The notes under the pieces are model-generated. The model saw only the letters and a program-made list of their open reading frames with translations. It had not been told where the DNA came from and ran no database searches. The position numbers were made by a program, and so were the translations under genes. This document shows positions 1 to 64,000 of a stretch of DNA of 64,000 nt, piece after piece. The stretch comes from Opitutales bacterium (GTDB lineage: Bacteria; Verrucomicrobiota; Verrucomicrobiia; Opitutales; PNEW01), in NCBI GenBank assembly GCA_965197745.1, contig CBDANS010000006.1, positions 896,001 through 960,000 on the forward strand. The letters run 5' to 3'. Numbering within the stretch: position 1 is the first letter of the stretch; the number at the start of each line of letters is the position of its first letter.

Positions 1-520
1 TCCCCGGGTCTTTGCTTATTTCATAATCAACAGAGGCTTGGGAATAGCCTTTACCCTGATAGTACTCAAATATTTTATGGCTGTCATCCTTGACTCGCCG
101 CTCGTCGAGAGTCCCATTTTCTCGAGAAACAATTTCTTCCTTAAGGCGAGCCCTTTTCATTTTATGATTTCCGGTAATTACGATTTCTTCGATTCGGTAT
201 TTTGCTTGAACGAGAAAAGTTAGCTTCAGTTCACCATTCTCCATCTTCTCGGATTTGACCTCGATAAAATCTAAAAATCCGGTGTTATATAAGGAACGTA
301 TGGAACGGTCTACTAAGCTTTGATTATATTCCATCCCTTCACGTATTTGTATACGGGCAAGGATGGCATCATCGCTAAGGTTTTGAATGTCCTTAAATTC
401 GATAACAATTTTTCCCACTTTAGAAAGTGGTTGGGTAACCTCTTGCGCTGTCAATAGTGGTAAGTTTACAGTACAAAACAGGGTAATAACCCACAAGAGT
501 GAGATGAAGTGCACGCGCAT
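1..520 (-). CDS. bamA: Outer membrane protein assembly factor BamA, N-terminal part (runs off window start)
   Basis: Manual translation from ATG at 520: MRVHFISLLWVITLFCTVNLPLLTAQEV... signal peptide, then POTRA-like DRSIRSLYNTGFLDFIEV and IEEIVITGN...YYQGKGY. Directly downstream of dnaB. Not in the ORF track because it has no stop in the window. Confidence 0.85.
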   Translation of the reverse strand, partial: MRVHFISLLWVITLFCTVNLPLLTAQEVTQPLSKVGKIVIEFKDIQNLSDDAILARIQIREGMEYNQSLVDRSIRSLYNTGFLDFIEVKSEKMENGELKLTFLVQAKYRIEEIVITGNHKMKRARLKEEIVSRENGTLDERRVKDDSHKIFEYYQGKGYSQASVDYEISKDPG

Positions 521-525
521 ACTGG

Positions 526-1974
526 TTAAATTGATTTAGCGGAGTAATTCTCGAAACGAGTTATTTCCGGAAGAAAAGTAAGGGGAACCATCCCTATTGG
601 GCCGTTACGCTGTTTTGCTACGTACAAGTCAACCACATTATCTGAGGAAGACGGGGAATCTGCTTCTTCACTGGCTCCCCTTCTCGCCAGGAGAAGGACA
701 ACATCGGCATCCTGTTCAATCGAACCCGAATCTCGTAAATCCGAGAGCCGTGGCAATCTTTTTTCTTTTTCTGAATCACGGTTGAGTTGACTTAAGACAA
801 GCACAGGGACTTTCAGTTCCTTTGCCATCGCTTTGACCCCACGAGATATTTCAGAGATTTGCTGCCATCTTTCCATACGGCTGACGGCGCCAGAGATGAG
901 CTGCAGATAATCGATAATAATTAAGCCAAGTCTTTGTTTGGCGTGCATCCGCCGAGCTTTTGCTCGCATTTCAAGCATCGTTATCTGACCGGATTCATCA
1001 ATCCACAGAGGCGCTGCTTTCAAGGCTTTGGCATCTCGACTCAAACGGTTCTGGTCCTCACGGGACACCATCCCGTCTTTTATCCTCTGCATGTTTACCC
1101 GTGAATGGCTGCATAAGAGGCGAAGCGCGAGCTGACTTGCACTCATCTCCAAATTAAAGAACAGCGTGGGAACCGGCTTTCTCTTTTCGTCGTTGGGGAA
1201 AGTGGCGGCCTCCGCAATATTTAAGGCGAGCGATGTTTTTCCCACGGAGGGGCGCGCGGCAAGAACGATCATCTCTGAAGCGTGAAAGCCGAAGGTCATG
1301 CGGTCGAGGTCAATAAACCCCGTCGAAACGCCACTCAATTCTCCTTTATTTTGAAGCAGGACATTAATCAATTTTACCGCCGAGTCGATGGACTCCTTAA
1401 TGGGAATAGCTGATTCCGAGACACGATCCTGGCTGATCTCAAAAATTTTCTCTTCCGCTGTTTCGAGAAAATTATCCAATCCGTCCTGAGAGTGATAACA
1501 GTCGTCGATAATTTGTGTTGCGGAATTAATAAGCCGTCGCATAAGACATTTTTCTCGGACAATTTCCAACCAGTATTTCGCGTGCGCGGTAGTCTCAATG
1601 CGACTAGTGAGATGGGTAATGGCACTGTATCCCCCAATTCCTTCAAGGGCGTTTTGGGATTCGAGTTTTTCGACAAGAATAATCTCATCGACCACCGACC
1701 CCTCTTCATAGATTTCGAGAAGGGCTTGAAATATAATCTGATGAGCGGGCTTATAAAAATAGTCGGGGTTAATTCTAGCTTCAAGACAGGTGGCCATTAT
1801 TTCCTGACCCCCATCCATAATACATGAAGCTAGAAGTCCTTCCTCGGCATCGATATTATGGGGAGCAACGCGTTCAAGCAATTCAGACGATCCCGAAACG
1901 GGATCGTTGCTTGTAGCGGGGCGATTCTTACGCTCACGCCCCATTCCATTTGTTAATCCTTTTTTCGTAGGCAT
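526..1974 (-). CDS. dnaB: Replicative DNA helicase
   Basis: APHNIDAEEGLL N-terminus, Walker A AARPSVGKT, IIIDYLQL, LSQLNR, DLRDSGSIEQDAD, AKQRNGP. Confidence 0.97.
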   Translation of the reverse strand: MPTKKGLTNGMGRERKNRPATSNDPVSGSSELLERVAPHNIDAEEGLLASCIMDGGQEIMATCLEARINPDYFYKPAHQIIFQALLEIYEEGSVVDEIILVEKLESQNALEGIGGYSAITHLTSRIETTAHAKYWLEIVREKCLMRRLINSATQIIDDCYHSQDGLDNFLETAEEKIFEISQDRVSESAIPIKESIDSAVKLINVLLQNKGELSGVSTGFIDLDRMTFGFHASEMIVLAARPSVGKTSLALNIAEAATFPNDEKRKPVPTLFFNLEMSASQLALRLLCSHSRVNMQRIKDGMVSREDQNRLSRDAKALKAAPLWIDESGQITMLEMRAKARRMHAKQRLGLIIIDYLQLISGAVSRMERWQQISEISRGVKAMAKELKVPVLVLSQLNRDSEKEKRLPRLSDLRDSGSIEQDADVVLLLARRGASEEADSPSSSDNVVDLYVAKQRNGPIGMVPLTFLPEITRFENYSAKSI

Positions 1975-2001
1975 TGCCTAGGAGCCGGTTTATACCGGAG
2001 T

Positions 2002-2475
2002 TTAGTCTTCTTTTTCGATCGGGTTTTCGGAAACAACCTCGAATTCAAAATCTACAGTAATCTCAGGATGTATTTTTATCCGCGCACTATGTTTCCCCAA
2101 GGATTTAACCTGATTGTAAATTTCAATTTGCTTTCGCTCAACAACTATCTCATGCGCGGCCAGTTGTCCTTGAAGGTTATGGGTCGTAACGGCGCCGAAC
2201 AGTTTGCCCCCTGGACCCGTCTTCATGGCAATGGCCAGATGTAAACTTTCAATTTTTTTTGCGCGTTCTTCGGCATGCGACAGATCCAGCGCCATGCGGT
2301 TTTCGCGTCTTTTTACCAACGCTTCTATTTGTCTACGATTTGCATGATTAACAGGAACCGCTATCTTTTTTGGAAATAGTAAATTGCGCGCATAACCTGC
2401 TTTTACTTGAACTTGATCACCTTCATTGCCCAATTTTTCTATTGGTTTAAGAAGTAATATTTCAGTCGTAGCCAT
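2002..2475 (-). CDS. rplI: 50S ribosomal protein L9
   Basis: LGNEGDQVQVKAGYARNLLFP and GKLFGAVT motifs. Confidence 0.97.
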   Translation of the reverse strand: MATTEILLLKPIEKLGNEGDQVQVKAGYARNLLFPKKIAVPVNHANRRQIEALVKRRENRMALDLSHAEERAKKIESLHLAIAMKTGPGGKLFGAVTTHNLQGQLAAHEIVVERKQIEIYNQVKSLGKHSARIKIHPEITVDFEFEVVSENPIEKED

Positions 2476-2526
2476 GGTATCTATCTTTAAAAATTAGTGG
2501 TTTGTTACGGTGCATCCGTTAACGTC

Positions 2527-2982
2527 TTAAAAAGGAACATCGTCATCAATATCCGATACTTCTTCACTTGCTGAAGAGGTCAGTGAATTATCAGATTCTG
2601 ATTTACGGGAGGGGGGGGTAACACGCTCATAACCTGAGCCCCCTTCATCACTGCGGCTACCGACAAACTGGAAGCTCTCCAGAATCACTTTGAGCTTACT
2701 GCGCTTTTCACCGGTCTTACTCTCCCAAGAATCCAGCTGAAGACGTCCTTCGACGAGAATAGGTCTCCCCTTACTCATATATTTCCCTATTACTTCCGCT
2801 TGACGACCAAAGACATCAACATCAACAAAGGTGACTTCTTCGCGGTTATTACCATCACTATCACGAAAGGTGCGATTGACCGCTAAACCTATTTGGCAAA
2901 CAGGAGTTCCTTTTGGCGTAACCCTTAGCTCTGGATCACGAGTCAAATTCCCCATGAGGATTACTTTATTATAAGAAGCCAT
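2527..2982 (-). CDS. ssb: Single-stranded DNA-binding protein
   Basis: NKVILMGNLTRDPELR start, acidic tail DDDVPF. Confidence 0.97.
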   Translation of the reverse strand: MASYNKVILMGNLTRDPELRVTPKGTPVCQIGLAVNRTFRDSDGNNREEVTFVDVDVFGRQAEVIGKYMSKGRPILVEGRLQLDSWESKTGEKRSKLKVILESFQFVGSRSDEGGSGYERVTPPSRKSESDNSLTSSASEEVSDIDDDVPF

Positions 2983-3001
2983 GACACCTTAAAATTATAT
3001 C

Positions 3002-3307
3002 TTATACTGCTGATTGTATGATGATGCGTTTAACGGCATTTTCAAGACGCAAGTTATCTTGGAGCGCGCGGGGTGATTCTGGAGGACCTTCAAAATAAAT
3101 ATGTAAATAAAAGTCAGCAGGATGCTTTTTATCTGTAACTCTTGCAAAATCTATGCGCCCGTGGTTATCAACCTCGCTAACTTTACCCCCTACTTTAACA
3201 ATTGCCGCTTTAAGCTGGTCAACGACACTATCAATCGTCTCTTCGAGACCCCTTGTATCGAGGATGAAAGAAGCATTGTAGCGATGTTTAATTTTTGTCC
3301 TGCCCAT
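3002..3307 (-). CDS. rpsF: 30S ribosomal protein S6
   Basis: S6-like pattern (RYNASFILD...GGKV...G...FAR...Y), located between pth and ssb. Start moved to the ATG at 3307, giving a 20-nt overlap with pth. Confidence 0.85.
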   Translation of the reverse strand: MGRTKIKHRYNASFILDTRGLEETIDSVVDQLKAAIVKVGGKVSEVDNHGRIDFARVTDKKHPADFYLHIYFEGPPESPRALQDNLRLENAVKRIIIQSAV

Positions 3308-3890
3308 CAGTATTTTTATTCCTTTGATTAATTTGATTCTTGGCAAGGTTCGGCCCTCTGTCAATAAGTAGCTGCAGACTGGTCAAATAATCCTCCATTT
3401 TATTATTCACAATTTCTCGTTCTTCAGCACTGAATTTCCCCAGGACAAAATCTTTTAATTCAATTTGAGGTGGATATTTTGGCCCGATTCCGACACGAAA
3501 TCGAGCAAAACCATTATCCAAATGCTGGAGTGCGCTTTCTATTCCGTTATGGCCGCCCGCGCTTCCGGTTGTTGTAATTTTAATTTCTCCAAAATCAATC
3601 TGTACTTCATCGTAAATGATGATCAAATTTTCTACGGTTATTTTATAGTAATTACAAAGTGGACCCAGTGAGCGGCCGCTTTCATTCATGTACGTTTGTG
3701 GTTTTACCAGGAGTAAAGATTTCTCACCATTTGTAAATCGAACCACTTCAGCTTCAAAACGGGTTTCGGTTTCCCATTTTCCCCCCTTATTTTTATTCAA
3801 TGCATCAATAATTTCAAAACCTATATTATGGCGCGTGTAGCGATAACTCTCTCCTGGATTACCCAATCCTGCAATAACCAGAATAGACAT
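3288..3890 (-). CDS. pth: Peptidyl-tRNA hydrolase
   Basis: AGLGNPG, TRHNIGF, KPQTYMNESG, GGHNG, RVGIG. Confidence 0.97.
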   Translation of the reverse strand: MSILVIAGLGNPGESYRYTRHNIGFEIIDALNKNKGGKWETETRFEAEVVRFTNGEKSLLLVKPQTYMNESGRSLGPLCNYYKITVENLIIIYDEVQIDFGEIKITTTGSAGGHNGIESALQHLDNGFARFRVGIGPKYPPQIELKDFVLGKFSAEEREIVNNKMEDYLTSLQLLIDRGPNLAKNQINQRNKNTDGQDKN

Positions 3891-3975
3891 AACTGAAATA
3901 AGCTATTTTTAAATACAAAGTCAAAAATGTGACTTAAGCGCTAATCCCTATAGCGCAGGTGCCGCGCTCAATATC

Positions 3976-4692
3976 TTATGAAGCAGATTCCGACTTCTCA
4001 TCCACGCCCTTGTCTTCACTCTTTGGTTCGCCGGCTTCACCTTCTTCCATTTCTTCGCCTTCTTCTAATTCTCCTTCTTCAGCCACATCCTCCACGACCT
4101 CTTCCAGAATAGCAGGTGCCATACAAGATACAATCTGCAATTCGGCATCACCTATAAATTCAACCCCCTTAATATCCGTAAGATCTCTGATATGGATTGA
4201 ATCACCTATGGAAAGCTCGGATACATCAATATCGATGGTTCCAGGCAAGTCGCGTGGTAAACAACGTATTTCCAACTCGTGCGCTGATACTTCAAGCAAA
4301 CCTCCTTCATTTTTAACACCGATAGCTTCATTGAGAATACGAACTGCAACATGGGTATGCATCGTTTCCGTAGCCGAGACTTCGTGAAAGTCAATGTGGA
4401 TAAAATGATCTGTTCGTGGATCGCGTTGTACTTCTTTAACAATTGATAGCGCCGACTCTTTGCCCTCGACTTCAACCTGAATTAAAGCGCTAACTCCAGC
4501 TATCATTTTCCAGAGTGCTCGGAAATCATTCTGTTCAATGATGAGCGGTTGGTTGCCCTTTTTCCCATAGATGACCGCCGGAATCTTTCCCGCAGCGCGT
4601 AAACGCCGATTTATGTTTCGTCCCGTTTCTTCTCTCGGAAAGACTTTGAGTTCTAATTGATTCATTAACTTAAAATTGACGGGGATATTCAT
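3976..4692 (-). CDS. rplY: 50S ribosomal protein L25/general stress protein Ctc
   Basis: RRLRAAGKIPAVIYG, HIDF, GVKNEGGLL, acidic tail. The true start may be the second Met (MNQLEL). Confidence 0.95.
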   Translation of the reverse strand: MNIPVNFKLMNQLELKVFPREETGRNINRRLRAAGKIPAVIYGKKGNQPLIIEQNDFRALWKMIAGVSALIQVEVEGKESALSIVKEVQRDPRTDHFIHIDFHEVSATETMHTHVAVRILNEAIGVKNEGGLLEVSAHELEIRCLPRDLPGTIDIDVSELSIGDSIHIRDLTDIKGVEFIGDAELQIVSCMAPAILEEVVEDVAEEGELEEGEEMEEGEAGEPKSEDKGVDEKSESAS

Positions 4693-4884
4693 ACCCCAGG
4701 CGAAAAAACCTTAAATACATAAAGTTATGTTATCAAAATGCAATCAAAAGTTTTGATTTCTTTCACTCTGAAATGAGTACTTACGCACCCTTATGATCCT
4801 TTATGCGTTATATTCAGTTTAAATCATATCGCGGTCACGATACACGCTTGAATAATATGAGATATAACTCAAATATTTCAACCC

Positions 4885-5718
4885 ATGAAATTATTTCGGG
4901 CTCTTGATGCTTTTTATATTCAAAGTGAAAATCAATGGTACCGCTCAAAGAATATAGCATTGGATGATCTCTTTTCTTCAAGCAATCCAAGTGATTGGTT
5001 GAGGAATGAATTAAGTAATATTGACTCTCTCCAATTGAGTGCTGCGGTAGAGGATGAACCTCTTTTGCCGCCCTTACAAAACCAGGAAGTATGGGCTGCT
5101 GGCGTGACTTATTATCGCAGTCGGGAAGCCCGCATGCAGGAGTCAGAAAAAGCGGGGGGTGATGCCTTTTATGATCGCGTCTATGATGCCGACAGACCTG
5201 AATTATTTTTTAAAGCATCACCGGCACGAGCGGTTGGTCATCGGCAGAAAGTAGCTATACGCAGTGATTCTAAATGGAATGTTCCTGAGCCGGAGCTAAC
5301 CCTCGCAATCAATGCCAATGCAAAAATTTTTGGTTTCACCATTGGTAACGACATGAGTTCACGTGATATCGAAGGGGAAAATCCTCTTTATCTACCCCAA
5401 GTAAAAGTCTATCAAAAATCCTGCGCCCTTGGACCTGCATTAGTCTTGTCCGATAATTTAAGCCCCGAAACAGTAATATCCCTGGAAATAGAACGGTCAG
5501 GAAAAACCTGTTTTCAGGGTAACACGCGATTATCTCAAATAAAAAGACCTTTTGATAATCTAGTTGAATATCTTTATCGAGATAACGCTTTCCCTTGCGG
5601 CTGCTATCTTATGACTGGAACGGGAATTGTTCCGACTGCTGATCTATCCCTGCAATCAGGTGACTGCATCAAAATTTCCATAGACTCACTCGGCTCACTA
5701 GAAAACGAAGTTGAATAA
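4885..5718 (+). CDS. Fumarylacetoacetate hydrolase family protein (2-keto-3-deoxy-pentonate dehydratase-like)
   Basis: [53 protein letters not shown]. Confidence 0.85.
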
Positions 5719-5741
5719 AAGTAAATTCAGTGGGGTGATAA

Positions 5742-8110
5742 TTAATAATGCCGATCTGTAACGCTATCAATGGCATTTGAGAGCATTGATATATTAATCG
5801 GTTTCGGCAGAAAAAAATCCATACCTGCCTCGAGGCAAGCCTCGTGGTCATCATGCATGACGGAAGCAGCAAGGGCAACGATGCGGGGTTGACGGTCAGG
5901 GGGAAATCTTCCCTTATCCTTTTCGTCACTTCCAACCCACTCATATTACTCATCTGAATATCCATGAGAATTACGTCATAATTTTTCCGATTCAATAATT
6001 CAAGCGCCTCCAATCCGTTAGCCGCCAGATCTGGATCAAACCCCAACCGCTCTAAAGTTTTTATGGTCATAACTTGACTCGTATCAGGATCTTCCACGAG
6101 TAGTATTTTAAGCGCTTTTCTCTGATTTATTTTTTCCGCAGCCAATTGATTTATACCATCTATCTCTAAAGCTTTCTCTTCATTGACACGCAGGACTTGT
6201 AATAATTTTTCGCGCAAATGTTGAATGAGGATAGGTTTAAAAAGTCGCACGGCTGAAGGGACCCGCAATTTTCCATTTAAGGAATCCGGTTTCCCCGGCG
6301 AATAAATAACAACCAAGGGCAAATTACTATTGTTAGCGAGAGAGATTATTTTATCCGCAATGCTTTCGACTTGCATCCTCAACCACTGTGCGTCGATAAA
6401 AATAACTTTAAAACTGGTTATATCATCTTCTAAAAGCCTCACCGCTTTATCCGCCTTATTAACTATTAGCGTAGAGATATTTAAGCGTTTTAATTTTAAG
6501 ACGAGATCGCTGTAAGCCGTGCTGTCTTCAAAAATCAATGCTTTCTTTTCATTCTCCCATTTTATATGAAGATTTGGCGCAGGCGTAATGGAAAATACTT
6601 TTACCGTGAATGTAAATGTAGACCCTTTTCCAATATCACTTTCAACCGCGAGATCTCCCCCCATCATCTTTGTCAATCGTTCACTGATGGTAAGTCCGAG
6701 ACCTGTGCCCCCAAAATAACGCGCCGTTGAATCGTCGCCCTGGTTAAAAGCTTCAAAAATATATTTAAGCTTATCTTCTCCTATTCCAATTCCTGAATCA
6801 CTGATGGAGAAGCGAAGGAGAGCCGATCGATCGGAAAATTGTTCTACAATTGAAGCGGCGACGATGATTTCACCGTGCATCGTGAACTTAGTGGCATTGC
6901 TTAAAAGATTGATAAGTATTTGCCTTAAACGATTGGGATCAGAGTGTATTTCAAGGGGAAGATTTTCATCCTCGTCACAGATAAAATCCAGATTTTTAGC
7001 GAATATTTTCGACGAGAAAAGCGCCAGTGTTTCCTGTAACCAATCTTGAAGATTGAAAGGAATACATTCGATATCCAGTTTGCTTGCTTCCATCTTCGAA
7101 AGATCGAGAATATTATTCAATAAACTGAGCAGGTTTTTTCCTGAATTTCTGATCGTATCCAGGCACTCCTCCTGCTCCTCATCCAGAGAGGTTTCGTAGA
7201 GTAATTCACACATCCCCATTAAGGCGTTCATAGGTGTGCGTATTTCGTGGCTCATATTGGCAAGAAATAAAGATTTCGCACGATTAGCTGACTCCGCGCG
7301 CTCACGGGCAGCATCAAGGTTTTCCTCTAATCGCTTGTGCTCACTAATATCCGTAAATACTCCATTCCAAATAATACTGCCGTCATTTTCTGGCACTTCG
7401 GGAACGGAGCTGCCACGTATCCATTTTAAAACCCCATCTTTGGTCCTGAATCTGAAATTATAAGTCCAAGGCTCAAGAGATTTCGCCGAATTATTTATCG
7501 ATTTCAATAGCGCTTCTACATCTTTTGGATATATAGCGTTCCATCCTAGTTCGAAATCTGCTTCTAATTCCTCTGCCTCATACCCAAAAAGTTCTTTTGC
7601 TCCGCGACTTATAAAAGGGAAACTCATCTCGCCTTCCTTGCTCAATCGAAACTGGTAAACTGCACCAGGAATAACATTGGTTAATCGATTAAGATTTCCC
7701 TCGCTTTCTCTTAAACGCTTTTCTGTTTTTACACTTTGGGTGAGGTTTTGAACCGTACCCAGCACTTGCTTGATGCTTCCGTCCGCATGGTGTAGGTGAG
7801 CGGCAACCGTAATATTCAATTTCAACTGCCTTTTTGCGCGATCTCTCATCTGGTCGACAAAACTGAAAGTTTGACCCGGTTCCAGTTTTTGCAATTCGCT
7901 TAAGCATGAAGGAACGTCATCCTCCGTACCGCATTGCAGGGCAGAGGGGAGAAATCTTGAACCTAAAGATTGAATTTCCGGCAAGGTGTAACCCAGTAAA
8001 TCCTCAAACTCTGGATTGGCGTAGACAAATCGATTATCTTTAATATCAAATATAAAGATTGAGCAGGGCAGAGAATCAGCAGGCAGAGACGGGGATATCT
8101 TATTGCTCAT
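5742..8110 (-). CDS. PAS-PAS hybrid sensor histidine kinase/response regulator, with an apparent frameshift in the final receiver domain
   Basis: H-box FLANMSHEIRTPMN, N-box NLLSNATKFT, G boxes DSGIGI and GGTGLGL, receiver ILMDIQM. The canonical receiver end continues in another frame from the G5 run at 5899-5903 to a stop at 5742. Confidence 0.88.
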
Positions 8111-8407
8111 AGATCAGTATCGCAATAAATTCTATTTATAGAGTGAGTGTTTTAACAAAATTCACTAACCGTATTTTATCGCGAAAGAGAAAAGCATCAT
8201 TATCACCTGACTTCTTGTTAAATAAAACTACGAGGGGCACTGGTGACGGGACATAATTATTGATTTACTGAACTAATATTATTATACTTATCGAATAAGA
8301 TTTGCGCTCGGCCCCAAGGGAATCCACCCTTTCTATAGTGGCTTGCTCACGACACTCTCGAAATTATAATTAATGCTTATCTTTTTGCTTCCTCGTAAAC
8401 AATTGAT

Positions 8408-8482
8408 GTCCCCATAGTTCAATGGATAGAACCGCGGTTTCCTAAACCGTTAATCCGAGTTCGAGTCTCGGTGGGGGCACCA
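8408..8482 (+). tRNA. tRNA-Arg (anticodon CCT)
   Basis: Acceptor stem GTCCCCA/TGGGGGC, D-arm TAGTTCAATGGATAGAAC, anticodon arm GCGGT-TTCCTAA-ACCGT, T-loop GTTCGAGTC, encoded CCA. Confidence 0.95.
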
Positions 8483-8704
8483 GCCTTCGCTCCCGCGGTG
8501 GCGGGACTGGCAAGCCAGCTATTGGCTGTTGCGACATAACGAGGGACTTTAAAACTACTATTACCTGGCAAAGGCTGCGTGCTTTCTCTTACTTTCCGCA
8601 AATTTCAATAACGACGTGACGAGAAAGTTTTCTCATAAGTCATAATCGCCGAAAAGCACCCTGAAACCGTGTCAGATAAATAGATGCGCCGTGCTCCTAA
8701 TGTA

Positions 8705-9688
8705 TTACTTCTTAATTTGTCCCAGCCAATTGGGCACTTTTTTAACCCATTTATTCAGCTCTTCCAATTGGGTTTCCAGCACACCGAGACGTTGGTAAAC
8801 GTGCGAGGGAAATCTTCGCTCCATAAAGTAGGTAAAAAAATGTGTAAGCATAGTCGATTCATTTCTCATCATTTGACTGAGATAAGATAGTTGAGACACG
8901 ATTAAGGTCGCAATGTAATGATTATCGTTGATCAGTGAATTTTCAATGTACTCGGTACTTAATTTACTTTCTTCAAGTTTAAGTATCCTTATACCAGAAC
9001 GTTCAGCGATATTCTGTAAAATGCCATAACAACGAACCAGTCTGTGATAAACATCTGCTGGAACTTTACCGCGTTCGAAATGGGGTGGTGGTGGAAGCGA
9101 TTCTGCATCGGGAAAAAACAATAATAAACGGGAAGCGTGTTCAATCGCTGTTGTTATTTCCTGGTAGACATCTGACGGGGTTAATTGTCGATCAAGAAGA
9201 ATATTAAATTGTCGTTGGGCCGTAATTATAGAGCGGTATACATCGGAGGGTGTCATTCTGGGATCCACGGGCAACTCCTGAATCTGATCGCTGATTTCAT
9301 ATTTTTGTTTTACAATACGGGTCTGATTGAGTGAAGCGTTCACCATTGCAAAAACATGGGTGGGCATAATTTCCCCTTCCGGGGTATCGGGTGGCGTTGC
9401 CAGTTCTTGCGTATGTTCGTAACAAAGCTGATTGGCCAACTCAAAAAGGGCACTCGCCTGGGCGTATACTTCGCGGGGAACCGCACCGGTTACTCTGAGT
9501 TCTGATTGGTAATTCTTGGGTTTACCCATCTCGTAGCGTATCAATTCCAGCTCCTCTCTTAACAAAGCTGTGCGGGCAAATACGTCCGATGGCTCTATTT
9601 CCCTGGTCTCAGCTGTATTTGGTTTAAAAGCCAGCAACAAATAAATTATCAATATCAAAGAATAAAATAATCTATTTTTAAATATCAT
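8705..9688 (-). CDS. Exported hypothetical protein with internal P-x-[DEH]-V-[YF] helical repeats
   Basis: N-terminal hydrophobic signal and seven copies of a PxDVY-like motif. Confidence 0.7.
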   Translation of the reverse strand: MIFKNRLFYSLILIIYLLLAFKPNTAETREIEPSDVFARTALLREELELIRYEMGKPKNYQSELRVTGAVPREVYAQASALFELANQLCYEHTQELATPPDTPEGEIMPTHVFAMVNASLNQTRIVKQKYEISDQIQELPVDPRMTPSDVYRSIITAQRQFNILLDRQLTPSDVYQEITTAIEHASRLLLFFPDAESLPPPPHFERGKVPADVYHRLVRCYGILQNIAERSGIRILKLEESKLSTEYIENSLINDNHYIATLIVSQLSYLSQMMRNESTMLTHFFTYFMERRFPSHVYQRLGVLETQLEELNKWVKKVPNWLGQIKK

Positions 9689-9871
9689 ATATGTTTAAGT
9701 GATCATTTTCATGGAAACAGAAGCTAACGCCATAGTTTCAATTTATATATGTGAGAAAATAATAGCAAGTGAGATACACTGAATCAGAATTATCAAATTT
9801 CGGTGGCATAGCATTTAACCTATTGGTAAAACCGATGCATCAATTCCCATTGTTAATGATTATCCTAAAGT

Positions 9872-9909
9872 AAAAAAAAGCCGCCCCTTAAAACGGGACG
9901 GCTTTTTTT
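9872..9909. terminator. Bidirectional intrinsic terminator-like hairpin
   Basis: A8-GCCGCCCC-loop-GGGACGGC-T7, one stem mismatch. Confidence 0.65.
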
Positions 9910-9950
9910 AAGATACTTATCGTTAACTTAGTTAACTTATTGTGCGAATC

Positions 9951-10007
9951 TGATTGGACCCCGTTTTTCGTACCAATTATTATGTGAGAGAGTTACCGGG
10001 TATTAAT
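9951..10007. mobile_element. Solo 57-bp IS3 end, identical to 24270-24326
   Basis: TGATTGGACCCCGTTTTTCGTACCAATTATTATGTGAGAGAGTTACCGGGTATTAAT occurs at both positions. Confidence 0.9.
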
Positions 10008-10155
10008 AAGTTTTTTACATAATAAAAGGAAACCCCGCTTTTAATCTAATTCTATTGCCTTTGTTTTTGATAACATTGTTTCTCTAAGACTAAGATAGGG
10101 CGAATGCCATGTTCCCTTCTATAATTATGTAAAACAATTAACTGCTGAAAAATAA

Positions 10156-11067
10156 ATGAAAATGAATATCGGATTTATTGGTGTAGGAATAATGGGAACT
10201 GGGATGGTATCCAACCTGTGTAAAGACGGTTTCTCCGTTAAATTTGTGGCAAGAGACGATGAACGCTCACGTGCTAATGCGCGCATCGCAAGAGAAAAGG
10301 GGGCCGTGGAAGTTGAGAATTACGAGATGCTTGCTATCGATAGCGATGTAATAATGCTCAGCCTTCCGGACTCTAACATTGTCGAACATGTCCTTTTGTC
10401 AGATCAAGGGATTGGCCCTCACCTTCGCAAGGGACAGGTAGTTGTAGATTTTTCAACGAGTTATCCCCCCTCAACACGCAAATTGTCTGAAACGCTGAAA
10501 TCCCGGGATATTGATCTCATCGATGCCCCGCTGACCGGCAGCAAACCGCAAGCCGATACGGGAACCTTAAATGTTATTGTCGGTGGACCTGAGAAAATTT
10601 TTGAAATAATTAAACCCGCATTTAATGCTATTGCCTCCAATGTCATTTATGTCGGTTCAGTCGGCATGGGGCATACCATAAAGTTGATCAATAATTATCT
10701 TGGTCAGACTAATTTAGCGGCCATTTGTGAAATTCTCGTCTTTGCCCAGACCTACGGTGTCGATCTACAAAAACTGCATGAAGTAGTTTCGGTCAGCGGC
10801 GGAAATAGCACATCATTTCAAGGCTGTATGCCACGATTCATGGCGCGTGACTTCGCCATTAATTTTCAGCAAAGATTAGTTCTGAAAGATATTCGTTACA
10901 TGACCGATTTCACTCGCGAAGCAGGTGTTCCCACCCCTCTTGCTGATACCTTACTTGCTATTCATGAACAAGCTTTTGCCAACGGTTATGGTGAAGAAGA
11001 TACTACTGCGATGCTCAAATTCTTTGAAGAAAATGCTCGCGGGTCATCCCCTCCGAAAAGCAAGTAA
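10156..11067 (+). CDS. NAD(P)-dependent beta-hydroxyacid dehydrogenase (3-hydroxyisobutyrate DH/tartronate semialdehyde reductase family)
   Basis: IGFIGVGIMG, DAPLTG, KLINNY, KDI motifs. Confidence 0.88.
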   Translation: MKMNIGFIGVGIMGTGMVSNLCKDGFSVKFVARDDERSRANARIAREKGAVEVENYEMLAIDSDVIMLSLPDSNIVEHVLLSDQGIGPHLRKGQVVVDFSTSYPPSTRKLSETLKSRDIDLIDAPLTGSKPQADTGTLNVIVGGPEKIFEIIKPAFNAIASNVIYVGSVGMGHTIKLINNYLGQTNLAAICEILVFAQTYGVDLQKLHEVVSVSGGNSTSFQGCMPRFMARDFAINFQQRLVLKDIRYMTDFTREAGVPTPLADTLLAIHEQAFANGYGEEDTTAMLKFFEENARGSSPPKSK

Positions 11068-11133
11068 ACCTGGTATTGATTAGGCAAGGCTTCTTTACTG
11101 AGCGGGAGCAGGATAATTAACGCAGGCTGTAGA

Positions 11134-12711
11134 TCAATCCGGCTTGAGTGATTTCATTACCTGTCTAAAAGTCAAAGGGGGTTGTTCAGGTATTTTAATA
11201 GGGATGATCAAGCTGACCAGGTATCCAACTACTAAGGTTGCCGATATTCCAAGCGGTGCTGGCCATATCCAACTGAGTTCGCTGAAGAAAGCGACATAAA
11301 TTGCGGTAGTCAGACCCCCAATAGCCCCTATCACGACACCGATGCTATGTGTTTTACTGCTGAACATCCCGAGGACAAAGATTCCAAAGAGCGGACCGTA
11401 AAATGATCCGATAATTCTATTCGCAACCGCGTATAATTCCCCCATACGTCCCACGTTACTGGCAACAATTATCATAACTATTCCTATACCGAGGTTAGCG
11501 ATACGTGAAACAAGAATTTGTTTACGCTCTTCCTCGGCACTGAGATTTTCAGCGGGCCGAATTCTCCCCAGGTATAACCGGTTATAGAAATCTACGACAA
11601 TAACCGAAGTCGTAGAATTAATAGCGGCATCGACACTGGATAATGACGCTGCAATAATAGCGGCGATGACCAATCCGGTTAGACCGACTGGAAAATGATT
11701 CGCCATAAAATAAGGTAAGATATGATCATTTTGAATGCCCTGAGGAAATCCGGCATGATGATAAAAAGCGAATAACGCCAGTCCCACAAAACCGAGAAAT
11801 ATCATCCACACCGTATCGGATACCGCATTAATAAGATACGACTTTCTCGCTTCATCTACGGAGCGAATTGCCTGGAAACGCAGGATGGCAATCTGATCGG
11901 CTGTAAATGCTGTGATTCGACCAATCAATACCGCGAGGACAATACCAACCAGTGTCAAATCTTCTGTCAGGTAGAGACGAATTTTCTCCATTATCGTAGC
12001 CCCCTGCATTTCAGGGATGTCTGCGGTCAAATTTATCCTCCCTGATTCCTGGGCCAACCGGTAAAGTTCACTAAACCCACCGGGGATATTTGAGATGATA
12101 AAATAAAGGGTGGCAAAGAGACCGCCAAACATCACAAAGAATTGTGTTACATCCGTCCAGATAACCGCTTTCATTCCCCCCAGCATGGTGTATATCGTGA
12201 CCAATGATCCCAGGATAATGATCATCCAGGATATATCCAATTGACCACCCGTAGCCGCTTTTACGGCAAGACAGGGAACATATAACGCGGCTCCCATCCA
12301 ACCGAGTCGCCACAGTATAAATATAGTTGAACCAACAACACGGACTGCGAGACCAAAGCGAAGTTCTAAATATTCATAGGCCGAAAAAACATTCAGGCGT
12401 CGGTAAAACGGAATCGTTACTTTTGTCACCCACGGATAAAGGGGTATCCAACTTAAAAATGACATGACCGTTACCATGCCGATTCCAAATACGACCGCTG
12501 GAGTATTGATATAATCGAGCCCGCTGTTAAGAGCCGCCATGAGCGAAATGCCAACGCTCAACCATCCCAGTTGCTTTCCGCTTTTAAAAAAATCGTCGAG
12601 GGTTTTCTGTTTCCTCGAAAAGTAAAATCCGATCCCAATGAGGGTGCCCAAGTAGAAAAAAATGATCAAACCATCAATAAGATTGATCCCACTGTTGTTC
12701 ATGGTGTTCAA
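11134..12711 (-). CDS. Sodium:solute symporter (SSS family)
   Basis: Multiple TM segments, SAYEYLELRFG, GGMKAVIWTD, AASLSSVDAAINS. Confidence 0.92.
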   Translation of the reverse strand: MNTMNNSGINLIDGLIIFFYLGTLIGIGFYFSRKQKTLDDFFKSGKQLGWLSVGISLMAALNSGLDYINTPAVVFGIGMVTVMSFLSWIPLYPWVTKVTIPFYRRLNVFSAYEYLELRFGLAVRVVGSTIFILWRLGWMGAALYVPCLAVKAATGGQLDISWMIIILGSLVTIYTMLGGMKAVIWTDVTQFFVMFGGLFATLYFIISNIPGGFSELYRLAQESGRINLTADIPEMQGATIMEKIRLYLTEDLTLVGIVLAVLIGRITAFTADQIAILRFQAIRSVDEARKSYLINAVSDTVWMIFLGFVGLALFAFYHHAGFPQGIQNDHILPYFMANHFPVGLTGLVIAAIIAASLSSVDAAINSTTSVIVVDFYNRLYLGRIRPAENLSAEEERKQILVSRIANLGIGIVMIIVASNVGRMGELYAVANRIIGSFYGPLFGIFVLGMFSSKTHSIGVVIGAIGGLTTAIYVAFFSELSWIWPAPLGISATLVVGYLVSLIIPIKIPEQPPLTFRQVMKSLKPD

Positions 12712-13395
12712 GTTATCAATTTATGGTTTATACAATATGAAACCATTTTGAATACTAAGTATCATTTACAGTATGATCCTTCAGTATACCAAGTATGTTT
12801 CAAGAATTATGATCACCATTTCTATAGATTCGTGTTCACGCGAGTTCCCTTTGTGCAGGTTACAGGCTCTATTATCTTTTAGAAACCGGGAGGTGGGAAA
12901 AGGCGGAATCAGCGCATCATGTTTATTCTTACGATTCAGCAGCAGGATTCACATTGATATAGAAACAGCAGATAAAAATTATCTATAAAATCCCGTTGAC
13001 TGCCCCCGACTAGAAGAATTGCTCTTAGATTGGCTCCAACGGGATCAAAAACGGGTGGTAGAGGAGTGACAAAGCTAATTCTCGGCTGATTCACCTTCGC
13101 CCCTTGCAGGTCTACGTCACCAGTCCAGGGACATTAATATATATCCCATGGCTGCTGACAAAGACCCAATTCCCCCTGGACGACCCCTGGCAAAAGACCA
13201 GCGATAAGGATAATCCTATGAGGATGATAGCGTTGACTCCCGGACTGATGTCCGAGGGGTTAAATGAGAAAAGTCCATAATTATTTAAGCTAAGGAACTA
13301 CCCTGCTTGACAGGGTCTGATTTCTTAATTTATCTTTCGCGGTGCAGTGAAAATAAAAGGCTTTAAATGGAATAATAGATGGGGGAAAATTAGAA

Positions 13396-14298
13396 ATGAA
13401 AAATTTTGAGTATATAGCGCCCACAAGTTTACGGAAGGCAACATCCTTGCTGGCCGAAAAAAATGGAAACGCGCGAATCCTGGCGGGGGGCACAGATCTT
13501 CTTGTCCAACTGAGAGTCAATAGATTTCAGGTCGATCGCGTCATCGATGTGAAAAACATCCCCGAGCTTAACGAGCTATCATACGGATCTAAAAAAGGGC
13601 TATCCATAGGCGCTGCGGTCCCTTGTCATCGCATATATGAGGATTCTGAGTGCACACAGCGCTATCCCGGATTGATAGATTCAGCATCTATCATCGGGGG
13701 TATCCAAATCCAGGGAAGAGCCTCTTTTGGGGGTAATATCTGTAATTCATCACCGAGTGCAGATACGATTCCCGTTCTCATAGCCTATGGCAGTAAATGC
13801 GAAATTGTCGGCCCTAATGGTAAACGTATGGTGCCTATGGAAGACTTTTGCACAGGGCCAGGGAAGAACATTTTAGAACCAGGTGAAATACTCGTGTCGA
13901 TTCGGATTCCATCCAATAAGAAAGATTCCGGGGCCCATTATCTTCGGTTTATTCCCAGAAATGAAATGGACATCGCGGTCGTGGGCGCAGGAGCCTATGT
14001 CGAGCTGGGCAATCGGAAAAAGAAATTTAAAAAAGCTCGCATTTCTCTGGGAGCAGTCGCCCCTACGCCACTTTTTGTTCGCGAAGCCGGTGAATTGCTG
14101 ACCGGGCGCGAAGTGAGCGACGATACGATTGAGGAGGCGGCGGAAGCGGCAAAAGCGGCGGCCCGCCCTATTTCGGATATGCGCGGGACAGCGGAATACC
14201 GAACCCATTTGGTGGGAGTATTGACTAAACGGGCACTGCACGGTGCTGTTAAACGTGCCCGTGGCGAGTTTGTCCCCAATGCGGTGCAGGCAAGTTAA
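13396..14298 (+). CDS. Xanthine dehydrogenase/CoxM-family FAD-binding subunit
   Basis: LAGGTDL, ASFGGNICNSSPSAD, PISDMRGTAEYR. Confidence 0.92.
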   Translation: MKNFEYIAPTSLRKATSLLAEKNGNARILAGGTDLLVQLRVNRFQVDRVIDVKNIPELNELSYGSKKGLSIGAAVPCHRIYEDSECTQRYPGLIDSASIIGGIQIQGRASFGGNICNSSPSADTIPVLIAYGSKCEIVGPNGKRMVPMEDFCTGPGKNILEPGEILVSIRIPSNKKDSGAHYLRFIPRNEMDIAVVGAGAYVELGNRKKKFKKARISLGAVAPTPLFVREAGELLTGREVSDDTIEEAAEAAKAAARPISDMRGTAEYRTHLVGVLTKRALHGAVKRARGEFVPNAVQAS

Positions 14299-14355
14299 CC
14301 CGCATGATAATTATAAATTACAATTGATTAAGAATCCTATTAAACAACGAATCTT

Positions 14356-14838
14356 ATGAATAGAGTTCACGTACAGTGTAAGATAAATGGAGAGACAATC
14401 GAATTTCTCTGCGAACCACGGCAAAGCTTGCTCGAGGTCTTGCGGGAAGAACTTGGATTTACCGGGAGCAAGGAAGGCTGCAACGATGGTAACTGTGGCG
14501 CATGCACGGTAATCATGGATGGCGTGATCGTCGATTCCTGCCTTGTTTTTGCCGTCGAAGTCCAGGGAAAAGAGATCACTACCGTAGAGGGAATTGCCAC
14601 ACCCGCTGGTTTGCATCCCCTGCAACAGAAATTCCTCGAGAACGCAAGTCTGCAGTGCGGGATCTGCACCCCCGGATTTCTCGTTGCTGCTAAAGCTTTG
14701 CTCGATCACAACCCGAATCCGACCGAACATGAAATTCGCCATTGGCTGGCCGGCAATCTATGCCGTTGTACCGGATACGATAAGATTATCCGAGCGGTTC
14801 AGGATGCCAGTGCGGTCATAAGTAGCAAAAGTGCCTGA
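14356..14838 (+). CDS. Xanthine dehydrogenase/CoxS-family 2x[2Fe-2S] subunit
   Basis: GCNDGNCGACT...SC, QCGICTPG, GNLCRCTGY. Confidence 0.95.
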   Translation: MNRVHVQCKINGETIEFLCEPRQSLLEVLREELGFTGSKEGCNDGNCGACTVIMDGVIVDSCLVFAVEVQGKEITTVEGIATPAGLHPLQQKFLENASLQCGICTPGFLVAAKALLDHNPNPTEHEIRHWLAGNLCRCTGYDKIIRAVQDASAVISSKSA

Positions 14839-14870
14839 AAATAAAAATCTTGAATGAGGAGAAAAAGCTG

Positions 14871-17177
14871 ATGTCAAACAACTCAGGAAATGGAAAGTAT
14901 AAAGTAATAGGGACACGCCCTATCCGCCACGACGGGACAGATAAGGTCATCGGTAAAGCGATCTATGGTGGCGATGTCCGCCTGCCCGGCATGCTCCATG
15001 GCCAGATCCTCCGCAGCCCCCACGCTCACGCACGCATCAAATCCATTGATACGAGCAAGGCGGAAGCGCTGGAAGGGGTACGCGCGGTGGTCACCTCAAA
15101 AGATTTACCCAAAACCAATGAAGACGACATGATCGATTTGGGCGAGGGGATGACCCGCTTAAAATATATACGCGATAACATCCTGGCCAGCGATAAGGTT
15201 CTTTACCGGGGGCATGCAGTTGCCGGTGTCGGAGCGATTAACCAGCAAACTGCTGACGAGGCACTCTCGCTGATAAAAATTGAATACGAGGTCTTACCGC
15301 CCGTAGTCAATGTTCTCGAAGCGATGAAGGATGATGCCCCGTTACTTCACGATACCCTGACCACGGTTGAACTAGAAGAGGAAACAGACAAAAAGAGCAA
15401 TATTGCGGCTCACCTCCAGAACAAAATAGGTGACCCGGACAAAGGATTTAAAGAAGCCGACATTGTAATCGAGCACGAATTCAATACCGCCACTGTCCAC
15501 CAGGGCTATATCGAACCCCATAATGGCACTGCGGTATGGAATCCTGACGGTCAACTCACGATATGGACCAGTACCCAGGGTGCATTTGTGGTGCAAAAGC
15601 AAGCAGCCGCTGTTCTTGATCATCCTATTTCCAAAATTAAAGTAGTACCCCAGGAGATTGGCGGTGGTTTTGGGGGTAAAATTCCAATTTATTTAGAGCC
15701 GGTGGCCGCTCTGCTCTCCCGTAAAACCGGGCTTCCGGTAAAGTTGCTTATGACGCGGGCGGGTGTTTTCGAAGGCACAGGTCCTACTCCAGGGAGTTAT
15801 GTCCGCCTTAAATTAGGCGCGGACAAGTCGGGCAAATTGGTCGCTGGTGATGCCTATCTTGCCATCGAGGCCGGTGGGTACCCAGGTTCACCGATGTTTT
15901 GTGGGGTTATGTGCGTATTTTCCTGTTACGAGATCCCCAACGCAATTGTCAATGGATATGATGTGGTGGTGAATAAACCGAAGGTGGCCCCCTACCGGGC
16001 GCCGTGTTCGACCCAGGTAGCCTTTGCGATCGAAACGATGATGGATGAAATTGCCGAAAAACTGGGTATGGATCCTTTTGACTTTCGCCTTAAAAATGCC
16101 GCAAAAGAGGGAATGCGCCGCGTCGATGGACTCGTTTACCCGCGCATTGGCTGTGTGGAAACGATGGAAGCGGGAAAAGGCTCAGACCATTATACTTCAC
16201 CTTTAGAAGGACCCTATCGTGGCCGAGGTGTGGCCACAGGTTATTGGTTTAATATTGGGTTTAAATCCTGCGTTACGGCCAGTGTTAATGAAGATGGCAC
16301 CGTCAATCTGATGGAAGGATCAACGGATATTGGGGGCAGCCGCACCTCGATCGCTATGCAATTCGCAGAGGTCCTCGGATTACCCGTTGAAGACGTTAAT
16401 CCCCGGGTAGGTGACACGGGAGAAATCGGTTTTAATGACGTCACTGGGGGCAGCCGCACGACCTATGCAACCGGTTATGCCGCCCATAATGCAGCTCAAG
16501 ATGTTAAGGGTCAAATGCTGGAGCGCGCGGCCAATCACTGGGAGGTGTCAGCGGATGAGGTGGAGTATTCTGACGAACTTTTCAAACTTAAGAGTGACTC
16601 GTCTAAGAAACTGAACTTCAAAGAATTAGCTGCCATAGTCAGTTCATCTGACAGCCCTGTAATCGGGCGAGGCACCGTCAATCTGGGCTTCCATATCGGC
16701 GGTTCATTTGCGACAAATGTAGTCGACGTAGAAGTGGATCCCGAGACCGGGAAAGTAAAAATCCTCCGCTTTACCGCTATCCAAGACGCCGGTAAAGCCA
16801 TTCATCCCAGTTATGTTGAGGGCCAGATGCAAGGGGGCTCGGTCCAGGGTATAGGATGGGCATTGAACGAAGAGTACTTCTACAATGCGGATGGTAAGAT
16901 GGAAAATTCGACTTTTCTGGATTACCGCATCCCGACTGCGCTCGATCTGCCAATGATAGAAACCATCATTGTCGAGGTTCCCAATCCGAGTCATCCCTAT
17001 GGGGTGCGCGGTGTGGGTGAAGCAAATATCGTACCTCCACCCGCCGCAATTACCAATGCAATATACAATGCCATCGGCATTCGCTTCCGCGAATTACCGG
17101 TGCGACCTGATCGGATTGTAGCAGCTCTCGCAGCAAAGAAGGAATCCGAACCCCTGGAAGCCGTGGCCGGGTCTTAA
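14871..17177 (+). CDS. Xanthine dehydrogenase-family molybdopterin-binding large subunit
   Basis: ILRSPHAHARI, IGGGFGGK, YRAP loop, EGQMQGG...QGIG, RGVGE. Start set at ATG 14871, behind a GAGGAG RBS. Confidence 0.92.
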   Translation: MSNNSGNGKYKVIGTRPIRHDGTDKVIGKAIYGGDVRLPGMLHGQILRSPHAHARIKSIDTSKAEALEGVRAVVTSKDLPKTNEDDMIDLGEGMTRLKYIRDNILASDKVLYRGHAVAGVGAINQQTADEALSLIKIEYEVLPPVVNVLEAMKDDAPLLHDTLTTVELEEETDKKSNIAAHLQNKIGDPDKGFKEADIVIEHEFNTATVHQGYIEPHNGTAVWNPDGQLTIWTSTQGAFVVQKQAAAVLDHPISKIKVVPQEIGGGFGGKIPIYLEPVAALLSRKTGLPVKLLMTRAGVFEGTGPTPGSYVRLKLGADKSGKLVAGDAYLAIEAGGYPGSPMFCGVMCVFSCYEIPNAIVNGYDVVVNKPKVAPYRAPCSTQVAFAIETMMDEIAEKLGMDPFDFRLKNAAKEGMRRVDGLVYPRIGCVETMEAGKGSDHYTSPLEGPYRGRGVATGYWFNIGFKSCVTASVNEDGTVNLMEGSTDIGGSRTSIAMQFAEVLGLPVEDVNPRVGDTGEIGFNDVTGGSRTTYATGYAAHNAAQDVKGQMLERAANHWEVSADEVEYSDELFKLKSDSSKKLNFKELAAIVSSSDSPVIGRGTVNLGFHIGGSFATNVVDVEVDPETGKVKILRFTAIQDAGKAIHPSYVEGQMQGGSVQGIGWALNEEYFYNADGKMENSTFLDYRIPTALDLPMIETIIVEVPNPSHPYGVRGVGEANIVPPPAAITNAIYNAIGIRFRELPVRPDRIVAALAAKKESEPLEAVAGS

Positions 17178-17180
17178 TTC

Positions 17181-17444
17181 ATGGCTAAGGTTTTGATACC
17201 TCCCTTAATGCAGAAATTGACCGACGGGAAAACTGAAGTTTCCGTAGAAGGTAAGACTGTGCGGGAGGTCATTGAAAACCTGGAAAAAGCATTCCCGGGG
17301 ACCAAGGATCGTATATGTGAAGATGGCGCTATCCGCCCGAATATCGCAGTTGCCGTTAACAGCGAAATTATAACTACCGGTTTGCGCCAGAAAATAGATC
17401 CCAAATGTGAAGTGCATTTCCTTCCCGCCATAAGCGGGGGGTGA
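17181..17444 (+). CDS. MoaD/ThiS family sulfur-carrier protein
   Basis: 87 aa ubiquitin-like protein ending FLPAISGG, last gene of the molybdoenzyme operon. Confidence 0.9.
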   Translation: MAKVLIPPLMQKLTDGKTEVSVEGKTVREVIENLEKAFPGTKDRICEDGAIRPNIAVAVNSEIITTGLRQKIDPKCEVHFLPAISGG

Positions 17445-17462
17445 TGAAGGATACCTTATAAT

Positions 17463-17508
17463 TTGTCATTGCGAGGATCCCGCAAACGCGGGAGACGTGG
17501 CAATCCAG
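17463..17508. repeat. Palindromic repeat family C (TGTCATTGCGAG...GCAATC), half copy
   Basis: TTGTCATTGCGAGGATCCCGCAAACGCGGGAGACGTGGCAATCCAG. Relatives at 20418-20548, 47002-47173, 54750-54796 and 54847-54909. Confidence 0.8.
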
Positions 17509-17576
17509 ATTATTTAAATATTAGGTATTATAGATCTTTTATCCTACTTCATTCTTTCGTCAATACACCATAGTCA

Positions 17577-17652
17577 TGGGGGACTCATTCTGTTGCGTCC
17601 GGAAATATTATATTTTTATACTTATCTCGGCCACGACGGAGCGTGGCCCTCC
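17577..17652. repeat. REP-like paired repeat family A (GGAGGG..CACGC..CGTCG ... CGACGGAGCGT.GCCCTCC)
   Basis: Ends in CGGCCACGACGGAGCGTGGCCCTCC. Copies at 31754-31880, 40494-40613, 41536-41617 and 45044-45110. Confidence 0.8.
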
Positions 17653-17669
17653 AGATTTTATCTTACCCG

Positions 17670-19001
17670 CTATTTCTTCTCCAGATTATTTATTTTCTCT
17701 CGCAACGCATCCCGCTCGATTAAGCAATTATGCAGGCGGTAAGCCGCTTCATGTAAGACCTGGAGGCGACTCCAGCTTTCCCAGAACCCAGCGACATAAA
17801 ATGATTGCATTTTTTTTCTCAGCTTTTCGGATATTTCGATTTTTTCGTCTAATGGCGGAGTGATAGGGACCTCGATGGTTGAAAAATCTGACTCCTCGTC
17901 CATTTTTTCTATTGCTTCCATCACTTTTGCTACGGGAATGTCCTTAATACAGGTGCGATAATCAAAGAGGCAGTACCACTGGCATCCCTTGCAGGGAATA
18001 TCTCCCTGCAGGACTTTGACTCTGCCCCGCTGCGGGAAAAATCGCCTTTCCTGTCCCGCTCCAAATAACGCCACAGTAGGGCAGTCCAGAGCCGCAGCCA
18101 AATGCGTGTAAGCCGTATCGTTGCAGATAAAAAGTGAAACCTCATGTATCAAGCGAGATAAATCAGGAAGATCCTGTGGTGAAAATATTCGCCGCTCATT
18201 ATCTAATGTCGTGGGAAATTCCTTAAAAGTTGCCCCATCATCAGGCCCTTCAATCCATATCACCTGGTAACCCGCAGCCTTTAATTTCTCACTCAATTTC
18301 AGAAAATTATCGAACGGCCAGGCCCGTTTGATGTTCTCTCCCACTCCGGGCGCAATAGCGGCCATTTTTTTGCTACTCGATAGCAAATCATCAGTCTTAT
18401 TTTTAAAATTTAGGTCCATCGACAGTTTTCGATCATCATTGAAGAGAAGGGTGAATAGTCGACCGAGTTGCGTATATTCCGAATCTTCCAGTGACGAGGG
18501 GATTTCTTCGGTAAAATAGGGCTCCTCAACACCAACTATCTGTGCCACATGTCCCGTAAATAACTGGTAGGTATCATTTTTCTCAAACCCCACACGTCGA
18601 GGAGCTCGACTCAATGCAATTGTTAAATCGCTCAGCCAACTTCTATTAATCATCGGCGAGATGGCAGTATCCCAGGAAATGGCTTCGATGAATGCTTTCC
18701 ACCAGAGAATAAGATCCGTGGTATCTTCACCCCAATCACTGAGGGGATGAACGGGATAGGGAAGAAAATGGATACACCCGGATGGCTCGTGGCCCAAACG
18801 TTTAGCCTCGACCACGGGGTCGCCGTTGAGATCGAGCAAAAAAACCCCAGCCTTGGGAAGAAGTTCGGCGACCGCGTCCATCCCGGTGCGGACATGCCAG
18901 ATAATCCGCGCATCAGGGTTGGCTTCCAGGAGTTGCTGCACGTAGCCCGCCGCGATTAACTGGTCTCCCAGGGAATCCGGTTTTGATATTAAAATATTCA
19001 T
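17670..19001 (-). CDS. Glycosyltransferase family 9 (heptosyltransferase-like)
   Basis: KPDSLGD start, PG...KRAWP, ICNDTAYTHLAAALDCPTVALFG, CxxCxxxC cluster. Confidence 0.85.
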   Translation of the reverse strand: MNILISKPDSLGDQLIAAGYVQQLLEANPDARIIWHVRTGMDAVAELLPKAGVFLLDLNGDPVVEAKRLGHEPSGCIHFLPYPVHPLSDWGEDTTDLILWWKAFIEAISWDTAISPMINRSWLSDLTIALSRAPRRVGFEKNDTYQLFTGHVAQIVGVEEPYFTEEIPSSLEDSEYTQLGRLFTLLFNDDRKLSMDLNFKNKTDDLLSSSKKMAAIAPGVGENIKRAWPFDNFLKLSEKLKAAGYQVIWIEGPDDGATFKEFPTTLDNERRIFSPQDLPDLSRLIHEVSLFICNDTAYTHLAAALDCPTVALFGAGQERRFFPQRGRVKVLQGDIPCKGCQWYCLFDYRTCIKDIPVAKVMEAIEKMDEESDFSTIEVPITPPLDEKIEISEKLRKKMQSFYVAGFWESWSRLQVLHEAAYRLHNCLIERDALREKINNLEKK

Positions 19002-19242
19002 GATTGCCGCTAATTCTCTAGCTAGTCCACTCTCTATTTGATGGCAAGTTTAACCACGGATGTGCGTGAATTATCATCTACACAATAATATGAAGAGAAA
19101 ATTATAGAGTATATTGTGTTCCACGTGAAACAATATCCGTGACAGATTATGATCGAATAAAGCCCTCTTCCAGTAGATATTGAGATCTGCATTATGAATG
19201 TATTTTCATCGTGAATTCTTCGTGGTTTCATAATATTAAAAT

Positions 19243-20265
19243 ATGAAATGGTCGGTCATTATCCCCATGGGGAGGCCGGAAAGAGCAGGAAACACCCTGC
19301 GCTCACTGGCGAACCAGAGCTACTTCCCTGAGTCCTGGGAGGTCCTTCTTGTCGGTGTTAAAGCGCGGGAAGTTACCGATGCGTTTCCAGATCTGCCAAT
19401 TGTCCCCGTTCCACTTGAGAGAAATGAACTGCCCCCAAAAACGCGGCTCATAGGCTCCGATCATGCCCAGGGTGACTGGTTTATTTTCGTTGATGACGAC
19501 ATGGAACTGGCACCCGACTATTTTCAATGTCTTAACTCCATAATAAATAATGATAGGGCTGATGGAGAAAAACCGCCCGCCGTTATTGGGGCTCGCTTAC
19601 CGGGAGTGAAAAATAACTTTTGTGACCGCCTTACGAATATTTCAAATTTCTGGTCCCAGCAAGGTGACCTACCCGGCTCGCGTCCCTGGCTATACAGTGC
19701 GGCAATTGCTATCCGTGCTAATGCTTATGAGAAAGTCGGTGGATTTAACCCTCACCTGCCCAATGGTGAGGATATCGATCTTACTCAAAAGCTGGTTCGG
19801 GCCGGCTACAATCTGCTTTATGAGCCCTCTCTTATCGCCTACCATAATCATGGTCGTACCACCCCTTTAAAGATGCTGGTCTACTTCTGGAAAAACGGTA
19901 ACACTGCCCTGTTTTTCAACCAGGAGTCCCTGGTGACGCGCTGTTTCAGCTTTAAAACTGTTATCATCCACGCCTGGAACGACCTGCAAAATAATCGGCG
20001 CTTAAACGTTTCTCAGGTATCCGGGTTTTACCGATGCTTCCCTTTTATCCTAATCAACTACTTCATTTTTCAATCCTCGATCGAGTGGCACTATCAGAAA
20101 TATCTCTGGGAAAACAGCCAGTTTCGTCACCTTCCTCTTCCTCAAGCCGGAGACCAAAGTTCCTTCCAAGCGTTCGTCCATTTTAAAAAGAACCACCCTA
20201 TAATAGGCGCACTTCTTTATGCCCGGGCGATGATCGAGGATTTCCGCCACCCGGTGCGGAGGTGA
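19243..20265 (+). CDS. Glycosyltransferase family 2
   Basis: SVIIP start, FIFVDDD, VGGFN...GEDIDL. Confidence 0.88.
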   Translation: MKWSVIIPMGRPERAGNTLRSLANQSYFPESWEVLLVGVKAREVTDAFPDLPIVPVPLERNELPPKTRLIGSDHAQGDWFIFVDDDMELAPDYFQCLNSIINNDRADGEKPPAVIGARLPGVKNNFCDRLTNISNFWSQQGDLPGSRPWLYSAAIAIRANAYEKVGGFNPHLPNGEDIDLTQKLVRAGYNLLYEPSLIAYHNHGRTTPLKMLVYFWKNGNTALFFNQESLVTRCFSFKTVIIHAWNDLQNNRRLNVSQVSGFYRCFPFILINYFIFQSSIEWHYQKYLWENSQFRHLPLPQAGDQSSFQAFVHFKKNHPIIGALLYARAMIEDFRHPVRR

Positions 20266-20300
20266 GGTTAGTCTTAGGCTGTAGACGCTATGAAGTGATA

Positions 20301-20379
20301 TGGAGCGGGCTGTCCCTTGTACCCTTCTTATAATTTGTGCTTTAAAGATTAGTACGCGCCAGGGACAGCACGTTCCACC
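20301..20379. repeat. REP-like paired repeat family B (GGTGGAACGCGCTGTCCC ... GGGACAGCACGTTCCACC)
   Basis: Inverted pair TGGAGCGGGCTGTCCCT / AGGGACAGCACGTTCCAC. Further copies at about 20716-20740, 43538-43566 and 50561-50717. Confidence 0.75.
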
Positions 20380-20417
20380 TAATCTCACTGCTTATTTCTT
20401 AGCACTTACCTTCTCAC

Positions 20418-20548
20418 TTGTCATTGCGAGGAGCAACGCGACGCGGCTACCGAGCAACAGCGACATCTTCCATTCCAGGCAAATGTCGGTTGCGTATTGA
20501 CATCCCCCTGGATTGCCACAGTCGGTAACACCTCCTTCGCAATGACAA
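20418..20548. repeat. Palindromic repeat family C, full copy with internal micro-insertion
   Basis: TTGTCATTGCGAGGAG ... CCTTCGCAATGACAA terminal inverted repeats. Confidence 0.8.
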
Positions 20549-20864
20549 AAGGAGAAATTTAGAAATCGTTTTGTCTGCAATTGGCCCTGAGCGCATGCCG
20601 AAGGGAGGGCTCATTGAAGGCCAAGCTGCAACAAGCATCCAGGATCAGGGATCCTACCCCTGCATGATTTTCTTAACCACAATCACCTTGACTCGCCGTA
20701 GTTCTCAGACATTAGCGTGCTAGGGACAGCCCGCTCCACCTCGCTCTCAGTGTTTGTCGTTTACTTCCATCCACTTATTCCAGATGTCACGATAGGTGCT
20801 CTCGAGGCGCCTTGTAAAACTTTCTTCGTCCATCAGGGGGCTTTTCTCCATGCGTGATCGAAGG

Positions 20865-22182
20865 TGGTCGTGACCACGAAAACTGGTACACTTGAAAAGT
20901 TAGTCTGGGTAACCTAGAAAGGACTCAGACAATGAAAGGCAAAAGATACACAACTGAAGAGAAAATACGGATGCTGCGGCAGGCGGACAAAGGGAAAACG
21001 ATCCTGGAAGCATGCCGCGAGAACAACATTAGCGAACAGACTTTCCACCGCTGGAAGCGTGAGTTTGGGATGATTGATGTCGACCAGGCCAAGCGGATGA
21101 AGGAACTCTTTGAAGGAGAACGCGCGGTTAAAACGGATGCTGGCGGACAAGATGCTGGGGATAGAGATCCTGCAGGAGACCCTCGAAAAAAAACTGTAAG
21201 CCCTGGGCACAAGCGGCAAGTGGCAGAGAGACTTGTGGCTCGGGGCCAGTGTTCGATGCGAGCGGGGTGCCGGTACTTTCGGCTGCACCGTTCCACCTAT
21301 GCGTATAAGGCGAAGCATCCGGATGCTTGGTTAATGAAACTGAAGGCGGCAGTAAGGCGGTTATCACGGCAATATGCCAGGTGGGGCTATCCGAAGATCA
21401 CGAAGCTGTTGAAAGACGAAGGCTGGGAGGTGGGTAAACGTCTCGTGCAAGGTCTACGACGCGAACTGGGCTTGGCGATCCCCCAACGCAAGCCAAGACG
21501 TCGGGGCAGGGGTGTTTCCACCGGGCTGCCGACCAAGGCCGAACATCCCGGCCATGTTTGGACCTGGGATTTTATCCACGATAAGACGGTCCGCGGTGGC
21601 AGTTTAAAAATGTTGACCGTGCTCGATGAGTACACCCGCGAGTGTCGAGTGATCCATGTTGATCGCCATATCAATGCGGAAACGGTGCGCGGTATCATGC
21701 AAAAACTGCTTGCCCGTCATGGGCCGCCACAATATATTCGCAGTGACAACGGTTCCGTTCCGAGGAGCGAAGCGACGACATGCGAAGCCATTCATTGAAA
21801 AGGAATTGAGAGCCTGGCTAACTGCGATGAAAATCAAAACCCTCTATATCGAACCAGGAAGCCCTTGGCAGAACGGATACATTGAATCGTTCCATGCCCG
21901 TTTTCGCGAGGAGTGTTTAAACCGTGAACAGTTATGGACTTTGACCGAAGCCCGCGTGGTCATCGAAGATTGGCGCTGGCTTTACAATCATGTCCGACCC
22001 CACCGCAGCCTCGGCAACATCACTCCACGGCACTTCACTGAAAACCTCAATACCGAAGGCTCGGGCTCCATTCGGGCTACGCCCTCATTGCGCCCAAGCC
22101 TTGACTTCCTCTACCAACTTAACTTCAACATTAACCTCTCCAGACTAACTCTCCCGGTGGACCAGTTTGTGTAACCCGACCA
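20865..22182 (+). mobile_element. IS3-family insertion sequence, inactivated
   Basis: TG...CA ends with imperfect IRs of about 44 bp (TGGTCGTGACCACGAAAACTGGTACAC.. and ..GTGGACCAGTTTGTGTAACCCGACCA). OrfA MKGKRYTTEE from 20932, A8 slippery site 21186-21193, integrase motifs WTWDF, SDNG, PWQNGYIESF. Disrupted by a +1 T and a 32-bp insertion. Confidence 0.92.
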
Positions 22183-23355
22183 CAGACAAAGACAAATATC
22201 TTTAAGGGACAGATTTTGCTGCGGGGAAATTATATAAAAATAATTCATGCTTTCGTACGCTCGATTGAATGGTTTCGAGGCCGATGGGGTTTTTAAAGCT
22301 TCGAAGCTTAATTTGATTTGCCCGTGAAGGGGTCTGAGTGCCTCGAGAAAGGGCGTTTGCATCTTAAGGCAGGGAATGGGTTGTTTCATAACGAAGGAGC
22401 ATCGTACATTGTAGAGCAAATTTAAGCGGGGTTCTTTTTAAATAATTTTGGCTGTCAAACCTTGCCCTTTGTAAATATATTTTCCAGCGAGCAAATCGAT
22501 ATATGGACTAAGGGTCGGTCAGCTGATCGACCCCCCCGCCCCCTAGTAACATGATTTACTCTCTCTTCGATTTATTTCAAAATTAGCGGACACCCGCGAT
22601 GTTAGACGGCGAACTTTTTCTTGATGGGAATACCCTTAAATTATGGGTCGCAATGGGTGTGGCAGTAGTATGTCAACACCGGCTTAATCAGGGTTTTAAA
22701 CTGGGGCTTACTCCTTAATTATCGATTATCTAAGACCGTTAGGAAATTATAAGTTAAAAATAATATATTGATGATCAATAACTTACAAACTTACTAGACA
22801 TAATAGTTGTTGTGCGGTTCACCTTCTAAGACCTCCTCTCGGTGCCGTCCTCTTTTGGTCCACGCACACTGGCGCTGATAACGGTCTGCTCAGGCAACCT
22901 GAGCAAGGAGCAGTCACTCTTTTTTAAGTGTGTCCACAGGTTGGCCTTCATTGCGGACAACCTACAATATCACTTAATCAATGGGCAGATCGATTAGAGA
23001 GGATCGTGTCGATCCTCCCTCTCCTTTTTTAGTGGTCTACTTTTCACCAGAGTTAGTGCCAGAAAAAAAATGATAATATTGACAGCAGCAATTTGCGCGC
23101 AAAAAAAATGCCCCACCTCTCAGATTCAGGAAGCATCTGAAAACAGCGACGGAACAGTTGCCCCTCGAAATAAAATCTGTCATGAAAAACTGTAAAATGC
23201 AGTTGCGAAGCAACGGTTTGTCCAGGAGCTATCCTTGGGTTCGATAAATCAGTCTCGTCATACACGACAGGATTCTATGAAATGGTGCCGAAAGTAAACT
23301 TCTTACCCAAACTCGTGTCAGGCAAGTAAGGTGGAGTTATGGGAGCTATGAACCG

Positions 23356-24269
23356 ATGAATATACTTCAAGAGATGTTGAATTCCGTTTTAGCAGATTCC
23401 GACTTTGACAAATACTCTGACGATCTGCATGCAGCGTCAGGCGATATTATTCCTAGGATTGCCAACAAAACTGCAGAATCTATATTAACCAGACATCTCC
23501 TTCCCCTATTCATCTCAACAGATTTAGAAGCAGGAACCGATTTCAACCGCGAGTTCCGCAACGCCGTCGTGCGGTCAGGTGATACTGTATTTGAGGCACT
23601 TACCAGGATGCACGCCCGACCGTGCCAGGTATCATCTGCCATTCTCGTCTTACGGCGTACCGGTTATGCATACGACACGCTCGCACGGTGGCGAACCCTG
23701 CATGAAATTTCAGCGATGAGTTCTCTTATAAGTAAGCATGGTAAGGAACTAGCAGAAAAATATCTGCTGCACGATACCATACAGCGATATAAGATAGCAT
23801 GTCAGCACCAGAAATATAAAGAGCAATTAATGAGGAACCAATTACGCAGGAGGAATTTGACAGTCTCAAGTCAGAACACGACCAGCTCGTAGCTCGATTC
23901 GGCGAGTCGATAAGAAGGAATACGGCTGGGCAACTTCAATACTTGGAAAAGATCTTCCCACGATAAGCGACATTGAAAAACACGCTAACTTGGAACATAT
24001 GAGGCCTTATTACAGAATGGCGAGTGACAACGTGCACGCAAACTCTCACGGCGATTACTTTAGGATAGGGTTGAGTCAGATTCTTCACGATGATGATCTA
24101 CTTCTAGCTGGCGCAAGCAGTATGGGGTTGGCTACTCCTACTCATTCTACTGGGATTGCATTAAACCAAATAACCTCGAATTTGCTTTTAAATGTGTTGA
24201 ACTTCGACTGCTTAGTCATCTCAAATACACTCCTTAAATTAGTACATGAGATTTTGAAAGTATTCCTTG
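23356..24269 (+). pseudogene. DUF5677-like protein, frameshifted and 3'-truncated by IS3
   Basis: Fragments 23356-23892 (RMHARPCQ...GYA...ARWRTLHE) and 23990 onward (RPYYRMASDNVHANS) read as consecutive parts of one protein. It ends at the IS terminus at 24270. Confidence 0.6.
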
Positions 24270-25620
24270 TGATTGGACCCCGTTTTTCGTACCAATTATT
24301 ATGTGAGAGAGTTACCGGGTATTAATGGTTTTAGGATTGATGTATATGAGAGATCTTGGCGCAGTGAGGGCGTAGCCCGAACGCGGCCAAGAGCGGAAAG
24401 GAATGTGACAAACTCTTGTGGGCTTTTAAAGCCTAATCGACTGTGGGGATGTTCATTGTTATAGGTCTGACGCCATTGTTCTATTAGCACTTGCGCTTCA
24501 GCCACGCTGAGCAACACTTCACGGTTCAAACACTCATCGCGTAAGCGGTTGTGAAACGACTCGATGAAACCGTTTTGCCAGGGACTGCCCGGATCGATAT
24601 ATATCGCCTTGATCTTTTTGTCGGACAACCACTGCTGCACCTGATGAGCAATGAATGGCTTCGCATGTCGTCGCTTCGCTCCTCGGAACACTGCCGTTGT
24701 CACTGCGGATATAGCTAGGAACTCCCTCTTCATCGATGGTTTCGCTGAGTACCGAGAGAACATCGGTTGAGGTGAGCTGTCGAGCTACCCGGATGCGTAA
24801 ACATTTACGCGTATATGTCTTCGCTTCGCTTGAGTGTCGTCGCTTTCAGCTCCTCGGTACATCGATCAAGGTCATCATCTTTAGCATACCGCCATTGTCT
24901 GTACGATCATGGACAAAGTCCCAGGACCAGACGTGATTGCGACCGGTTGCTTTAGTAGGGAGCCCAGTAGAGATCCCCTGACGGTGTCTACGCTTTTTTG
25001 GTGGCTTTACCTGTAAGCCCGAAGAACGTCGCACTGCCTGTACAAATTTCCTGCTTGCCGCCCAACCTTCTTTCACCAGCAAGGCACGAATGCGCCGGTA
25101 ACCGTAACGGGGATGTTCCCAGGACAAGGTCAAAATCCGCTCGGCCAATTGCTGAGCCTTCTTACTGGCCTGCTTGGGTCGGTAGCTGTACGTTGACCAA
25201 CTGAGGCTGAGATAAGCACAAGCCCTCTAAAACGAGCACAGCCCCTTCTCAGCCGCATCTTTTACTGCTCGCTTCTTCTGCTTTGGGCTCACCATTTTTT
25301 TGAGAGCGTTTCCTCCAACACCCGAAGCTTGAGCATTTGATCAGCGAGCATCTTCTTCAGCTCCGTATTCTCCTTTTCCAGCTCTTTAAATCGCTTCGCA
25401 TCAGCCAGCTCCAAGTTGCCATACTTTTTGCCCCAGCGATAGAAGGTCTGTTCACTTAGGTTGTTGCCGTGGCAGACTTCCTGCACGGTTTTGCCCGTAT
25501 CGGGCTGCCGCAGTATTGCTATGATCTGTTCTGTTGTATATCTTTTTCTTTTCATTGAGGTTATCTGTTTATCCCGATAACCTCTCTCTGTTAATGATAC
25601 CATTTTTGGGGGTCACTCCA
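24270..25620 (-). mobile_element. IS3-family insertion sequence, inactivated
   Basis: TG...CA ends (TGATTGGACCCCG.. and ..GGGGGTCACTCCA). OrfA MKRKRYTTEQ 25555-25289 ends at an A7 slippery site, OrfB has WSWDF and PWQNGFIESF. OrfB is broken by 43-bp and 32-bp insertions. Confidence 0.92.
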
Positions 25621-25622
25621 AT

Positions 25623-28016
25623 GCAAAGTCTCCTTCTGAAAATATCTACGATTGGATTGATCAGTGCGCTCATTATTGCCTCAAATTGAATCAGAAAAAT
25701 AAAACAGTACACTATTTTTTATTATCAAATGGTCTCAAAACAGGACTGTTTGTATGGGATCAAGCAAATGCAATACTTGAGCTTGGTTTTGAGGATTTCT
25801 ATTTAGGAGGTGAACTCTATGAGAAACTTAGGAATATTATCTGTGTTGATACGTTTAAAAAAGGACTGGGGGCACCTGATCCAGGTAGAAATATTCTATT
25901 ACGTAAGATTCATAAAGAAGAAGCACAAAAAGTCTTTATAAACTGTCACAAGTATATTTGGAATACCGAGAAAAGGGGCCCACTATCGGCATTTACAGAG
26001 TTCGTAAAGTTGATATTCCTTAAATTGTGGAACGATAGAATTTTGCACGAGAATTTTCGTCCCGATTATTCAGGTAAGTTACTTGTCCCGCAATCTGCTA
26101 ATACTTTCTCAATTTTGTGGATAGAATCCAGAGAGAAAGACCACGGCTCCCCGGTAAACGATATCTCTTTCAAGAACCTGATAACACATATTGAAGACGA
26201 TATAGACAAACGGAATAAAAAGAGAATTTTTGATCAGAATGAACAGATTGAGTTGAAGCCTACAACAATTAAAGGAATTGTAAAAAAACTTGAAAAAATA
26301 GATCTTTACGGAATCGATGAAGATTTAAATGGGAGGTTGTTTGAGACCTTTTTGAATGCGACAATGCGAGGTCAGGCATTGGGGCAATATTTTACACCAC
26401 GAAGCATTGTTTTACTTGCTACCGAATTGGCTGAATTGAGGACAGATTCAAATTATATTGAAAAGGTTTTAGATGGTAGCTGTGGGACAGGTGGATTCTT
26501 GATAGAAGCCATGTCAATTATGAGAAACAATATTCGTGAGAATGATTCTTACTCGATTCAAGAAAAAAAGAAATTAATAGAGGTAATTTGCAATGAAAAG
26601 ATATTTGGAATAGATGCGGCATCCGAGCCAAATCTGGCAAAGATATCAAGGATAAATATGTATCTGCATGGGGATGGAGGCAGCCATATCTATTTTGCGG
26701 ACGGTTTGATAAAAAATATTCAGGTCGATAAAACTGATCCGCGGGAACTACAACGGGAAATTGAGGAAATGAAGCATGAGTTTGGTCCCAGTTCTTTTGA
26801 TGTTGTTTTAACCAATCCCCCTTTCTCAATGTGGTACGAGGAAAAGAATGAGTCTCAAAAACATATACTTGAGCAATACAACCTAACCCAATATAAAACA
26901 AAACCCCCGAGAACACGACTAAGAGGAAGTGCACTTTTTATCGAACGATATTGCGATTTACTACGACCAGGGGGCAAACTGATCACTGTTTTGGATGAAA
27001 CTGTATTATCTTCAGGACAATATTCTTACCTGAGAGATTTCATCCGAGAAAAGTTTATCATTCGAGCTGTGATCTCATTGCATGGTGATGCATTTCAGAT
27101 GGCGAAAGCCAGGGTCAAAACTGCTTTAGTATATTTACAAAAGAAAAAATATCCGGATGATGACCAACCAGCTGCATTTATGTACTCTTCTATTAGATTA
27201 GGTGTAGATGATATGCCAATCACAACTAATCCAGAAAAGGTGAAAAGTGCTCGTGAATTGGCAAGGGAAGAAATCAAAACAATTCTGGAGCTCTATAAAA
27301 GATACAGAAAGGGCGAAAAGGGTGAGTGGTTCGTCCAAACAGCAAACCTGAACGATCGCTTGGACGTTAAGTCATGTGTGGATATGAGAGGCCGGATGAT
27401 TGAACGCTGGGAAAAGGGAAGTTACGAGGTTAGTTCGCTCGGCGAGCTGTTGACACCCCAAAATGATACTGTAATGCCAAAAGATAATCCAAACAAGGAA
27501 TTCAGAATACTCGAAATCACGTACTCGGGCAGGTGTTATATAAAAGAAAAGCGAGCTGGACGAAATATTAACTATAAAAAAATGACGGTAGTACATACTG
27601 GGGACCTGATATTTTCGAGTTATAATACTTTTCAAGGTGCAATGGGTTATGCAACAGAGGAAATTGATGGCGCGGTAGCATCAAATAGTTACATCGTTAC
27701 ACGTGCGAATAATATAGAAGATTCCCTTTATTTATGGTCTATTCTAAGAACAACAGAAATTCGTGCAGAATTTCTTACCTCTGCAATCGGGATGGGTAGG
27801 CAAACAGTAAAATGGGATAAGATTTGCACAGTCCAAGTTCCATTATTGCATCCAAGTCAAAGAGAAGCTATCGGACAGAGAGTAATGGAGCATTGGGAAG
27901 CAGAAAAAAGGGCGAAGGATGGAATAAGCGCGATCTCAAGAGAACTGCACAACAAATTTGATGTTGAGTCTCTAAGTTCACAAAAACGGTTTTTAGGGGC
28001 AAAACCACCCAAATAA
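25623..28016 (+). CDS. Type IIG-like restriction-modification fusion (N6-adenine MTase + TRD), 5'-truncated by IS3
   Basis: GQYFTPR, motif I DGSCGTGGFL, motif IV NPPF and a C-terminal HsdS-like TRD. The frame is open back to the IS end and reads AKSPSENIYDWIDQCAHY...YFLLSNG, an endonuclease-type tail. Confidence 0.8.
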   Translation, partial: AKSPSENIYDWIDQCAHYCLKLNQKNKTVHYFLLSNGLKTGLFVWDQANAILELGFEDFYLGGELYEKLRNIICVDTFKKGLGAPDPGRNILLRKIHKEEAQKVFINCHKYIWNTEKRGPLSAFTEFVKLIFLKLWNDRILHENFRPDYSGKLLVPQSANTFSILWIESREKDHGSPVNDISFKNLITHIEDDIDKRNKKRIFDQNEQIELKPTTIKGIVKKLEKIDLYGIDEDLNGRLFETFLNATMRGQALGQYFTPRSIVLLATELAELRTDSNYIEKVLDGSCGTGGFLIEAMSIMRNNIRENDSYSIQEKKKLIEVICNEKIFGIDAASEPNLAKISRINMYLHGDGGSHIYFADGLIKNIQVDKTDPRELQREIEEMKHEFGPSSFDVVLTNPPFSMWYEEKNESQKHILEQYNLTQYKTKPPRTRLRGSALFIERYCDLLRPGGKLITVLDETVLSSGQYSYLRDFIREKFIIRAVISLHGDAFQMAKARVKTALVYLQKKKYPDDDQPAAFMYSSIRLGVDDMPITTNPEKVKSARELAREEIKTILELYKRYRKGEKGEWFVQTANLNDRLDVKSCVDMRGRMIERWEKGSYEVSSLGELLTPQNDTVMPKDNPNKEFRILEITYSGRCYIKEKRAGRNINYKKMTVVHTGDLIFSSYNTFQGAMGYATEEIDGAVASNSYIVTRANNIEDSLYLWSILRTTEIRAEFLTSAIGMGRQTVKWDKICTVQVPLLHPSQREAIGQRVMEHWEAEKRAKDGISAISRELHNKFDVESLSSQKRFLGAKPPK

Positions 28017-28035
28017 ATAAAATCCCGATACTACA

Positions 28036-28173
28036 ATGAAAACAAAACAAGAGAAAACCCTAGCCGGAGCAGTCAAAGCCATCGGAGCCTACAAACCAAC
28101 GGCACTGCCTAAGCAACCAAAGCAAACACCTCCAATCAAAGAGCTTAAAAGGAAATGGAAAATAAGCAGGTAA
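28036..28173 (+). CDS. Small basic hypothetical protein (45 aa)
   Basis: MKTKQEKTLAGAVKAIGAYKPTALPKQPKQTPPIKELKRKWKISR*, starting 20 nt after the RM stop. Below the ORF-track cut-off. Confidence 0.35.
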   Translation: MKTKQEKTLAGAVKAIGAYKPTALPKQPKQTPPIKELKRKWKISR

Positions 28174-28382
28174 TACCTCCTTTTGGGGCAATAAGTATAT
28201 AATTCCCTTATTTTATTAGATTTAAAATGCGTTACCCGCCTGAATACGCAAGGTGTTCAAGCAACGCTTAAATGTTTGTAGTGTTAACAACGTAATTCGA
28301 TCGAATTGAACGCATAAAATAACAAATTTTTACCTGTTTGTCTATCATCCGAAAGAGGGATATCAGGTGATCCCAAATAGAA

Positions 28383-29224
28383 ACACGGATTCAAGCGGAT
28401 TAGCAAGTAAAAAGTCCTCAGAAAAGACAGAATTTTTTAGGAATAGACTAACAGCGGATTAAGCGGATGACACGGATTTGAATAAATAATCGAAAAAATG
28501 CGGATCAGTTAATTGTATTCTTTTACTTTCGTTTTAAAGAGACTCCAGGTTATAGATTAACTCTTAAGATGGGAGAAAGAATTACGTGTTTATTAATATT
28601 TATACAATGCCTGCAGATAACGCATATTCAGTATCTAAAACATGATGTCACAATTGATTCACAAGGAGTTGAGTAGAAAGATATTAGGTGCTGCTATGAC
28701 GATTTTGAATGAGTTGAAACCTGGGCTAGATGAACGACTTTACGAAAATGTTTTATATTGATTTAATAGAATCCGGGTCCCAAGTAGAGCAACAAAAGCG
28801 ATTTCATGTGAACTACAAAGGGAAGCACATTGATACTCTAGTCCCTGATTTAATCTTGGATAACACCTTTATCGTAGATACTAAAGTGGTATCCGAGTTT
28901 AATGAAACTCACATCACCCAAATGATTGGCTACCTGGCGATTACAGACTTGAAACTAGCGCTTTTATTGAGTTTTAAAAACATTGAGCTTAATTGGAAAC
29001 GGGTTGTCCGCAGTTAGACTCGGATACTGTGTCTAAATTTAACTGAATATCCGTGATATCCACAGCTCTATCATGTTTCTATTCTGTCCTATCCGTGATA
29101 TCTGAGTCATCCGCGGTCATAACTTTTCCCCTATCTTATTCATAAAAATCTGCGGAATTTCTAAACTATAAATACGCGGTACATCAAATCCTTAATATCC
29201 GCATCATCCGCAATATCCGCGGTT
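28383..29224. repeat. Repeat family D (ACGGAT/GCGGAT units upstream, ATCCGT/ATCCGC units downstream) flanking the GxxExxY gene
   Basis: CACGGATTCAAGCGGAT and GCGGATTAAGCGGATGACACGGAT at 28383-28480, inverted units ATCCGTGATATCC and ATCCGCATCATCCGCAATATCCGCGG at 29048-29224. Confidence 0.65.
28642..29017 (+). pseudogene. GxxExxY family (PD-(D/E)xK-like) protein, frameshifted
   Basis: From ATG 28642: MMSQLIHKELSRKILGAAMTILNELKPGLDERLYEN, then a stop. The remainder (VPDLILDNTFIVDTKVV...QMIGYL) is in another frame, with the shift near 28750. Confidence 0.85.
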
Positions 29225-29228
29225 TATT

Positions 29229-29510
29229 TTAAACAATCTTGACGATCAAGCGGTCGGAATGGGAATCGGAGGCAAGCGTGGATTTCACCTCACTATCAGT
29301 CGGTGAACCGGGGACATTCAAGCCAACTGGAGGAGGACTCAGTGAAGGATCTCTCACTAAAGGGGGCTTGTTATTATAATTCAGCTCCAGCCCTGCAGCC
29401 TCTGAAAAACCGAAAACAGGGGCCAAAAGCTGTCTCTGCTCCAAGGTTTCCATCCAAATCCTGGACGACCTGTTTTTGATAATCCTTTTTCTGCTCTTTT
29501 TATGTGCCAT
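29229..29510 (-). CDS. LEPR-XLL/Planctomycete-extracellular-type leader protein, probably a truncated stub of a larger exoprotein
   Basis: Basic N-terminus then WMETLEQRQLLA, Pro-rich linker, abrupt end at DRLIVKIV next to repeat family D. Confidence 0.65.
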   Translation of the reverse strand: MAHKKSRKRIIKNRSSRIWMETLEQRQLLAPVFGFSEAAGLELNYNNKPPLVRDPSLSPPPVGLNVPGSPTDSEVKSTLASDSHSDRLIVKIV

Positions 29511-29566
29511 TAGATATTAGCTGTTTAATCCTATATTAAGATGGGTCGGATAGTTTATTTATTCCG

Positions 29567-30847
29567 TTAAGACGTTTCGGGATGGTTAAAATTGTTCCTC
29601 GAAGGCGCTTTGGTATCAACAATCAAGCCGGGGCGTTCCCCGGGAGTAAATTCGTTGGCTGCGCGCATGATGAGATGTTCGCCCAGGGAAAGACGGGTGT
29701 TATTGGACCGCGCAAGCAATTCATTCATGCGAAGTTCCACTTTTTCAAGCCAGGTTGGTTCATCCGGCGTTATCTCTTGTTCTTTAACCTCTTCAGAGAG
29801 GGGAGATTCTATGACAAAACTGTAATCCATTTCCAATGGAGTAAACAGATCACCCGCCGTTGAATCATAGTCTATTTCATAAACAGGTTCCCTATTGTCG
29901 GCCACAAGCTGATGGGGAAGCCACACTCCTGAATTATAGAAATTTTCTAAAAAATAAGTATTAAGTGCTTCTTCACTTATACGCTCATCCGCTACCTTCA
30001 GGTTCTCATCTCTTGCCGTTGCACTATCGTCAATAATTTCTGAATCGAACTCATTTAAAGCTGATGGCAGCTCAAATGATTCAGATTCTGTAATATTGGA
30101 ATCCTCAGCAATCGCGTTTGGGTAAGCTATAATATCTTCATGAGAATCCAGATTAGAGCGGTATGATTCAAGTTCTTGAGAATCAAAGACACGGAATTCC
30201 GCAAGGAGAGAATTCACGCCATTCTGGACACTGGGTTCATCACCAAGGAGGCCGAGTTGAGAGTCCTCAAGCCCTATTACAATAAAATCATTGGGCACGA
30301 AATTGGTGCGTACTGTCTGGTCCGGATTCAAACTTAATAACCAGAAGGTGCTTTCAGGATCATTTATTTGCAATTCCAGGCTATCCAGATCGCTATAAAG
30401 AAATGTTTCCGAAAAATCCTCCGCTTCAAAAAAGGTATTGCCCCCCTCGAGAAGCATGAAGGGCGCTGGATCTACAAGGCCCATCACCTCAACATCTTCT
30501 GTAATCAGTGATCTGTGGACAGGAATATCTACATGCAGATTGTCAAGATCGACAGCAAAAAGCCGGTCAATACCACGTGTCCCTACAAGGGAAACGTCGG
30601 TAAATGACGAAGCTGCCACATTTTTAACATTGTTGGGTAAATAATCTACGTTAATGACTAAACTTCCAGTATTATTACCCTTTAAAGTAATCTGCGAGTC
30701 GCTTGGAAACCAGACAAAATCAAACTGAAAATTAGAATCGGTATCCACGGCGGCATCCAGCCAAGGAAATTCCGTTGTCAGCAAAGTCCGGTCTTCGAGC
30801 AGTTCAAGCTGAAGCCCACTACTTATTATGGAGGGTCTCTTTACCAC
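29567..30847 (-). CDS. Acidic protein with N-terminal LEPR-XLL-type leader
   Basis: LQLELLEDRTLLT near the N-terminus, no hydrophobic Sec signal, D/E-rich, GTG start. Confidence 0.7.
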   Translation of the reverse strand: MVKRPSIISSGLQLELLEDRTLLTTEFPWLDAAVDTDSNFQFDFVWFPSDSQITLKGNNTGSLVINVDYLPNNVKNVAASSFTDVSLVGTRGIDRLFAVDLDNLHVDIPVHRSLITEDVEVMGLVDPAPFMLLEGGNTFFEAEDFSETFLYSDLDSLELQINDPESTFWLLSLNPDQTVRTNFVPNDFIVIGLEDSQLGLLGDEPSVQNGVNSLLAEFRVFDSQELESYRSNLDSHEDIIAYPNAIAEDSNITESESFELPSALNEFDSEIIDDSATARDENLKVADERISEEALNTYFLENFYNSGVWLPHQLVADNREPVYEIDYDSTAGDLFTPLEMDYSFVIESPLSEEVKEQEITPDEPTWLEKVELRMNELLARSNNTRLSLGEHLIMRAANEFTPGERPGLIVDTKAPSRNNFNHPETS

Positions 30848-30923
30848 GGGTTACCCTTTTTCAAAATTAAACCAACAGGATAGTTGTTGTTAAGCAATAA
30901 ATCAACCCATTTCCGTGAAATTT

Positions 30924-31748
30924 CTAATTTGTCGTCCCCGTGTCGGTTATTAACAGACGCGCGGCGAGCCCCGCTGAAACAGATTCTGACGGACTGATTT
31001 CCAGTTTCACGCGAAAAGTGCCACTGGAGGGATCGATAAGCGGGTCGACATAGACGACTTCAGCAGTGGCCTGTTCTCCACGTGAGGGTCCATCGAGGAT
31101 TTCTATATTGAGGGTTGTGTTCGCATGTAAAGATCCAAAGAGATGCGATCCGCAATAGACGACAAGCTCTAACCGGGTGTCATCTAGGACGCGGGCCACT
31201 GTTTCCAGCCGTTCCACTGATTCACCTACAGACTTATATTTTTTTAGGAAAATACCCGCGATAGGTGATTTAATCTTCTTTTTTTCGAGGCGGATTTGAG
31301 TGGTTTCCAGTGTAGCCTGGGCTTGTTTGTATTGGCTTTCCGCTTTCGCTAGAAGGTATACGGATTCTTCGTACTCTCTTTCACTCTGGATATTATCATT
31401 GTAGAGCTTTTCTGCTCGTTCCATGTCTTTGCGTGCTTTTTCCAACTCTGCCACGGCTCCATCCAATATAGCCTCTGATTGATTAACCGCTGCTTCTTCT
31501 TCCCGTGCATCCAATTCCAAAATGACTTCCCCTGAGATTACCCGCTGTCCTTCCTCTACACGATACGATTTAATAATACCCGCGGAAGCCGCACTAAGCT
31601 TAATATCTTCGCGCGGTAACAAAACCGAACGCAAGGAACCCCGATAAGCCCCTGGCTCAAGGAGGTAGGTCGATGAAGAGGGTAACTGGCCCACCGCTAA
31701 TAGCGATGGGATGAGAAATAGGATAATGAGTGCGACAGCTCTTATCAT
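30924..31748 (-). CDS. Membrane fusion protein / periplasmic adaptor (HlyD/RND family)
   Basis: Signal peptide, lipoyl halves VEEGQRV and IKSPIAG around a coiled coil, VDPLIDPSSGTFRV. Confidence 0.88.
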   Translation of the reverse strand: MIRAVALIILFLIPSLLAVGQLPSSSTYLLEPGAYRGSLRSVLLPREDIKLSAASAGIIKSYRVEEGQRVISGEVILELDAREEEAAVNQSEAILDGAVAELEKARKDMERAEKLYNDNIQSEREYEESVYLLAKAESQYKQAQATLETTQIRLEKKKIKSPIAGIFLKKYKSVGESVERLETVARVLDDTRLELVVYCGSHLFGSLHANTTLNIEILDGPSRGEQATAEVVYVDPLIDPSSGTFRVKLEISPSESVSAGLAARLLITDTGTTN

Positions 31749-31753
31749 AAATT

Positions 31754-31880
31754 GGAGGGAGTCAGTGCCTGTCGGCCATAGCCCATCGGGCGAAGGTTGA
31801 TTGCGTCCGGAATAAATTAAATAAATAATTAACCCATTTTTAATGTATCACCAAGTGGCCACGACGGAGCGTCGCCCTCC
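31754..31880. repeat. Repeat family A with nested CCTGTC..CATAG element (31768-31800)
   Basis: GGAGGGAGTCAGTG[CCTGTCGGCCATAGCCCATCGGGCGAAGGTTGA]TTGCGTCCG ... GGCCACGACGGAGCGTCGCCCTCC. Confidence 0.75.
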
Positions 31881-31895
31881 AGAAAATAACACCCA

Positions 31896-34097
31896 TCAGA
31901 ACCAATGGATTCTTAAAAAGTGGACCACGTCCCGGAACATAATATAGGCCAGGGGTCGTCTACCAATAATAAATGCGGCATTGCCAGTATAGCCCATTTT
32001 TAAATGCTCGGTGTCGTTAGTTTCATCCATGGGTAAGACCACGGAAAAAGAATAATCTCCACTGCCCGTTTCCAATCCATAGGCTAATTGGTCGGTATGG
32101 TTGAGCTCCAAAGTGTATGTCTTGGTGAGATCAGCATTAAATTTTACTTCGGATGCGATCGCGTCATACTTATGCATGAACCGCTCGAGAAATACTAAAT
32201 CCTTTTCTCGAACATCAATTTTCACTTCCCAGCTGCCGGGCTTGGCCATTTCTACAACGGGTTCTCCCACCTTGAGAACATTACCCACACGCAATTGGAG
32301 GTTCGGAGGGCCAATGACAATTCCGGTGAAAGGCGCGCGGACTTCCGCTTGAGAAATTTCAAAGCGGAGTTTATCAATCAATGCCGCTGATTTACGGGCG
32401 TTGAGCTGAGAAACCTGCATCTGCGTTTCATCGCCCATGTTGCGCGCCATATCAGATTCCGCCATGTAGCGCTGATATTCCTGCTGCGCCTGGTGTAATT
32501 GCATTTCAAGGTCGCGTGTTTCAAGAAGAGCGAGAAGGTCACCCTCATTTACGGTTTGGCCTTCTCTTACTAATACTTTATCCAGTCGGGCTGAAACCAT
32601 GGTGGGCAGGGACTGAAAATTAGTAGGCCTAAGAAAAGTATCCCCTCTGATTTTGAATTTAAAAGGAAGGCAAAGGACCAACAAGACCAGGGCAATGGGT
32701 ATGCCTACTTTAAGCATGAGCTTGCGCTTATCCGTTTTGACGTAACGTGTTTTGAGGCTCGCAATTTCCTTAATCACACGGAAAGAGCGTCGTTTATTCC
32801 AGTAAAGTGAGGTTCCCAGGGAACGGCCGCCGGAATACGCCAGATCCCGCATATGTAAAAAGGTGCTTTTTGCTTTCTCCGCATTATCTCGCCCTTCAAA
32901 GAGCAGAATACCGCAAATAATACCCTCTCGATCAAAAAGGGGTAGGGAGGTGGCCCAATTCATGGGGATTGAATCAAAATAATGATTGATTGCCTCGGGA
33001 CGTGAGGCTGTTTTTTCCGGATCACGATTGGTAAAGGTGAGGTGAAATCGTGGCCGATCTCCGGAAGGTAGCGTATGGGATGGGTTTTCAGGAACTTTCT
33101 GTTTTTCTTTTGACAGGTCCTTTGAACCGGTAGAACGCATTACCGTTTCCTCTTTTTCACTCGACTTAGCTGATGGCTCCACGATCTGTGGCGTTACCGT
33201 GGAAATGGCATCTGACCCCTTATGTTCTTGTATCGCCACCGTGTCACTTAAAGTAAATTGTGCCAGTTCTCTCACCAGGTCCTTTAGAATTTCCGCCTGT
33301 TCACTGCGGGCATGAGGCCGCTTCAATCCACTACAGGCTAAAATTTCAAAATCCAGGCTGAGGCCATTTTGCCTTGGAAAATCTTTTACATGGAAGATAG
33401 AAACCCGCTCACAATCTACAGTCTCCCGAGCAAAATTTACGATGTTCCAGGCGACTGAATCCAAATCTATATCACCGGCCAAGTCTTCCAAGAGGTGTGA
33501 ATAGGTATTTACCCGGGTGATCTCCTGGGTGAGATCGGTAGCTCGACGACTACGCAAATAAAGGACAATTTCCTCACAAAAATGCTTAAGTAAAAGCAAG
33601 CGTGTTTTTGTCGTTTCATTATTAACGGGTTTAAACCAGGCATGTAATACACCGGCAACTTTTGACTCCATGGGTATGGGAATAAAAAATTGTTCAAATG
33701 GCGTATCGTTAAAAAGGGTGATTCGCTCGGTGGTTACCGCGGTATCAATGGCCAGATTGTCGCTCCCTTCCCGTGGACGAGAACTTGGTTGAAAAACTAT
33801 GGGCTTCTTCCCCACTGCCACTTCCTGGACGGCTTTGCGGAAAGACTCATCCTGTGCCGGGTTATCCTCAAGCTTTAACTGTTTCAGATTAACAGAAAAG
33901 AGCCGCTTGAATGTAGATCCGCTCAGAATTTCATAAGTTACCCCTTGTGGCTTGAGTGCTTGATTCAACAGATTGGCGTGTGCGCGAAGATAGGCTGCCA
34001 AATCAGGAGGGTTTTTTGCCAGTTGGGCCAGTTGTGCTGAAATGTTTGCAACAACCTGTTGGACTTGTGAACTTGCTACGTTAGGGTGGGTCTCCAT
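31896..34097 (-). CDS. GAF-like-domain HlyD-family membrane fusion protein
   Basis: Large cytoplasmic N-region with GAF-type strands (FIPIPMESKVAGVL, SLPLFDREGIICGILLFE), one TM (IPIALVLLVLCLPF), then VLVREGQTVNEGDLLA, coiled coil and VRAPFTGIV. Confidence 0.8.
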   Translation of the reverse strand: METHPNVASSQVQQVVANISAQLAQLAKNPPDLAAYLRAHANLLNQALKPQGVTYEILSGSTFKRLFSVNLKQLKLEDNPAQDESFRKAVQEVAVGKKPIVFQPSSRPREGSDNLAIDTAVTTERITLFNDTPFEQFFIPIPMESKVAGVLHAWFKPVNNETTKTRLLLLKHFCEEIVLYLRSRRATDLTQEITRVNTYSHLLEDLAGDIDLDSVAWNIVNFARETVDCERVSIFHVKDFPRQNGLSLDFEILACSGLKRPHARSEQAEILKDLVRELAQFTLSDTVAIQEHKGSDAISTVTPQIVEPSAKSSEKEETVMRSTGSKDLSKEKQKVPENPSHTLPSGDRPRFHLTFTNRDPEKTASRPEAINHYFDSIPMNWATSLPLFDREGIICGILLFEGRDNAEKAKSTFLHMRDLAYSGGRSLGTSLYWNKRRSFRVIKEIASLKTRYVKTDKRKLMLKVGIPIALVLLVLCLPFKFKIRGDTFLRPTNFQSLPTMVSARLDKVLVREGQTVNEGDLLALLETRDLEMQLHQAQQEYQRYMAESDMARNMGDETQMQVSQLNARKSAALIDKLRFEISQAEVRAPFTGIVIGPPNLQLRVGNVLKVGEPVVEMAKPGSWEVKIDVREKDLVFLERFMHKYDAIASEVKFNADLTKTYTLELNHTDQLAYGLETGSGDYSFSVVLPMDETNDTEHLKMGYTGNAAFIIGRRPLAYIMFRDVVHFLRIHWF

Positions 34098-34213
34098 GGA
34101 TAATTATGAGGTGAACAATACATAAAAATCAGGTGAAAGCGAAGCCAAAATGCATGATAAACAAGGATAAAATAAATATTGCATTATAAAGGGAGATTTA
34201 TTCCTTGTAGGGA

Positions 34214-35593
34214 ATGCGCTGTATTAACACACCTCCTATTCTCAACGCCTTGGAAGAAAAAATTATCGAGCTCGTCACTGAAGATGTCAAACATGTGGGG
34301 ATTGTTGGTGTGGGGGATGGCAGGCTGGCAAGAGGTATGCAGGAAAAGTGTGGAAATAAAGTTAAATTAAGTCTGATTGAACCACAAGCAAAACTTCATC
34401 GTTATCTCGACGACTTTAAAAACCTCGGTAGCGACCCCTGGGATCTCAGTTGGTACGAGAAAAGGGTGAAGGCAAATGGGGCCTTTGATATTCTCATCTT
34501 TTACCAGATTCACAATTTTTGGGAAGGCAACTTAGCCCCCCTCTACAGTATTTTAAAGATGATTAGTGATGGGGGCCATGGTTGGATCACTTTTCTTAAT
34601 GGTCTATCCCGCCGGGCTCTGGAACATTTTCTACCCCCAAAAATTGCCACTTACGCACGATTGATGCATCCCATCCGTTTTGCTTCTATTACCGATTACG
34701 CTTCATGGAGTTCCTATCTGGTAACAATTAAAGCTCAATTAGACGCTGTTTGGGGTCTTCTCGATAAAGATGCATTTGATCTATGTCAGGGGAAAAAATT
34801 ACCCCCAGTAGAGAACCCGCTCACTTGGGAAATGCATGGCCTCAAATTAAATGTAAAGACCTTTGCCGACGCTTATCTGTGGGGTGCTTCATTTATCGGT
34901 CTTAAGTTTCATTTAAATAAAAAAGGGGATAATGCTATCGGCACACCACAGTTTTCTGGCACTTCCTTTTCCCCTCCACTATTTCAGGCTCTTCTTAATC
35001 CTTATCCTGAAATAAGCTCTGAAAGTGAAGAATCGTTTTCCATAAAAACTGAAGTGGAAGCCTGGAATGAACAACCAGAAAATAAGCTAAACCCACTGGG
35101 TGAATTTGTTCTCCAGCAGATTGATAATCCGAATGAAATTAAAAAAGTTCTAATCCTGGGTGCCAGTTGGGGAAAACATTTGATTCTCTTTAGAAAAACC
35201 AAACCTGAGTGGGAATTCACAGGAATAGAGAACGCACCATTTAAAGTAGAGGCCTCTAAAATGTTAACGGGCGATGAAGCTCCTGGTATCCAGCTTTTTA
35301 ATCCTGAGGATCCACTTCCTTTTCAAGACCAGGCATTCGACATCACTCTGTCTCTGGGTTACTTTTCCAAAATACATTCTCCTTTGGCGAAAATTATAGC
35401 ACCAGAACTACTGCGAGTGACTCGAGGGAAAATCTATCACTTGGAAGACGCTCGTGGCCCGGAGTTCTCCCTGAGTCTTACCCGATATTCTTTAAACGCT
35501 ATCTATGAGGAACTTGGCCATAAATCGACAACGCAACCCGTTCTTCTGAAAGAGACCCAAACGGGCCTCTACTTGCTAAAAGTGTCGCGATGA
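34214..35593 (+). CDS. Protein with two degenerate class I SAM-methyltransferase-like domains
   Basis: VGIVGVGDGRLA...FDIL in the N-half, VLILGASWG...LPFQDQAFDITLS...ELLRV in the C-half. Confidence 0.6.
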   Translation: MRCINTPPILNALEEKIIELVTEDVKHVGIVGVGDGRLARGMQEKCGNKVKLSLIEPQAKLHRYLDDFKNLGSDPWDLSWYEKRVKANGAFDILIFYQIHNFWEGNLAPLYSILKMISDGGHGWITFLNGLSRRALEHFLPPKIATYARLMHPIRFASITDYASWSSYLVTIKAQLDAVWGLLDKDAFDLCQGKKLPPVENPLTWEMHGLKLNVKTFADAYLWGASFIGLKFHLNKKGDNAIGTPQFSGTSFSPPLFQALLNPYPEISSESEESFSIKTEVEAWNEQPENKLNPLGEFVLQQIDNPNEIKKVLILGASWGKHLILFRKTKPEWEFTGIENAPFKVEASKMLTGDEAPGIQLFNPEDPLPFQDQAFDITLSLGYFSKIHSPLAKIIAPELLRVTRGKIYHLEDARGPEFSLSLTRYSLNAIYEELGHKSTTQPVLLKETQTGLYLLKVSR

Positions 35594-35677
35594 GTATAGC
35601 CTGAGTGCTTTATTAAAATTTTAATCTCTCAGGGAAAGCCTGACTGCACTCGGATTGTTTAAACCATTTTTAAAAAA

Positions 35678-37069
35678 TTGCATAGATTGAGATCACCTAT
35701 ATTTTTTTTCTGCCTGTTATGCCTGAGTTCTCCTCTCTCTGTGGTGAAACTCGCAGGAAACAAGGAGAGTGTCGAATCGGCTGATTCCGCACGCGAACTC
35801 AATGCTGTTTGGACGGTTTCTGATGCTATAGAACGCGCGTTGTCAGTTAACCCGGCCATACAACGGGCCGACGCCTTAAAGGACCGGCAAAAAGGATTAA
35901 AGGTGCAAGTCAGATCGGATTTACTCCCGACTATGCGACTTATAGGATCGGCGAATGGAAGAGATGAAGGGCTCATCGATCGCAACCCGGATGAGCTGTC
36001 TCAAGTACCCAGCGAACAAACGGCGATCACTCAAGATGCCTATTCAGGTTCTATAGAGTTTCGGCAAATCGTATTTGATGGATTAAAGCGTTGGAACCGA
36101 TATCGCCAGGAAACCCTTACATACAAAGGGGCGGAGGCTACTTCAGAAGATACAAAAAGGGAAATTATATCTTATGTTAAGCAGGCATTTGATCAACTTT
36201 TATTTACCATTTCGGTAGTCGATATTCGGAAAGAAACGGTCGCAACATTTAGAACAGTTCTGGAAATAGCGCAGAAAAAGAAAATAGCGGGTGAAGTTAC
36301 TTCTTACGAAATCCTGAGAGTGCGGACAGAATTACAGAGTGCAGTAGCCGAGCTTGCTGAATCAGAATCCAATTTGATCAGAGCAGAGCAGATTTTTCGC
36401 CGTTTGCTGGTTTTACCCCAACCGGTAGATCCCCATAGCGATCGGGTAAAACTGGCGGGTAAACTGGTGGAACCCATTTTTGATCTTTCCTTTGGAAAAG
36501 CGCTGGGCTTAGCTTTAGAGAATCGTGGGGACCTTCAAGCGGCACGATATCAGTGGGAAGCGGCAAAAAAAGGATTAAATGCCGCTCACGGGGAGTGGCT
36601 TCCGATGGTTGAGGTATATGCAAATTACTCGTTAAGATCCTCTTATTTTGATGAAAATAAAAATCTGGACGGATGGACCATCGGGGCTGTAGGGCAATGG
36701 AATATTTTTGATGGGTTCCAACGATCAGGGATCATAGCAACGCAGAAAGCAGAGGCAAGGGAAGCGCAGATTGGTTACCTGGAGTTGGAATATAGTATTA
36801 CCTCGCATATTCAGGAACTTTATGCTCAAATTGCACAATCCCGTTCAGTCATTAACTTCCATCGAACATCTATGGATCTAGGTAATGAAAGCCTACATCA
36901 GGCAGAACGCCTCTATGAAGTCGGACAAGTTGGCCTGGAAGAAGTTTTCTACGCACAGATTACCCTGCGCCGTTCCCAGATTAACTTATCTCGGGCTTTA
37001 TTTCAATATAACACCTTTCTTTCCCAAGTTGAGTATGCCATTGCTACACCTCTTAATGGGAATAATTAG
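35678..37069 (+). CDS. TolC-family outer membrane channel
   Basis: Signal peptide, AIERALSVNP, SDLLP, Q.VFDG, ALENRGDL, WNIFDG, LYEVG; duplicated OEP organisation. Confidence 0.9.
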   Translation: MHRLRSPIFFFCLLCLSSPLSVVKLAGNKESVESADSARELNAVWTVSDAIERALSVNPAIQRADALKDRQKGLKVQVRSDLLPTMRLIGSANGRDEGLIDRNPDELSQVPSEQTAITQDAYSGSIEFRQIVFDGLKRWNRYRQETLTYKGAEATSEDTKREIISYVKQAFDQLLFTISVVDIRKETVATFRTVLEIAQKKKIAGEVTSYEILRVRTELQSAVAELAESESNLIRAEQIFRRLLVLPQPVDPHSDRVKLAGKLVEPIFDLSFGKALGLALENRGDLQAARYQWEAAKKGLNAAHGEWLPMVEVYANYSLRSSYFDENKNLDGWTIGAVGQWNIFDGFQRSGIIATQKAEAREAQIGYLELEYSITSHIQELYAQIAQSRSVINFHRTSMDLGNESLHQAERLYEVGQVGLEEVFYAQITLRRSQINLSRALFQYNTFLSQVEYAIATPLNGNN

Positions 37070-37078
37070 CATTAACCC

Positions 37079-39337
37079 ATGAACACTTCAACGCTCCCCG
37101 TGGAAACGGGACATTTTGATCCCGATAAAGAAATTGCCGACTTGGAGCGAATGGTTCCATCGCGGTTAAGAGCTGACCTTGTTATCCAAAAACAGTTTTT
37201 TAAGAACGAGGAGTATTTTGTGGTCAAGGACCCCCTCGCGTTGACTTATTTTCGTCTGCGTCCCGAAACGGCCTTTATCATCAATTTACTTGATGGAAAG
37301 AAAAATTTAAAAACGATAACCGATGAATTCTCTCAGCAGTACCCCAATAGCACTCTTGGCTTGAAAGATATAGCTGCCTTTACGCAACAGTTGGGTATGG
37401 GAGGGCTTCTTAACATCAGCGCTCGTCGTTTTGTCGATTATGCCCGTCATAAACCTCAACAGGCCAACAGCCTTATTCGTCTATGGATGTTGGCCATGCA
37501 AAAACTGATCTTTTTAAAAGTTCCGCTTATTGATCCCAGTCCCTGGTTGGGTAAATTAACGGCTAAAATTACTTTTTTTTGGTCCCGCTGGTTCATATGG
37601 GGGTGCCTCGGATTTTTCGTATGGACAATATTCTGGCTCATCGTCAACCGGGAGGCCTTTTCGCACAATGATATAAACTTTTTATCCCCTGCTAACCTCT
37701 TTATTATGTGGCTTTCGATTATTTTTGTTAAGATTTTCCATGAGTTTGGGCATGCCACGACTTGCCGTTATTTCGGTGGGGAAGTGCATGAAATGGGTGT
37801 CTGTTTAATCTGTTTTACCCCCTGTGGGTACGTCGATGCCTCAGATGCCTATATGATGAAGCATAAGCGGCATAAAATTTATACCACTTTAGCGGGTGTT
37901 TTTACTGAATTTGTCATCGCCTCCCTCTGCGCCCATGCCTGGCTCTATCTCTCGCCCGGTCTGCTAAAAAACATTGCTTTTAATATCATGTTCGTCGCCA
38001 GTATTAACACGATTTTTTTTAATATGAATCCGCTGATGCGTTTTGATGGCTATTATGTGATCAGTGACTTACTGGAAATACCCAATTTGCGAACAAAATC
38101 CATTACTTACTGTTCCTACCGCCTTCAGCAGTTTTTCTTTGGTATCCGCAATACTTTTCAGGAACGCATGTTCGATATTCATACTGACAGTCGGGTATTT
38201 CTTATTTATGCGATCAGCGCTTTCCTCTACATGGCCTTCATTATTTACTCTCTCAGCCAGATATTTGCCCACGTTCTTGCCCCTTACGGCCTGGGTGAAT
38301 TTGGGTTGGGACTGGGGGTGTTTGCCCAGATTTCCTTCATCGGGTTTCCCGTCGCAAAACTGCTGACTGATGCTTTTAATCCGGAAGCTGCGCCTCATAT
38401 TATAAAAATTGCGTCGACGAAACGCCGCCTCATTACAATTGGTGTTGCCCTGTTAACGATCATTCTTGTCATCGCCTTCCTCCCCAGTCGCTATAATATC
38501 GACCGTCAGGGTGTTGTGCGTTATGCCCAGAGCGAAATTATTGCCACTAAAACTGGTGGGCTCGTCGAGAAAATTTTCGTCAAAACCGGTGATTGGATAG
38601 AAGCGGGCGCAATTATAGCAATGTTGAACAACCCGTCTCTGGAAGCGGAACTAGCGATCACGCAAACAGATTTCGAATTGGCAAAATTGCAATATGGTGC
38701 TCTGCAAAATGAACGCTCTTGGGATACAGCCAGACATATGGCAGAAGCTGCTGCTGCTTTGGAAATGGCGGAGACTCATTATCGGAGGGTCCGTGAAGAA
38801 GCCGAAGCATTGGAGCTAAAAGCGACCATCTCTGGATATGTGCTTTCTTCCGATGTCCACCGCTTAGCGGGGAAATACATTGCTCCTGAAGAGGCTTTAA
38901 TGCGGATTGGCACACGCGATAATTTACGCCTTATTCTCCCTCTTACAGAAAGTGAAATTCAACTTATCGAACCGGGAAGTAAAGTTCGGGGTCGTTGGAA
39001 TACCGACGCTGAAAAATTTGAAACGGCTATAGATGTCTTTCCGCGTCAAAGAGCGTCGTTGGAAAATTACATGTTTGCGATGTATACAGCTTTTGGCGGA
39101 CCCGCTCCGCGGGAACAGTTTAAAGGACAAAGCTCACAAAATGGTTCAGGTTCGAACGATCCCCTGTTTTCCCTTTTTCTTGCTGAAGCCCCGCTTGTAG
39201 ATCATTTAAAAAATTATCAGGTTTTTGAAGGTATGCGTGTGCAGGCCACTATCCTCGGCAAAAAAACCACCTTGGGCAAAAAAATCTGGCGCAGTGTCGT
39301 TTCATTTTGGGATAATAACATGCGGTCTATTCGTTAA
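37079..39337 (+). CDS. PqqD/RRE-like domain + M50 site-2 protease + HlyD adaptor fusion
   Basis: N-terminal VVKDP...YFRL...LLDGKK wHTH pattern, HEFGH zinc motif, NMNPLMRFDGY, several TMs, VKTGDWIEAG...LKATISG adaptor. Confidence 0.85.
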   Translation: MNTSTLPVETGHFDPDKEIADLERMVPSRLRADLVIQKQFFKNEEYFVVKDPLALTYFRLRPETAFIINLLDGKKNLKTITDEFSQQYPNSTLGLKDIAAFTQQLGMGGLLNISARRFVDYARHKPQQANSLIRLWMLAMQKLIFLKVPLIDPSPWLGKLTAKITFFWSRWFIWGCLGFFVWTIFWLIVNREAFSHNDINFLSPANLFIMWLSIIFVKIFHEFGHATTCRYFGGEVHEMGVCLICFTPCGYVDASDAYMMKHKRHKIYTTLAGVFTEFVIASLCAHAWLYLSPGLLKNIAFNIMFVASINTIFFNMNPLMRFDGYYVISDLLEIPNLRTKSITYCSYRLQQFFFGIRNTFQERMFDIHTDSRVFLIYAISAFLYMAFIIYSLSQIFAHVLAPYGLGEFGLGLGVFAQISFIGFPVAKLLTDAFNPEAAPHIIKIASTKRRLITIGVALLTIILVIAFLPSRYNIDRQGVVRYAQSEIIATKTGGLVEKIFVKTGDWIEAGAIIAMLNNPSLEAELAITQTDFELAKLQYGALQNERSWDTARHMAEAAAALEMAETHYRRVREEAEALELKATISGYVLSSDVHRLAGKYIAPEEALMRIGTRDNLRLILPLTESEIQLIEPGSKVRGRWNTDAEKFETAIDVFPRQRASLENYMFAMYTAFGGPAPREQFKGQSSQNGSGSNDPLFSLFLAEAPLVDHLKNYQVFEGMRVQATILGKKTTLGKKIWRSVVSFWDNNMRSIR

Positions 39338-39362
39338 ACCAGGATACCCTATTTTGTCCGGT

Positions 39363-40448
39363 ATGGTGCCATCAAAACTTACGGATTGTCTCCTCAACCT
39401 TTCTTACCAGCGTACGCTTACCGGGTTTGAACAAGCGCTAAAGGAGGTGATGGATATATTTGATTTAACCGCTTGGGCCTGTCTATTCCCGCCCAGTTTT
39501 AACGCTGGGGGCAACAATTTGATCATCGCCAAAGGCATCAGGGAAAATAGTTCGCTCCCGAATCAACAATCCCTTTTTAGACTTACTCAGTATGGGATTA
39601 ATCGACAGACGGAAGCGCTACTCAAATCACTGGGACGCGAACTCTCTCCAACAAAAACAGCCCATATTCAGATAATTCCCCTTCGCCGTAAAGGTAAAGC
39701 GCTCTTCATTCTTTTCCTCTTTAGGGATGGAAATCCTTTTACCAATGAAGAGATCACACTTGCCAATAATGTCGGGAAACATCTCGACCGGTGTTTTGTC
39801 CTCTTATCCCAAGAACAGGAACAGGAATTCGTAGTAGGTTTTTTTCGGCTTGTCAGTAACCTATACGCTGAAGGGCTATGCCTGCTCGACACCAATAAAC
39901 AGCTTAATTACGATAATACTCATTTTAGAGAACACCTTTATATCTGGGAACATGGACGTGAAGCGGTTAAAAATCATAACCTCCCACGCCAGATTAAACT
40001 GCCGCTCGATTGGGAAGAAGCCTGTGATGAAGCCATTAAAATATACCAAACTAGCACCTTCCCCCAAGTCTCTTCCAGAATGGCAATTACCCAGGGGCCT
40101 CTCGTACGATTAGAGATACCCATAACAAGCACTGAATATTTAGAGGGAGCGGTGCGCTATCTTGCTTTTAAAAGTTCCCTCGGGGTTAGGCCCTACCTCC
40201 TGCTCACGACAAACCTGCAAAAACGCCTGATTAGAAAATCTGCTTCCTTTGCGGAGTTCGCAAAAAAAATAGAACTTTCCAAGCGTGAAAAGGAAGTAGG
40301 TGATCTGATCATGGAAGGGTATTCTGCTTCTCGCATCGCCGATACCTTGGGTATTTCTCTGACCACCATAAAAACACACATTCGGCATATTCTACGCAAA
40401 ACCGGCGTGCGCAACCGCTTGGAATTCATCAGCATCTGCAGTAAGTAA
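39363..40448 (+). CDS. LuxR-family transcriptional regulator with large N-terminal sensor region
   Basis: C-terminal LSKREKEV...GYSASRIADTLGISLTTIKTHIRHILRKTGVRNR. Start set at ATG 39363 to avoid overlap with the upstream gene. Confidence 0.85.
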   Translation: MVPSKLTDCLLNLSYQRTLTGFEQALKEVMDIFDLTAWACLFPPSFNAGGNNLIIAKGIRENSSLPNQQSLFRLTQYGINRQTEALLKSLGRELSPTKTAHIQIIPLRRKGKALFILFLFRDGNPFTNEEITLANNVGKHLDRCFVLLSQEQEQEFVVGFFRLVSNLYAEGLCLLDTNKQLNYDNTHFREHLYIWEHGREAVKNHNLPRQIKLPLDWEEACDEAIKIYQTSTFPQVSSRMAITQGPLVRLEIPITSTEYLEGAVRYLAFKSSLGVRPYLLLTTNLQKRLIRKSASFAEFAKKIELSKREKEVGDLIMEGYSASRIADTLGISLTTIKTHIRHILRKTGVRNRLEFISICSK

Positions 40449-40493
40449 AGGTTGTTGAATAGCTGATTGTTGATTGAATTAAATAAATCATTT

Positions 40494-40613
40494 GAAGGGT
40501 CGCGCGCTCGTTGGCCATAGCCAAGCATCAGCGGGGGCGACGGTTGATTGCGACCGCATATTTACCGCGCACGAATGAATATTATCCTCAGCCACGAAGG
40601 AGCGTCGCCCTCC
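40494..40613. repeat. Repeat family A with nested element (40507-40547)
   Basis: GAAGGGTCGCGCG[CTCGTTGGCCATAGCCAAGCATCAGCGGGGGCGACGGTTGA]TTGCGACCG ... GCCACGAAGGAGCGTCGCCCTCC. Confidence 0.7.
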
Positions 40614-40654
40614 ATAATGAGTTATATTCTGGATCCCTAATAACCCATTACCGT

Positions 40655-41437
40655 TTATAGTTTTCTTTGCAAGTATTCGCGAATGGGGTGAGCATAATCT
40701 TCTGCTGTTTTTAACATGAACATGAAATCAAGTCCAATCGTTAACCAGTGTACACCGCGATCAATATGGCCAATCAAAGTTTTCGTATCACCGCCCCCGG
40801 CGAGGCTGAAATTCACCCCGGCATTTTTAGCTTTGCTCACATAAGTATCTATAGCGTTTACCACGTCGGGGTGATCGGGATTGCCCATGTGCCCCATTGA
40901 ACCAGCAAGATCCTGTTGACCCATGAGAAAACTCGTTATTCCCGAAACGGCTAAAATAGCGTCCAGATTTTTAATGGCATTGATGTGTTCAATTTGAACG
41001 ATGATAATCATCGCATCATTAGCTTCCTGGCAGAACGCTTTCCCCCCTTTTAGACCAAAATTGTTTGTTCTCTTTGGCCCATATCCGCGCGAGCCATCGG
41101 GGGGGTAAAGGCAAGCGGCCACTGCCTGGCGCGCTTCCTCGGCCGTTTTGACCATGGGTATTATTACACCATCGGCGCCTATATCCAAAACCGGTTTGAT
41201 CAGCACAGGGTCATTCCATCGCACGCGCACCAATGCCGTGGTATTGCTGCCTTTAGTCGCCATAATATGTGCTTGGACAGTTTCAAGGGTGTAACTATTA
41301 TGTTCCATATCGATCCAGACAAAGTCGCAAACATTGCACAGGGCTTCAGTAACCGTGGAATCGGTAAAGGTGACCGTGACACCAAGGGGAACATCACCCG
41401 CGTGCATCTTTTTTTTAAATTTTTTCGCGTTGTTCAT
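40655..41437 (-). CDS. HpcH/HpaI aldolase family protein
   Basis: WIDMEH, LDIGADGVIIPMV, YPPDGSRG, IVQIE, DLAGSMG. Confidence 0.9.
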   Translation of the reverse strand: MNNAKKFKKKMHAGDVPLGVTVTFTDSTVTEALCNVCDFVWIDMEHNSYTLETVQAHIMATKGSNTTALVRVRWNDPVLIKPVLDIGADGVIIPMVKTAEEARQAVAACLYPPDGSRGYGPKRTNNFGLKGGKAFCQEANDAMIIIVQIEHINAIKNLDAILAVSGITSFLMGQQDLAGSMGHMGNPDHPDVVNAIDTYVSKAKNAGVNFSLAGGGDTKTLIGHIDRGVHWLTIGLDFMFMLKTAEDYAHPIREYLQRKL

Positions 41438-41535
41438 TTATTGCTATGAATAAGTTTTTTAAAATTATGGCGATCGTGACTGCGATAGAGTAGAATGTCG
41501 ATTGAGATTTTTTGTCATTGTAGATTCGACTACTT

Positions 41536-41617
41536 GGAGGGCCACGCTCCGTCGTGGCTGAGAACAGTATGGGTTCGTGCAGGGTAAATTCGCGGACGCG
41601 ACGAAGCGCGTCCCTCC
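41536..41617. repeat. Repeat family A, uninterrupted copy
   Basis: GGAGGGCCACGCTCCGTCGTGGC ... CGGACGCGACGAAGCGCGTCCCTCC. Confidence 0.8.
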
Positions 41618-41754
41618 AGTAGAATAATTCAATCGACAATTCGTACCGAGGGCTCAATCCGACATCCTCCAAATAATCCCCTCCCTTTTACCCATTAACC
41701 CTTTATCCATTTAAATTCCTAGACAAGACTCACCACAACCCCTAATAAAAGTAG

Positions 41755-42756
41755 ATGGGGCAATTCAAAGTAGCTTTAGTTGCACTCGATAAGAGAAGAA
41801 TAGGACTTCCGGAATGGGTGAAATCCGGCCTTGACGATAATAATATCGAATGGGTTCACCGGGAATGCACGACAAGAGAAGAATTGTCGGAGTTTGCCAG
41901 CGACGCGGATATAGTCTGGGTACACGGGGGTAGTAAAATTGTAAACGAAGATAGCATCAAAGATTTAAAACGTTGCGGAGCGATCATCCGTGCTGGCAGC
42001 GGCACCGATAACATCCCGGTTGAAGAAGCAACAAAGATGGGAATCGTTGTCGCGCACACTCCCGAAGCGACAAGAGAGGAAGTCTCAGACCACACCATCG
42101 GATTGTTACTTAACGTGGTACGACAGATTTCATTACAAGACCATGCCATTCACAATGGGATTTGGACACACGAAACAGGTAGACCACGATGCCAGATGCT
42201 CGAGCAGACCTTGGGACTTATCGGATTCGGAAACATCGCGCGTTCCGTTATCAAAAAACTAAGCGGATTTGAAATGAATTTTATTGTCTATGACAAATAT
42301 GTAAGTTCCGAGACAATTGAAGCAGCAGGAGCAATGGCGAAAGATTTGGATGAAGTAATGTCGCAAGCTGATTTCGTTTCTATTCATTGTCCCTGGACCC
42401 CTGAGACCTTTCACCTTATCGGCGAGCATGAGCTTCGCTTGATGAAACCGTCGGCAATTCTGATTAACACCTCACGAGGAAAAGTCATTGATGAGGATGC
42501 CCTGATTAAAGCCCTGCAGGAAGGTTGGTTTGACGCAGCAGGACTGGATGTCCTGAATGAAGAACCTCCCCGGCCGGATAACCCTTTATTAAAAATGGAC
42601 AATGTCGTTCTGACCCCGCATAACGGTGGTTATTCTAGTGTGTCCCAAGAAAACTTCTGGCGCTACAGTTTGGATGCAGCGATTGCTTTTTCTGAAGGTC
42701 ACTGGCCGCGCTCCTACGTCAATCATGACGTTAAACCTCGTTGGAATCTGACTTGA
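41755..42756 (+). CDS. D-isomer-specific 2-hydroxyacid dehydrogenase
   Basis: GSGTDNI, GLIGFGNIA, INTSRG, AGLDV...EP, TPH. Confidence 0.92.
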   Translation: MGQFKVALVALDKRRIGLPEWVKSGLDDNNIEWVHRECTTREELSEFASDADIVWVHGGSKIVNEDSIKDLKRCGAIIRAGSGTDNIPVEEATKMGIVVAHTPEATREEVSDHTIGLLLNVVRQISLQDHAIHNGIWTHETGRPRCQMLEQTLGLIGFGNIARSVIKKLSGFEMNFIVYDKYVSSETIEAAGAMAKDLDEVMSQADFVSIHCPWTPETFHLIGEHELRLMKPSAILINTSRGKVIDEDALIKALQEGWFDAAGLDVLNEEPPRPDNPLLKMDNVVLTPHNGGYSSVSQENFWRYSLDAAIAFSEGHWPRSYVNHDVKPRWNLT

Positions 42757-42762
42757 TTTTTA

Positions 42763-43509
42763 ATGGCCCAACACAAAATTCTGGTTTTCAGCGCGCATGC
42801 CGCAGATTTTTGTTCGCGCAGCGGAGGGACGATTGCACTTCATACAGGTCACGATGATAAGGTGCACGTTATCGATCTGACTTTTGGAGAGCGTGGAGAG
42901 TCCGAGGATTACTGGCAAAGGAAGGGGAGTAAGTCGATAGATAAAGCAAAGAAAGTTCGGCGAGCTGAAGCTGAAGAAGCGGCAGCTATCCTCGGCGCAA
43001 GCATTGAGTTTATGGATTACGGGGATTACCCGTTATTTATCGATCGAGAACAATTAGATGCCCTGGCTCGCCTTATTCGTCAAATCCGTCCGGCAATTAT
43101 TATTACCCATTGGAAGTCGGATCCCACGAACGTGGATCACGAAATTACCACATCCGCTGTGATTCGCGCCTCGACCATGGCGGCGACTCCGGGTTTTGAT
43201 AACGACAAGAGTGAAGTCCTTCACTTTCCCCATCTCTTTTTTTATGAACCGACTATACCGCGGAATGACATCACCGGGTTTAACCCTGATACTTACATCG
43301 ATATAACCGCAGTATTTGAAAAGAAAATATCCGCATTAAAGGCGTTGAGATCACAGACAAAACTCCCCACCTGGTACACCCAGTGGGCCGAGTACCGAGG
43401 CGCTCAGGCGACCCAGTTGAGTGGACAACCCATAAAGTACGCGGAAGCATTCAAACGCTATACCGCATCTGTATCGACCCAACTACCGGTTTTTGATTCG
43501 TGGGAATAA
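42763..43509 (+). CDS. PIG-L family metalloenzyme, GalB (4-oxalomesaconate hydratase)-like
   Basis: SAHAADF (instead of deacetylase PHPDD), LTFGERGES, DPTNVDH, YAEAF. Confidence 0.75.
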   Translation: MAQHKILVFSAHAADFCSRSGGTIALHTGHDDKVHVIDLTFGERGESEDYWQRKGSKSIDKAKKVRRAEAEEAAAILGASIEFMDYGDYPLFIDREQLDALARLIRQIRPAIIITHWKSDPTNVDHEITTSAVIRASTMAATPGFDNDKSEVLHFPHLFFYEPTIPRNDITGFNPDTYIDITAVFEKKISALKALRSQTKLPTWYTQWAEYRGAQATQLSGQPIKYAEAFKRYTASVSTQLPVFDSWE

Positions 43510-43808
43510 CATCATATCTTCGTCTTCGTCTCAGCTGAATATTTTATAAATATTGAGCTATAATTCTAGCATTCCAAAGGTGGAACGCGCTGTCCCTAGC
43601 GCGTTTATTATAAGTCATAGATAAGAGAAGAGTACTGGGGAACCAACCGTCGCAGACGTAGACGAAGCTTATTAAATAAGATTTGCGACCTAAACCTATG
43701 CCAAGTACGGACGACATAATGTTATCATAGCCAATTGGCGTCATATGTTCTAACTGTTTGGAATGAATACCCTTGTTACACGATAGAAATTTTAGCACAT
43801 TAAAATCT

Positions 43809-44984
43809 ATGGCAAAAAAAATTGGTGTTGGTGTTATCGGTATGGGCTGGATGGGGCAGGTGCATAGTCGCAGTTACAGGCAAGTTCCTGATCGTTTTCG
43901 TGAAAGCGGTATTACCCCCCGCCTGATTGTCTGTTCTGATAATGTCGAAGCTAGGGCAAAAGAAGCAAAGGAATTTTTAGGTTTTGAGAATTGGGTAACC
44001 GACTGGAAGGAAGTGGTAGCAAATCCGGAGGTTGAAGCTGTTAATATCACAACGCCCAACCACCTTCACCTTGAAATCGTGCGCGCTGCCGCCCAGGCCG
44101 AAAAGCATGTTTATTGTGAAAAGCCAGTCGGAATGAGCACGAGGGAAACCGCTGAAATCGAATCGCTTGCCCGCGAGGCAGGTATCCTTTCACTCGTCGG
44201 TTTTAATTACCGCTGGGCTCCACTCGTTCAGTATGCCCATCAATTGATAGGCGAGGGGAAATTGGGTGAGTTAACACATTATCGCGGCCGATTCTTAGTC
44301 GGCTATGCGAGTAATCCCGACGGCGGTCTCACCTGGAGATTTAAAAAAGAGTTAGCGGGATTGGGAACACTGGGTGATTTAATGTCACATGTCACCCATA
44401 TTGCGCATTTTCTTGCCGGACCAATCGCTGAAGTCATAGGTAGCGAGACGACATTCATTCCCCAACGCCCAATTGTGAAAGAGGGTGAAGGCACGCATTT
44501 TTTGGCGCGCGGTGGTGCAGAAAAAGGGGACGTCACGAACGAAGATTATGCCGGCGCGCTCGTTAAATTTGCCAATGGCGCTCACGGATCTTTTGAAGCG
44601 TGCCGGATAATCAGCGGCATGCAATGCCAGATGGCTTTTGAAGTGCATGGAACCAAAGGTGCAATAAACTGGAATTTTGAGAAAATGAATGAGATGAATG
44701 TCTTTCTGCCCGACGAGAATAACGTACACGATGGCTTCGTCACCCTCTATACGGGACCCGAGCACCCCTATCACGCCAATTTTAATCCAGGTCCAGCCAA
44801 CAGTTTGAGTTACGAAGACCTAAAGATAATTGAGTCCTATAATTTCCTTCGGTCTATCCGTGAAAATAAGCAGGCAGACCCCGGCTTCGATGCCGCACTG
44901 AGAGTCGCTGAAGTGCATGATGCCATCATTCGCTCCTGGGTTTCAAAACAATGGGAAGCTGTTAAGCTGATTAATATAGGGTAG
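43809..44984 (+). CDS. Gfo/Idh/MocA family oxidoreductase
   Basis: GVIGMGWMG, TPNHLH, CEKP, GDLMSH. Confidence 0.9.
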   Translation: MAKKIGVGVIGMGWMGQVHSRSYRQVPDRFRESGITPRLIVCSDNVEARAKEAKEFLGFENWVTDWKEVVANPEVEAVNITTPNHLHLEIVRAAAQAEKHVYCEKPVGMSTRETAEIESLAREAGILSLVGFNYRWAPLVQYAHQLIGEGKLGELTHYRGRFLVGYASNPDGGLTWRFKKELAGLGTLGDLMSHVTHIAHFLAGPIAEVIGSETTFIPQRPIVKEGEGTHFLARGGAEKGDVTNEDYAGALVKFANGAHGSFEACRIISGMQCQMAFEVHGTKGAINWNFEKMNEMNVFLPDENNVHDGFVTLYTGPEHPYHANFNPGPANSLSYEDLKIIESYNFLRSIRENKQADPGFDAALRVAEVHDAIIRSWVSKQWEAVKLINIG

Positions 44985-45043
44985 GGGGTAATTTTAAAAA
45001 TACCCGGATGCAACAAAGTGCGTCCTTCCAAAATTTAATTAAT

Positions 45044-45110
45044 GGAGGGCCACGCGGTGCCTGTCAGCCATAGCCCCGCATCAGCGAGGGCGACGGCTGA
45101 TCTTGGCCGC
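45044..45110. repeat. Repeat family A half copy with nested element (45060-45100)
   Basis: GGAGGGCCACGCGGTG[CCTGTCAGCCATAGCCCCGCATCAGCGAGGGCGACGGCTGA]TCTTGGCCG. Confidence 0.75.
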
Positions 45111-45211
45111 AATTATAATTAAGCACAAATTTTTCTCTGAAGAATTTATTTTTAATAAGAGGATATAAATGACTGAATAACAAACGAGAAAAGAATAAAG
45201 TTGCAGCTCTC

Positions 45212-46789
45212 TTACCCAATTAAATAGGCAGTTTTTGCCAGATTTTTTATATTAGGTTCTAATTTTTCATCGATAATATTTTGGATCCTATCCCTATCCC
45301 TAATCTCTTCATTATCTTTCTTAAAAACCAGCTCACCCGTCTCTGTCATTTGCATTAATTTATCACTGATTGCCTTCACGTCATTTTTCCCGTCGAGTAA
45401 TAGAATGATTCTTTGAATTACATAATCCAATTTCTTGGATGCATGATGCTCATTCGTCACACTCAAACCTGACCGGGCTTGAAATCGAGCAAAGAGTGAC
45501 GTAACAGGGTACTGACTTATCTTATTAACCAGTTTTATTTCGACCGTATTAAAATCAATAGCTTTTTTTATATAACACTGAACGATAAAATCGCGTAATG
45601 CATTAATATCAACAGCTGATAGTTTTTTACCCTCGTTGTCATAAAGGGATTGATTTAAAAAATCGATAATTTCACTGAATTTTACAGCACGGGGGGACAA
45701 CTCGCTTAGATATTTAAATAAAATTTTTGCTAATCTGTTCTTCAAAATTAATTTAAAATCTTTACGCCCGGTAAAAGTATATTCGTTACCCTCTTCTAAG
45801 TTAATCGTGTCAGATTCAGGTTTTAATTCAGTGTATAAATAAAATTCCTTAACTAAATCGGGGTTGATGTTTCTCTTTATTTCAACGCTTTCATGGCACA
45901 ATAATGTTTGGCGAAATTGTCGATTCCGTAAAAAATCCATATACTGCTCGGTTGCAATTATGCTCTTATCAATCTTTTTTAAAACCTTAATAGCCTTTGG
46001 GGGAAAATTACTTTTCAGCATGGATTGAAAGTCAGCTTCTCCCAAGTACTTCAATCCATGCTTGAAAGCTCTTTGGGTAAACTCATAAAAATAACAGGGC
46101 TCATTAACGCCTTCGAGCATTTCATGAATGATATAGCTGTTTGGATATTTCTTCAGCATCTCGAGTTCATTTTTTAAAAAAGACCCATAGGGGTCTTTTT
46201 CTGAAGTCACGGCTTCACTTAAAAATGCGAGCAGTGCACGCGCCTGGTTAGCTTTTTCATTAGGTTCATTTATACTGTGGGTATGAAACAACATCATGTC
46301 CCTGATCATGCTTTTCATTTTCCAGCCCGGATAGGTATTATAACTGATGTAAGCAATACCTTGTGGATTCAAACTCTGACTACAGATTTTTAATATTTTT
46401 TCTCGGACGTTTTCCGGCACCCAGGAATATGTACCATGAACGATGATGAAATCGAACTCTCCTTCTTTGTCATTTAAATCATTTATGTCAGCCTGATTTA
46501 AGGTAATATTATTAATTTTAACTGCTTCGATTATTTTTTTCCCCACTTCGATTTGATTAGACAATAAATCATAGCCGACAAATTCACTTTGAGGGAAATT
46601 AAAAGCCATCGGGATCAAATTACCCCCTTGGGCACAGCCTAACTCCAGCACGCGGCATCCGTCGACTGGAGCTGGTGACATCCCAAACAACTGTCCAATT
46701 ACCGATAATCGGTTTGGATGTGTTTGTGGGAATGAATACATTTCATACGGAACTTCGTCGTATGATATTTGATTAACTTCTCCTAACAT
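45212..46789 (-). CDS. SAM-dependent methyltransferase with methyltransferase regulatory domain
   Basis: SYDEVPY...THP, VLELGCAQGGNL, FDFIIVHG.YSWV, YISYNTYPGW, EQYMDFLRNRQFRQTLL, C-terminal LLDGK helix bundle. Confidence 0.88.
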   Translation of the reverse strand: MLGEVNQISYDEVPYEMYSFPQTHPNRLSVIGQLFGMSPAPVDGCRVLELGCAQGGNLIPMAFNFPQSEFVGYDLLSNQIEVGKKIIEAVKINNITLNQADINDLNDKEGEFDFIIVHGTYSWVPENVREKILKICSQSLNPQGIAYISYNTYPGWKMKSMIRDMMLFHTHSINEPNEKANQARALLAFLSEAVTSEKDPYGSFLKNELEMLKKYPNSYIIHEMLEGVNEPCYFYEFTQRAFKHGLKYLGEADFQSMLKSNFPPKAIKVLKKIDKSIIATEQYMDFLRNRQFRQTLLCHESVEIKRNINPDLVKEFYLYTELKPESDTINLEEGNEYTFTGRKDFKLILKNRLAKILFKYLSELSPRAVKFSEIIDFLNQSLYDNEGKKLSAVDINALRDFIVQCYIKKAIDFNTVEIKLVNKISQYPVTSLFARFQARSGLSVTNEHHASKKLDYVIQRIILLLDGKNDVKAISDKLMQMTETGELVFKKDNEEIRDRDRIQNIIDEKLEPNIKNLAKTAYLIG

Positions 46790-47001
46790 TATTAATATGC
46801 ACTAATTGAAAATTTGTAGATGTCGATTTTAAAGATATACTCAAAAAATATTAGTGAATGGCATTGAGAGCGTTTTTTGAATGTCCACCTTTAACCCCAA
46901 TCTATCTTTACTGCTAATCTAAGCTTTATCGAAGTGAAGTAAGAAAGTATAGGCGAAATTATACGGTGCCAGCTGGATTATGCGTAAATGTTACATCAGT
47001 T

Positions 47002-47173
47002 TTGTCATAGCGAAGGAGGGTGTCGACTGCGGACTTGGGCATGATCACGAGGTCGAATGCGCCCAATGCTACCGAGTACGTAGCCCGTTGATTTACAATT
47101 CAGGGAAAAGTCTGTTGCAAAATTAACAACCTGGTTTGCCACGGTCGACTGATAGTCTCCCTCGCAACAACAA
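47002..47173. repeat. Repeat family C, degenerate copy with internal insertions
   Basis: TTGTCATAGCGAAGGAG...GACTGCGG ... CCTGGTTTGCCACGGTCG...CCTCGCAACAACAA. Confidence 0.6.
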
Positions 47174-47234
47174 AAGTAGCATTGACTTAAATACTTCCTC
47201 TTCCTCAAGTGTAATTAAAAGCCGAGGAAATAAT

Positions 47235-48071
47235 ATGAGTGAATCAGATAAGATGGACGGGAAACGGGTATTGGTAACCGGATCGGGAACTGGCATTGGC
47301 CGGGGTGTGGCATTGGAATTTGCGAAAGCGGGCGCTGCCGTAGTGCTTCACTACGCCCATAGCGAGGAAGGGTGTCGCCGCGCTGTCGATGAAATCCAGA
47401 ATGCGGGGGGAAAAGCGGAAGCGTTCAAAGCTGATCTCGGGAATATCGATGACTGTCGAGACCTTGCTTTAAAAGCCGTTGATTTTCTGGGGGGGGTCGA
47501 TGTGCTCGTGAACAATTCAGGGATTACTATGAACAAACCTTTTCTCGAGGTAACTCCGGAACAGTTTAACACCCTTTACAATGTTAATATTAGAGGGATG
47601 TTTTTTCTCACTCAATTCACTGCTCCGGGCATGATTGAACAGGGCAAGGGCGCAGTTATCAATTTAACCTCGGTTCACGCTTATGCCGGGATGAGCGAAC
47701 ACACCGTTTACGCGGGAACGAAAGGAGCGATTGTCGCTTTTACCCGCGTTCTCGCTTTGGAGCTCGCGCAAAAAGGGGTTAGGGTGAATGCCATTGCGCC
47801 CGGTTGGATTCTTGTCGAAAACCATCTTAAAGTGCTGAAAGATTTTGATCGTGAAGAGGCTGCCGCCAGCATCCCCGCAGGGATAATTGGAGCCCCGACT
47901 GATATTGGCAAACTGGCGCTCTTTCTCGCATCTGATGACGCGCGTTACATTGTCGGCCAGACTTTCGTTATCGATGGAGGACAGCTATCGATCATGCCCT
48001 TGACCGGTGACTTCAGGGAAGAGCGAAAAGAGCAGTGGGGCCAGGGTTATGTGCCCGGACTCGATAAGTAG
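47235..48071 (+). CDS. SDR family oxidoreductase
   Basis: TGSGTGIG, LVNNSG, YAGTK, VNAIAPG, DGG. Start set at ATG 47235, after a GAGG RBS. Confidence 0.92.
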   Translation: MSESDKMDGKRVLVTGSGTGIGRGVALEFAKAGAAVVLHYAHSEEGCRRAVDEIQNAGGKAEAFKADLGNIDDCRDLALKAVDFLGGVDVLVNNSGITMNKPFLEVTPEQFNTLYNVNIRGMFFLTQFTAPGMIEQGKGAVINLTSVHAYAGMSEHTVYAGTKGAIVAFTRVLALELAQKGVRVNAIAPGWILVENHLKVLKDFDREEAAASIPAGIIGAPTDIGKLALFLASDDARYIVGQTFVIDGGQLSIMPLTGDFREERKEQWGQGYVPGLDK

Positions 48072-48235
48072 TAGCATAGCCAACCGCCTGATTAAATTTA
48101 TTTTAAGAAAAATAACCACGGATAACGCGGATTGATACGGATGTCGTGGTATGATTTATAACGTTAATAAATAAAATTAGACAATAATAAGAACATGGAT
48201 AGAGAAAGGGTTCCGTCCCTCGACCTTTTCGAATC

Positions 48236-48314
48236 TTATCCGTTTAATCAGCGGTTTATCCGTATAATCCGTTTTAATCCGCGGTTTATCTGTATAGTCC
48301 GTTTAATGCGCGGT
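48236..48314 (-). repeat. Tandem 29-30 bp family D units overlapping the 3' end of the PhyH gene
   Basis: Minus strand: ACCGCGCATTAAACGGACTATACAGATAA / ACCGCGGATTAAAACGGATTATACGGATAA / ACCGCTGATTAAACGGATAA. Inverted partner CCACGGATAACGCGGATTGATACGGAT at about 48114-48142. Confidence 0.7.
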
Positions 48315-49158
48315 CGTTTTCGAGAAAGCCCCACTCGTCGAGTGACCTTATCCAGCGCGCGCGCTTCGGATTCCCTTCAGAGTTGGCCAGCCAGCTATCT
48401 GGGTACTGGGGTCCGGGAAATTTTATTTTCTGCCTCGTCCGGCAACTCTGTTCGCGCATATTCTTTTCTGATTCCACTTCTTCAGGACTGTGAGGGTACT
48501 TGTGCCAATTAACGCTACACATGCGACGGTCTTTTGAACCGCCCCAGGTCGCATGCCAGAGACGAAAGTCAAAGGTCACCACGTCACCCGGTTCAGATTG
48601 GCAAATGTGCGCGGGGATGTCCTTTGTTTCCAGCCCCGCAGCTTTCAGGTAGGAATCCCCATCACCAACGTTAGCCCCTTTTAAACCCATACTTATTAAT
48701 TCATTGTGAAAGGGGCTCCGGTGCGAACCGGGAATAACCCGGAGGGCTCCGGTATTGCCATCGAGCGGCTGCAGATAAATGGCAAACTTCAGTCCCTGCA
48801 TGTTCATGTCCGAGACATCGGGATGCCACTCCGTGCGATCCCCGGAGAAGTGGTTGCCATTGGAAAAGATGGCCATGGCGTCCTCACCCAGCAACTGCTC
48901 CGCGGCCGAGTAGATTCGAGGGTCTTCGGGAAGTTTAGCTAAGGTCGGCGTATCCGAGCCCAGGTTGGACCAGTTATACTGACCGCGGACCCCCACGGAT
49001 TCAGAATGATGCTGCCTCGCGTTCGCGAATCCCCTCTCAAAATCTTCGTTCATGAGATCAATTTCATTGAGGGCAAATACCTTGCGGCGAAGGATAAAGC
49101 CAAAGGTTCTGAAATGTTCAATCTGGCTATCGGTTAAACGATAATTGTCTTGAATCAT
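48286..49158 (-). CDS. Phytanoyl-CoA dioxygenase (PhyH) family Fe(II)/2-oxoglutarate oxygenase
   Basis: F.TFGF, WHPD, GALRVIPGSH, PGDVVTF...WHA, R. Confidence 0.88.
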   Translation of the reverse strand: MIQDNYRLTDSQIEHFRTFGFILRRKVFALNEIDLMNEDFERGFANARQHHSESVGVRGQYNWSNLGSDTPTLAKLPEDPRIYSAAEQLLGEDAMAIFSNGNHFSGDRTEWHPDVSDMNMQGLKFAIYLQPLDGNTGALRVIPGSHRSPFHNELISMGLKGANVGDGDSYLKAAGLETKDIPAHICQSEPGDVVTFDFRLWHATWGGSKDRRMCSVNWHKYPHSPEEVESEKNMREQSCRTRQKIKFPGPQYPDSWLANSEGNPKRARWIRSLDEWGFLENDRALNGLYR

Positions 49159-49263
49159 ATTAATACTGTAACCCTATTGTTCACCACCGTCAATAGGGAT
49201 GAGGATCGTGAATAGTGATACTTTGATTTAATATTCTGGGCTATAACCTTAACCTGCGAAATC

Positions 49264-50436
49264 TTATTTCCCTTGTAATCTATAACTGGCAAGTGAAAGG
49301 ACGGCGCCAAAGACGATGATAAAGCAGCCGGCTATCGCAAAGGTAAAAGATATGCCAAAATGTGCGGTCAAAGGATGTGAAACGAGCGGTGCAAAAAACA
49401 TCCCGAGAAAAAAGGATGTCATTAAACCACCGACTGCTCTTCCACGATAGGCCAAAGGGGCAACCACATTTACCCAGACATTGACATTAGGCATAAATAA
49501 TCCAAAACCCAGAGCGGAAAAAAATACCGCGCCCATCGCGACGGTAAAATTAGTCGAAAAGAAAAGAATGCAGCAACCAATCCCGATTACAATAGTACCG
49601 ATAAGTGTAATCGCGCTAAAATTTAAGTGCCTACTGACATGGCTATAGCGCAGGGAAACTAATGCGGATATACATGTCGATATCGCCATAACCAATCCCA
49701 CAATCGTGCTTCTCGTGACTCCCAACTCCACGGAATAGAGGGGAAAGAGCACACCCACCAGATAGTATGTAGCCATTGTTATTAGAGTGATGATATAAAT
49801 CAGTCCGACGAGTAATAAGGGGAATTTTTCATCTCCAGTCTCCTCATTGATCGCCTCATCAATGGGTTTGTGCTCAGGTTCAGTGAGAAAAAAGTGTCCG
49901 ACAATAAGAGCAAAAAACGCAATCGTGAAGAGGTAAAATGGCCCCCGCCAGCTGATGTCTCCGAGTATACCACTTGCCGTCAAATAAAACATGGACCCGA
50001 ACTGTATGAAGAAAGCCTGGAACCCCATAGCTCTTTTTCGTTTTTCACCCGGGTAATAATCGGCAATGAGTGTCATGCAAGGGGTAGTCACTCCAGCCAA
50101 GGCGAACCCGAGCAAGGCCCTACCCATGATAAGAGAAAGCAATGATTCAGCATAGCATCCTGTAGTGCCGGAAATTCCGAATACAAAAAGAGAAAAAAGG
50201 AGAATGCGCTTGCGACCGTAGCGGTCGACAATGAAACCGGCAAATGGAGCACACACGGAAGTAAAAATAAAGGGAATAGCTAAAAAGAGCCGGACTAAAA
50301 ATTCACCGTTGGGTTCACCCCCAAAATGAGCTTGTATTTTAGGTAATGACGGCATCACCGTTGCCCCCATCATCGCCGGCATCGTACTCGCAATTAATAA
50401 AGTTCCCAGGCGTAATTGTTCTTTATTCATGAACAA
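49264..50436 (-). CDS. MFS transporter
   Basis: About 12 TMs, GFIVDRYGRKR motif A. Confidence 0.9.
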   Translation of the reverse strand: MFMNKEQLRLGTLLIASTMPAMMGATVMPSLPKIQAHFGGEPNGEFLVRLFLAIPFIFTSVCAPFAGFIVDRYGRKRILLFSLFVFGISGTTGCYAESLLSLIMGRALLGFALAGVTTPCMTLIADYYPGEKRKRAMGFQAFFIQFGSMFYLTASGILGDISWRGPFYLFTIAFFALIVGHFFLTEPEHKPIDEAINEETGDEKFPLLLVGLIYIITLITMATYYLVGVLFPLYSVELGVTRSTIVGLVMAISTCISALVSLRYSHVSRHLNFSAITLIGTIVIGIGCCILFFSTNFTVAMGAVFFSALGFGLFMPNVNVWVNVVAPLAYRGRAVGGLMTSFFLGMFFAPLVSHPLTAHFGISFTFAIAGCFIIVFGAVLSLASYRLQGK

Positions 50437-50560
50437 AGGGTTTTATCGTAAATTTTAAATGGGAATAGGCTATGAAATAATGAACGTGCTCAGTTCGTTC
50501 ATGGCCGATACGGTTTTCCCTCATGACGAGTATAAATATAACACGTATTCGACACAACAA

Positions 50561-50717
50561 TGGTGGAACGCGGCCTGCGACGAGCTCAGTCGAATCGTGT
50601 CCCTACCGCGTCTTGTATTTAAAATAATATAATACATGAAGAAGCGTGCTGAGACCAACCGTCGTCCCGTCCCGCAGTCGCGGGAGGACTATGTCGGACA
50701 GGCAGCACGCTCCACCT
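50561..50717. repeat. Repeat family B with nested insertions in both arms
   Basis: GGTGGAACGCGG[CCTGCGACGAGCTCAGTCGAATCG]TGTCCC ... GAGAC[CAACCGTCGTCCC..GGACTATGTCGGACAGG]CAGCACGCTCCACC. Confidence 0.75.
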
Positions 50718-50748
50718 TGGTCTATTATTTATAAAAAGCTTTAAGCGC

Positions 50749-51633
50749 CTACCCAGCGTACTCGTATGCCGGCACGCCACGGACATCACATTTATATTTC
50801 AGAAGAGAACCTGCCAGGGGTTGTTCGGTAAGGTCTTTGTCTTCCAGTTTATAAGTAGCCGACGTTACATAAAGCTCATCGAGATTTTCCCCGCCAAAGG
50901 CGCACGAGGTAATGCTGTTTGCGGGCACGGGAACATTGGCAATCAACTCCCCAGTTTGCGGATTGTATCGTTTGACACCCCATCCTCCAAAGACTGCGAT
51001 CCAGAGCATTCCCTCTTCATCGATCGTCATCCCATCGAAGTACCCCTCCCCTGAATTTTCAATGACAACCCGTTCGTTTTTTATATTTCCGGTATCGATA
51101 TCGTAATCCCACGCCCGGACATTGTCCAATGGCGTGTCAATGTAATACATCGTTTTATGGTCCAGACTCCAAACGATACCGTTGGAAACGGAAACCGGGG
51201 AAACTTTTTTAGAGATTGAATGATCGGTGTCCAGGCAGTAGAGCGCGCCCCTGTCTTTCTCCCCGAAAAATTCCATTGTGCCCGCCCAGAATCTACCGGC
51301 AGGATCACACTTTCCGTCGTTAAAACGGTTAGCTGGAATAAACCTTTCCGGATCGCCATAAGCTGTTACTTTTTCAGTGACGAGATCCAGGCTGGCAAAG
51401 CCATTGTGTAGTGCGAGCATCGCCCCGCCACCCGCGCGCAGAACAATTGTCCCTACAAACTGGCAGACATCGATCGTGCGGTTTTCTTTAGACTTCGGAT
51501 CATAGACATAAACATGATTGCTCATGATATCGACCCAGTAGAGTTTTTGCTCCTTGACGTCCCAGATGGATCCTTCCCCCACAAGCGCCCGTTTCTCTAC
51601 TACAACTTCCGGTTCCTCTTTATACTCTTTCAT
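50749..51633 (-). CDS. SMP-30/gluconolactonase family protein
   Basis: GEGSIWD, RFNDGKCDPAGRFWAGTM, SNGIVWS, DGMTIDEEG, TSCAFGG. Confidence 0.93.
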   Translation of the reverse strand: MKEYKEEPEVVVEKRALVGEGSIWDVKEQKLYWVDIMSNHVYVYDPKSKENRTIDVCQFVGTIVLRAGGGAMLALHNGFASLDLVTEKVTAYGDPERFIPANRFNDGKCDPAGRFWAGTMEFFGEKDRGALYCLDTDHSISKKVSPVSVSNGIVWSLDHKTMYYIDTPLDNVRAWDYDIDTGNIKNERVVIENSGEGYFDGMTIDEEGMLWIAVFGGWGVKRYNPQTGELIANVPVPANSITSCAFGGENLDELYVTSATYKLEDKDLTEQPLAGSLLKYKCDVRGVPAYEYAG

Positions 51634-51736
51634 TCATTTCCTCCTCTTATTTTATAAATTATGTTTCATTCGACTACCCCGTTAACGCACTATGAAATTT
51701 ACGCATCAGTGATGACAAATGAACATAAGTAGGATT

Positions 51737-52933
51737 CTATCGGTGTTCGAGATCTGATATTTCGATATGAACATCAGGCCTTTTTAATAGCTCCTCACGT
51801 AAGGCTGTCCCGAGGCCTGGAGACCCCTCGAGCGAAAGCATACCATCAGAAATCGGAATTTCATCGGTCACAACCTCCTTATACCAACCATTGTAATAAG
51901 CCCTCACTGTCTCCATGATCATGGCGTTAGGAACATGCAGCATCATATGCGTTGCGGCCCAAAGCGCGACAGGTCCGACGCAATCATGACAGGTAACCGG
52001 CAGGTAATAAGTATCGGCTAAAGAACAGATTTTACGCGTCTCGGTTATCCCTCCAGTCCATACTAAATCCGGCATAATGATGTCCGCGGCATTTTTTTCC
52101 ACCACCTGTCGAAAGCCGTAGCGTGCGAATAATCTTTCACTGACACAAAGGGGGATATTCGTATCCGCCTTCAACCGCGCATATGCATCGGCATTATCAG
52201 GAAGAATAATTTCCTCCAGCCACATTAGATTATAGGGCTCTAAAGCATGCGCGATTTTAGTCGCGACGGTGAGGTCCCAGCGAGAGTGCCCCTCGACGGC
52301 GATCTCGATTTTATCGCCGACCGTTTTGCGAATATCCTCCACGTGCGAAATCCCCTTTAAAAGATCATCATTGCTGAGAAAATGCCCGGTTGGACCCACC
52401 CCTTCATTCGCATAGCGCGGCCCCTTCGGGTCCCTGATCATAACGCCAAATTGATCGAAAGGCCAGATTTTCATCGCTTTAATCCCGTTTTTTAAAAGAT
52501 CTTCAGCGAGTTCTCCGGTGTGACCATCACGCCAGAGATCATAATCACGGCAATCCTCATAACTGACGCAGGTATTATAAATTCCGATACGATCGCGGCT
52601 GCGGCCTCCCAGTAAATTATAAATAGGCTCCCCTGTATGTTGGCCAACGAGATCCCATAAGGCCACATCTACTGCGCTGATGGCACGCGATTCGGTGCCC
52701 GCGTAGCCAAAAAAATTAACCGTTGAAAACATATTGTTCCAGTGCTTTTCAATGTCGCAGGGATCTTTATCAAGCAGTAGATTGGCGAAGGCGTCATGGA
52801 TTACCGCGCTTACAGCACGCGGCAAGTAATAGGTTTCACCAAGTCCTATGAGCCCGTCATCGGTGTGTAACCTGACCCACATCGTATGCGGCTGCCCGTC
52901 GACCCAGATCGTTTCTATCTTAACAATTTTCAT
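51737..52933 (-). CDS. Mandelate racemase/sugar-acid dehydratase (enolase superfamily)
   Basis: GLGET, SAVDVALWDL.G, KIWPFD, WLEE, SER, DIIMPD..WTGGI, HDC. Confidence 0.9.
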   Translation of the reverse strand: MKIVKIETIWVDGQPHTMWVRLHTDDGLIGLGETYYLPRAVSAVIHDAFANLLLDKDPCDIEKHWNNMFSTVNFFGYAGTESRAISAVDVALWDLVGQHTGEPIYNLLGGRSRDRIGIYNTCVSYEDCRDYDLWRDGHTGELAEDLLKNGIKAMKIWPFDQFGVMIRDPKGPRYANEGVGPTGHFLSNDDLLKGISHVEDIRKTVGDKIEIAVEGHSRWDLTVATKIAHALEPYNLMWLEEIILPDNADAYARLKADTNIPLCVSERLFARYGFRQVVEKNAADIIMPDLVWTGGITETRKICSLADTYYLPVTCHDCVGPVALWAATHMMLHVPNAMIMETVRAYYNGWYKEVVTDEIPISDGMLSLEGSPGLGTALREELLKRPDVHIEISDLEHR

Positions 52934-52962
52934 TTAAATTCTCCTCACCGGGATTCGGTATC

Positions 52963-54471
52963 TCAAGCTTGATCACTCTCCTGTTTTAATTCGCTTCTTC
53001 CCCAGATGGTAATCTCCAACGGCGCGAGGGGCGACCGAACAATCACACTCCCCAGATAACCGAGAACAAAACTGATGATAAAACAAAAGGGAAAGTAATA
53101 AATAAAATGGACCTCTGTTTCCTTCTGTATCCACAGGGTCGCCACGACGGCAACCACCGTTCCTACCAGCCAGCCTTTAAAATTCGCCCGCCGTGTCAGG
53201 ATGCCCAGGATGAAGAGCACGAGGATGGGAGCAGCAAAGAGCCCCAGAAATCCACTTGCGGCCTTCAGGATCTGTTCAATCGTTGAAACAAAGCAGGCCA
53301 CACCGATGGCAAATGCTCCGAGCGATAAAGTCAACGTCCGCGCCAGCTTGACATCGTGATGTTCGGACTCGGTTTTACCTCTTAGCGGTTTAATAAAATC
53401 ATTAACAATGACCGTAGAAAGAGAATTAATTCCCGAATCCATACTCGACATTGCCGCGGCAAAAATGGCGGTAACGAGAAGACCGGAAACGCCATTTGGC
53501 AAATTATGGATGATATAATAAGGGAGGACCTTATCCCCTTCAATCGTGGAGAGTATCTGTTCAGGGTTTACCTGATAATAAGCATACATACCAATTCCCA
53601 GAAAGAGGAGAAGGCTTACAATAAACAGATCGTTTAACGAATTTACTAGTGTAGCCTTAGCCATTCCTCCAAATGTTTTAGTCGCCATCAGCCTTTGTAC
53701 CGTAACCTGGTCGGTCCCATAATCCTGCAATACCTGTAAAAAATAGGATATGGCGACGGCAAGCGCACCCATTTCGTAAATATTGAGATTAAGATTGAAC
53801 ACATCCATGTGTCCATTCTCCCTGGCGATAGTCATGATCCCTGACAAACCGTCGGGAACATGCATAATCAAAGAAACAGCAACCCATATTGCTCCGCCTA
53901 CAAGGATGATAAACTGCAACGCATCAGTCCATAGGACTGCGGACAGCCCCCCTAATACGGTGTAGGATGTGGCGAGTATCCCCATCAGTAATATCGCAAA
54001 ATAGAGATTAATACCCGTCACTACCGACAGCGCCAGGGCGGGTGAATAGATCACTACCCCCAACCACCCCAGGCGCGCGAGGACAAATAGACCCGATGTC
54101 GCAAACCGCGCATTACGCCCATAACGCCGGTTAATATATTCATAAGAGGTGGTCACATTTAACCGACGATAGAAGGGATAAAAGAGAAAAATCATCACCG
54201 GTGCTCCTATCACGCTCATAATACCTACGATAATAAGGGAGATATTCTCCTTGTAGGCAGTTCCCGGAATTCCCATGTATGAAGTCGCGCTTGTAAGCGA
54301 GGCAAACATGCTCATCGCGACGATGAACCAGGGCATCTTACGTCCCGCGAGGAAGTAGTCCACTGTTGTTTTCTGCTTACCCGCAAGCCACAGTCCGATG
54401 CCAAATATGGCTGCCAGATAGATAATAAATATCGTATAATTTAAGGCGCCAAAATTGGGAATATCTTCCAT
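52963..54471 (-). CDS. Sodium:solute symporter (SSS family)
   Basis: DYFLAGR, SATSYMGIPG, GGLSAVLWTD, DQVTVQR, AAAMSSMDSGINS. Start set at ATG 54471. Confidence 0.92.
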   Translation of the reverse strand: MEDIPNFGALNYTIFIIYLAAIFGIGLWLAGKQKTTVDYFLAGRKMPWFIVAMSMFASLTSATSYMGIPGTAYKENISLIIVGIMSVIGAPVMIFLFYPFYRRLNVTTSYEYINRRYGRNARFATSGLFVLARLGWLGVVIYSPALALSVVTGINLYFAILLMGILATSYTVLGGLSAVLWTDALQFIILVGGAIWVAVSLIMHVPDGLSGIMTIARENGHMDVFNLNLNIYEMGALAVAISYFLQVLQDYGTDQVTVQRLMATKTFGGMAKATLVNSLNDLFIVSLLLFLGIGMYAYYQVNPEQILSTIEGDKVLPYYIIHNLPNGVSGLLVTAIFAAAMSSMDSGINSLSTVIVNDFIKPLRGKTESEHHDVKLARTLTLSLGAFAIGVACFVSTIEQILKAASGFLGLFAAPILVLFILGILTRRANFKGWLVGTVVAVVATLWIQKETEVHFIYYFPFCFIISFVLGYLGSVIVRSPLAPLEITIWGRSELKQESDQA

Positions 54472-54749
54472 GCAGTTATCCAGCGGAAAACTGAATGCCA
54501 GTTCAATAAAAATATTCCGTCCAAACTGACGGTTTATTGAATACAACCATGTAACATGGATTTTGCGTCCTCTTCCCTGAGCACTCACCGAAGTCTCAGT
54601 TGAATGCTACCGAACCCTGCAACTGCAGGGTGAAAACTGATCGTAGCCGCTAAGAAACATGCGTATCTTCCTGTAACTAGAACACTGGAGAGCGTTTGAT
54701 TAAGGGTAAACCCCACCATTTAGAGACTGACGTTCGCAAGAGACATCCC

Positions 54750-54909
54750 CCTGGAATGCTTCGTCTCCCGCGGTTGCGGGATCCTCGCAATGACAAATTA
54801 ATAATCAGCAGTGTGTTCTAAATAACCTCTTACAGATACACTCTTATTGTCATTGCGAGGTTGCTTGTCAGCCGCGGCTACCGAGCGCAGCGACATCTTC
54901 CATTCCAGG
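54750..54909. repeat. Two family C half-repeats, the second with a micro-insertion (54879-54901)
   Basis: CCTGGAATGCTTCGTCTCCCGCGGTTGCGGGATCCTCGCAATGACAA and TTGTCATTGCGAGG...GCGGC[TACCGAGCGCAGCGACATCTTCC]ATTCCAGG. Confidence 0.75.
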
Positions 54910-54972
54910 CGAACAACCATTGTGATTAAGAATACCAGTCTTCGCTCAGAACGATTTAAACTTTAAAATAGT

Positions 54973-55189
54973 GAAGCCCAGAAGGGGCTTTGCGATAGGG
55001 GTGCATTTCTTACCCTTAATATCTACGATTGGGGTTAGTAATTTATATAATTAACAACACCCCCGGAGGGGGGTGTGACATACGTAGCCCATAGCGCAAG
55101 CTGTGGGTGATTTGAACGTTAAAATTGTGAAGCCCCGGTGGGGCGACACAACATATCTCACGACTGTACTTGTGTCGCCCCGCTGGGGC
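54973..55189. repeat. REP-like cluster, family E (AGCCCC...GGGGCGACA / TGTCGCCCC...GGGGCT)
   Basis: GAAGCCCAGAAGGGGCTT, CCCCGGAGGGGG, AGCCCCGGTGGGGCGACACA...TGTGTCGCCCCGCTGGGGCT. Confidence 0.7.
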
Positions 55190-55293
55190 TATGGGATAAT
55201 TAACAATTTTGTATACGACTTCGTCTTAGTCCTCTCGTAACCCGCCGATGATACGCAGTAACGGCTGAAGCTCAATGTGCAAAGACAGTTGCA

Positions 55294-56832
55294 TCATGCA
55301 TCCTGGATCTTGGATCCTGGTTCATCCACACTCCATTCCATTTCCGGTTCGAGGGGATAAATGGGCCGGGGAATATGAACAAAATCATAGTTATTCATAT
55401 TGTAAGATGTCGCCCCGGGACAATCGGAACGAATAACCGCTTTAGCCACATGCCCGTAGGTGGGGATAAAACCAACTCCTGTTTTCAAGGCTACAATCTT
55501 TGCTTCAAAGGGTTCGATTCCCACCTTTCGAAATATAGAAGGTTGCGGTCCGATGATAATGCGTTCCGTTAGGACCAGGCGGATGTTATCAATACCCAGG
55601 CAAACGGTTTTTCCCGCATCGACCGTCGGTGTGGGGGTGAATTTTCCCACATCTTCAATAATCCCATCGGTCACGCATAATACCTCACCCGTCACGGATA
55701 AAGGTTCACTGAACCGGGTGTCACGTTTCCCTCCAACTTCAAGGGTAACCGTTGAACCGATGTCATCTTCATTGATCTTTTCCACGGCATCACGATCGGG
55801 CAAATGAGAAAGGATCAACCCCTTCACATTATGGCGTTGTTCAACTAACGAATTGAGCAGCGCGGTGGTGTCCCCGGGTGCGCCCCCTCCAATGGTGTCC
55901 GCTGAATCGGTTATGAGAACGGGACTCCCCTCAGCCTGAGACGCGGCCTGGACAGCATCATCGGAGGGTAGCATGGCATCCGGCAGTACCCCCTCACGTG
56001 ATTCCCAAACCCGGGTGGCATGATCTCTGACAATCTCGGTGGCCAGGGTTTTATCATTGTCGGTCACGGCAACCGTGGCCCACCCAAACTCGGGAACATC
56101 CTGCCAACCAAAGCTGACACATAAAGAACAGGTAATCACCCCGGGTTTAGCTTCATATACCGTCAGTTGATCGAATAATTCCTTAAGCGTTCCTGAATTA
56201 GTGCCATCATCAGGGGGTGGAATGATGATGGGAATTTTTTTCATTTCCATCACCGGTTTGATTTCACCGGCCAGGATGCGAAGTAAGATATTCGCGCCAC
56301 GCTCTCCCGTCTCGACTACATCGATATGGGGATGGGTTCGATAGGCAACGATTACATCGGTAAGATCCACCATCCTTTGCGTTAATATGGCATGATGATC
56401 GAGGGTGCAGACCAGGGGAATATCATCACCTAGGACCTCGCGAACAATGCCCAGAAAATAACCCTCCAGATCGAAAATCTCTTTTGACGCCATGGCCCCA
56501 TGCATGGCAAATAAGAACCCGTCGAGATCTCCGGTTTCGCGAAGCATCCGGCGTAAATTTTCCTCGAGATAAGAGACAACTTCCGCAGTGACATTGCCTC
56601 CGGCAAAACCTGAGGCACTTATCAATGGAACAATTTCAATAGCCTCTTCTGACGATCCCAGGATTTTCAGGAACCCGGTGATTTCATCGCTACGCTCTGT
56701 CTGGTGAAGCAGTTCATCACCAAGAAGAATGCCCCCGACTGTATTCTGAAATTGTTCCAGTCCGGCTTCGAGCAGTGTAAATGTGTTTGCTTCATGTTCA
56801 AATCGACATATCGCAATGCGCTTTTTGGTCAT
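55294..56832 (-). CDS. M81 family metallopeptidase/deacetylase (MlrC-like)
   Basis: HEANTF, MHGAM, LDHHA, YRTHPHID, DSADTIGGGAPGD. Confidence 0.9.
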   Translation of the reverse strand: MTKKRIAICRFEHEANTFTLLEAGLEQFQNTVGGILLGDELLHQTERSDEITGFLKILGSSEEAIEIVPLISASGFAGGNVTAEVVSYLEENLRRMLRETGDLDGFLFAMHGAMASKEIFDLEGYFLGIVREVLGDDIPLVCTLDHHAILTQRMVDLTDVIVAYRTHPHIDVVETGERGANILLRILAGEIKPVMEMKKIPIIIPPPDDGTNSGTLKELFDQLTVYEAKPGVITCSLCVSFGWQDVPEFGWATVAVTDNDKTLATEIVRDHATRVWESREGVLPDAMLPSDDAVQAASQAEGSPVLITDSADTIGGGAPGDTTALLNSLVEQRHNVKGLILSHLPDRDAVEKINEDDIGSTVTLEVGGKRDTRFSEPLSVTGEVLCVTDGIIEDVGKFTPTPTVDAGKTVCLGIDNIRLVLTERIIIGPQPSIFRKVGIEPFEAKIVALKTGVGFIPTYGHVAKAVIRSDCPGATSYNMNNYDFVHIPRPIYPLEPEMEWSVDEPGSKIQDA

Positions 56833-56863
56833 CTCTGAATTTATTTAAGGGGTCATGAATAAA

Positions 56864-59653
56864 TTACATTACCTTGATGTTAACCCGGTCGAGCATCGGG
56901 AAGCGGTCGCCGTTGTCGGATATGAATATCGCTTTATATTGAAAGTAACGATCCGTCTCCTTAAGCTTGAATTCTCCGGATTCTGCCGACTGCCAGGGGC
57001 TTTCTTTCAATTTATCTTTTTCCGCTCCCGAGCGAATCACAAATTTTAACTGGGTCCCCTCCGGTATATCTGCAGCGTAACTCAGTAGGCCCTTCGTCGC
57101 ATTTTCTTCATAACTGAAGATTGAAGATTTATAGATCTGCCGCCAGGATCGGTCATAAATATGTCCCATGTCAGAGTTATACATCCAATGCGGGCCATGC
57201 GTCGGAACAGTATCAATATGCGGGTTTGCAAATCGATTGCCGTCATTTAAAAAAATTTTCGAGACCGTATTGTGGTTGCCGTCCACGGTGTGATTCGCAA
57301 CTGCGAGGTCGAGCAGTCCGTCTTTATTAAAATCGGCGGCTAAGCCATCAGAACCCGAATCGTTAAAGAGATAGCTTCGCCCTCGCTTGCTGTACCCTTC
57401 CGCGCTTCCCCAGAATAGATAACACGGCTGTTCTTCACGTGAGATATCTCCATGATAAAAAGGGAAAAACAGGTCGAGAAATCCATCACTGTCCCAGTCG
57501 GCGATTACCGGGCCGAGGGGAGTAAACCCCGGAAGCCATTGGCTGTTCCATTGCTTGAATCCATCCTGACCACCCCAAAAAATAAGTGATCCAACGTCAT
57601 TATGGATATTTACAAAGTCCCGGTAACAGCAGGCAACGATATCCAGCCAGCCATCGTTATTGAGGTCAGCCGTTTCCAGATCTACCACCGCGGGGGCATC
57701 TATTTTTATCGAACGGTTGACATCAAACCCGTCTACACTCCCATAAAATACTCTTACTCCTCCATCTTGATATGAATTGGCTGCAATATCGAGCCAACCA
57801 TCCTTGTCGTAGTCAGCCAGTTGAATGGAGAGTGAACGATAGTTACAGGGAATGGTTACACGGCGGCTGCGATCAAATCCTTCTTTTGCCCCATAATATA
57901 TAATGACATTAGATTCTGGATTTTCATAACCTGCGGTAAACTGCCCCAATACCAAATCGAGATACCCGTCTTTATTTATATCAGCGACCGTGCTCGATGC
58001 TAAATAAGACTCCGTCAGTACCGTTCTCCCCTCAAGCTCGATGCCTTCAGCGTTACCCCAGAAAATACTAACCCCTGCCCATGGATCTTCACTAACCCCT
58101 CCGCCGGCATGCAGTTCATCCAACAATAACAAGTCAAGGTGCCCATCGGCATTTAAATCAGCGGCTGACGCTTCGTACCCGCTTCGCAACGGTATTTTTA
58201 AAAGGCGCTCGGTGCTGAACCCGTGCGGACCACCCCAATAGAGGAATGCTGGCACTTCTTCTTTTACCGATCCACCAACACTGTTGCTGAAGATAAGGGA
58301 TGCTGGTTTCCCCACAGCTGGAGAAACACTTAAAACGCTGAAGGTCCCTTCCGTCGTTATTTTATTTTTCCCTATTTCAAATTCCCTGTTCCCTTTGCCG
58401 AAGTAAATTATCGACTCGGTCAGATAGTCCGATTTGCCCTGGTGGATAGCTACCGCAATATCGGGTATGCCGTCATTATCGAAATCACCGATCGCCGAGG
58501 TTTTCTGTTTTGGTGCATCGAGGCTGGTTGAACGGGAAGCGGAGAAACCTTTTTTATCTCCCCAAAGTATATTTATAATATCAACCGATTCCTTCGCGGC
58601 TCCTGCATCTTCACCGCCACCGGCAAATCGCAGTTTAAAATAGGAAAGGACCAGGTCATTGTAATTATCATTGTCTAAATCATCAACGACTACCTGCGAC
58701 GCACTAAATCCCGCAACTACAATGGGTGCTTTCCAAGCGCGCCCGCGCTTGCCATGAACGATAAATATACGATCTCTGCCGCTGCCAATTATCAGATCCG
58801 GCAGTTCATCATTATTGCAGTCTGCAACGTTTATGCTTTGGTGAATACTCCCCGGTATCGTTATTTTGGAAGACCTGGAATTGACTTCATTTTCATTCGT
58901 GGCCGTCGACCAGAAAATTTCAATGGCATTATCTGATCTGAGGAACGCTACATCATCAGCGCCGTCCGCATCAAAATCTCCGGAAGCCAGGGCAATGGCA
59001 TTCTCTACGCCCACGTCCTGATACCGGGTGAGGATATAACCTCTATCACCACCCCAAAAAACACGCATAATGTTGCCTTCGGGTTGTCCGTGCAGCCAGC
59101 CTTTATCGTTCAGCGTAACGATATCCACCCAACTGTCATCATTGAGATCGGCGAGCGCAATGGATTCAACACCATGTACCGGTAACAACCCATTACTGCG
59201 GGAAGCAGGCCACCCATCCTCACCGCCATAGATAATCGAGACGAAGCGACGGGGGTACTGCAGGCCACTTCTACTCGGACAAAAAACCAGGTCCGGCCAC
59301 CCATCCTTGTTGAGGTCAGCCGATTCAACCTGCTTGCTTCCGTCCACCTCAAGCTGTGACATGGTTACATCTCGCTCTGAAGAAATCACCGCGAGGGTGG
59401 GTTGAATAATATTTTTCCGATCGTGCGTGTGCGGGAAAAGCAAATCGATCCACCCGTCATTATTTAAATCAAAGCGATTTATGGTGCGAATCTTTCCATC
59501 ATAGCTGACATAAATGTTATTGCCCGAGGCATCCAGTGTCCCGTCAACAAAATCCTCGAAGGTATCCTCCATCCACGATTGGCCGAAAGCGTTGATAACC
59601 GCACATGATAAGATCAGTCCCGGTAGTAATAGTAACGTTGTAATACGTTTCAT
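56864..59653 (-). CDS. Secreted FG-GAP/VCBS repeat (beta-propeller) protein
   Basis: Signal peptide from MKRITT, more than ten ADLNxDGxxD(L/I) repeats each followed by I(F/Y)WG. Confidence 0.88.
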   Translation of the reverse strand: MKRITTLLLLPGLILSCAVINAFGQSWMEDTFEDFVDGTLDASGNNIYVSYDGKIRTINRFDLNNDGWIDLLFPHTHDRKNIIQPTLAVISSERDVTMSQLEVDGSKQVESADLNKDGWPDLVFCPSRSGLQYPRRFVSIIYGGEDGWPASRSNGLLPVHGVESIALADLNDDSWVDIVTLNDKGWLHGQPEGNIMRVFWGGDRGYILTRYQDVGVENAIALASGDFDADGADDVAFLRSDNAIEIFWSTATNENEVNSRSSKITIPGSIHQSINVADCNNDELPDLIIGSGRDRIFIVHGKRGRAWKAPIVVAGFSASQVVVDDLDNDNYNDLVLSYFKLRFAGGGEDAGAAKESVDIINILWGDKKGFSASRSTSLDAPKQKTSAIGDFDNDGIPDIAVAIHQGKSDYLTESIIYFGKGNREFEIGKNKITTEGTFSVLSVSPAVGKPASLIFSNSVGGSVKEEVPAFLYWGGPHGFSTERLLKIPLRSGYEASAADLNADGHLDLLLLDELHAGGGVSEDPWAGVSIFWGNAEGIELEGRTVLTESYLASSTVADINKDGYLDLVLGQFTAGYENPESNVIIYYGAKEGFDRSRRVTIPCNYRSLSIQLADYDKDGWLDIAANSYQDGGVRVFYGSVDGFDVNRSIKIDAPAVVDLETADLNNDGWLDIVACCYRDFVNIHNDVGSLIFWGGQDGFKQWNSQWLPGFTPLGPVIADWDSDGFLDLFFPFYHGDISREEQPCYLFWGSAEGYSKRGRSYLFNDSGSDGLAADFNKDGLLDLAVANHTVDGNHNTVSKIFLNDGNRFANPHIDTVPTHGPHWMYNSDMGHIYDRSWRQIYKSSIFSYEENATKGLLSYAADIPEGTQLKFVIRSGAEKDKLKESPWQSAESGEFKLKETDRYFQYKAIFISDNGDRFPMLDRVNIKVM

Positions 59654-59791
59654 TGATTTAATATTTCTTATGATTAAAAAATTTTCCAATTTCATGTTTA
59701 TCCTCATATAAATGATTTCATCAGTATATACGGTTTTAACCTGTCACTATGGTTCAAAAGAACTTTTTTTAGGCAACCCTGTTCTTAAACA

Positions 59792-61510
59792 TTATGTTGG
59801 GTACCCCGTTTCCTCCCAGTATTTTTCAACCCAGGGATCTCTCAGATCTTTTCTCAGTTGCTCGGCAAAGGTCTTAAGTGAAGCCGGTTCAACCGTTGAA
59901 AACACCTGTTCCGGGTTTTCATCTAAAGGATCGGGAACGATTATTCCCCGTAAATCGCGACAGGTATTAAGCGCTGTATCAATTTTTTCCTCGGACAATA
60001 CCCCGAGTTTCCAGTCCATATAAAGATCAAATCCATAACGAAAGATGATCGTGTCATCGCGGTTCCCTTCCAGTCCGGATAATACCTGCTTAAATTGATG
60101 ATCCTCTATCTTTCCCTCCAATTTTCTCCACAACCCTATAGCTTCCTCCATCAAGTTAATCGCTCCCTCTTTCTGGACCATGGCTTCAGCTTTTAATTCA
60201 GCTGTGATCGGCAACTGGTTGAAGACCATCCGTGTTTTTGGATCAGCCCTGATGGCTGCCGCGTTTTTAGGTTCATACATATCGAGGGGTAGTGTCAGCC
60301 CCATCATACCACGCATACGCTTATGTTGACGATAAGGGCCGCAAAGTCGGGAATCCAGATATTCCAGGTTGGAAAACCGGCTGTGACAGGCTGTCCATAA
60401 TGCGTCAAATTCGAACATCCCCCTCGCGGCTTCCGTCACTTTATTCAGAACCTCAATAACAACCGGCGCTGAATCATTACCGAACATCTCTTCTGCCCAG
60501 CTCAGTTTAATGGATTCAGGGTCAGCTTGGGGTTCTCGCATCAAGCGCGCAAAAGCATACCAATTAACCCGATTAAGGGGATGGTCCCAAACATCCGGTT
60601 GAGGAACAGCCATCAGCCAGATGCCCTGCTGGCCAGTCTTTACCATCGCTTTAACCGTCTCACTCCATTCATCGACAATACACCAGGGAAAATCATGCGA
60701 ACCTCGATATTCACCTGCCTGTTGAAAACAGGTGTGATAGGGAGAATTTCCTTTGGCATCGACCATGATCGTGTCAAAAAGAGGATGCAGTGGCCATCGT
60801 GAGTGAAAGTCCCAGTAATTACGCTTAAATAAGATAAAGGTGTTGTCGGGGATTTCCCCCGTCAAATTGTTGTAATAATACACTTCATGACGTTGCCCCC
60901 AGGGATCGTCCTGGCATGTCTCCCAGAATAATGTTTTCCCGCGTGATTCAAGTAAGCCTGCAATATAACGTATGGCTTCGAGCGTGCGTTCACGCCCGTT
61001 TTTACTTTTGCTTTGCGGACACTCGCCTAACCAGGGCGCGCCAAAAGTATATTCAAACTCTCCGGCACTGAATCGATGACCGGCCAGATCGGGGATCAAC
61101 TCATAATCGCGCTCAATTCTATTTTCCCAGAAAGTTCGTACTTCATCGTTGTAGGGACACAGTTTATCTGCGGGGAGTGGGGGGCCGTGCGCTTCGAATA
61201 CAGGCCAGACATATTCCACTACTGTTTCACACCATTCGCGGCGTATAAACATGCCTATCCCTTTCTCCTTCAGGTAAGTCGCAAAATTGCGCATCGTTTC
61301 AGGTTTATACTCAGGATTTCCTAAAACAACCATCGCATTGAAACCCCAGTCGCACACTTGATCAACGTACCGCCCCAACGGTGTGGACGGGTCCGGTTCG
61401 GTCATCTCCTCCCAATTAAAGAGATTGCCCGAATGGGTAAAGACGGTGACCCCATGCGGCGATTGCCATGTCTCGATTACCCGCCACTTAAATGCATAGT
61501 CCTCGTCCAT
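59792..61510 (-). CDS. Divergent GH67 (alpha-glucuronidase)-like glycoside hydrolase
   Basis: PYNDEVRTFW...YELIPDLAG, K...WDF...P..PLF, Q..GEY.G and NWYAFARL...P..I...W...FG resemble GH67 catalytic-domain motifs in the expected order. Confidence 0.55.
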   Translation of the reverse strand: MDEDYAFKWRVIETWQSPHGVTVFTHSGNLFNWEEMTEPDPSTPLGRYVDQVCDWGFNAMVVLGNPEYKPETMRNFATYLKEKGIGMFIRREWCETVVEYVWPVFEAHGPPLPADKLCPYNDEVRTFWENRIERDYELIPDLAGHRFSAGEFEYTFGAPWLGECPQSKSKNGRERTLEAIRYIAGLLESRGKTLFWETCQDDPWGQRHEVYYYNNLTGEIPDNTFILFKRNYWDFHSRWPLHPLFDTIMVDAKGNSPYHTCFQQAGEYRGSHDFPWCIVDEWSETVKAMVKTGQQGIWLMAVPQPDVWDHPLNRVNWYAFARLMREPQADPESIKLSWAEEMFGNDSAPVVIEVLNKVTEAARGMFEFDALWTACHSRFSNLEYLDSRLCGPYRQHKRMRGMMGLTLPLDMYEPKNAAAIRADPKTRMVFNQLPITAELKAEAMVQKEGAINLMEEAIGLWRKLEGKIEDHQFKQVLSGLEGNRDDTIIFRYGFDLYMDWKLGVLSEEKIDTALNTCRDLRGIIVPDPLDENPEQVFSTVEPASLKTFAEQLRKDLRDPWVEKYWEETGYPT

Positions 61511-61581
61511 TATCGTGTTGGTATTTACGTCAATACCGCAGTTTCTTAGTTTGTAAAAAGACGTTATCCAATACCTTACCT

Positions 61582-62550
61582 TTACAAGGGCCGTCCGGGT
61601 AAAGTTTGCGCGCCGTGTTTTTTATCCCAGTTGTCCTGTGCTGTCTGCAATACACGCATCGTGGGCAATACCGACTCTCCGGTGACCGCGGGTGGGCGGC
61701 TCTCTTTTACGGCTTGAACAAAATCCCGGGAGACAAGCGCACAGTTATCCGCTTCCAGGTCCATCGCTTGTTCACCATCACCCGTGGTAAGCTTATTTCG
61801 AGAGTAGTCTATTCGATATGAATTGCGATCGGTAACAACCAGGACATCCCACATATTCTCTCGGCTGTAATAGGATCCGGTACAAACCAGCGACTGGTCT
61901 TTTTCGGTTTCAATTCCGAGAAAAACATCCATCGGTATCCCGGTATGGGGATCCGGCAGGGGCATGAAACTGTGTACCTCGCGTACCGGATTGTTCAGTA
62001 ACCATAAACCCAAATCCAGGGAGTGGGTAATGTGATGCCATAAAAGGTTATCAGTCCAACTTCGGCGGTACCCGGTTCCCCCCACATTTTCCAAACGGTG
62101 AATATAAAATCGCGTGATTACCTGCCTTATATTTTCATCGCCAGCTAATGTTCTATTCCGCAGGGCAATAGTCTCCGCTCTAAAGCGCAGAGGGTGCACA
62201 ACACCCAAAGCTAATCCGCTCTTCCTGCCGGCATCAACGACGCGTTCCGCGTCATTCAGATTCATCGCGATCGGAATTTCAACAAGAGTGTGCTTACCCG
62301 CGGCCAGTGACGCCAGCGCGTCTTTCACGTGTAATTCACTGGGCGTTGCAAGAATTACAATATCGATGTCCTTGTCAACGAGCGCCTCGGAAAGATCCAC
62401 CGTCCACTTGCGGTAGGCGTATCGCTCGGCGAATGCCTGGGTCGGTTCGGGACGTCTCCCGACAATCGTGTGGAGACAACAATCGCTGTCTTTCAGGGCG
62501 TCGGAGTGCCACACCCCCATCATCCCGTGGCCGACCATGCAGATATTCAT
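61582..62550 (-). CDS. Gfo/Idh/MocA oxidoreductase, LigC-like
   Basis: GHGMMG, TPSELH, GKHTLVEIP, RSWTDNLLWHH. Confidence 0.85.
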   Translation of the reverse strand: MNICMVGHGMMGVWHSDALKDSDCCLHTIVGRRPEPTQAFAERYAYRKWTVDLSEALVDKDIDIVILATPSELHVKDALASLAAGKHTLVEIPIAMNLNDAERVVDAGRKSGLALGVVHPLRFRAETIALRNRTLAGDENIRQVITRFYIHRLENVGGTGYRRSWTDNLLWHHITHSLDLGLWLLNNPVREVHSFMPLPDPHTGIPMDVFLGIETEKDQSLVCTGSYYSRENMWDVLVVTDRNSYRIDYSRNKLTTGDGEQAMDLEADNCALVSRDFVQAVKESRPPAVTGESVLPTMRVLQTAQDNWDKKHGAQTLPGRPL

Positions 62551-62553
62551 AGT

Positions 62554-63537
62554 TTATTGATCGACACGATAGAGCGGTTCTTTTCCCGCCGCAATTTGTT
62601 CCACATTGCTGGCCGCGGCCCCCGCCCGTTTGCGGGAGGTTCCATCCGTTACTCCGGAGATATGATTGGTGGTAATAATATTCGGCAAGTTAAAGAGAGG
62701 TGAACTGAGATCGGGGGGCTCCTGGCCGTAGGCGTCAAGTCCGGCTCCGCTGATTTGTCCCTTCTTTATAGCTTGCGCCAATGCTTCTTCGTCTGCCAAT
62801 GCGCCCCGCGCCACATTGATAAAAAAAGCGGACGGCTTCATCAGACCGAACCTGCGCGCGTCAATGATATGTCGGGTTTCTTTATTCAAATGCAAGTGCA
62901 CGGATAGGACGTCAGATTCCGCCACCACTTTATCGAGAGCATCCGGCTTTCCAACAAAGGCCAGGCCGAATTCACTGATCTCATCTTCACCCACTTCGCG
63001 AATATCGATTGCGGATATTATCATCCCAAAAGGTCCCGCTCTTCGCGCCAGTTCAATCGCGCTGGCGCCGAATCCCACCAGGCCCAGCTTCAAGCCAACG
63101 AGTTCTCTCCCTATTGGCCGGTAAAATTTTCCCTTCATCAAGTTCGCCTGGGTCTCATCATATTGCCGTGCCAACATCAGTATAAACATCATCGCGCATT
63201 CCGCCAGGGCAACCGCGCTGAATGGCCCCGGACAGTTGGCAACCGGTATTTTTTTTTCACGCCAATAATCCATATCGAAATGATCGAGTCCAGTCCCAAG
63301 GATCTGCCACAGTTTTACTTTTCCCGCCGCGATAGCAGCCATTTCTCTTGTCCCTGCCGCTCCCCCGTGGTCTATGACGACGTCAACACCATCAAACTGC
63401 GGAGCTAGTGGCTTATTATAATCACAGATATTTAAATCGTGGCGGTCATCAATCGCTCTCACCACATCCGAGTCCCAGGGTGAAGCGATTTCTATGATGG
63501 GATGCGGTAAAAATAAAACTTTAACCCTTTTACTCAT
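62554..63537 (-). CDS. D-isomer-specific 2-hydroxyacid dehydrogenase
   Basis: GTGLDH, GLVGFG, INVARG, GAGLD...EP, NHISG. Confidence 0.9.
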   Translation of the reverse strand: MSKRVKVLFLPHPIIEIASPWDSDVVRAIDDRHDLNICDYNKPLAPQFDGVDVVIDHGGAAGTREMAAIAAGKVKLWQILGTGLDHFDMDYWREKKIPVANCPGPFSAVALAECAMMFILMLARQYDETQANLMKGKFYRPIGRELVGLKLGLVGFGASAIELARRAGPFGMIISAIDIREVGEDEISEFGLAFVGKPDALDKVVAESDVLSVHLHLNKETRHIIDARRFGLMKPSAFFINVARGALADEEALAQAIKKGQISGAGLDAYGQEPPDLSSPLFNLPNIITTNHISGVTDGTSRKRAGAAASNVEQIAAGKEPLYRVDQ

Positions 63538-63568
63538 GATTATGTATCTCTGTTTATAATCATCGAAT

Positions 63569-64000
63569 TTAATTTCCCCAATAAACTGATTCAGCGTTGC
63601 CCCCCATAATGGCCGCTAAATCCGAAGCACTCAAATAAGTATAGAAGCGCTCCTGGAGCGCCAGCACGCTGGCATAACTGCTGTTAAGTATTACATGGGG
63701 GAAATCGCTGCCCCAGATCAGACGCTTCGGACCAAATGTTTCGTAGAGTGCTTTAAAAATGTCGTGGCAATCGGCATAGGGCCAGGATTTATTTGAATGA
63801 TAGTAATAGCCGGTGACTTTTACCGAGATCTGGGGGAATTTAGCCAGCTTTAAAAGCGTTTTAAACTCCGGCGCGTCCCTCCCTGCGGTAACATCCGGGT
63901 GCGCCATGTGATCTATAAGAAGGGGAACTTGAGGGTAACGTTTCGCCAGTTTTGAGATCGTTGGCAAGTGCTCCCTATTAATAAGCACGTTTACCGCGAT
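63569..64000 (-). CDS. Amidohydrolase_2 family protein (lactonase-like), C-terminal part; start is beyond the window
   Basis: IDHMAHP, VKVTG, FGPKRLIWGSDFP, GGNA. Confidence 0.85.
   Translation of the reverse strand: MAVNVLINREHLPTISKLAKRYPQVPLLIDHMAHPDVTAGRDAPEFKTLLKLAKFPQISVKVTGYYYHSNKSWPYADCHDIFKALYETFGPKRLIWGSDFPHVILNSSYASVLALQERFYTYLSASDLAAIMGGNAESVYWGN

Follow-up and report, generated by a model that had tools for sequence, protein, structure and literature searches.

Mobile DNA below about 50 nt is, to our knowledge, barely documented, and we know of no mechanism for any of the cases. The small dispersed repeats (SDRs) of Nostoc and its relatives, which Elhai et al. are said to have described in 2008, reportedly measure 21-27 nt, have hairpin potential, occur within MITEs and heptamer arrays and are polymorphic, some copies of an otherwise identical site having the repeat and others lacking it; we know of no enzyme for them. 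RUP in pneumococcus, Correia elements in Neisseria and RPEs are small repeats of 100-150 nt that land in IS elements or genes; RUP and Correia end in inverted repeats and duplicate their target, whereas RPEs sit in frame and are tolerated. Miniatures of the IS200/IS605 type insert 3' of a fixed tetra- or pentanucleotide and show subterminal hairpins and a strand bias.

The excerpted text of Di Nocera et al. 2013 (PMC3733652) describes GTAG- and CGTC-tagged REPs as stem-loops measuring 20-40 bp whose short unpaired head and tail motifs are conserved, reports Opitutus terrae, of the same order as the organism studied here, as REP-rich, and mentions RPEs of Rickettsia inserted within ORFs. REPINs, as presented in an excerpt of Bertels and Rainey 2011 (PMC3116915), are miniature non-autonomous hairpin DNA without target duplication, believed to depend for movement on the HUH enzyme RAYT acting in trans. 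The GCGNAGC mini-hairpins are, in the available part of PMC13037366, extraordinarily stable and nuclease-resistant, bind SSB poorly and occur at the primase start sites of single-stranded phage origins.

The window, i.e. the whole stretch of 64,000 nt analysed here, comes from a marine-type Opitutales bacterium. Its inserts belong to a family of modules with a TWCCGA head, one or two small hairpins and a GACA..CA tail. We consider it probable that this is an ultra-small (about 24-70 nt), non-coding, non-autonomous and sequence-targeted mobile family, which has mostly spread passively on IS3 elements. No paper describing these inserts was found in the literature searched.

In kind, the phenomenon is near to REPs and cyanobacterial SDRs. 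Compared by description, the modules resemble SDRs in behaviour, with hairpin-bearing forms below 30 nt, insertion polymorphism and nesting in other repeats; phylum and sequences differ from those in Nostoc, and a [G/C]|AR or T-loop target, forms with two hairpins (33-70 nt) and the filling of transposase genes on a massive scale are, as far as we know, undescribed for SDRs. Tandem units that follow tRNA genes and copy the tRNA 3' end from T-loop to CCA recall the RtT units of E. coli tyrT (RF00391), for which we know of no portable module that also appears in transposase genes. The only Rfam matches at the tRNA-linked loci were tRNA and a weak hit to RtT (23.7 bits vs a gathering score of 45). 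Unlike DDE-type MITEs, the modules have no target duplication, and a 5-bp TTCCG..CGGAA repeat occurs only in the long T-loop forms. Set against IS200/IS605-type miniatures, they show no duplication and possess hairpins, with a 5' flank of only G/C and a flank ..WTT on the other strand; one target base is often lost at their sites.

As in the REPs of the PMC3733652 excerpt, TGTC/CGTC abuts the hairpin on the reverse strand of the modules, tails are CCA-like and some copies lie within genes. Unlike the REPs described there, module stems are GC-rich, with 2-7 bp and 3-nt loops (vs 8-9 bp starting AT and a 4-5 nt loop), and the head is TWCCGA, not GTAG or CGTC; in contrast to CGTC-tagged REPs, the CCA tail (forward) and TGTC head (reverse) are on opposite strands. 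Neither the target-site rule nor the saturation of IS3 elements is described for REPs in that excerpt. With REPINs, as excerpted from PMC3116915, the modules share hairpin DNA without target duplication; unlike the REPIN/RAYT system, no module-flanked RAYT gene was found and the modules mostly stand singly instead of in inverted pairs. The part of the mini-hairpin literature available to us treats d(GCGNAGC)/d(GCGNNAGC), a motif contained in inserts A and B, as a structural motif and not as a mobile element (PMC13037366).

The following features were placed in the window:

20448..20472 (+): one-hairpin general module within a MITE with terminal repeat GTCATTGCGAGG..
20855..22182 (+): IS-1, an IS3-family element broken by insert A; ends from 32 full-length genomic copies
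21194..21195 (-): empty site E in IS-1, AG between the A8 slip run and GTAAGCC
21628..21631 (+): empty site B in IS-1, GAGT of LD-E-YTR; filled in IS-2 relatives
21758..21790 (+): insert A in IS-1, TTCC..GCC plus terminal A; replaces AG/AA of the Glu codon in SDNGS-E-FI
21911..21914 (+): empty site C in IS-1, GAGT of FRE-E-CLN; filled by a 36/37-nt module in 14 other copies
24270..25620 (-): IS-2, an IS3-family element broken by inserts A and B; ends from 23 copies
24532..24535 (-): empty site C in IS-2; filled in a run contig
24656..24688 (-): insert A in IS-2, identical to the IS-1 copy
24816..24859 (-): insert B in IS-2, the 43-mer plus terminal A; +42 nt in frame, with a TGA stop (frame read from the sequence)
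41644..41670 (+): one-hairpin general module within a CAATCGN heptamer array
54879..54903 (+): one-hairpin general module within a second copy of the 20448-type MITE

A preliminary description of this DNA had placed an exact 32-mer at 21758-21789 (+) and 24657-24688 (-), and these proved to be its only two occurrences in the window (chance expectation: mean 0 matches in 100 dinucleotide-preserving shuffles). Both copies split the Glu codon of SDNGS-E-FI between ...G and ATTCATT, as had been stated, and the five bases just ahead of them differ (TTCCG vs CAGTG). The related 43-mer was likewise found where described, at 24817-24859 (-) between GATCGATG and ATATACG, with an empty counterpart in the first IS (GATGAGTAC, 21625-21633), and the existence of shorter relatives at 20448 and 54879 was borne out; empty copies of the 20448 MITE exist elsewhere in the genome. 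Absence of target duplication held good, and the remark that one A appears replaced can be refined: empty alleles show AG/AA exchanged for a module ending in A. The inserts measure 33 nt at site A and 44 nt at site B, so that the net gains are 31 and 42 nt, respectively. Three MITE copies and a tRNA-linked repeat from another genome show pure insertion before A instead.

The host elements encode an OrfA with HTH_Tnp_1 and an OrfB with an rve (DDE) core, have ends TGGTCG...CGACCA with the IS3-type terminal TG..CA, and bear an A8 run (21186-21193) as the A-rich orfA/orfB slip site of IS3 type. IS-1 has the architecture HTH_Tnp_1, HTH_21, rve, rve_3; in the ORF pieces of IS-2, rve_3 and HTH_21 were detected. 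The IS-1 ORF at 20932-21798 terminates just past insert A, and filled transposase genes are inactivated by frameshift or in-frame stop. The empty sister copy of IS-1, L014, retains a 402-aa ORF with rve (3e-22), rve_3 (5.7e-26), HTH_Tnp_1 (1.8e-13) and HTH_21 (4.6e-09); an extra T in its subfamily places the orfA and orfB parts in a single frame.

Five fixed sites of the IS3 transposase genes occur filled and empty (A 71/11, B 32/43, C 14/29, D 12/70, E 7/36). Loose ends of run contigs at 21193 and 21196 carry the module at site E; for site C of IS-2, 37 letters of module sequence separate 24532 from 24535 in a contig of run X20, and a loose end from X1 lies at 24535. On its sense strand, an empty IS-1b copy has only six GA[AG]T sites, three of which are A, B and C, and IS-2 has six such sites left plus two filled. 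The coincidence that two IS elements are hit in the same codon is accounted for by this small choice of six to eight sites per IS.

The junction rule [G/C]|AR applies to sites A-E, the MITEs and the tRNA-linked repeats, as read from filled/empty pairs. Targeting, as proposed previously, was supported; the target itself, given then as the position before AT, is better put as [G/C]|A[A/G], usually followed by T. Its best natural match is the tRNA T-loop, TCG|AA. None of the more than 10 filled/empty pairs has a target duplication, and the 3' junction varies by 0/1 nt. One pair is formed by L014 (empty) and L015 (filled), which match at 893/893 nt upstream of the insert and at 393/395 nt on its downstream side. 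Their sole nearby difference is at +3 (TTT/TTC), where it matches other filled subfamilies; the subfamily markers at -14, -17 and +11..13 are unchanged. The idea of a family of tiny non-coding, sequence-targeted inserts without target duplication is supported, and filled and empty alleles of otherwise identical IS elements exist. Identity between IS-1 and IS-2 running well beyond the insert, which the preliminary description had named as grounds for refutation, was looked for and does not extend past insert A: upstream, 14 conserved bases give way to four mismatches in the adjoining five, and downstream eight identical bases are followed by little identity, within alignable patches that are 70-76% identical.

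The statement that the element has repeatedly knocked out transposases was right as to repeated breakage, but overlooked that most copies are passive and not repeated fresh hits. Most copies stem from the spread of already-broken IS elements and, we infer, from very short conversion patches. The site-state combinations eeFF, FFee and FFFF are all present among 78 IS copies, and one chimeric IS is joined precisely at insert A. On the IS tree the site states are homoplasious (minimum numbers of changes: A 5, B 3, C 5, D 5, E 3); the 78-copy alignment took in some non-IS flank, which inflates branch lengths, and the tree was used for these minimum counts only. None of the 37 rows of the IS-2 clade scored as empty at every site. 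Conservation of the insert sequence far exceeds that of its flanks.

Genome-wide, 269 regex matches to the module were obtained vs 29 when the genome was reversed as a control. The modules are related to each other colinearly and over their full length, and sit almost only in repeated families. A terminal stem of at least 3 bp is present in 33/101 distinct middle segments, with 16 different stem sequences, whereas 500 shuffles gave a mean of 1.8 and a maximum of 6. Insert A contains GCGAAGC twice, as two mini-hairpin motifs, and insert B has GCTGAAAGC and GCGAAGC. Since nearest-neighbour folding of the inserts, a tRNA-linked unit and flanks was no better than that of shuffles (z -1.05 to +1.6; inserts +1.1 to +1.5), the two-hairpin reading rests on the published stability of GCGNAGC. 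This motif is not enriched genome-wide (1970 vs 2333 in a reversed-order control), and Rfam gave 0 matches at E<=1 in window positions 20000-26000. No bias of module orientation relative to GC skew was seen among the 68 modules passing filters (39:29, p=0.27), which counts against the mobile-family reading, because a bias might be expected from an enzyme that works on the template of the lagging strand.

The module is confined to one order. It was present in 5/41 relatives and, in a sample of the phylum, in 11/27 genomes of the same order, 0/24 of the same class and 0/100 others; a reversed-pattern control gave 0. A wider pattern scan of contigs listed at least 118 matches, and among the matches listed five have the full module form, all from Opitutales records; the remaining ones are chance matches in high-GC genomes, so that the scan says little about distribution.

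Outside the host's own family, the module lies in T-loop copies of tRNA, and for 10/20 loci fetched from such families a tRNA is no more than about 500 nt away. These T-loop modules are found, in sense and antisense, in copies of tRNA 3' ends that follow immediately on tRNA genes. One tRNA array contains two tRNA-like genes whose T-loop itself is filled by the module, and Infernal aligned both at full length across the 54-55 nt insert (33.5 and 28.9 bits; gathering score 29). The array, in genome G176, is an accessory one of at least 11 tRNA-like genes, and 46 tRNA hits over the cut-off were counted genome-wide; the interrupted genes therefore need not be functional. In the host genome, Infernal revealed no tRNA with a long insert (44 normal tRNAs and one weak 55-nt hit).

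Mobilisation by an HUH/RAYT-type enzyme, as suggested earlier, found no support. The host genome, G000, has a single PF01797 match (C6:163380-163706); it is frameshifted, with no module within about 8 kb (155-172 kb), and the intact orthologue in G001 has none within about 1.3 kb. PF01797 is present in 5/5 module-bearing genomes and also in 17/36 module-free relatives. Multicopy PF01797 genes of 322 aa in G040 have their own 24-bp terminal repeats, with modules near or inside them and not at their ends. Reverse transcriptase (PF00078) was not found in four of the five module-bearing genomes (G000, G001, G002 and G035), and no fresh insertion was seen among the run contigs, which are assembled contigs only. 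Our best guess for fresh insertion, which we hold to be possible but doubtful, is a trans-acting enzyme recognising the hairpin in single-stranded DNA, HUH-like or of another type.

Under the mobile-family reading, a module with its TWCCGA head, one or two small hairpins, often d(GC-GNA-GC), and GACA..CA tail would enter after G (or C) and replace the next A-R without target duplication. The best natural match to this target would be, on either strand, the DNA that codes for tRNA T-loops (TCG|AA), and copies would survive only where harmless: in tRNA 3'-end repeats, spare tRNA-like genes, MITEs, heptamer arrays and IS elements. In the host family, five GAR-T/CAR-type sites in the catalytic core of the IS3 transposase would have been struck, with frameshift or in-frame stop as the result. 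The approximately 130 IS-borne copies would be mostly passive, broken IS elements being moved in trans by a few intact ones, and inserts may be exchanged between IS copies in patches of about 36-56 nt. Of all this, the data show the anatomy, the target rule, the filled and empty alleles, the inactivation and the restriction to one order; we infer movement in trans, conversion patches and the class of enzyme.

The same data can be read without any dedicated mobility, as a few ancient chance insertions spread by gene conversion, template switching and IS proliferation. The +3 base that travels with the insert while markers 11-17 nt off do not, the chimeric IS, the homoplasious site states and the near-confinement to repeated families all suit such a history; template copying would account at least as well as transposition for a 3' junction that varies by one base and for a flanking base that moves along with the insert, and with nearly all contexts being repeats, homology-driven spread could explain much. 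We nevertheless hold it to be unlikely, as more than 10 unrelated contexts have a common [G/C]|AR junction with an exact 5' boundary, and, with 4/5 insert-adjoining bases differing between IS-1 and IS-2, a conversion tract would have to stop exactly at the module edge. An integrase that uses a tRNA T-loop attachment site, and sometimes acts on look-alikes in IS elements, might have left the modules as footprints or arm remnants. T-loop positions in tRNA 3'-end copies are the classical place for attachment-site remnants, and site A of IS-1 (GGTTCCGAGTT) is similar to GGTTCGAATCC; yet the modules are colinear and full-length instead of variable, 24-33 nt is too small for recombinase-binding arms, and the two junctions share no repeated overlap region, which makes this origin quite improbable.

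That the inserts are removed from RNA or skipped by the ribosome, leaving filled transposases functional, would suit the many near-identical filled IS copies, the lack of an all-empty copy in the IS-2 clade and the conservation of inserts far above flanks. Net lengths of +31, +42 and +35 nt with in-frame TGA/TAG stops, together with the lack of Rfam matches and the ability of intact empty copies to supply transposase in trans, render it very improbable. Translational bypass of the type in T4 gene 60 or mitochondrial byps was rejected on the codon before the insert, which varies (TCC, AGT, TCG) and has no matching landing codon. Splicing was rejected as well: in contigs of four runs, data in which rare excision, circles and transcript ends are beyond reach and which are informative for covered parts only, the sole joined metatranscriptome form has AG in place of 33 nt plus 10-17 other differences, and so represents an ordinary empty allele from a variant IS. 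Mini-hairpins are reported, in the available part of PMC13037366, to disturb sequencing, but the presence of these inserts at the same sites in the sister assemblies G001 and G002 (1-2 contigs) and contigs from independent runs X1 and X2 that cover the inserts with 0-2 differences reduce the chance of an assembly or sequencing artefact to almost nil.

A further-reaching version of the mobile-family reading, which we regard as speculative and rather unlikely, is that the modules constitute an undescribed class of mobile DNA, among the smallest, aimed at the palindromic T-loop core TCG|AA by an enzyme acting on mini-hairpin single strands, and that in one family they escaped onto IS3 elements as a genome-wide brake. 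The system is clean and testable, given an exact junction rule and filled/empty alleles in otherwise identical IS copies, and the likely natural target, tRNA T-loop DNA, is present in every genome. The enzyme, once found, could add a new type of sequence-targeted insertion of single-stranded DNA, and its identification could help to explain the long-unexplained repeats behind tRNA genes. For the bacterium itself the effect is visible: most IS3 transposase genes of its genome are inactivated at codons of the catalytic core.

Within the window (C6:896001-960000 of a 4.45 Mb genome in 7 contigs), the 32-mer TTCCGAGGAGCGAAGCGACGACATGCGAAGCC occurs exactly twice, at 21758-21789 (+) and 24657-24688 (-), as the preliminary description had stated, and had no match in 100 shuffles. 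Both copies, each part of the 33-nt insert A, lie within IS3-family transposase genes, with G upstream and ATTCATT downstream, in the codons for SDNGS-E-FI; the 32-mer is preceded by the pentamer TTCCG in one element and by CAGTG in the second. The related 43-mer (in the 44-nt insert B) was likewise recovered at 24817-24859 (-), flanked by GATCGATG and ATATACG, and its counterpart in the first IS is indeed empty, with GATGAGTAC unbroken at 21625-21633. The features concerned are:

20855-22182 (+): IS-1, an IS3-family element, ends defined from 32 genomic copies
24270-25620 (-): IS-2, an IS3-family element, ends defined from 23 genomic copies
20420-20550 and 54850-54960: MITE with terminal repeat GTCATTGCGAGG...CCTTCGCAATGAC, genome copies of which exist with and without a small module

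The preliminary description had named identity of the two IS far past the insert as evidence against its own reading. IS-1 and IS-2 are alignable in patches only, at 70-76% identity; upstream of insert A, 14 conserved bases are followed by mismatches at four of the five positions adjoining the insert, and downstream eight identical bases give way to little identity. Identity therefore stops near the insert.

An unbroken sister copy of IS-1 (L014) contains an ORF of 402 aa in which HTH_Tnp_1, HTH_21, rve and rve_3 domains are recognised. IS3 transposases align with retroviral integrases, and TDNGSNF surrounds D116 of HIV-1 integrase; by this alignment we take the D of SDNG to be the second catalytic Asp, which places insert A four residues past it. 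The insert adds a net 31 nt and results in a stop at 21796-21798 (ORF 20932-21798). Insert B, with a net gain of 42 nt, keeps the frame, but contains a TGA. In both IS-1 (~21106-21116) and L014, an extra T in CTCTTTGAAGG joins the N-terminal HTH and orfB in one frame, so that the empty copy is a single 402-aa ORF for which the usual -1 frameshift would be unneeded; contigs one base short at 21109 or 21111 are present in all four sequencing runs.

The junction rule was derived by comparing filled sites with empty copies within the same repeat families. A G (or C) precedes the module, which ends in A and takes the place of an AG or AA dinucleotide; in other words, it goes before A, and the base following that A is lost. 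Three MITE copies and a tRNA-linked repeat of another genome have kept every target base, and no filled/empty comparison revealed a target duplication. Modules occupy five fixed sites, A to E, in the IS3 elements. On its sense strand, an empty copy of 1,331 nt from the subfamily IS-1b offers just six GA[AG]T sites, three of which are sites A, B and C, and the IS-2 of the window has six remaining, site C among them, in addition to two that are filled. The same-codon coincidence in two IS is thus explained by a Glu codon followed by a T-starting codon, within a conserved motif, being one of very few targets. Related inserts occupy the other sites:

Site C: within FHNRLRD-E-CL
Site D: within PGSPW-Q-NG
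Site E: opposite strand, flanked by the A8 slip run and GTAAGCC

Across the genome, regex searches counted filled/empty sites as 71/11 (A), 32/43 (B), 14/29 (C), 12/70 (D) and 7/36 (E). The site-A insert occurs ~70 times, counting one-base variants, which follow IS subfamilies, and the site-B insert ~30 times. A one-hairpin class, TACCGA-hairpin-GACATCTTCCA, is dispersed in the MITE, in arrays of the CAATCGN heptamer and in other small repeats. The family as a whole, searched with a permissive regex, gave 269 matches versus 29 on the reversed genome. A further repeated context is the intergenic motif formed by TGTGCTTTTT and GTGGCTAT (e.g., C7:491769 and C6:1353923), with a module between the two halves in ~12 copies and many others empty.

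Perfect terminal stems of at least 3 bp were present in 33 of 101 distinct middle segments (the two-hairpin IS/tRNA type and segments below 7 nt being left out) and comprised 16 different stem sequences; over 500 trials, shuffled segments averaged 1.8 such stems and never exceeded 6. What is conserved is thus the hairpin structure, not its sequence. GCGAAGC is found twice in insert A and once in insert B, there alongside GCTGAAAGC; these are d(GCGNAGC)/d(GCGNNAGC) mini-hairpins, described in PMC13037366 as extraordinarily stable, nuclease-resistant and poorly bound by SSB. Folds of the inserts predicted with standard energy models, which miss such mini-hairpins, were no better than those of shuffles. 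Near the 3' ends of both transposase ORFs, otherwise diverged, lies a 24-nt stretch, TTCGGGCTACGCCCTCAYTGCGCC (22071-22094 (+) and 24358-24381 (-), 23/24 identical), translated as RATPSLR. Its reverse strand contains GAGGGCGTAGCCCGA, the hairpin of the one-hairpin class. The stretch is possibly a sixth insert, older than the others and in frame.

In the Opitutales genome, tRNA-Asn and tRNA-Gln are followed by tandem repeats of tRNA 3' ends whose T-loop position is likewise filled by the two-hairpin type, in the order GGGTTCG, module, ATCCTGCCCGGGCAGCCA, where a 9-bp stem spanning the insert co-varies with the neighbouring tRNA. The same arrangement stands behind tRNA-Asn in a sister genome and behind tRNA-Ser in another family. 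The module pattern is present in 5 of 41 relatives; when the phylum was sampled evenly, it was found in 11 of 27 genomes of the same order, 0 of 24 of the same class and none of 100 others, and a control with the pattern reversed scored zero throughout. The full form accounts for 5 among the at least 118 pattern matches listed, in records of Opitutales, Puniceicoccaceae, Coraliomargaritaceae and Pelagicoccus. Outside the family of the Opitutales genome, copy number is low (1-8), a tRNA lies within ~500 nt at 10 of 20 fetched loci, and modules are longer (~50-70 nt, with TTCCG..CGGAA ends) and replace the AA of the antisense T-loop (ACTCG-AA-CCCAC). By sequence, insert A, at 33 nt, resembles this long element with an internal part missing.

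At one locus of another genome (L170, G176:C23:27979-29216), at least 11 tRNA-like genes are densely arrayed, and in two of them a 54-55-nt module replaces the T-loop:

L170, 483-603 and 698-826 (-): T-loop-interrupted tRNA-like genes, anticodons CAG and TGG

The full tRNA model of Infernal aligned across the module in both, at 33.5 and 28.9 bits (gathering score 29). They are probably dispensable, since this genome has 46 tRNA hits above the cut-off, many outside the array. No module-interrupted tRNA genes were found in the Opitutales genome, in which ARAGORN and Infernal identified 44 tRNA genes and no tRNA-His; the latter may simply be unassembled, as the assembly is rated 92% complete.

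Contigs from runs X1 and X2 span the inserts with 0-2 differences, and that the inserts are artefacts is rejected with next to no doubt. No joined, insert-less form was seen in these contigs; all runs consist of contigs, among which rare events are invisible. Metatranscriptome contigs (X20 and X21) that skip 21758-21790 carry AG there together with 10-17 other differences; they represent an empty allele of a variant IS and no spliced product. Removal of the inserts from RNA, or their bypass by ribosomes, is likewise rejected as very improbable. Further contigs, from other copies, carry modules at site C, between positions 24532 and 24535, and at site E, 21193/21196.

The clearest polymorphism is between two IS-1b copies, L014 (empty) and L015 (filled), which are identical at 893/893 nt upstream and 393/395 nt downstream of the insert. 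One of the two differences lies at the third base past the insert, where the empty copy reads TTT and the filled copy TTC. The TTC state is also found in other filled subfamilies, and the markers of the subfamily (-14, -17 and +11 to +13) have not changed, which fits transfer of the insert from another IS in a patch of ~36-56 nt. A chimeric IS outside the window (C7:1673775), IS-2-like upstream and IS-1-like downstream with the joint exactly at insert A, points the same way, as do the mixed site states and the changes on the tree of IS copies. Among 78 copies, the commonest states of sites A-E (F, filled; e, empty) were Feeee (27), FFee? (23), eeeee (4) and FFFF? (4), and eeFF? also occurs; with eeFF, FFee and FFFF coexisting, single gains on the tree are insufficient, and repeated insertion or recombination is needed. 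Minimum numbers of changes were 5 (A), 3 (B), 5 (C), 5 (D) and 3 (E) on a tree that is noisy, its rows having taken in some flanking DNA. Copies without a module at any site number just four, all of them IS-1b, and the IS-2 clade has none; the many nearly identical filled copies are accordingly best regarded as dead elements mobilised in trans, in the manner of MITEs.

Module anatomy, target rule, transposase inactivation and polymorphism are established. As the agent of fresh insertion we favour a trans-acting enzyme that recognises the hairpin in single-stranded DNA, a candidate ahead of its rivals but doubtful; passive multiplication, through IS movement and short conversion patches, has better support. 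No enzyme emerged from the gene families searched. Of the five genomes that bear modules, four lack RVT_1. PF01797 (HUH Y1) is encoded in all five, and also in 17 of 36 module-free genomes; the sole copy in the Opitutales genome is frameshifted and has no modules within ~8 kb, and its intact orthologue in a sister genome (L150, ~327 aa) has no flanking modules. Module orientation relative to GC skew showed no bias (39:29, p=0.27). Conversion alone appears rather unlikely as the full explanation, and the inserts as integrase footprints more unlikely still. Another genome (G040, L145-L148) contains dozens of PF01797 gene copies of ~322 aa, which have terminal repeats of their own, inverted and 24 bp long (GGGGACGGACCTAGTTGTTTAGCG); some of the copies have small modules nearby or within them.

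The modules behave like the small dispersed repeats (SDR) of cyanobacteria and like REPs, above all the CGTC-tagged ones, which "apparently lack a dedicated transposase" (PMC3733652). They lack what defines GTAG and CGTC REPs, REPIN/RAYT systems and DDE MITEs. Repeats located behind tRNA genes are similar to the tRNA-linked repeats of E. coli, but their match to RtT of Rfam is weak. No published description of these inserts was found in the literature searched, the coverage of which was limited. The modules are real and well defined: they are ultra-small, probably mobile repeats of the REP/SDR-like kind, whose target rule is unusually clear and whose effect on IS3 elements is striking.

Follow-up and report, generated by a model that had tools for sequence, protein, structure and literature searches.

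How can proteins leave a cell through a TolC-type channel when the genes around that channel encode adaptors and a protease, and no transporter? The question is raised by a locus in the genome of an Opitutales bacterium (4.45 Mb; completeness 92%), which lies in a 64-kb stretch of DNA analysed here as a whole (the window). To our knowledge, every TolC-dependent system described so far works with an ABC, RND or MFS partner. We hold with moderate confidence that the locus encodes a dedicated envelope-spanning apparatus for the processing and export of the adjoining leader-tagged proteins, a motor-less branch made up of M50-HlyD, GAF-HlyD, HlyD and TolC-type proteins. All eight genes that an earlier note on this DNA had described were confirmed, in two divergent runs:

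29229..29510, minus strand: 93-aa leader protein (open reading frame); may be cargo, a precursor or what is left of a larger cargo
29567..30847, minus strand: 426-aa leader protein (open reading frame); candidate cargo
30924..31748, minus strand: short MFP adaptor, 274 aa (TIGR01730 RND_mfp)
31896..34097, minus strand: long adaptor, 733 aa, with a tandem GAF-like region, one TM segment and a HlyD-type domain
34098..34213, no strand: divergent intergenic region of 116 bp, with presumed promoters (from the gene coordinates)
34214..35593, plus strand: tandem class-I methyltransferase-like protein, 459 aa (weak domain match, stronger in orthologues)
35678..37069, plus strand: TolC-family outer-membrane factor (OEP PF02321)
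37079..39337, plus strand: PqqD-like RRE/M50/HlyD fusion, 752 aa (Peptidase_M50, HlyD_D23, NF041824)
39363..40448, plus strand: LuxR/GerE-type regulator (GerE, 52 bits)

The start of the regulator is probably at 39363 rather than at the listed open reading frame start (39225), because the former fits the orthologues of the relatives. Gene order is kept in two relatives, in which the fusion protein is 86% and 55% identical. The locus is collinear with related locus L001 across 11.3 kb (80.6% nucleotide identity), and gene order and sequence are also conserved with related locus L002.

No ABC, RND or MFS gene and no second SecA gene is linked to the locus, and the earlier observation that Walker A, ABC and RND genes are absent was borne out. 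No locus protein contains a Walker A motif; a single SGG string resembles the ABC signature, and it too is without an adjacent Walker A. A scan of 46 ORFs from the whole 64 kb detected no ABC or RND domain, and the locus genes encode neither an ATPase domain nor one of a known transporter. MFS is represented in the window by a single gene (49264-50436), about 9 kb off within a sugar-acid cluster.

The fusion gene is present as a single copy in the source genome. Its product combines the following parts:

residues about 40-130: PqqD-like RRE
residues about 170-430: M50 intramembrane metalloprotease, with HExxH at 221 and NxxPxxxxDG at 315
residues 451-469: TM segment
residues 470-752: periplasmic HlyD adaptor

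Peptidase_M50 (34.2 bits; cut-off 27.2) and HlyD_D23 (49.6 bits) were detected, while PqqD, at 19.8 bits, stayed below the 23.4 required. Among NCBIfam models, the daptide RRE-intramembrane protease NF041824 scored best (160.3 bits, E 7e-47, residues 42-405), though below the curated cut-off of 300. This model and NF058609 (YydH/LiaK), both of RiPP leader peptidases, are the closest curated models to the N-terminal part of the fusion. Judged by these profiles, homology to RRE-fused intramembrane leader peptidases extends over the N-terminal 400 residues of the fusion. The catalytic motifs are intact across the fusion family (HExxH in 40/40 members, NxxPxxxxDG in 37/40). In the available text of the daptide report, the RRE-intramembrane protease removes the leader and the RRE-type domain is a peptide-binding module (10.1101/2023.03.08.531785). 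When residues 1-440 of the fusion were modelled together with residues 1-60 of the candidate cargo, the predicted complex scored 0.56 (best control, 0.00). Among solved complexes, 116 of 157 reach the mark used for such predictions, as do 2 of 215 mismatches; with a score of 0.60 or under, only 18 of the 157 solved complexes reach it, together with both passing mismatches. The runs of the RRE/M50-leader complex agreed in at least 53% of contacts, with a partner pLDDT of at least 40 and the partner's own fold uncertain. The predicted complex thus lends weak support to leader capture. We know of no M50 protease that conducts proteins.

The short MFP, previously noted as a plain MFP, scored 136.8 bits against TIGR01730 (cut-off 94.9). 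Its residues 1-19 are hydrophobic and form an N-terminal signal or anchor segment, and its cluster is present in 31/39 loci. The long adaptor has a cytoplasmic region (1-455), a TM segment (460-478) and a periplasmic C-terminal part with HlyD_3/Biotin_lipoyl_2. It had been described as a GAF-MFP; the MFP part of that assignment stands, and the GAF part is recovered by fold and not by Pfam, where the GAF match has just E=0.21. With an AlphaFold model of the first 470 residues (pLDDT 67.6), Foldseek matched tandem GAF structures (PDE6 8ulg_B, E 7.7e-8; PDE5 3lfv_B, 5e-7; 1ykd_B, 2e-6). The Pfam GAF cut-off is passed by long-adaptor homologues of a SecA-linked clade described below, but not by those of the window clade.

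On the rightward run, the TolC-family protein matched OEP (PF02321) in two stretches with 157.7 bits, and TIGR01844 with E 1.6e-31, under the cut-off of that model; the genome encodes about 9 proteins of the OEP family, this one included (17 half-domain matches). The 459-aa protein has a weak methyltransferase match at residues 312-404. Its L001 orthologue matches methyltransferase in both halves, and that of L002 reaches 53 bits. The gene was found only in the window, L001 and L002. The regulator carries an N-terminal domain of ~290 aa without assignment ahead of GerE, and its orthologues come after the fusion gene in L001, L002, L005 and L006.

The two outermost genes of the leftward run encode the candidate cargo. 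Each protein carries an LExRxLL motif inside its first 30 residues, in agreement with the earlier note. The leaders are of a type with the consensus basic stretch, then hydrophobic-x-hydrophobic-Glu-x-Leu-Glu-x-Arg-x-Leu-Leu/Phe, then small residues. With a leader matrix trained on 19 foreign leaders, the 93-aa leader was the top match (15.4 bits) among 1.85 million genome positions and the 426-aa leader ranked 11th (8.5 bits); the two locus proteins are the only N-terminal matches in the 4.45-Mb genome. Strict LExRxLL occurs four times among all genome ORFs of at least 60 aa, and its occurrence at the locus is more than chance, since two of the four are the locus proteins. The loose motif was found at ORF N-termini 13 times outside the locus in the 4.45 Mb of the source genome, and 31 times in 1.0 Mb of fetched neighbourhoods of related loci (2 judged chance). 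The expected placement of the two proteins in the LEPR-XLL and Planc_extracel models failed, both being under the cut-offs of both: PF07595 (Planc_extracel) gave E 0.014 and 15.5 bits for the 93-aa protein (cut-off 25.5) and no match for the 426-aa protein, and neither matched NF012209 (LEPR-XLL) at E<=1. The candidate cargoes contain no Pfam or NCBIfam domain, RTX included; C-terminal signals are outside the models of these libraries.

The 93-aa protein has a basic N-terminus and its leader at about residues 20-30, with no domain of known type in Pfam or NCBIfam. Its first ~40 residues resemble the leaders of ~1000-aa proteins of L005 and L006, and the resemblance goes no further. Because the leader alone resembles these relatives and mobile DNA adjoins the gene, the protein may be the remnant of a larger cargo. 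A larger piece of the ~1000-aa cargo in the window was looked for by tblastn with the L005/L006 leader proteins and rejected, the leader alone being matched. In L001 the orthologue of the 93-aa protein has 91 aa.

The 426-aa protein, the orthologues of which are directly 3' of the short MFP gene in L001, L002, L005 and L006, is built as follows:

residues 14-24: leader
residues about 31-205: beta-helix-like domain
remainder: acidic disordered middle and conserved C-terminal motif

Its model has a pLDDT of 52 overall and of 80-90 over residues 30-200. The best VIA match was 5gzt_B (Z 11.2, rmsd 3.8, 151 aligned), and the VIA matches are among pectate-lyase, adhesin and S-layer beta-helices; a Foldseek search of the PDB with this model gave no match at E<=0.001. 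The modelled beta-helix-like domain resembles those of surface proteins. The leader proteins of L001, L005 and L006 share a ~230-aa domain with a family having 92 HSPs in their own genomes. The members listed of this family start with a hydrophobic Sec-signal-like segment (first 22, by eye), which points to an extracytoplasmic destination of the leader proteins.

The fusion is present in 90 of 401 Verrucomicrobiota genomes, 55 of the 90 being SecA-less, and is missing from the other 311. Of 7,999 proteins scored for its family, at least 3,915 reach E<=1e-10. The module core consists of the short MFP, the long adaptor and the PqqD-like/M50/HlyD fusion, often with a TolC-type gene: of the 39 loci in which the ORF caller detected the fusion, 31 also have two MFP genes, and OEP genes occur in 13 + 6 loci. 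The greedy ORF caller mis-called high-GC loci, where it split giant genes and missed the fusion in L013, L020 and L033; these three are left out of the fusion tree, and the leader, SecA and ABC counts are based on six-frame stop-to-stop ORFs. Leader ORFs of the form LExRxL(L/F) occur in 25 of 42 fusion neighbourhoods and in all three clades, so that the co-occurrence of M50-HlyD and LExRxLL proteins proposed earlier turned out to be strong. In the fetched DNA of the other 17 no leader ORF was found; neighbourhoods were extended at 9 loci only, picked for having a giant ORF truncated by the end of the fetched DNA. Leader-bearing neighbours range from 91 to about 7,800 aa; in stop-to-stop frames the giants measure 2,964 to 7,788 residues. 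Of 21 N-termini tested, 5 passed the cut-off of NF012209, a 24-position model at 17 bits that lacks specificity in six-frame DNA, and all 5 belong to large or giant proteins encoded at related loci. Across three deep clades the fusion gene keeps leader proteins in its vicinity, whereas its other neighbours vary.

A RiPP-like pathway would read the same genes differently: a small leader product (the 93-aa protein at this locus) would be modified by the methyltransferase-like protein, the RRE-M50 protein would remove the leader and the adaptors and TolC would expel the peptide, with the 426-aa protein as an accessory. The RiPP leader peptidases NF041824 and NF058609 (YydH/LiaK) are indeed the nearest models to the N-terminal part of the fusion, the methyltransferase-like gene heads its operon, and in L007 and L008, which belong to the clade of the window, small tandem leader genes (114-163 aa) have radical-SAM/SPASM genes adjoining. 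We nevertheless regard this pathway as improbable. The leader-bearing neighbours are mostly large or giant proteins, the methyltransferase-like gene is missing from L005 and L006, for the 93-aa protein relatives are confined to L001 and a repeated core is lacking, and daptide-type modifying enzymes are absent at the locus.

M50 site-2 proteases have a classical role in signalling. The locus might be a signalling or efflux unit, with regulated intramembrane proteolysis by the M50 domain, sensing of a ligand by GAF, a response through LuxR and export of a small molecule by the adaptors and TolC; the leader proteins would then be neighbours and no substrates. GAF and LuxR-type domains are present, and a regulatory role of the GAF protein has been suggested in the available text of Kamneva et al. 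(PMC4452313). An anti-sigma or sigma gene recurs nowhere in the neighbourhoods, an RRE-type domain is described as a peptide-binding module in the accessible part of 10.1101/2023.03.08.531785, and it is the leader proteins that stay with the fusion across the three deep clades as other neighbours change. We give this explanation very little credence.

In the mechanism of processing and export that we infer, covering leader binding, cleavage, export route and adaptor stoichiometry, the cytoplasmic PqqD-like RRE of the fusion would bind the 426-aa and 93-aa proteins by their N-terminal leader, which the adjoining M50 zinc protease would cut off at the inner membrane. A mixed periplasmic sleeve, formed by the HlyD domains of fusion, tandem-GAF adaptor and short adaptor, would dock the TolC-type channel, through which the cargo would exit. 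Control would be exerted by the tandem GAF region and the LuxR-type regulator, and the tandem methyltransferase-like protein may modify the cargo.

No ABC, RND or MFS gene recurs in the 42 related loci; the ABC genes found there are one PCAT-like case, three Wzt cases and otherwise unrelated types. A truncated SecA-like ATPase adjoins the fusion in one clade (13/42 loci), of which the window fusion forms the sister clade in the tree. The family is therefore ABC-less and not always motor-less; when partners were scored as the earlier note had suggested, the lack of ABC linkage stood and a general lack of a motor did not. The source genome has one SecA_DEAD match, a 997-aa open frame (genome 92% complete), and there is one match each in the four nearest relatives' genomes (G108, G189 and those of L001 and L002; that of L001 is a complete chromosome as titled). 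With one match per genome, the window clade is therefore a motor-less variant.

It is possible, though we doubt it, that the same apparatus is not self-sufficient and that unlinked housekeeping SecA/SecYEG or a genome ABC exporter drives inner-membrane translocation, in which case 'ABC-less' would describe linkage only. The dedicated SecA-like ATPase of the sister clade suggests that a SecA-type motor fits, and the genome encodes a single canonical SecA along with 5-6 exporters of the ABC_membrane type; one of these (767 aa) has an unassigned 190-residue N-terminal extension and no MFP gene within its 1.5-kb flanks. ABC genes are not consistently present in homologous loci, as had been anticipated, yet Wzm/Wzt ABC-2 genes lie near L002, L005 and L006, three of the four closest relatives' loci, and a PCAT-like C39-ABC plus HlyD is directly upstream of distant locus L044/L061; both observations make an ABC partner possible. 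Against an unlinked motor, the surroundings of the 29 SecA-less loci contain no recurrent ABC or SecA gene, and the leaders are without a long Sec-type hydrophobic core (by eye). Wzm/Wzt was rejected as a hidden energiser, its orthologues in the source genome being about 585 kb from the locus. A bolder proposal, which we consider unlikely, is that the adaptor triad, with the RRE-M50 fusion as its sole polytopic member, and TolC make up a complete secretion system of a new type, moving folded-size to giant proteins without a dedicated ATPase. Power would then come from proton-motive force, cargo folding outside the cell or coupling to leader cleavage, and the SecA-like motor of the sister clade would be an add-on and not core.

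The family is widespread, with members in 90/401 Verrucomicrobiota genomes and thousands of proteins in databases, and is tied to a LEPR-type N-terminal tag; some tagged proteins are among the largest bacterial proteins. We found no description of a secretion route for LEPR-tagged proteins in searchable papers, and the SecA-less clades sharpen the question of both translocation power and conduit. The small candidate cargoes of the window (93 and 426 aa) would be much more amenable to testing than the giants. If tag and machine prove true, surface and secreted proteins of PVC-group bacteria would become predictable, and a new export tag for biotechnology might be at hand.

Type I secretion systems consist of an ABC transporter, an MFP and TolC, and in the PCAT variant an N-terminal leader is cut by a C39 cysteine protease. 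The locus shares with them the TolC-type duct, the HlyD-type adaptors and cargo genes next door (candidates at the locus), as well as a common logic, in which the inner-membrane component would carry a fused domain for recognising and cutting an N-terminal leader. It differs in that the ABC transporter is missing and three different adaptor-domain proteins are encoded where type I systems have one. The predicted leader peptidase is an RRE-guided M50 metalloprotease instead of a C39 cysteine protease, and no RTX or C-terminal signal domain was detected in the candidate cargo with Pfam and NCBIfam, libraries that do not model C-terminal signals. Unlike RND or MFS tripartite efflux pumps, the locus encodes no RND or MFS transporter with its MFP and OMF.

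The daptide peptidases MpaP/DapP and YydH/LiaK resemble the fusion in that a PqqD-like RRE at the N-terminus precedes an M50 membrane protease with HExxH, whereas the TM segment and ~280-aa periplasmic HlyD adaptor at the C-terminus set the fusion apart from the daptide peptidase. The neighbours of the fusion gene are adaptors, TolC and large proteins, those of the daptide peptidase tailoring enzymes; none of the daptide tailoring genes named in the accessible text of 10.1101/2023.03.08.531785 (aminotransferase, alcohol dehydrogenase-type decarboxylase, DUF-RRE) is among the locus genes. Literature searches for M50+HlyD+PqqD, for SecA+HlyD+site-2 protease+TolC and for daptide+metalloprotease+leader retrieved no paper. 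The LEPR-XLL/Planctomycete extracellular literature, in the passage available, merely names the motif on giant proteins, and preprints on Omnitrophota giant genes describe, in their accessible parts, T2SS-like neighbours and in-protein SecA domains rather than this module.

The search for SecA_DEAD+HlyD led to Kamneva et al. (2015; PMC4452313) only. The earlier note had mentioned similar gene groupings in other genomes and no mechanistic description; the available text of that study already reports the grouping, found computationally as a locus of M50/HlyD, GAF/HlyD and HlyD (plus OEP) genes with a secondary SecA_DEAD ATPase, which was proposed as the motor, and the link to cargo is absent from that text. 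As far as this text goes, the PqqD/RRE domain, LEPR-type leaders, giant neighbours and any substrate are unmentioned (PMC4452313). Both gene sets comprise an M50-like polytopic protein with HlyD, a GAF plus HlyD protein and a third HlyD protein, with an OEP gene (sometimes), no ABC transporter and Verrucomicrobia among the phyla, and the window locus and its genome differ from the set described there in being without the secondary SecA_DEAD ATPase (PMC4452313). By its gene content, the locus is a motor-less relative of the gene set noticed by comparative genomics in 2015, and the window variant is distinguished from the SecA-bearing form by this lack of a motor, by small candidate cargo, by a LuxR-type regulator and by a tandem methyltransferase-like gene.

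A tie between the secretion-like machinery of this locus and leader-bearing cargo, together with the absence of a conventional pump, is well supported by comparative evidence. The observations of the earlier note were confirmed, but its interpretation was supported only in part. All of the open reading frames (ORFs) that it listed were found in the window, four of them leftward and four rightward:

Genes of the locus (window coordinates)
29229-29510, leftward, 93-aa protein (ORF)
29567-30847, leftward, 426-aa protein (ORF)
30924-31748, leftward, 274-aa adaptor (TIGR01730, 136.8 bits against a cut-off of 94.9)
31896-34097, leftward, 733-aa protein, the long adaptor (ORF)
34214-35593, rightward, 459-aa methyltransferase-like protein (ORF)
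35678-37069, rightward, TolC-family gene (OEP, 157.7 bits)
37079-39337, rightward, 752-aa fusion protein (ORF and domain matches)
after the fusion gene, rightward, GerE/LuxR regulator, fourth gene of the rightward run

Neighbouring genes are separated by 9 to 147 bp, with a divergent spacer of 116 bp. As had been claimed, Walker A was absent from all eight locus proteins. No ABC or RND domain was detected in 46 scanned ORFs of the 64-kb window. The 459-aa protein gave a weak methyltransferase match; its description as a tandem methyltransferase-like protein holds because the orthologue in L001, a related locus, matches methyltransferase models in both halves and that in L002, another, scores 53 bits.

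The fusion protein combines a PqqD-like leader-recognition (RRE) region (19.8 bits, below the cut-off of 23.4), a Peptidase_M50 domain (34.2 bits, cut-off 27.2) and a HlyD barrel-sandwich domain (residues 474-641). Its top curated match was the daptide RRE-intramembrane protease NF041824 (residues 42-405, E 7e-47, under the model cut-off). HExxH is found at residue 221 and NxxPxxxxDG at 315, and at least five strongly hydrophobic segments within 171-469 precede the periplasmic part. The 733-aa protein, previously described as a GAF-bearing membrane-fusion protein (MFP), has one transmembrane segment (460-478) ahead of its HlyD part, and its Pfam GAF match reached only E 0.21; a structural model of residues 1-470 (pLDDT 67.6) showed two alpha/beta modules linked via long helices, for which the Foldseek matches were tandem GAF regions from PDE6, PDE5, PDE2 and a cyanobacterial adenylyl cyclase (E 8e-8 to 1e-5). 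Among the long adaptors, those of most SecA-linked loci and of L011, a locus of the window clade, scored above the Pfam GAF cut-off; the others of the window clade fell under it, as did the 450-470-aa adaptors of a third clade.

The fusion family comprises at least 3,915 proteins at E<=1e-10 (7,999 candidates scored), usually named 'putative peptide zinc metalloprotease', 'efflux RND transporter periplasmic adaptor subunit' or 'PqqD family peptide modification chaperone'. Matches at E<=1e-20 were present in 90 of 401 sampled Verrucomicrobiota genomes, nearly all as open frames of ~700-750 aa; the genome under study has one copy. Gene neighbourhoods were compared in 42 loci (40 fetched, plus L001 and L002), and genes within 8 kb of the fusion were clustered, the fusion ORF being called in 39 loci. 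MFP genes were detected in 31 of these 39, typically a short one (~260-300 aa) together with a longer one (450-740 aa); OEP/TolC-type genes fell in clusters of 13 and 6 loci, and LuxR-type genes were found in the four nearest loci. HExxH is kept in 40/40 fusion proteins and NxxPxxxxDG in 37/40, across all clades.

The proposed co-occurrence of the fusion with leader proteins across genomes was observed in 25 of the 42 neighbourhoods; no leader ORF was found in the other 17 within the DNA fetched. The leader consists of a mostly basic stretch followed by hydrophobic-x-hydrophobic-Glu-x-Leu-Glu-x-Arg-x-Leu-Leu/Phe, after which comes an Ala/Gly/Ser run. Proteins bearing it range from 91-163 aa (window, L001, L007, L008) through ~270-1,500 aa to giants of 2,964-7,788 aa (stop-to-stop frames). 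Nine extensions, not chosen blind, were added where a giant ORF ran past the end of a piece; seven of them yielded giants, the start of one more giant lay beyond the DNA fetched, and one extension gave only a 1,191-aa motif frame. Both candidate cargo proteins (93 and 426 aa) carry the LExRxLL motif as claimed, but fail the 17-bit cut-off of the LEPR-XLL model NF012209, which was passed by 5 of 21 tested N-termini, each of these five belonging to the SecA-linked clade. The loose motif occurs at 15 ORF N-termini in the 4.45 Mb genome, two of them the locus proteins, and at 31 in 1.0 Mb of neighbourhood DNA; matches in L011 and L039 were judged chance, small residues being absent after the motif. 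Of the four occurrences of the strict LExRxLL word in the genome, two fall in these two proteins. A position matrix was derived from 19 leaders found in other genomes; in a scan of 1.85 million positions of the genome under study it ranked the 93-aa protein first (15.4 bits) and the 426-aa protein eleventh (8.5 bits). Among the best 14 of 28 matches, the only one near a frame start besides these two was one of 7.6 bits in a signal-peptide-like segment. In L007 (2002-5020) and L008 (16027-19131), two tandem small leader genes (114-163 aa, with short internal repeats) adjoin a 295-aa unknown and a radical-SAM/SPASM gene, upstream of the genes for the adaptors and the fusion, an arrangement that is a RiPP-like version of the module.

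The 426-aa family directly follows the short adaptor gene in 5/5 window-clade loci having it (window, L001, L002, L005, L006), and its members have in common the leader, the N-terminal domain and a conserved C-terminal motif. The model of the 426-aa protein is confident for residues ~30-200 only, which resemble right-handed beta-helices of pectate lyases, adhesins and the S-layer protein RsaA (top VIA match 5gzt_B, Z 11.2, rmsd 3.8, 151 aligned); Foldseek gave no significant match for this model. Similarity of the 93-aa protein to the ~1000-aa leader proteins of L005 and L006, a further one of which lies at the L001 edge, is confined to its first ~40 residues; the 93-aa gene may be a remnant. 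The domain after the leader in the large proteins of L001, L005 and L006 is that of a family for which the genome under study gives 92 HSPs. The first 22 frames listed start, by eye, with a hydrophobic, Sec-signal-like segment, which fits an extracytoplasmic destination. These HSPs lie on contigs C6 and C7, in a very large set of paralogues of ~370-870 aa that have in common with the leader proteins a domain of ~230 aa, mostly C-terminal.

It had been suggested that the fusion captures the leader. A complex was predicted from fusion residues 1-440 (30-row alignment) and residues 1-60 of the 426-aa family (five rows), with three controls. The score was 0.56, the best control reaching 0.00, and this was graded as weak support for binding; runs agreed in at least 53% of contacts, with a partner pLDDT of 40-44. 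Of 157 solved complexes 116 attained this mark, as did 2 of 215 mismatches; the range at 0.60 or under holds only 18 of the 157 together with both passing mismatches.

The nearest public records are two Opitutales/Opitutaceae MAGs, L001 and L002, which keep the whole gene order of the locus; their fusions are 86% and 55% identical to the window's, respectively. L001 is collinear with window 29171-40450 (80.6% nucleotide identity), its synteny ending just left of the 93-aa gene at 29171. Left of this break the window holds pieces of IS3-type transposase, an Eco57I-like N6 DNA methylase and a PD-(D/E)XK gene that is shorter than in L001, 95 aa against 130 aa (20932-22174, 24299-24763, 25686-28016, 28730-29017); this DNA may be a mobile insertion at a site where relatives have a larger leader-bearing gene. 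No more than a few kb separate a protein-lysine-methyltransferase-like gene (MethyTransf_Reg and PKMT_2nd) from the locus, both in the window (45212-46789, minus strand) and in three relatives (L001:15015-16589, L002:15826-17394, L005:872-2509), in L005 directly 3' of the ~1000-aa leader protein gene. Its product may methylate the cargo.

Partners of the ABC or SecA type were sought at the homologous loci. A six-frame search detected ABC ATPase domains in 10 of the 42 loci, and since these are of differing types, no exporter-type ABC recurs near the fusion. Wzt and Wzm (polysaccharide-type ABC-2) lie near L002, L005 and L006, and their orthologues in the genome under study are ~585 kb from the locus; the other matches were an ABC-F protein, an Opp/Dpp-type ATPase, two MacB/Lol-like ATPases and one further small ATPase. 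L061 (6161-10071) with L044 (2508-11296) does hold, directly upstream of OEP-cargo-MFP-MFP-fusion and on one strand with it, a HlyD gene and an ABC exporter of the C39-peptidase type, so an ABC partner may serve some related loci. This is the only locus of the 42 with both a classical T1SS core and the fusion module; its candidate cargo is a 970-aa leader protein, and an ORF of >1,900 aa precedes the whole run. Elsewhere the genome encodes 5-6 ABC_membrane-type exporters. One, of 767 aa (C6:1044368-1046671; L055:625-2928), lies ~85 kb past the window's right end and has a ~190-residue N-terminal extension without an assigned domain and no MFP/adaptor gene in its 1.5-kb flanks.

SecA did recur. 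In ten loci a ~670-aa gene lies directly 3' of the fusion (clustering within 8 kb), and by Pfam it is a truncated SecA, the three members scanned having SecA_DEAD, the preprotein cross-linking domain and the SecA P-loop; the six-frame search raised the count to 13/42. A maximum-likelihood tree of 40 fusion proteins (quick IQ-TREE, SH-aLRT; three loci where the ORF caller missed the fusion are not in it) placed all ten SecA-adjacent rows, with two rows whose genome has extra SecA_DEAD matches, in one clade (support 99). Its sister is the window clade of ten rows (window, L001, L002, L005-L011). Eighteen rows make up the third clade, and nearly all of them come from genomes that have a single SecA_DEAD match; large or giant leader-bearing proteins (269 to ~5,400 aa) were found in 10 of its 18 loci. 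By hand tally of SecA_DEAD matches, which are not copy numbers, 35 of the 90 fusion-bearing genomes have two or more and 55 have one; two or more were found in 21 of the 311 fusion-less genomes. The genome under study has one match, a 997-aa open frame, as do the sampled genomes G108 and G189 and the genomes of L001 (a complete chromosome by title) and L002 (one match each). In the SecA-linked loci L041 (1-6513, minus strand), L042, L014, L015 and L018, a giant leader gene starts at most ~200 bp downstream of the SecA-like gene. A 1,026-aa ORF in L021 (16897-19977), ~6 kb from the module, has an N-terminus resembling, by eye, the RuvC-I start of a Cas9-type protein.

Related groupings have been described around secondary SecA_DEAD genes of several phyla, with M50-like/HlyD, GAF/HlyD and HlyD proteins and sometimes OEP, and the absence of an ABC transporter from them was remarked upon; it was proposed that the SecA_DEAD protein serves as the ATPase and that the M50 protein may form a pore (Kamneva, Poudel and Ward, 2015; PMC4452313). 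The text of that paper lacks the words LEPR, PqqD and giant, and names no substrate. In daptide systems, according to a preprint, RRE domains form an N-terminal fusion with an intramembrane site-2 protease, the enzyme that removes the leader (10.1101/2023.03.08.531785). We infer that at this locus the leader would likewise be cleaved and the cargo exported through the encoded components. What the window holds is a small-cargo form, without SecA, of a module known from comparative genomics alone, with the tandem-GAF adaptor, the LuxR-type regulator and the tandem methyltransferase-like gene as clade-specific additions.
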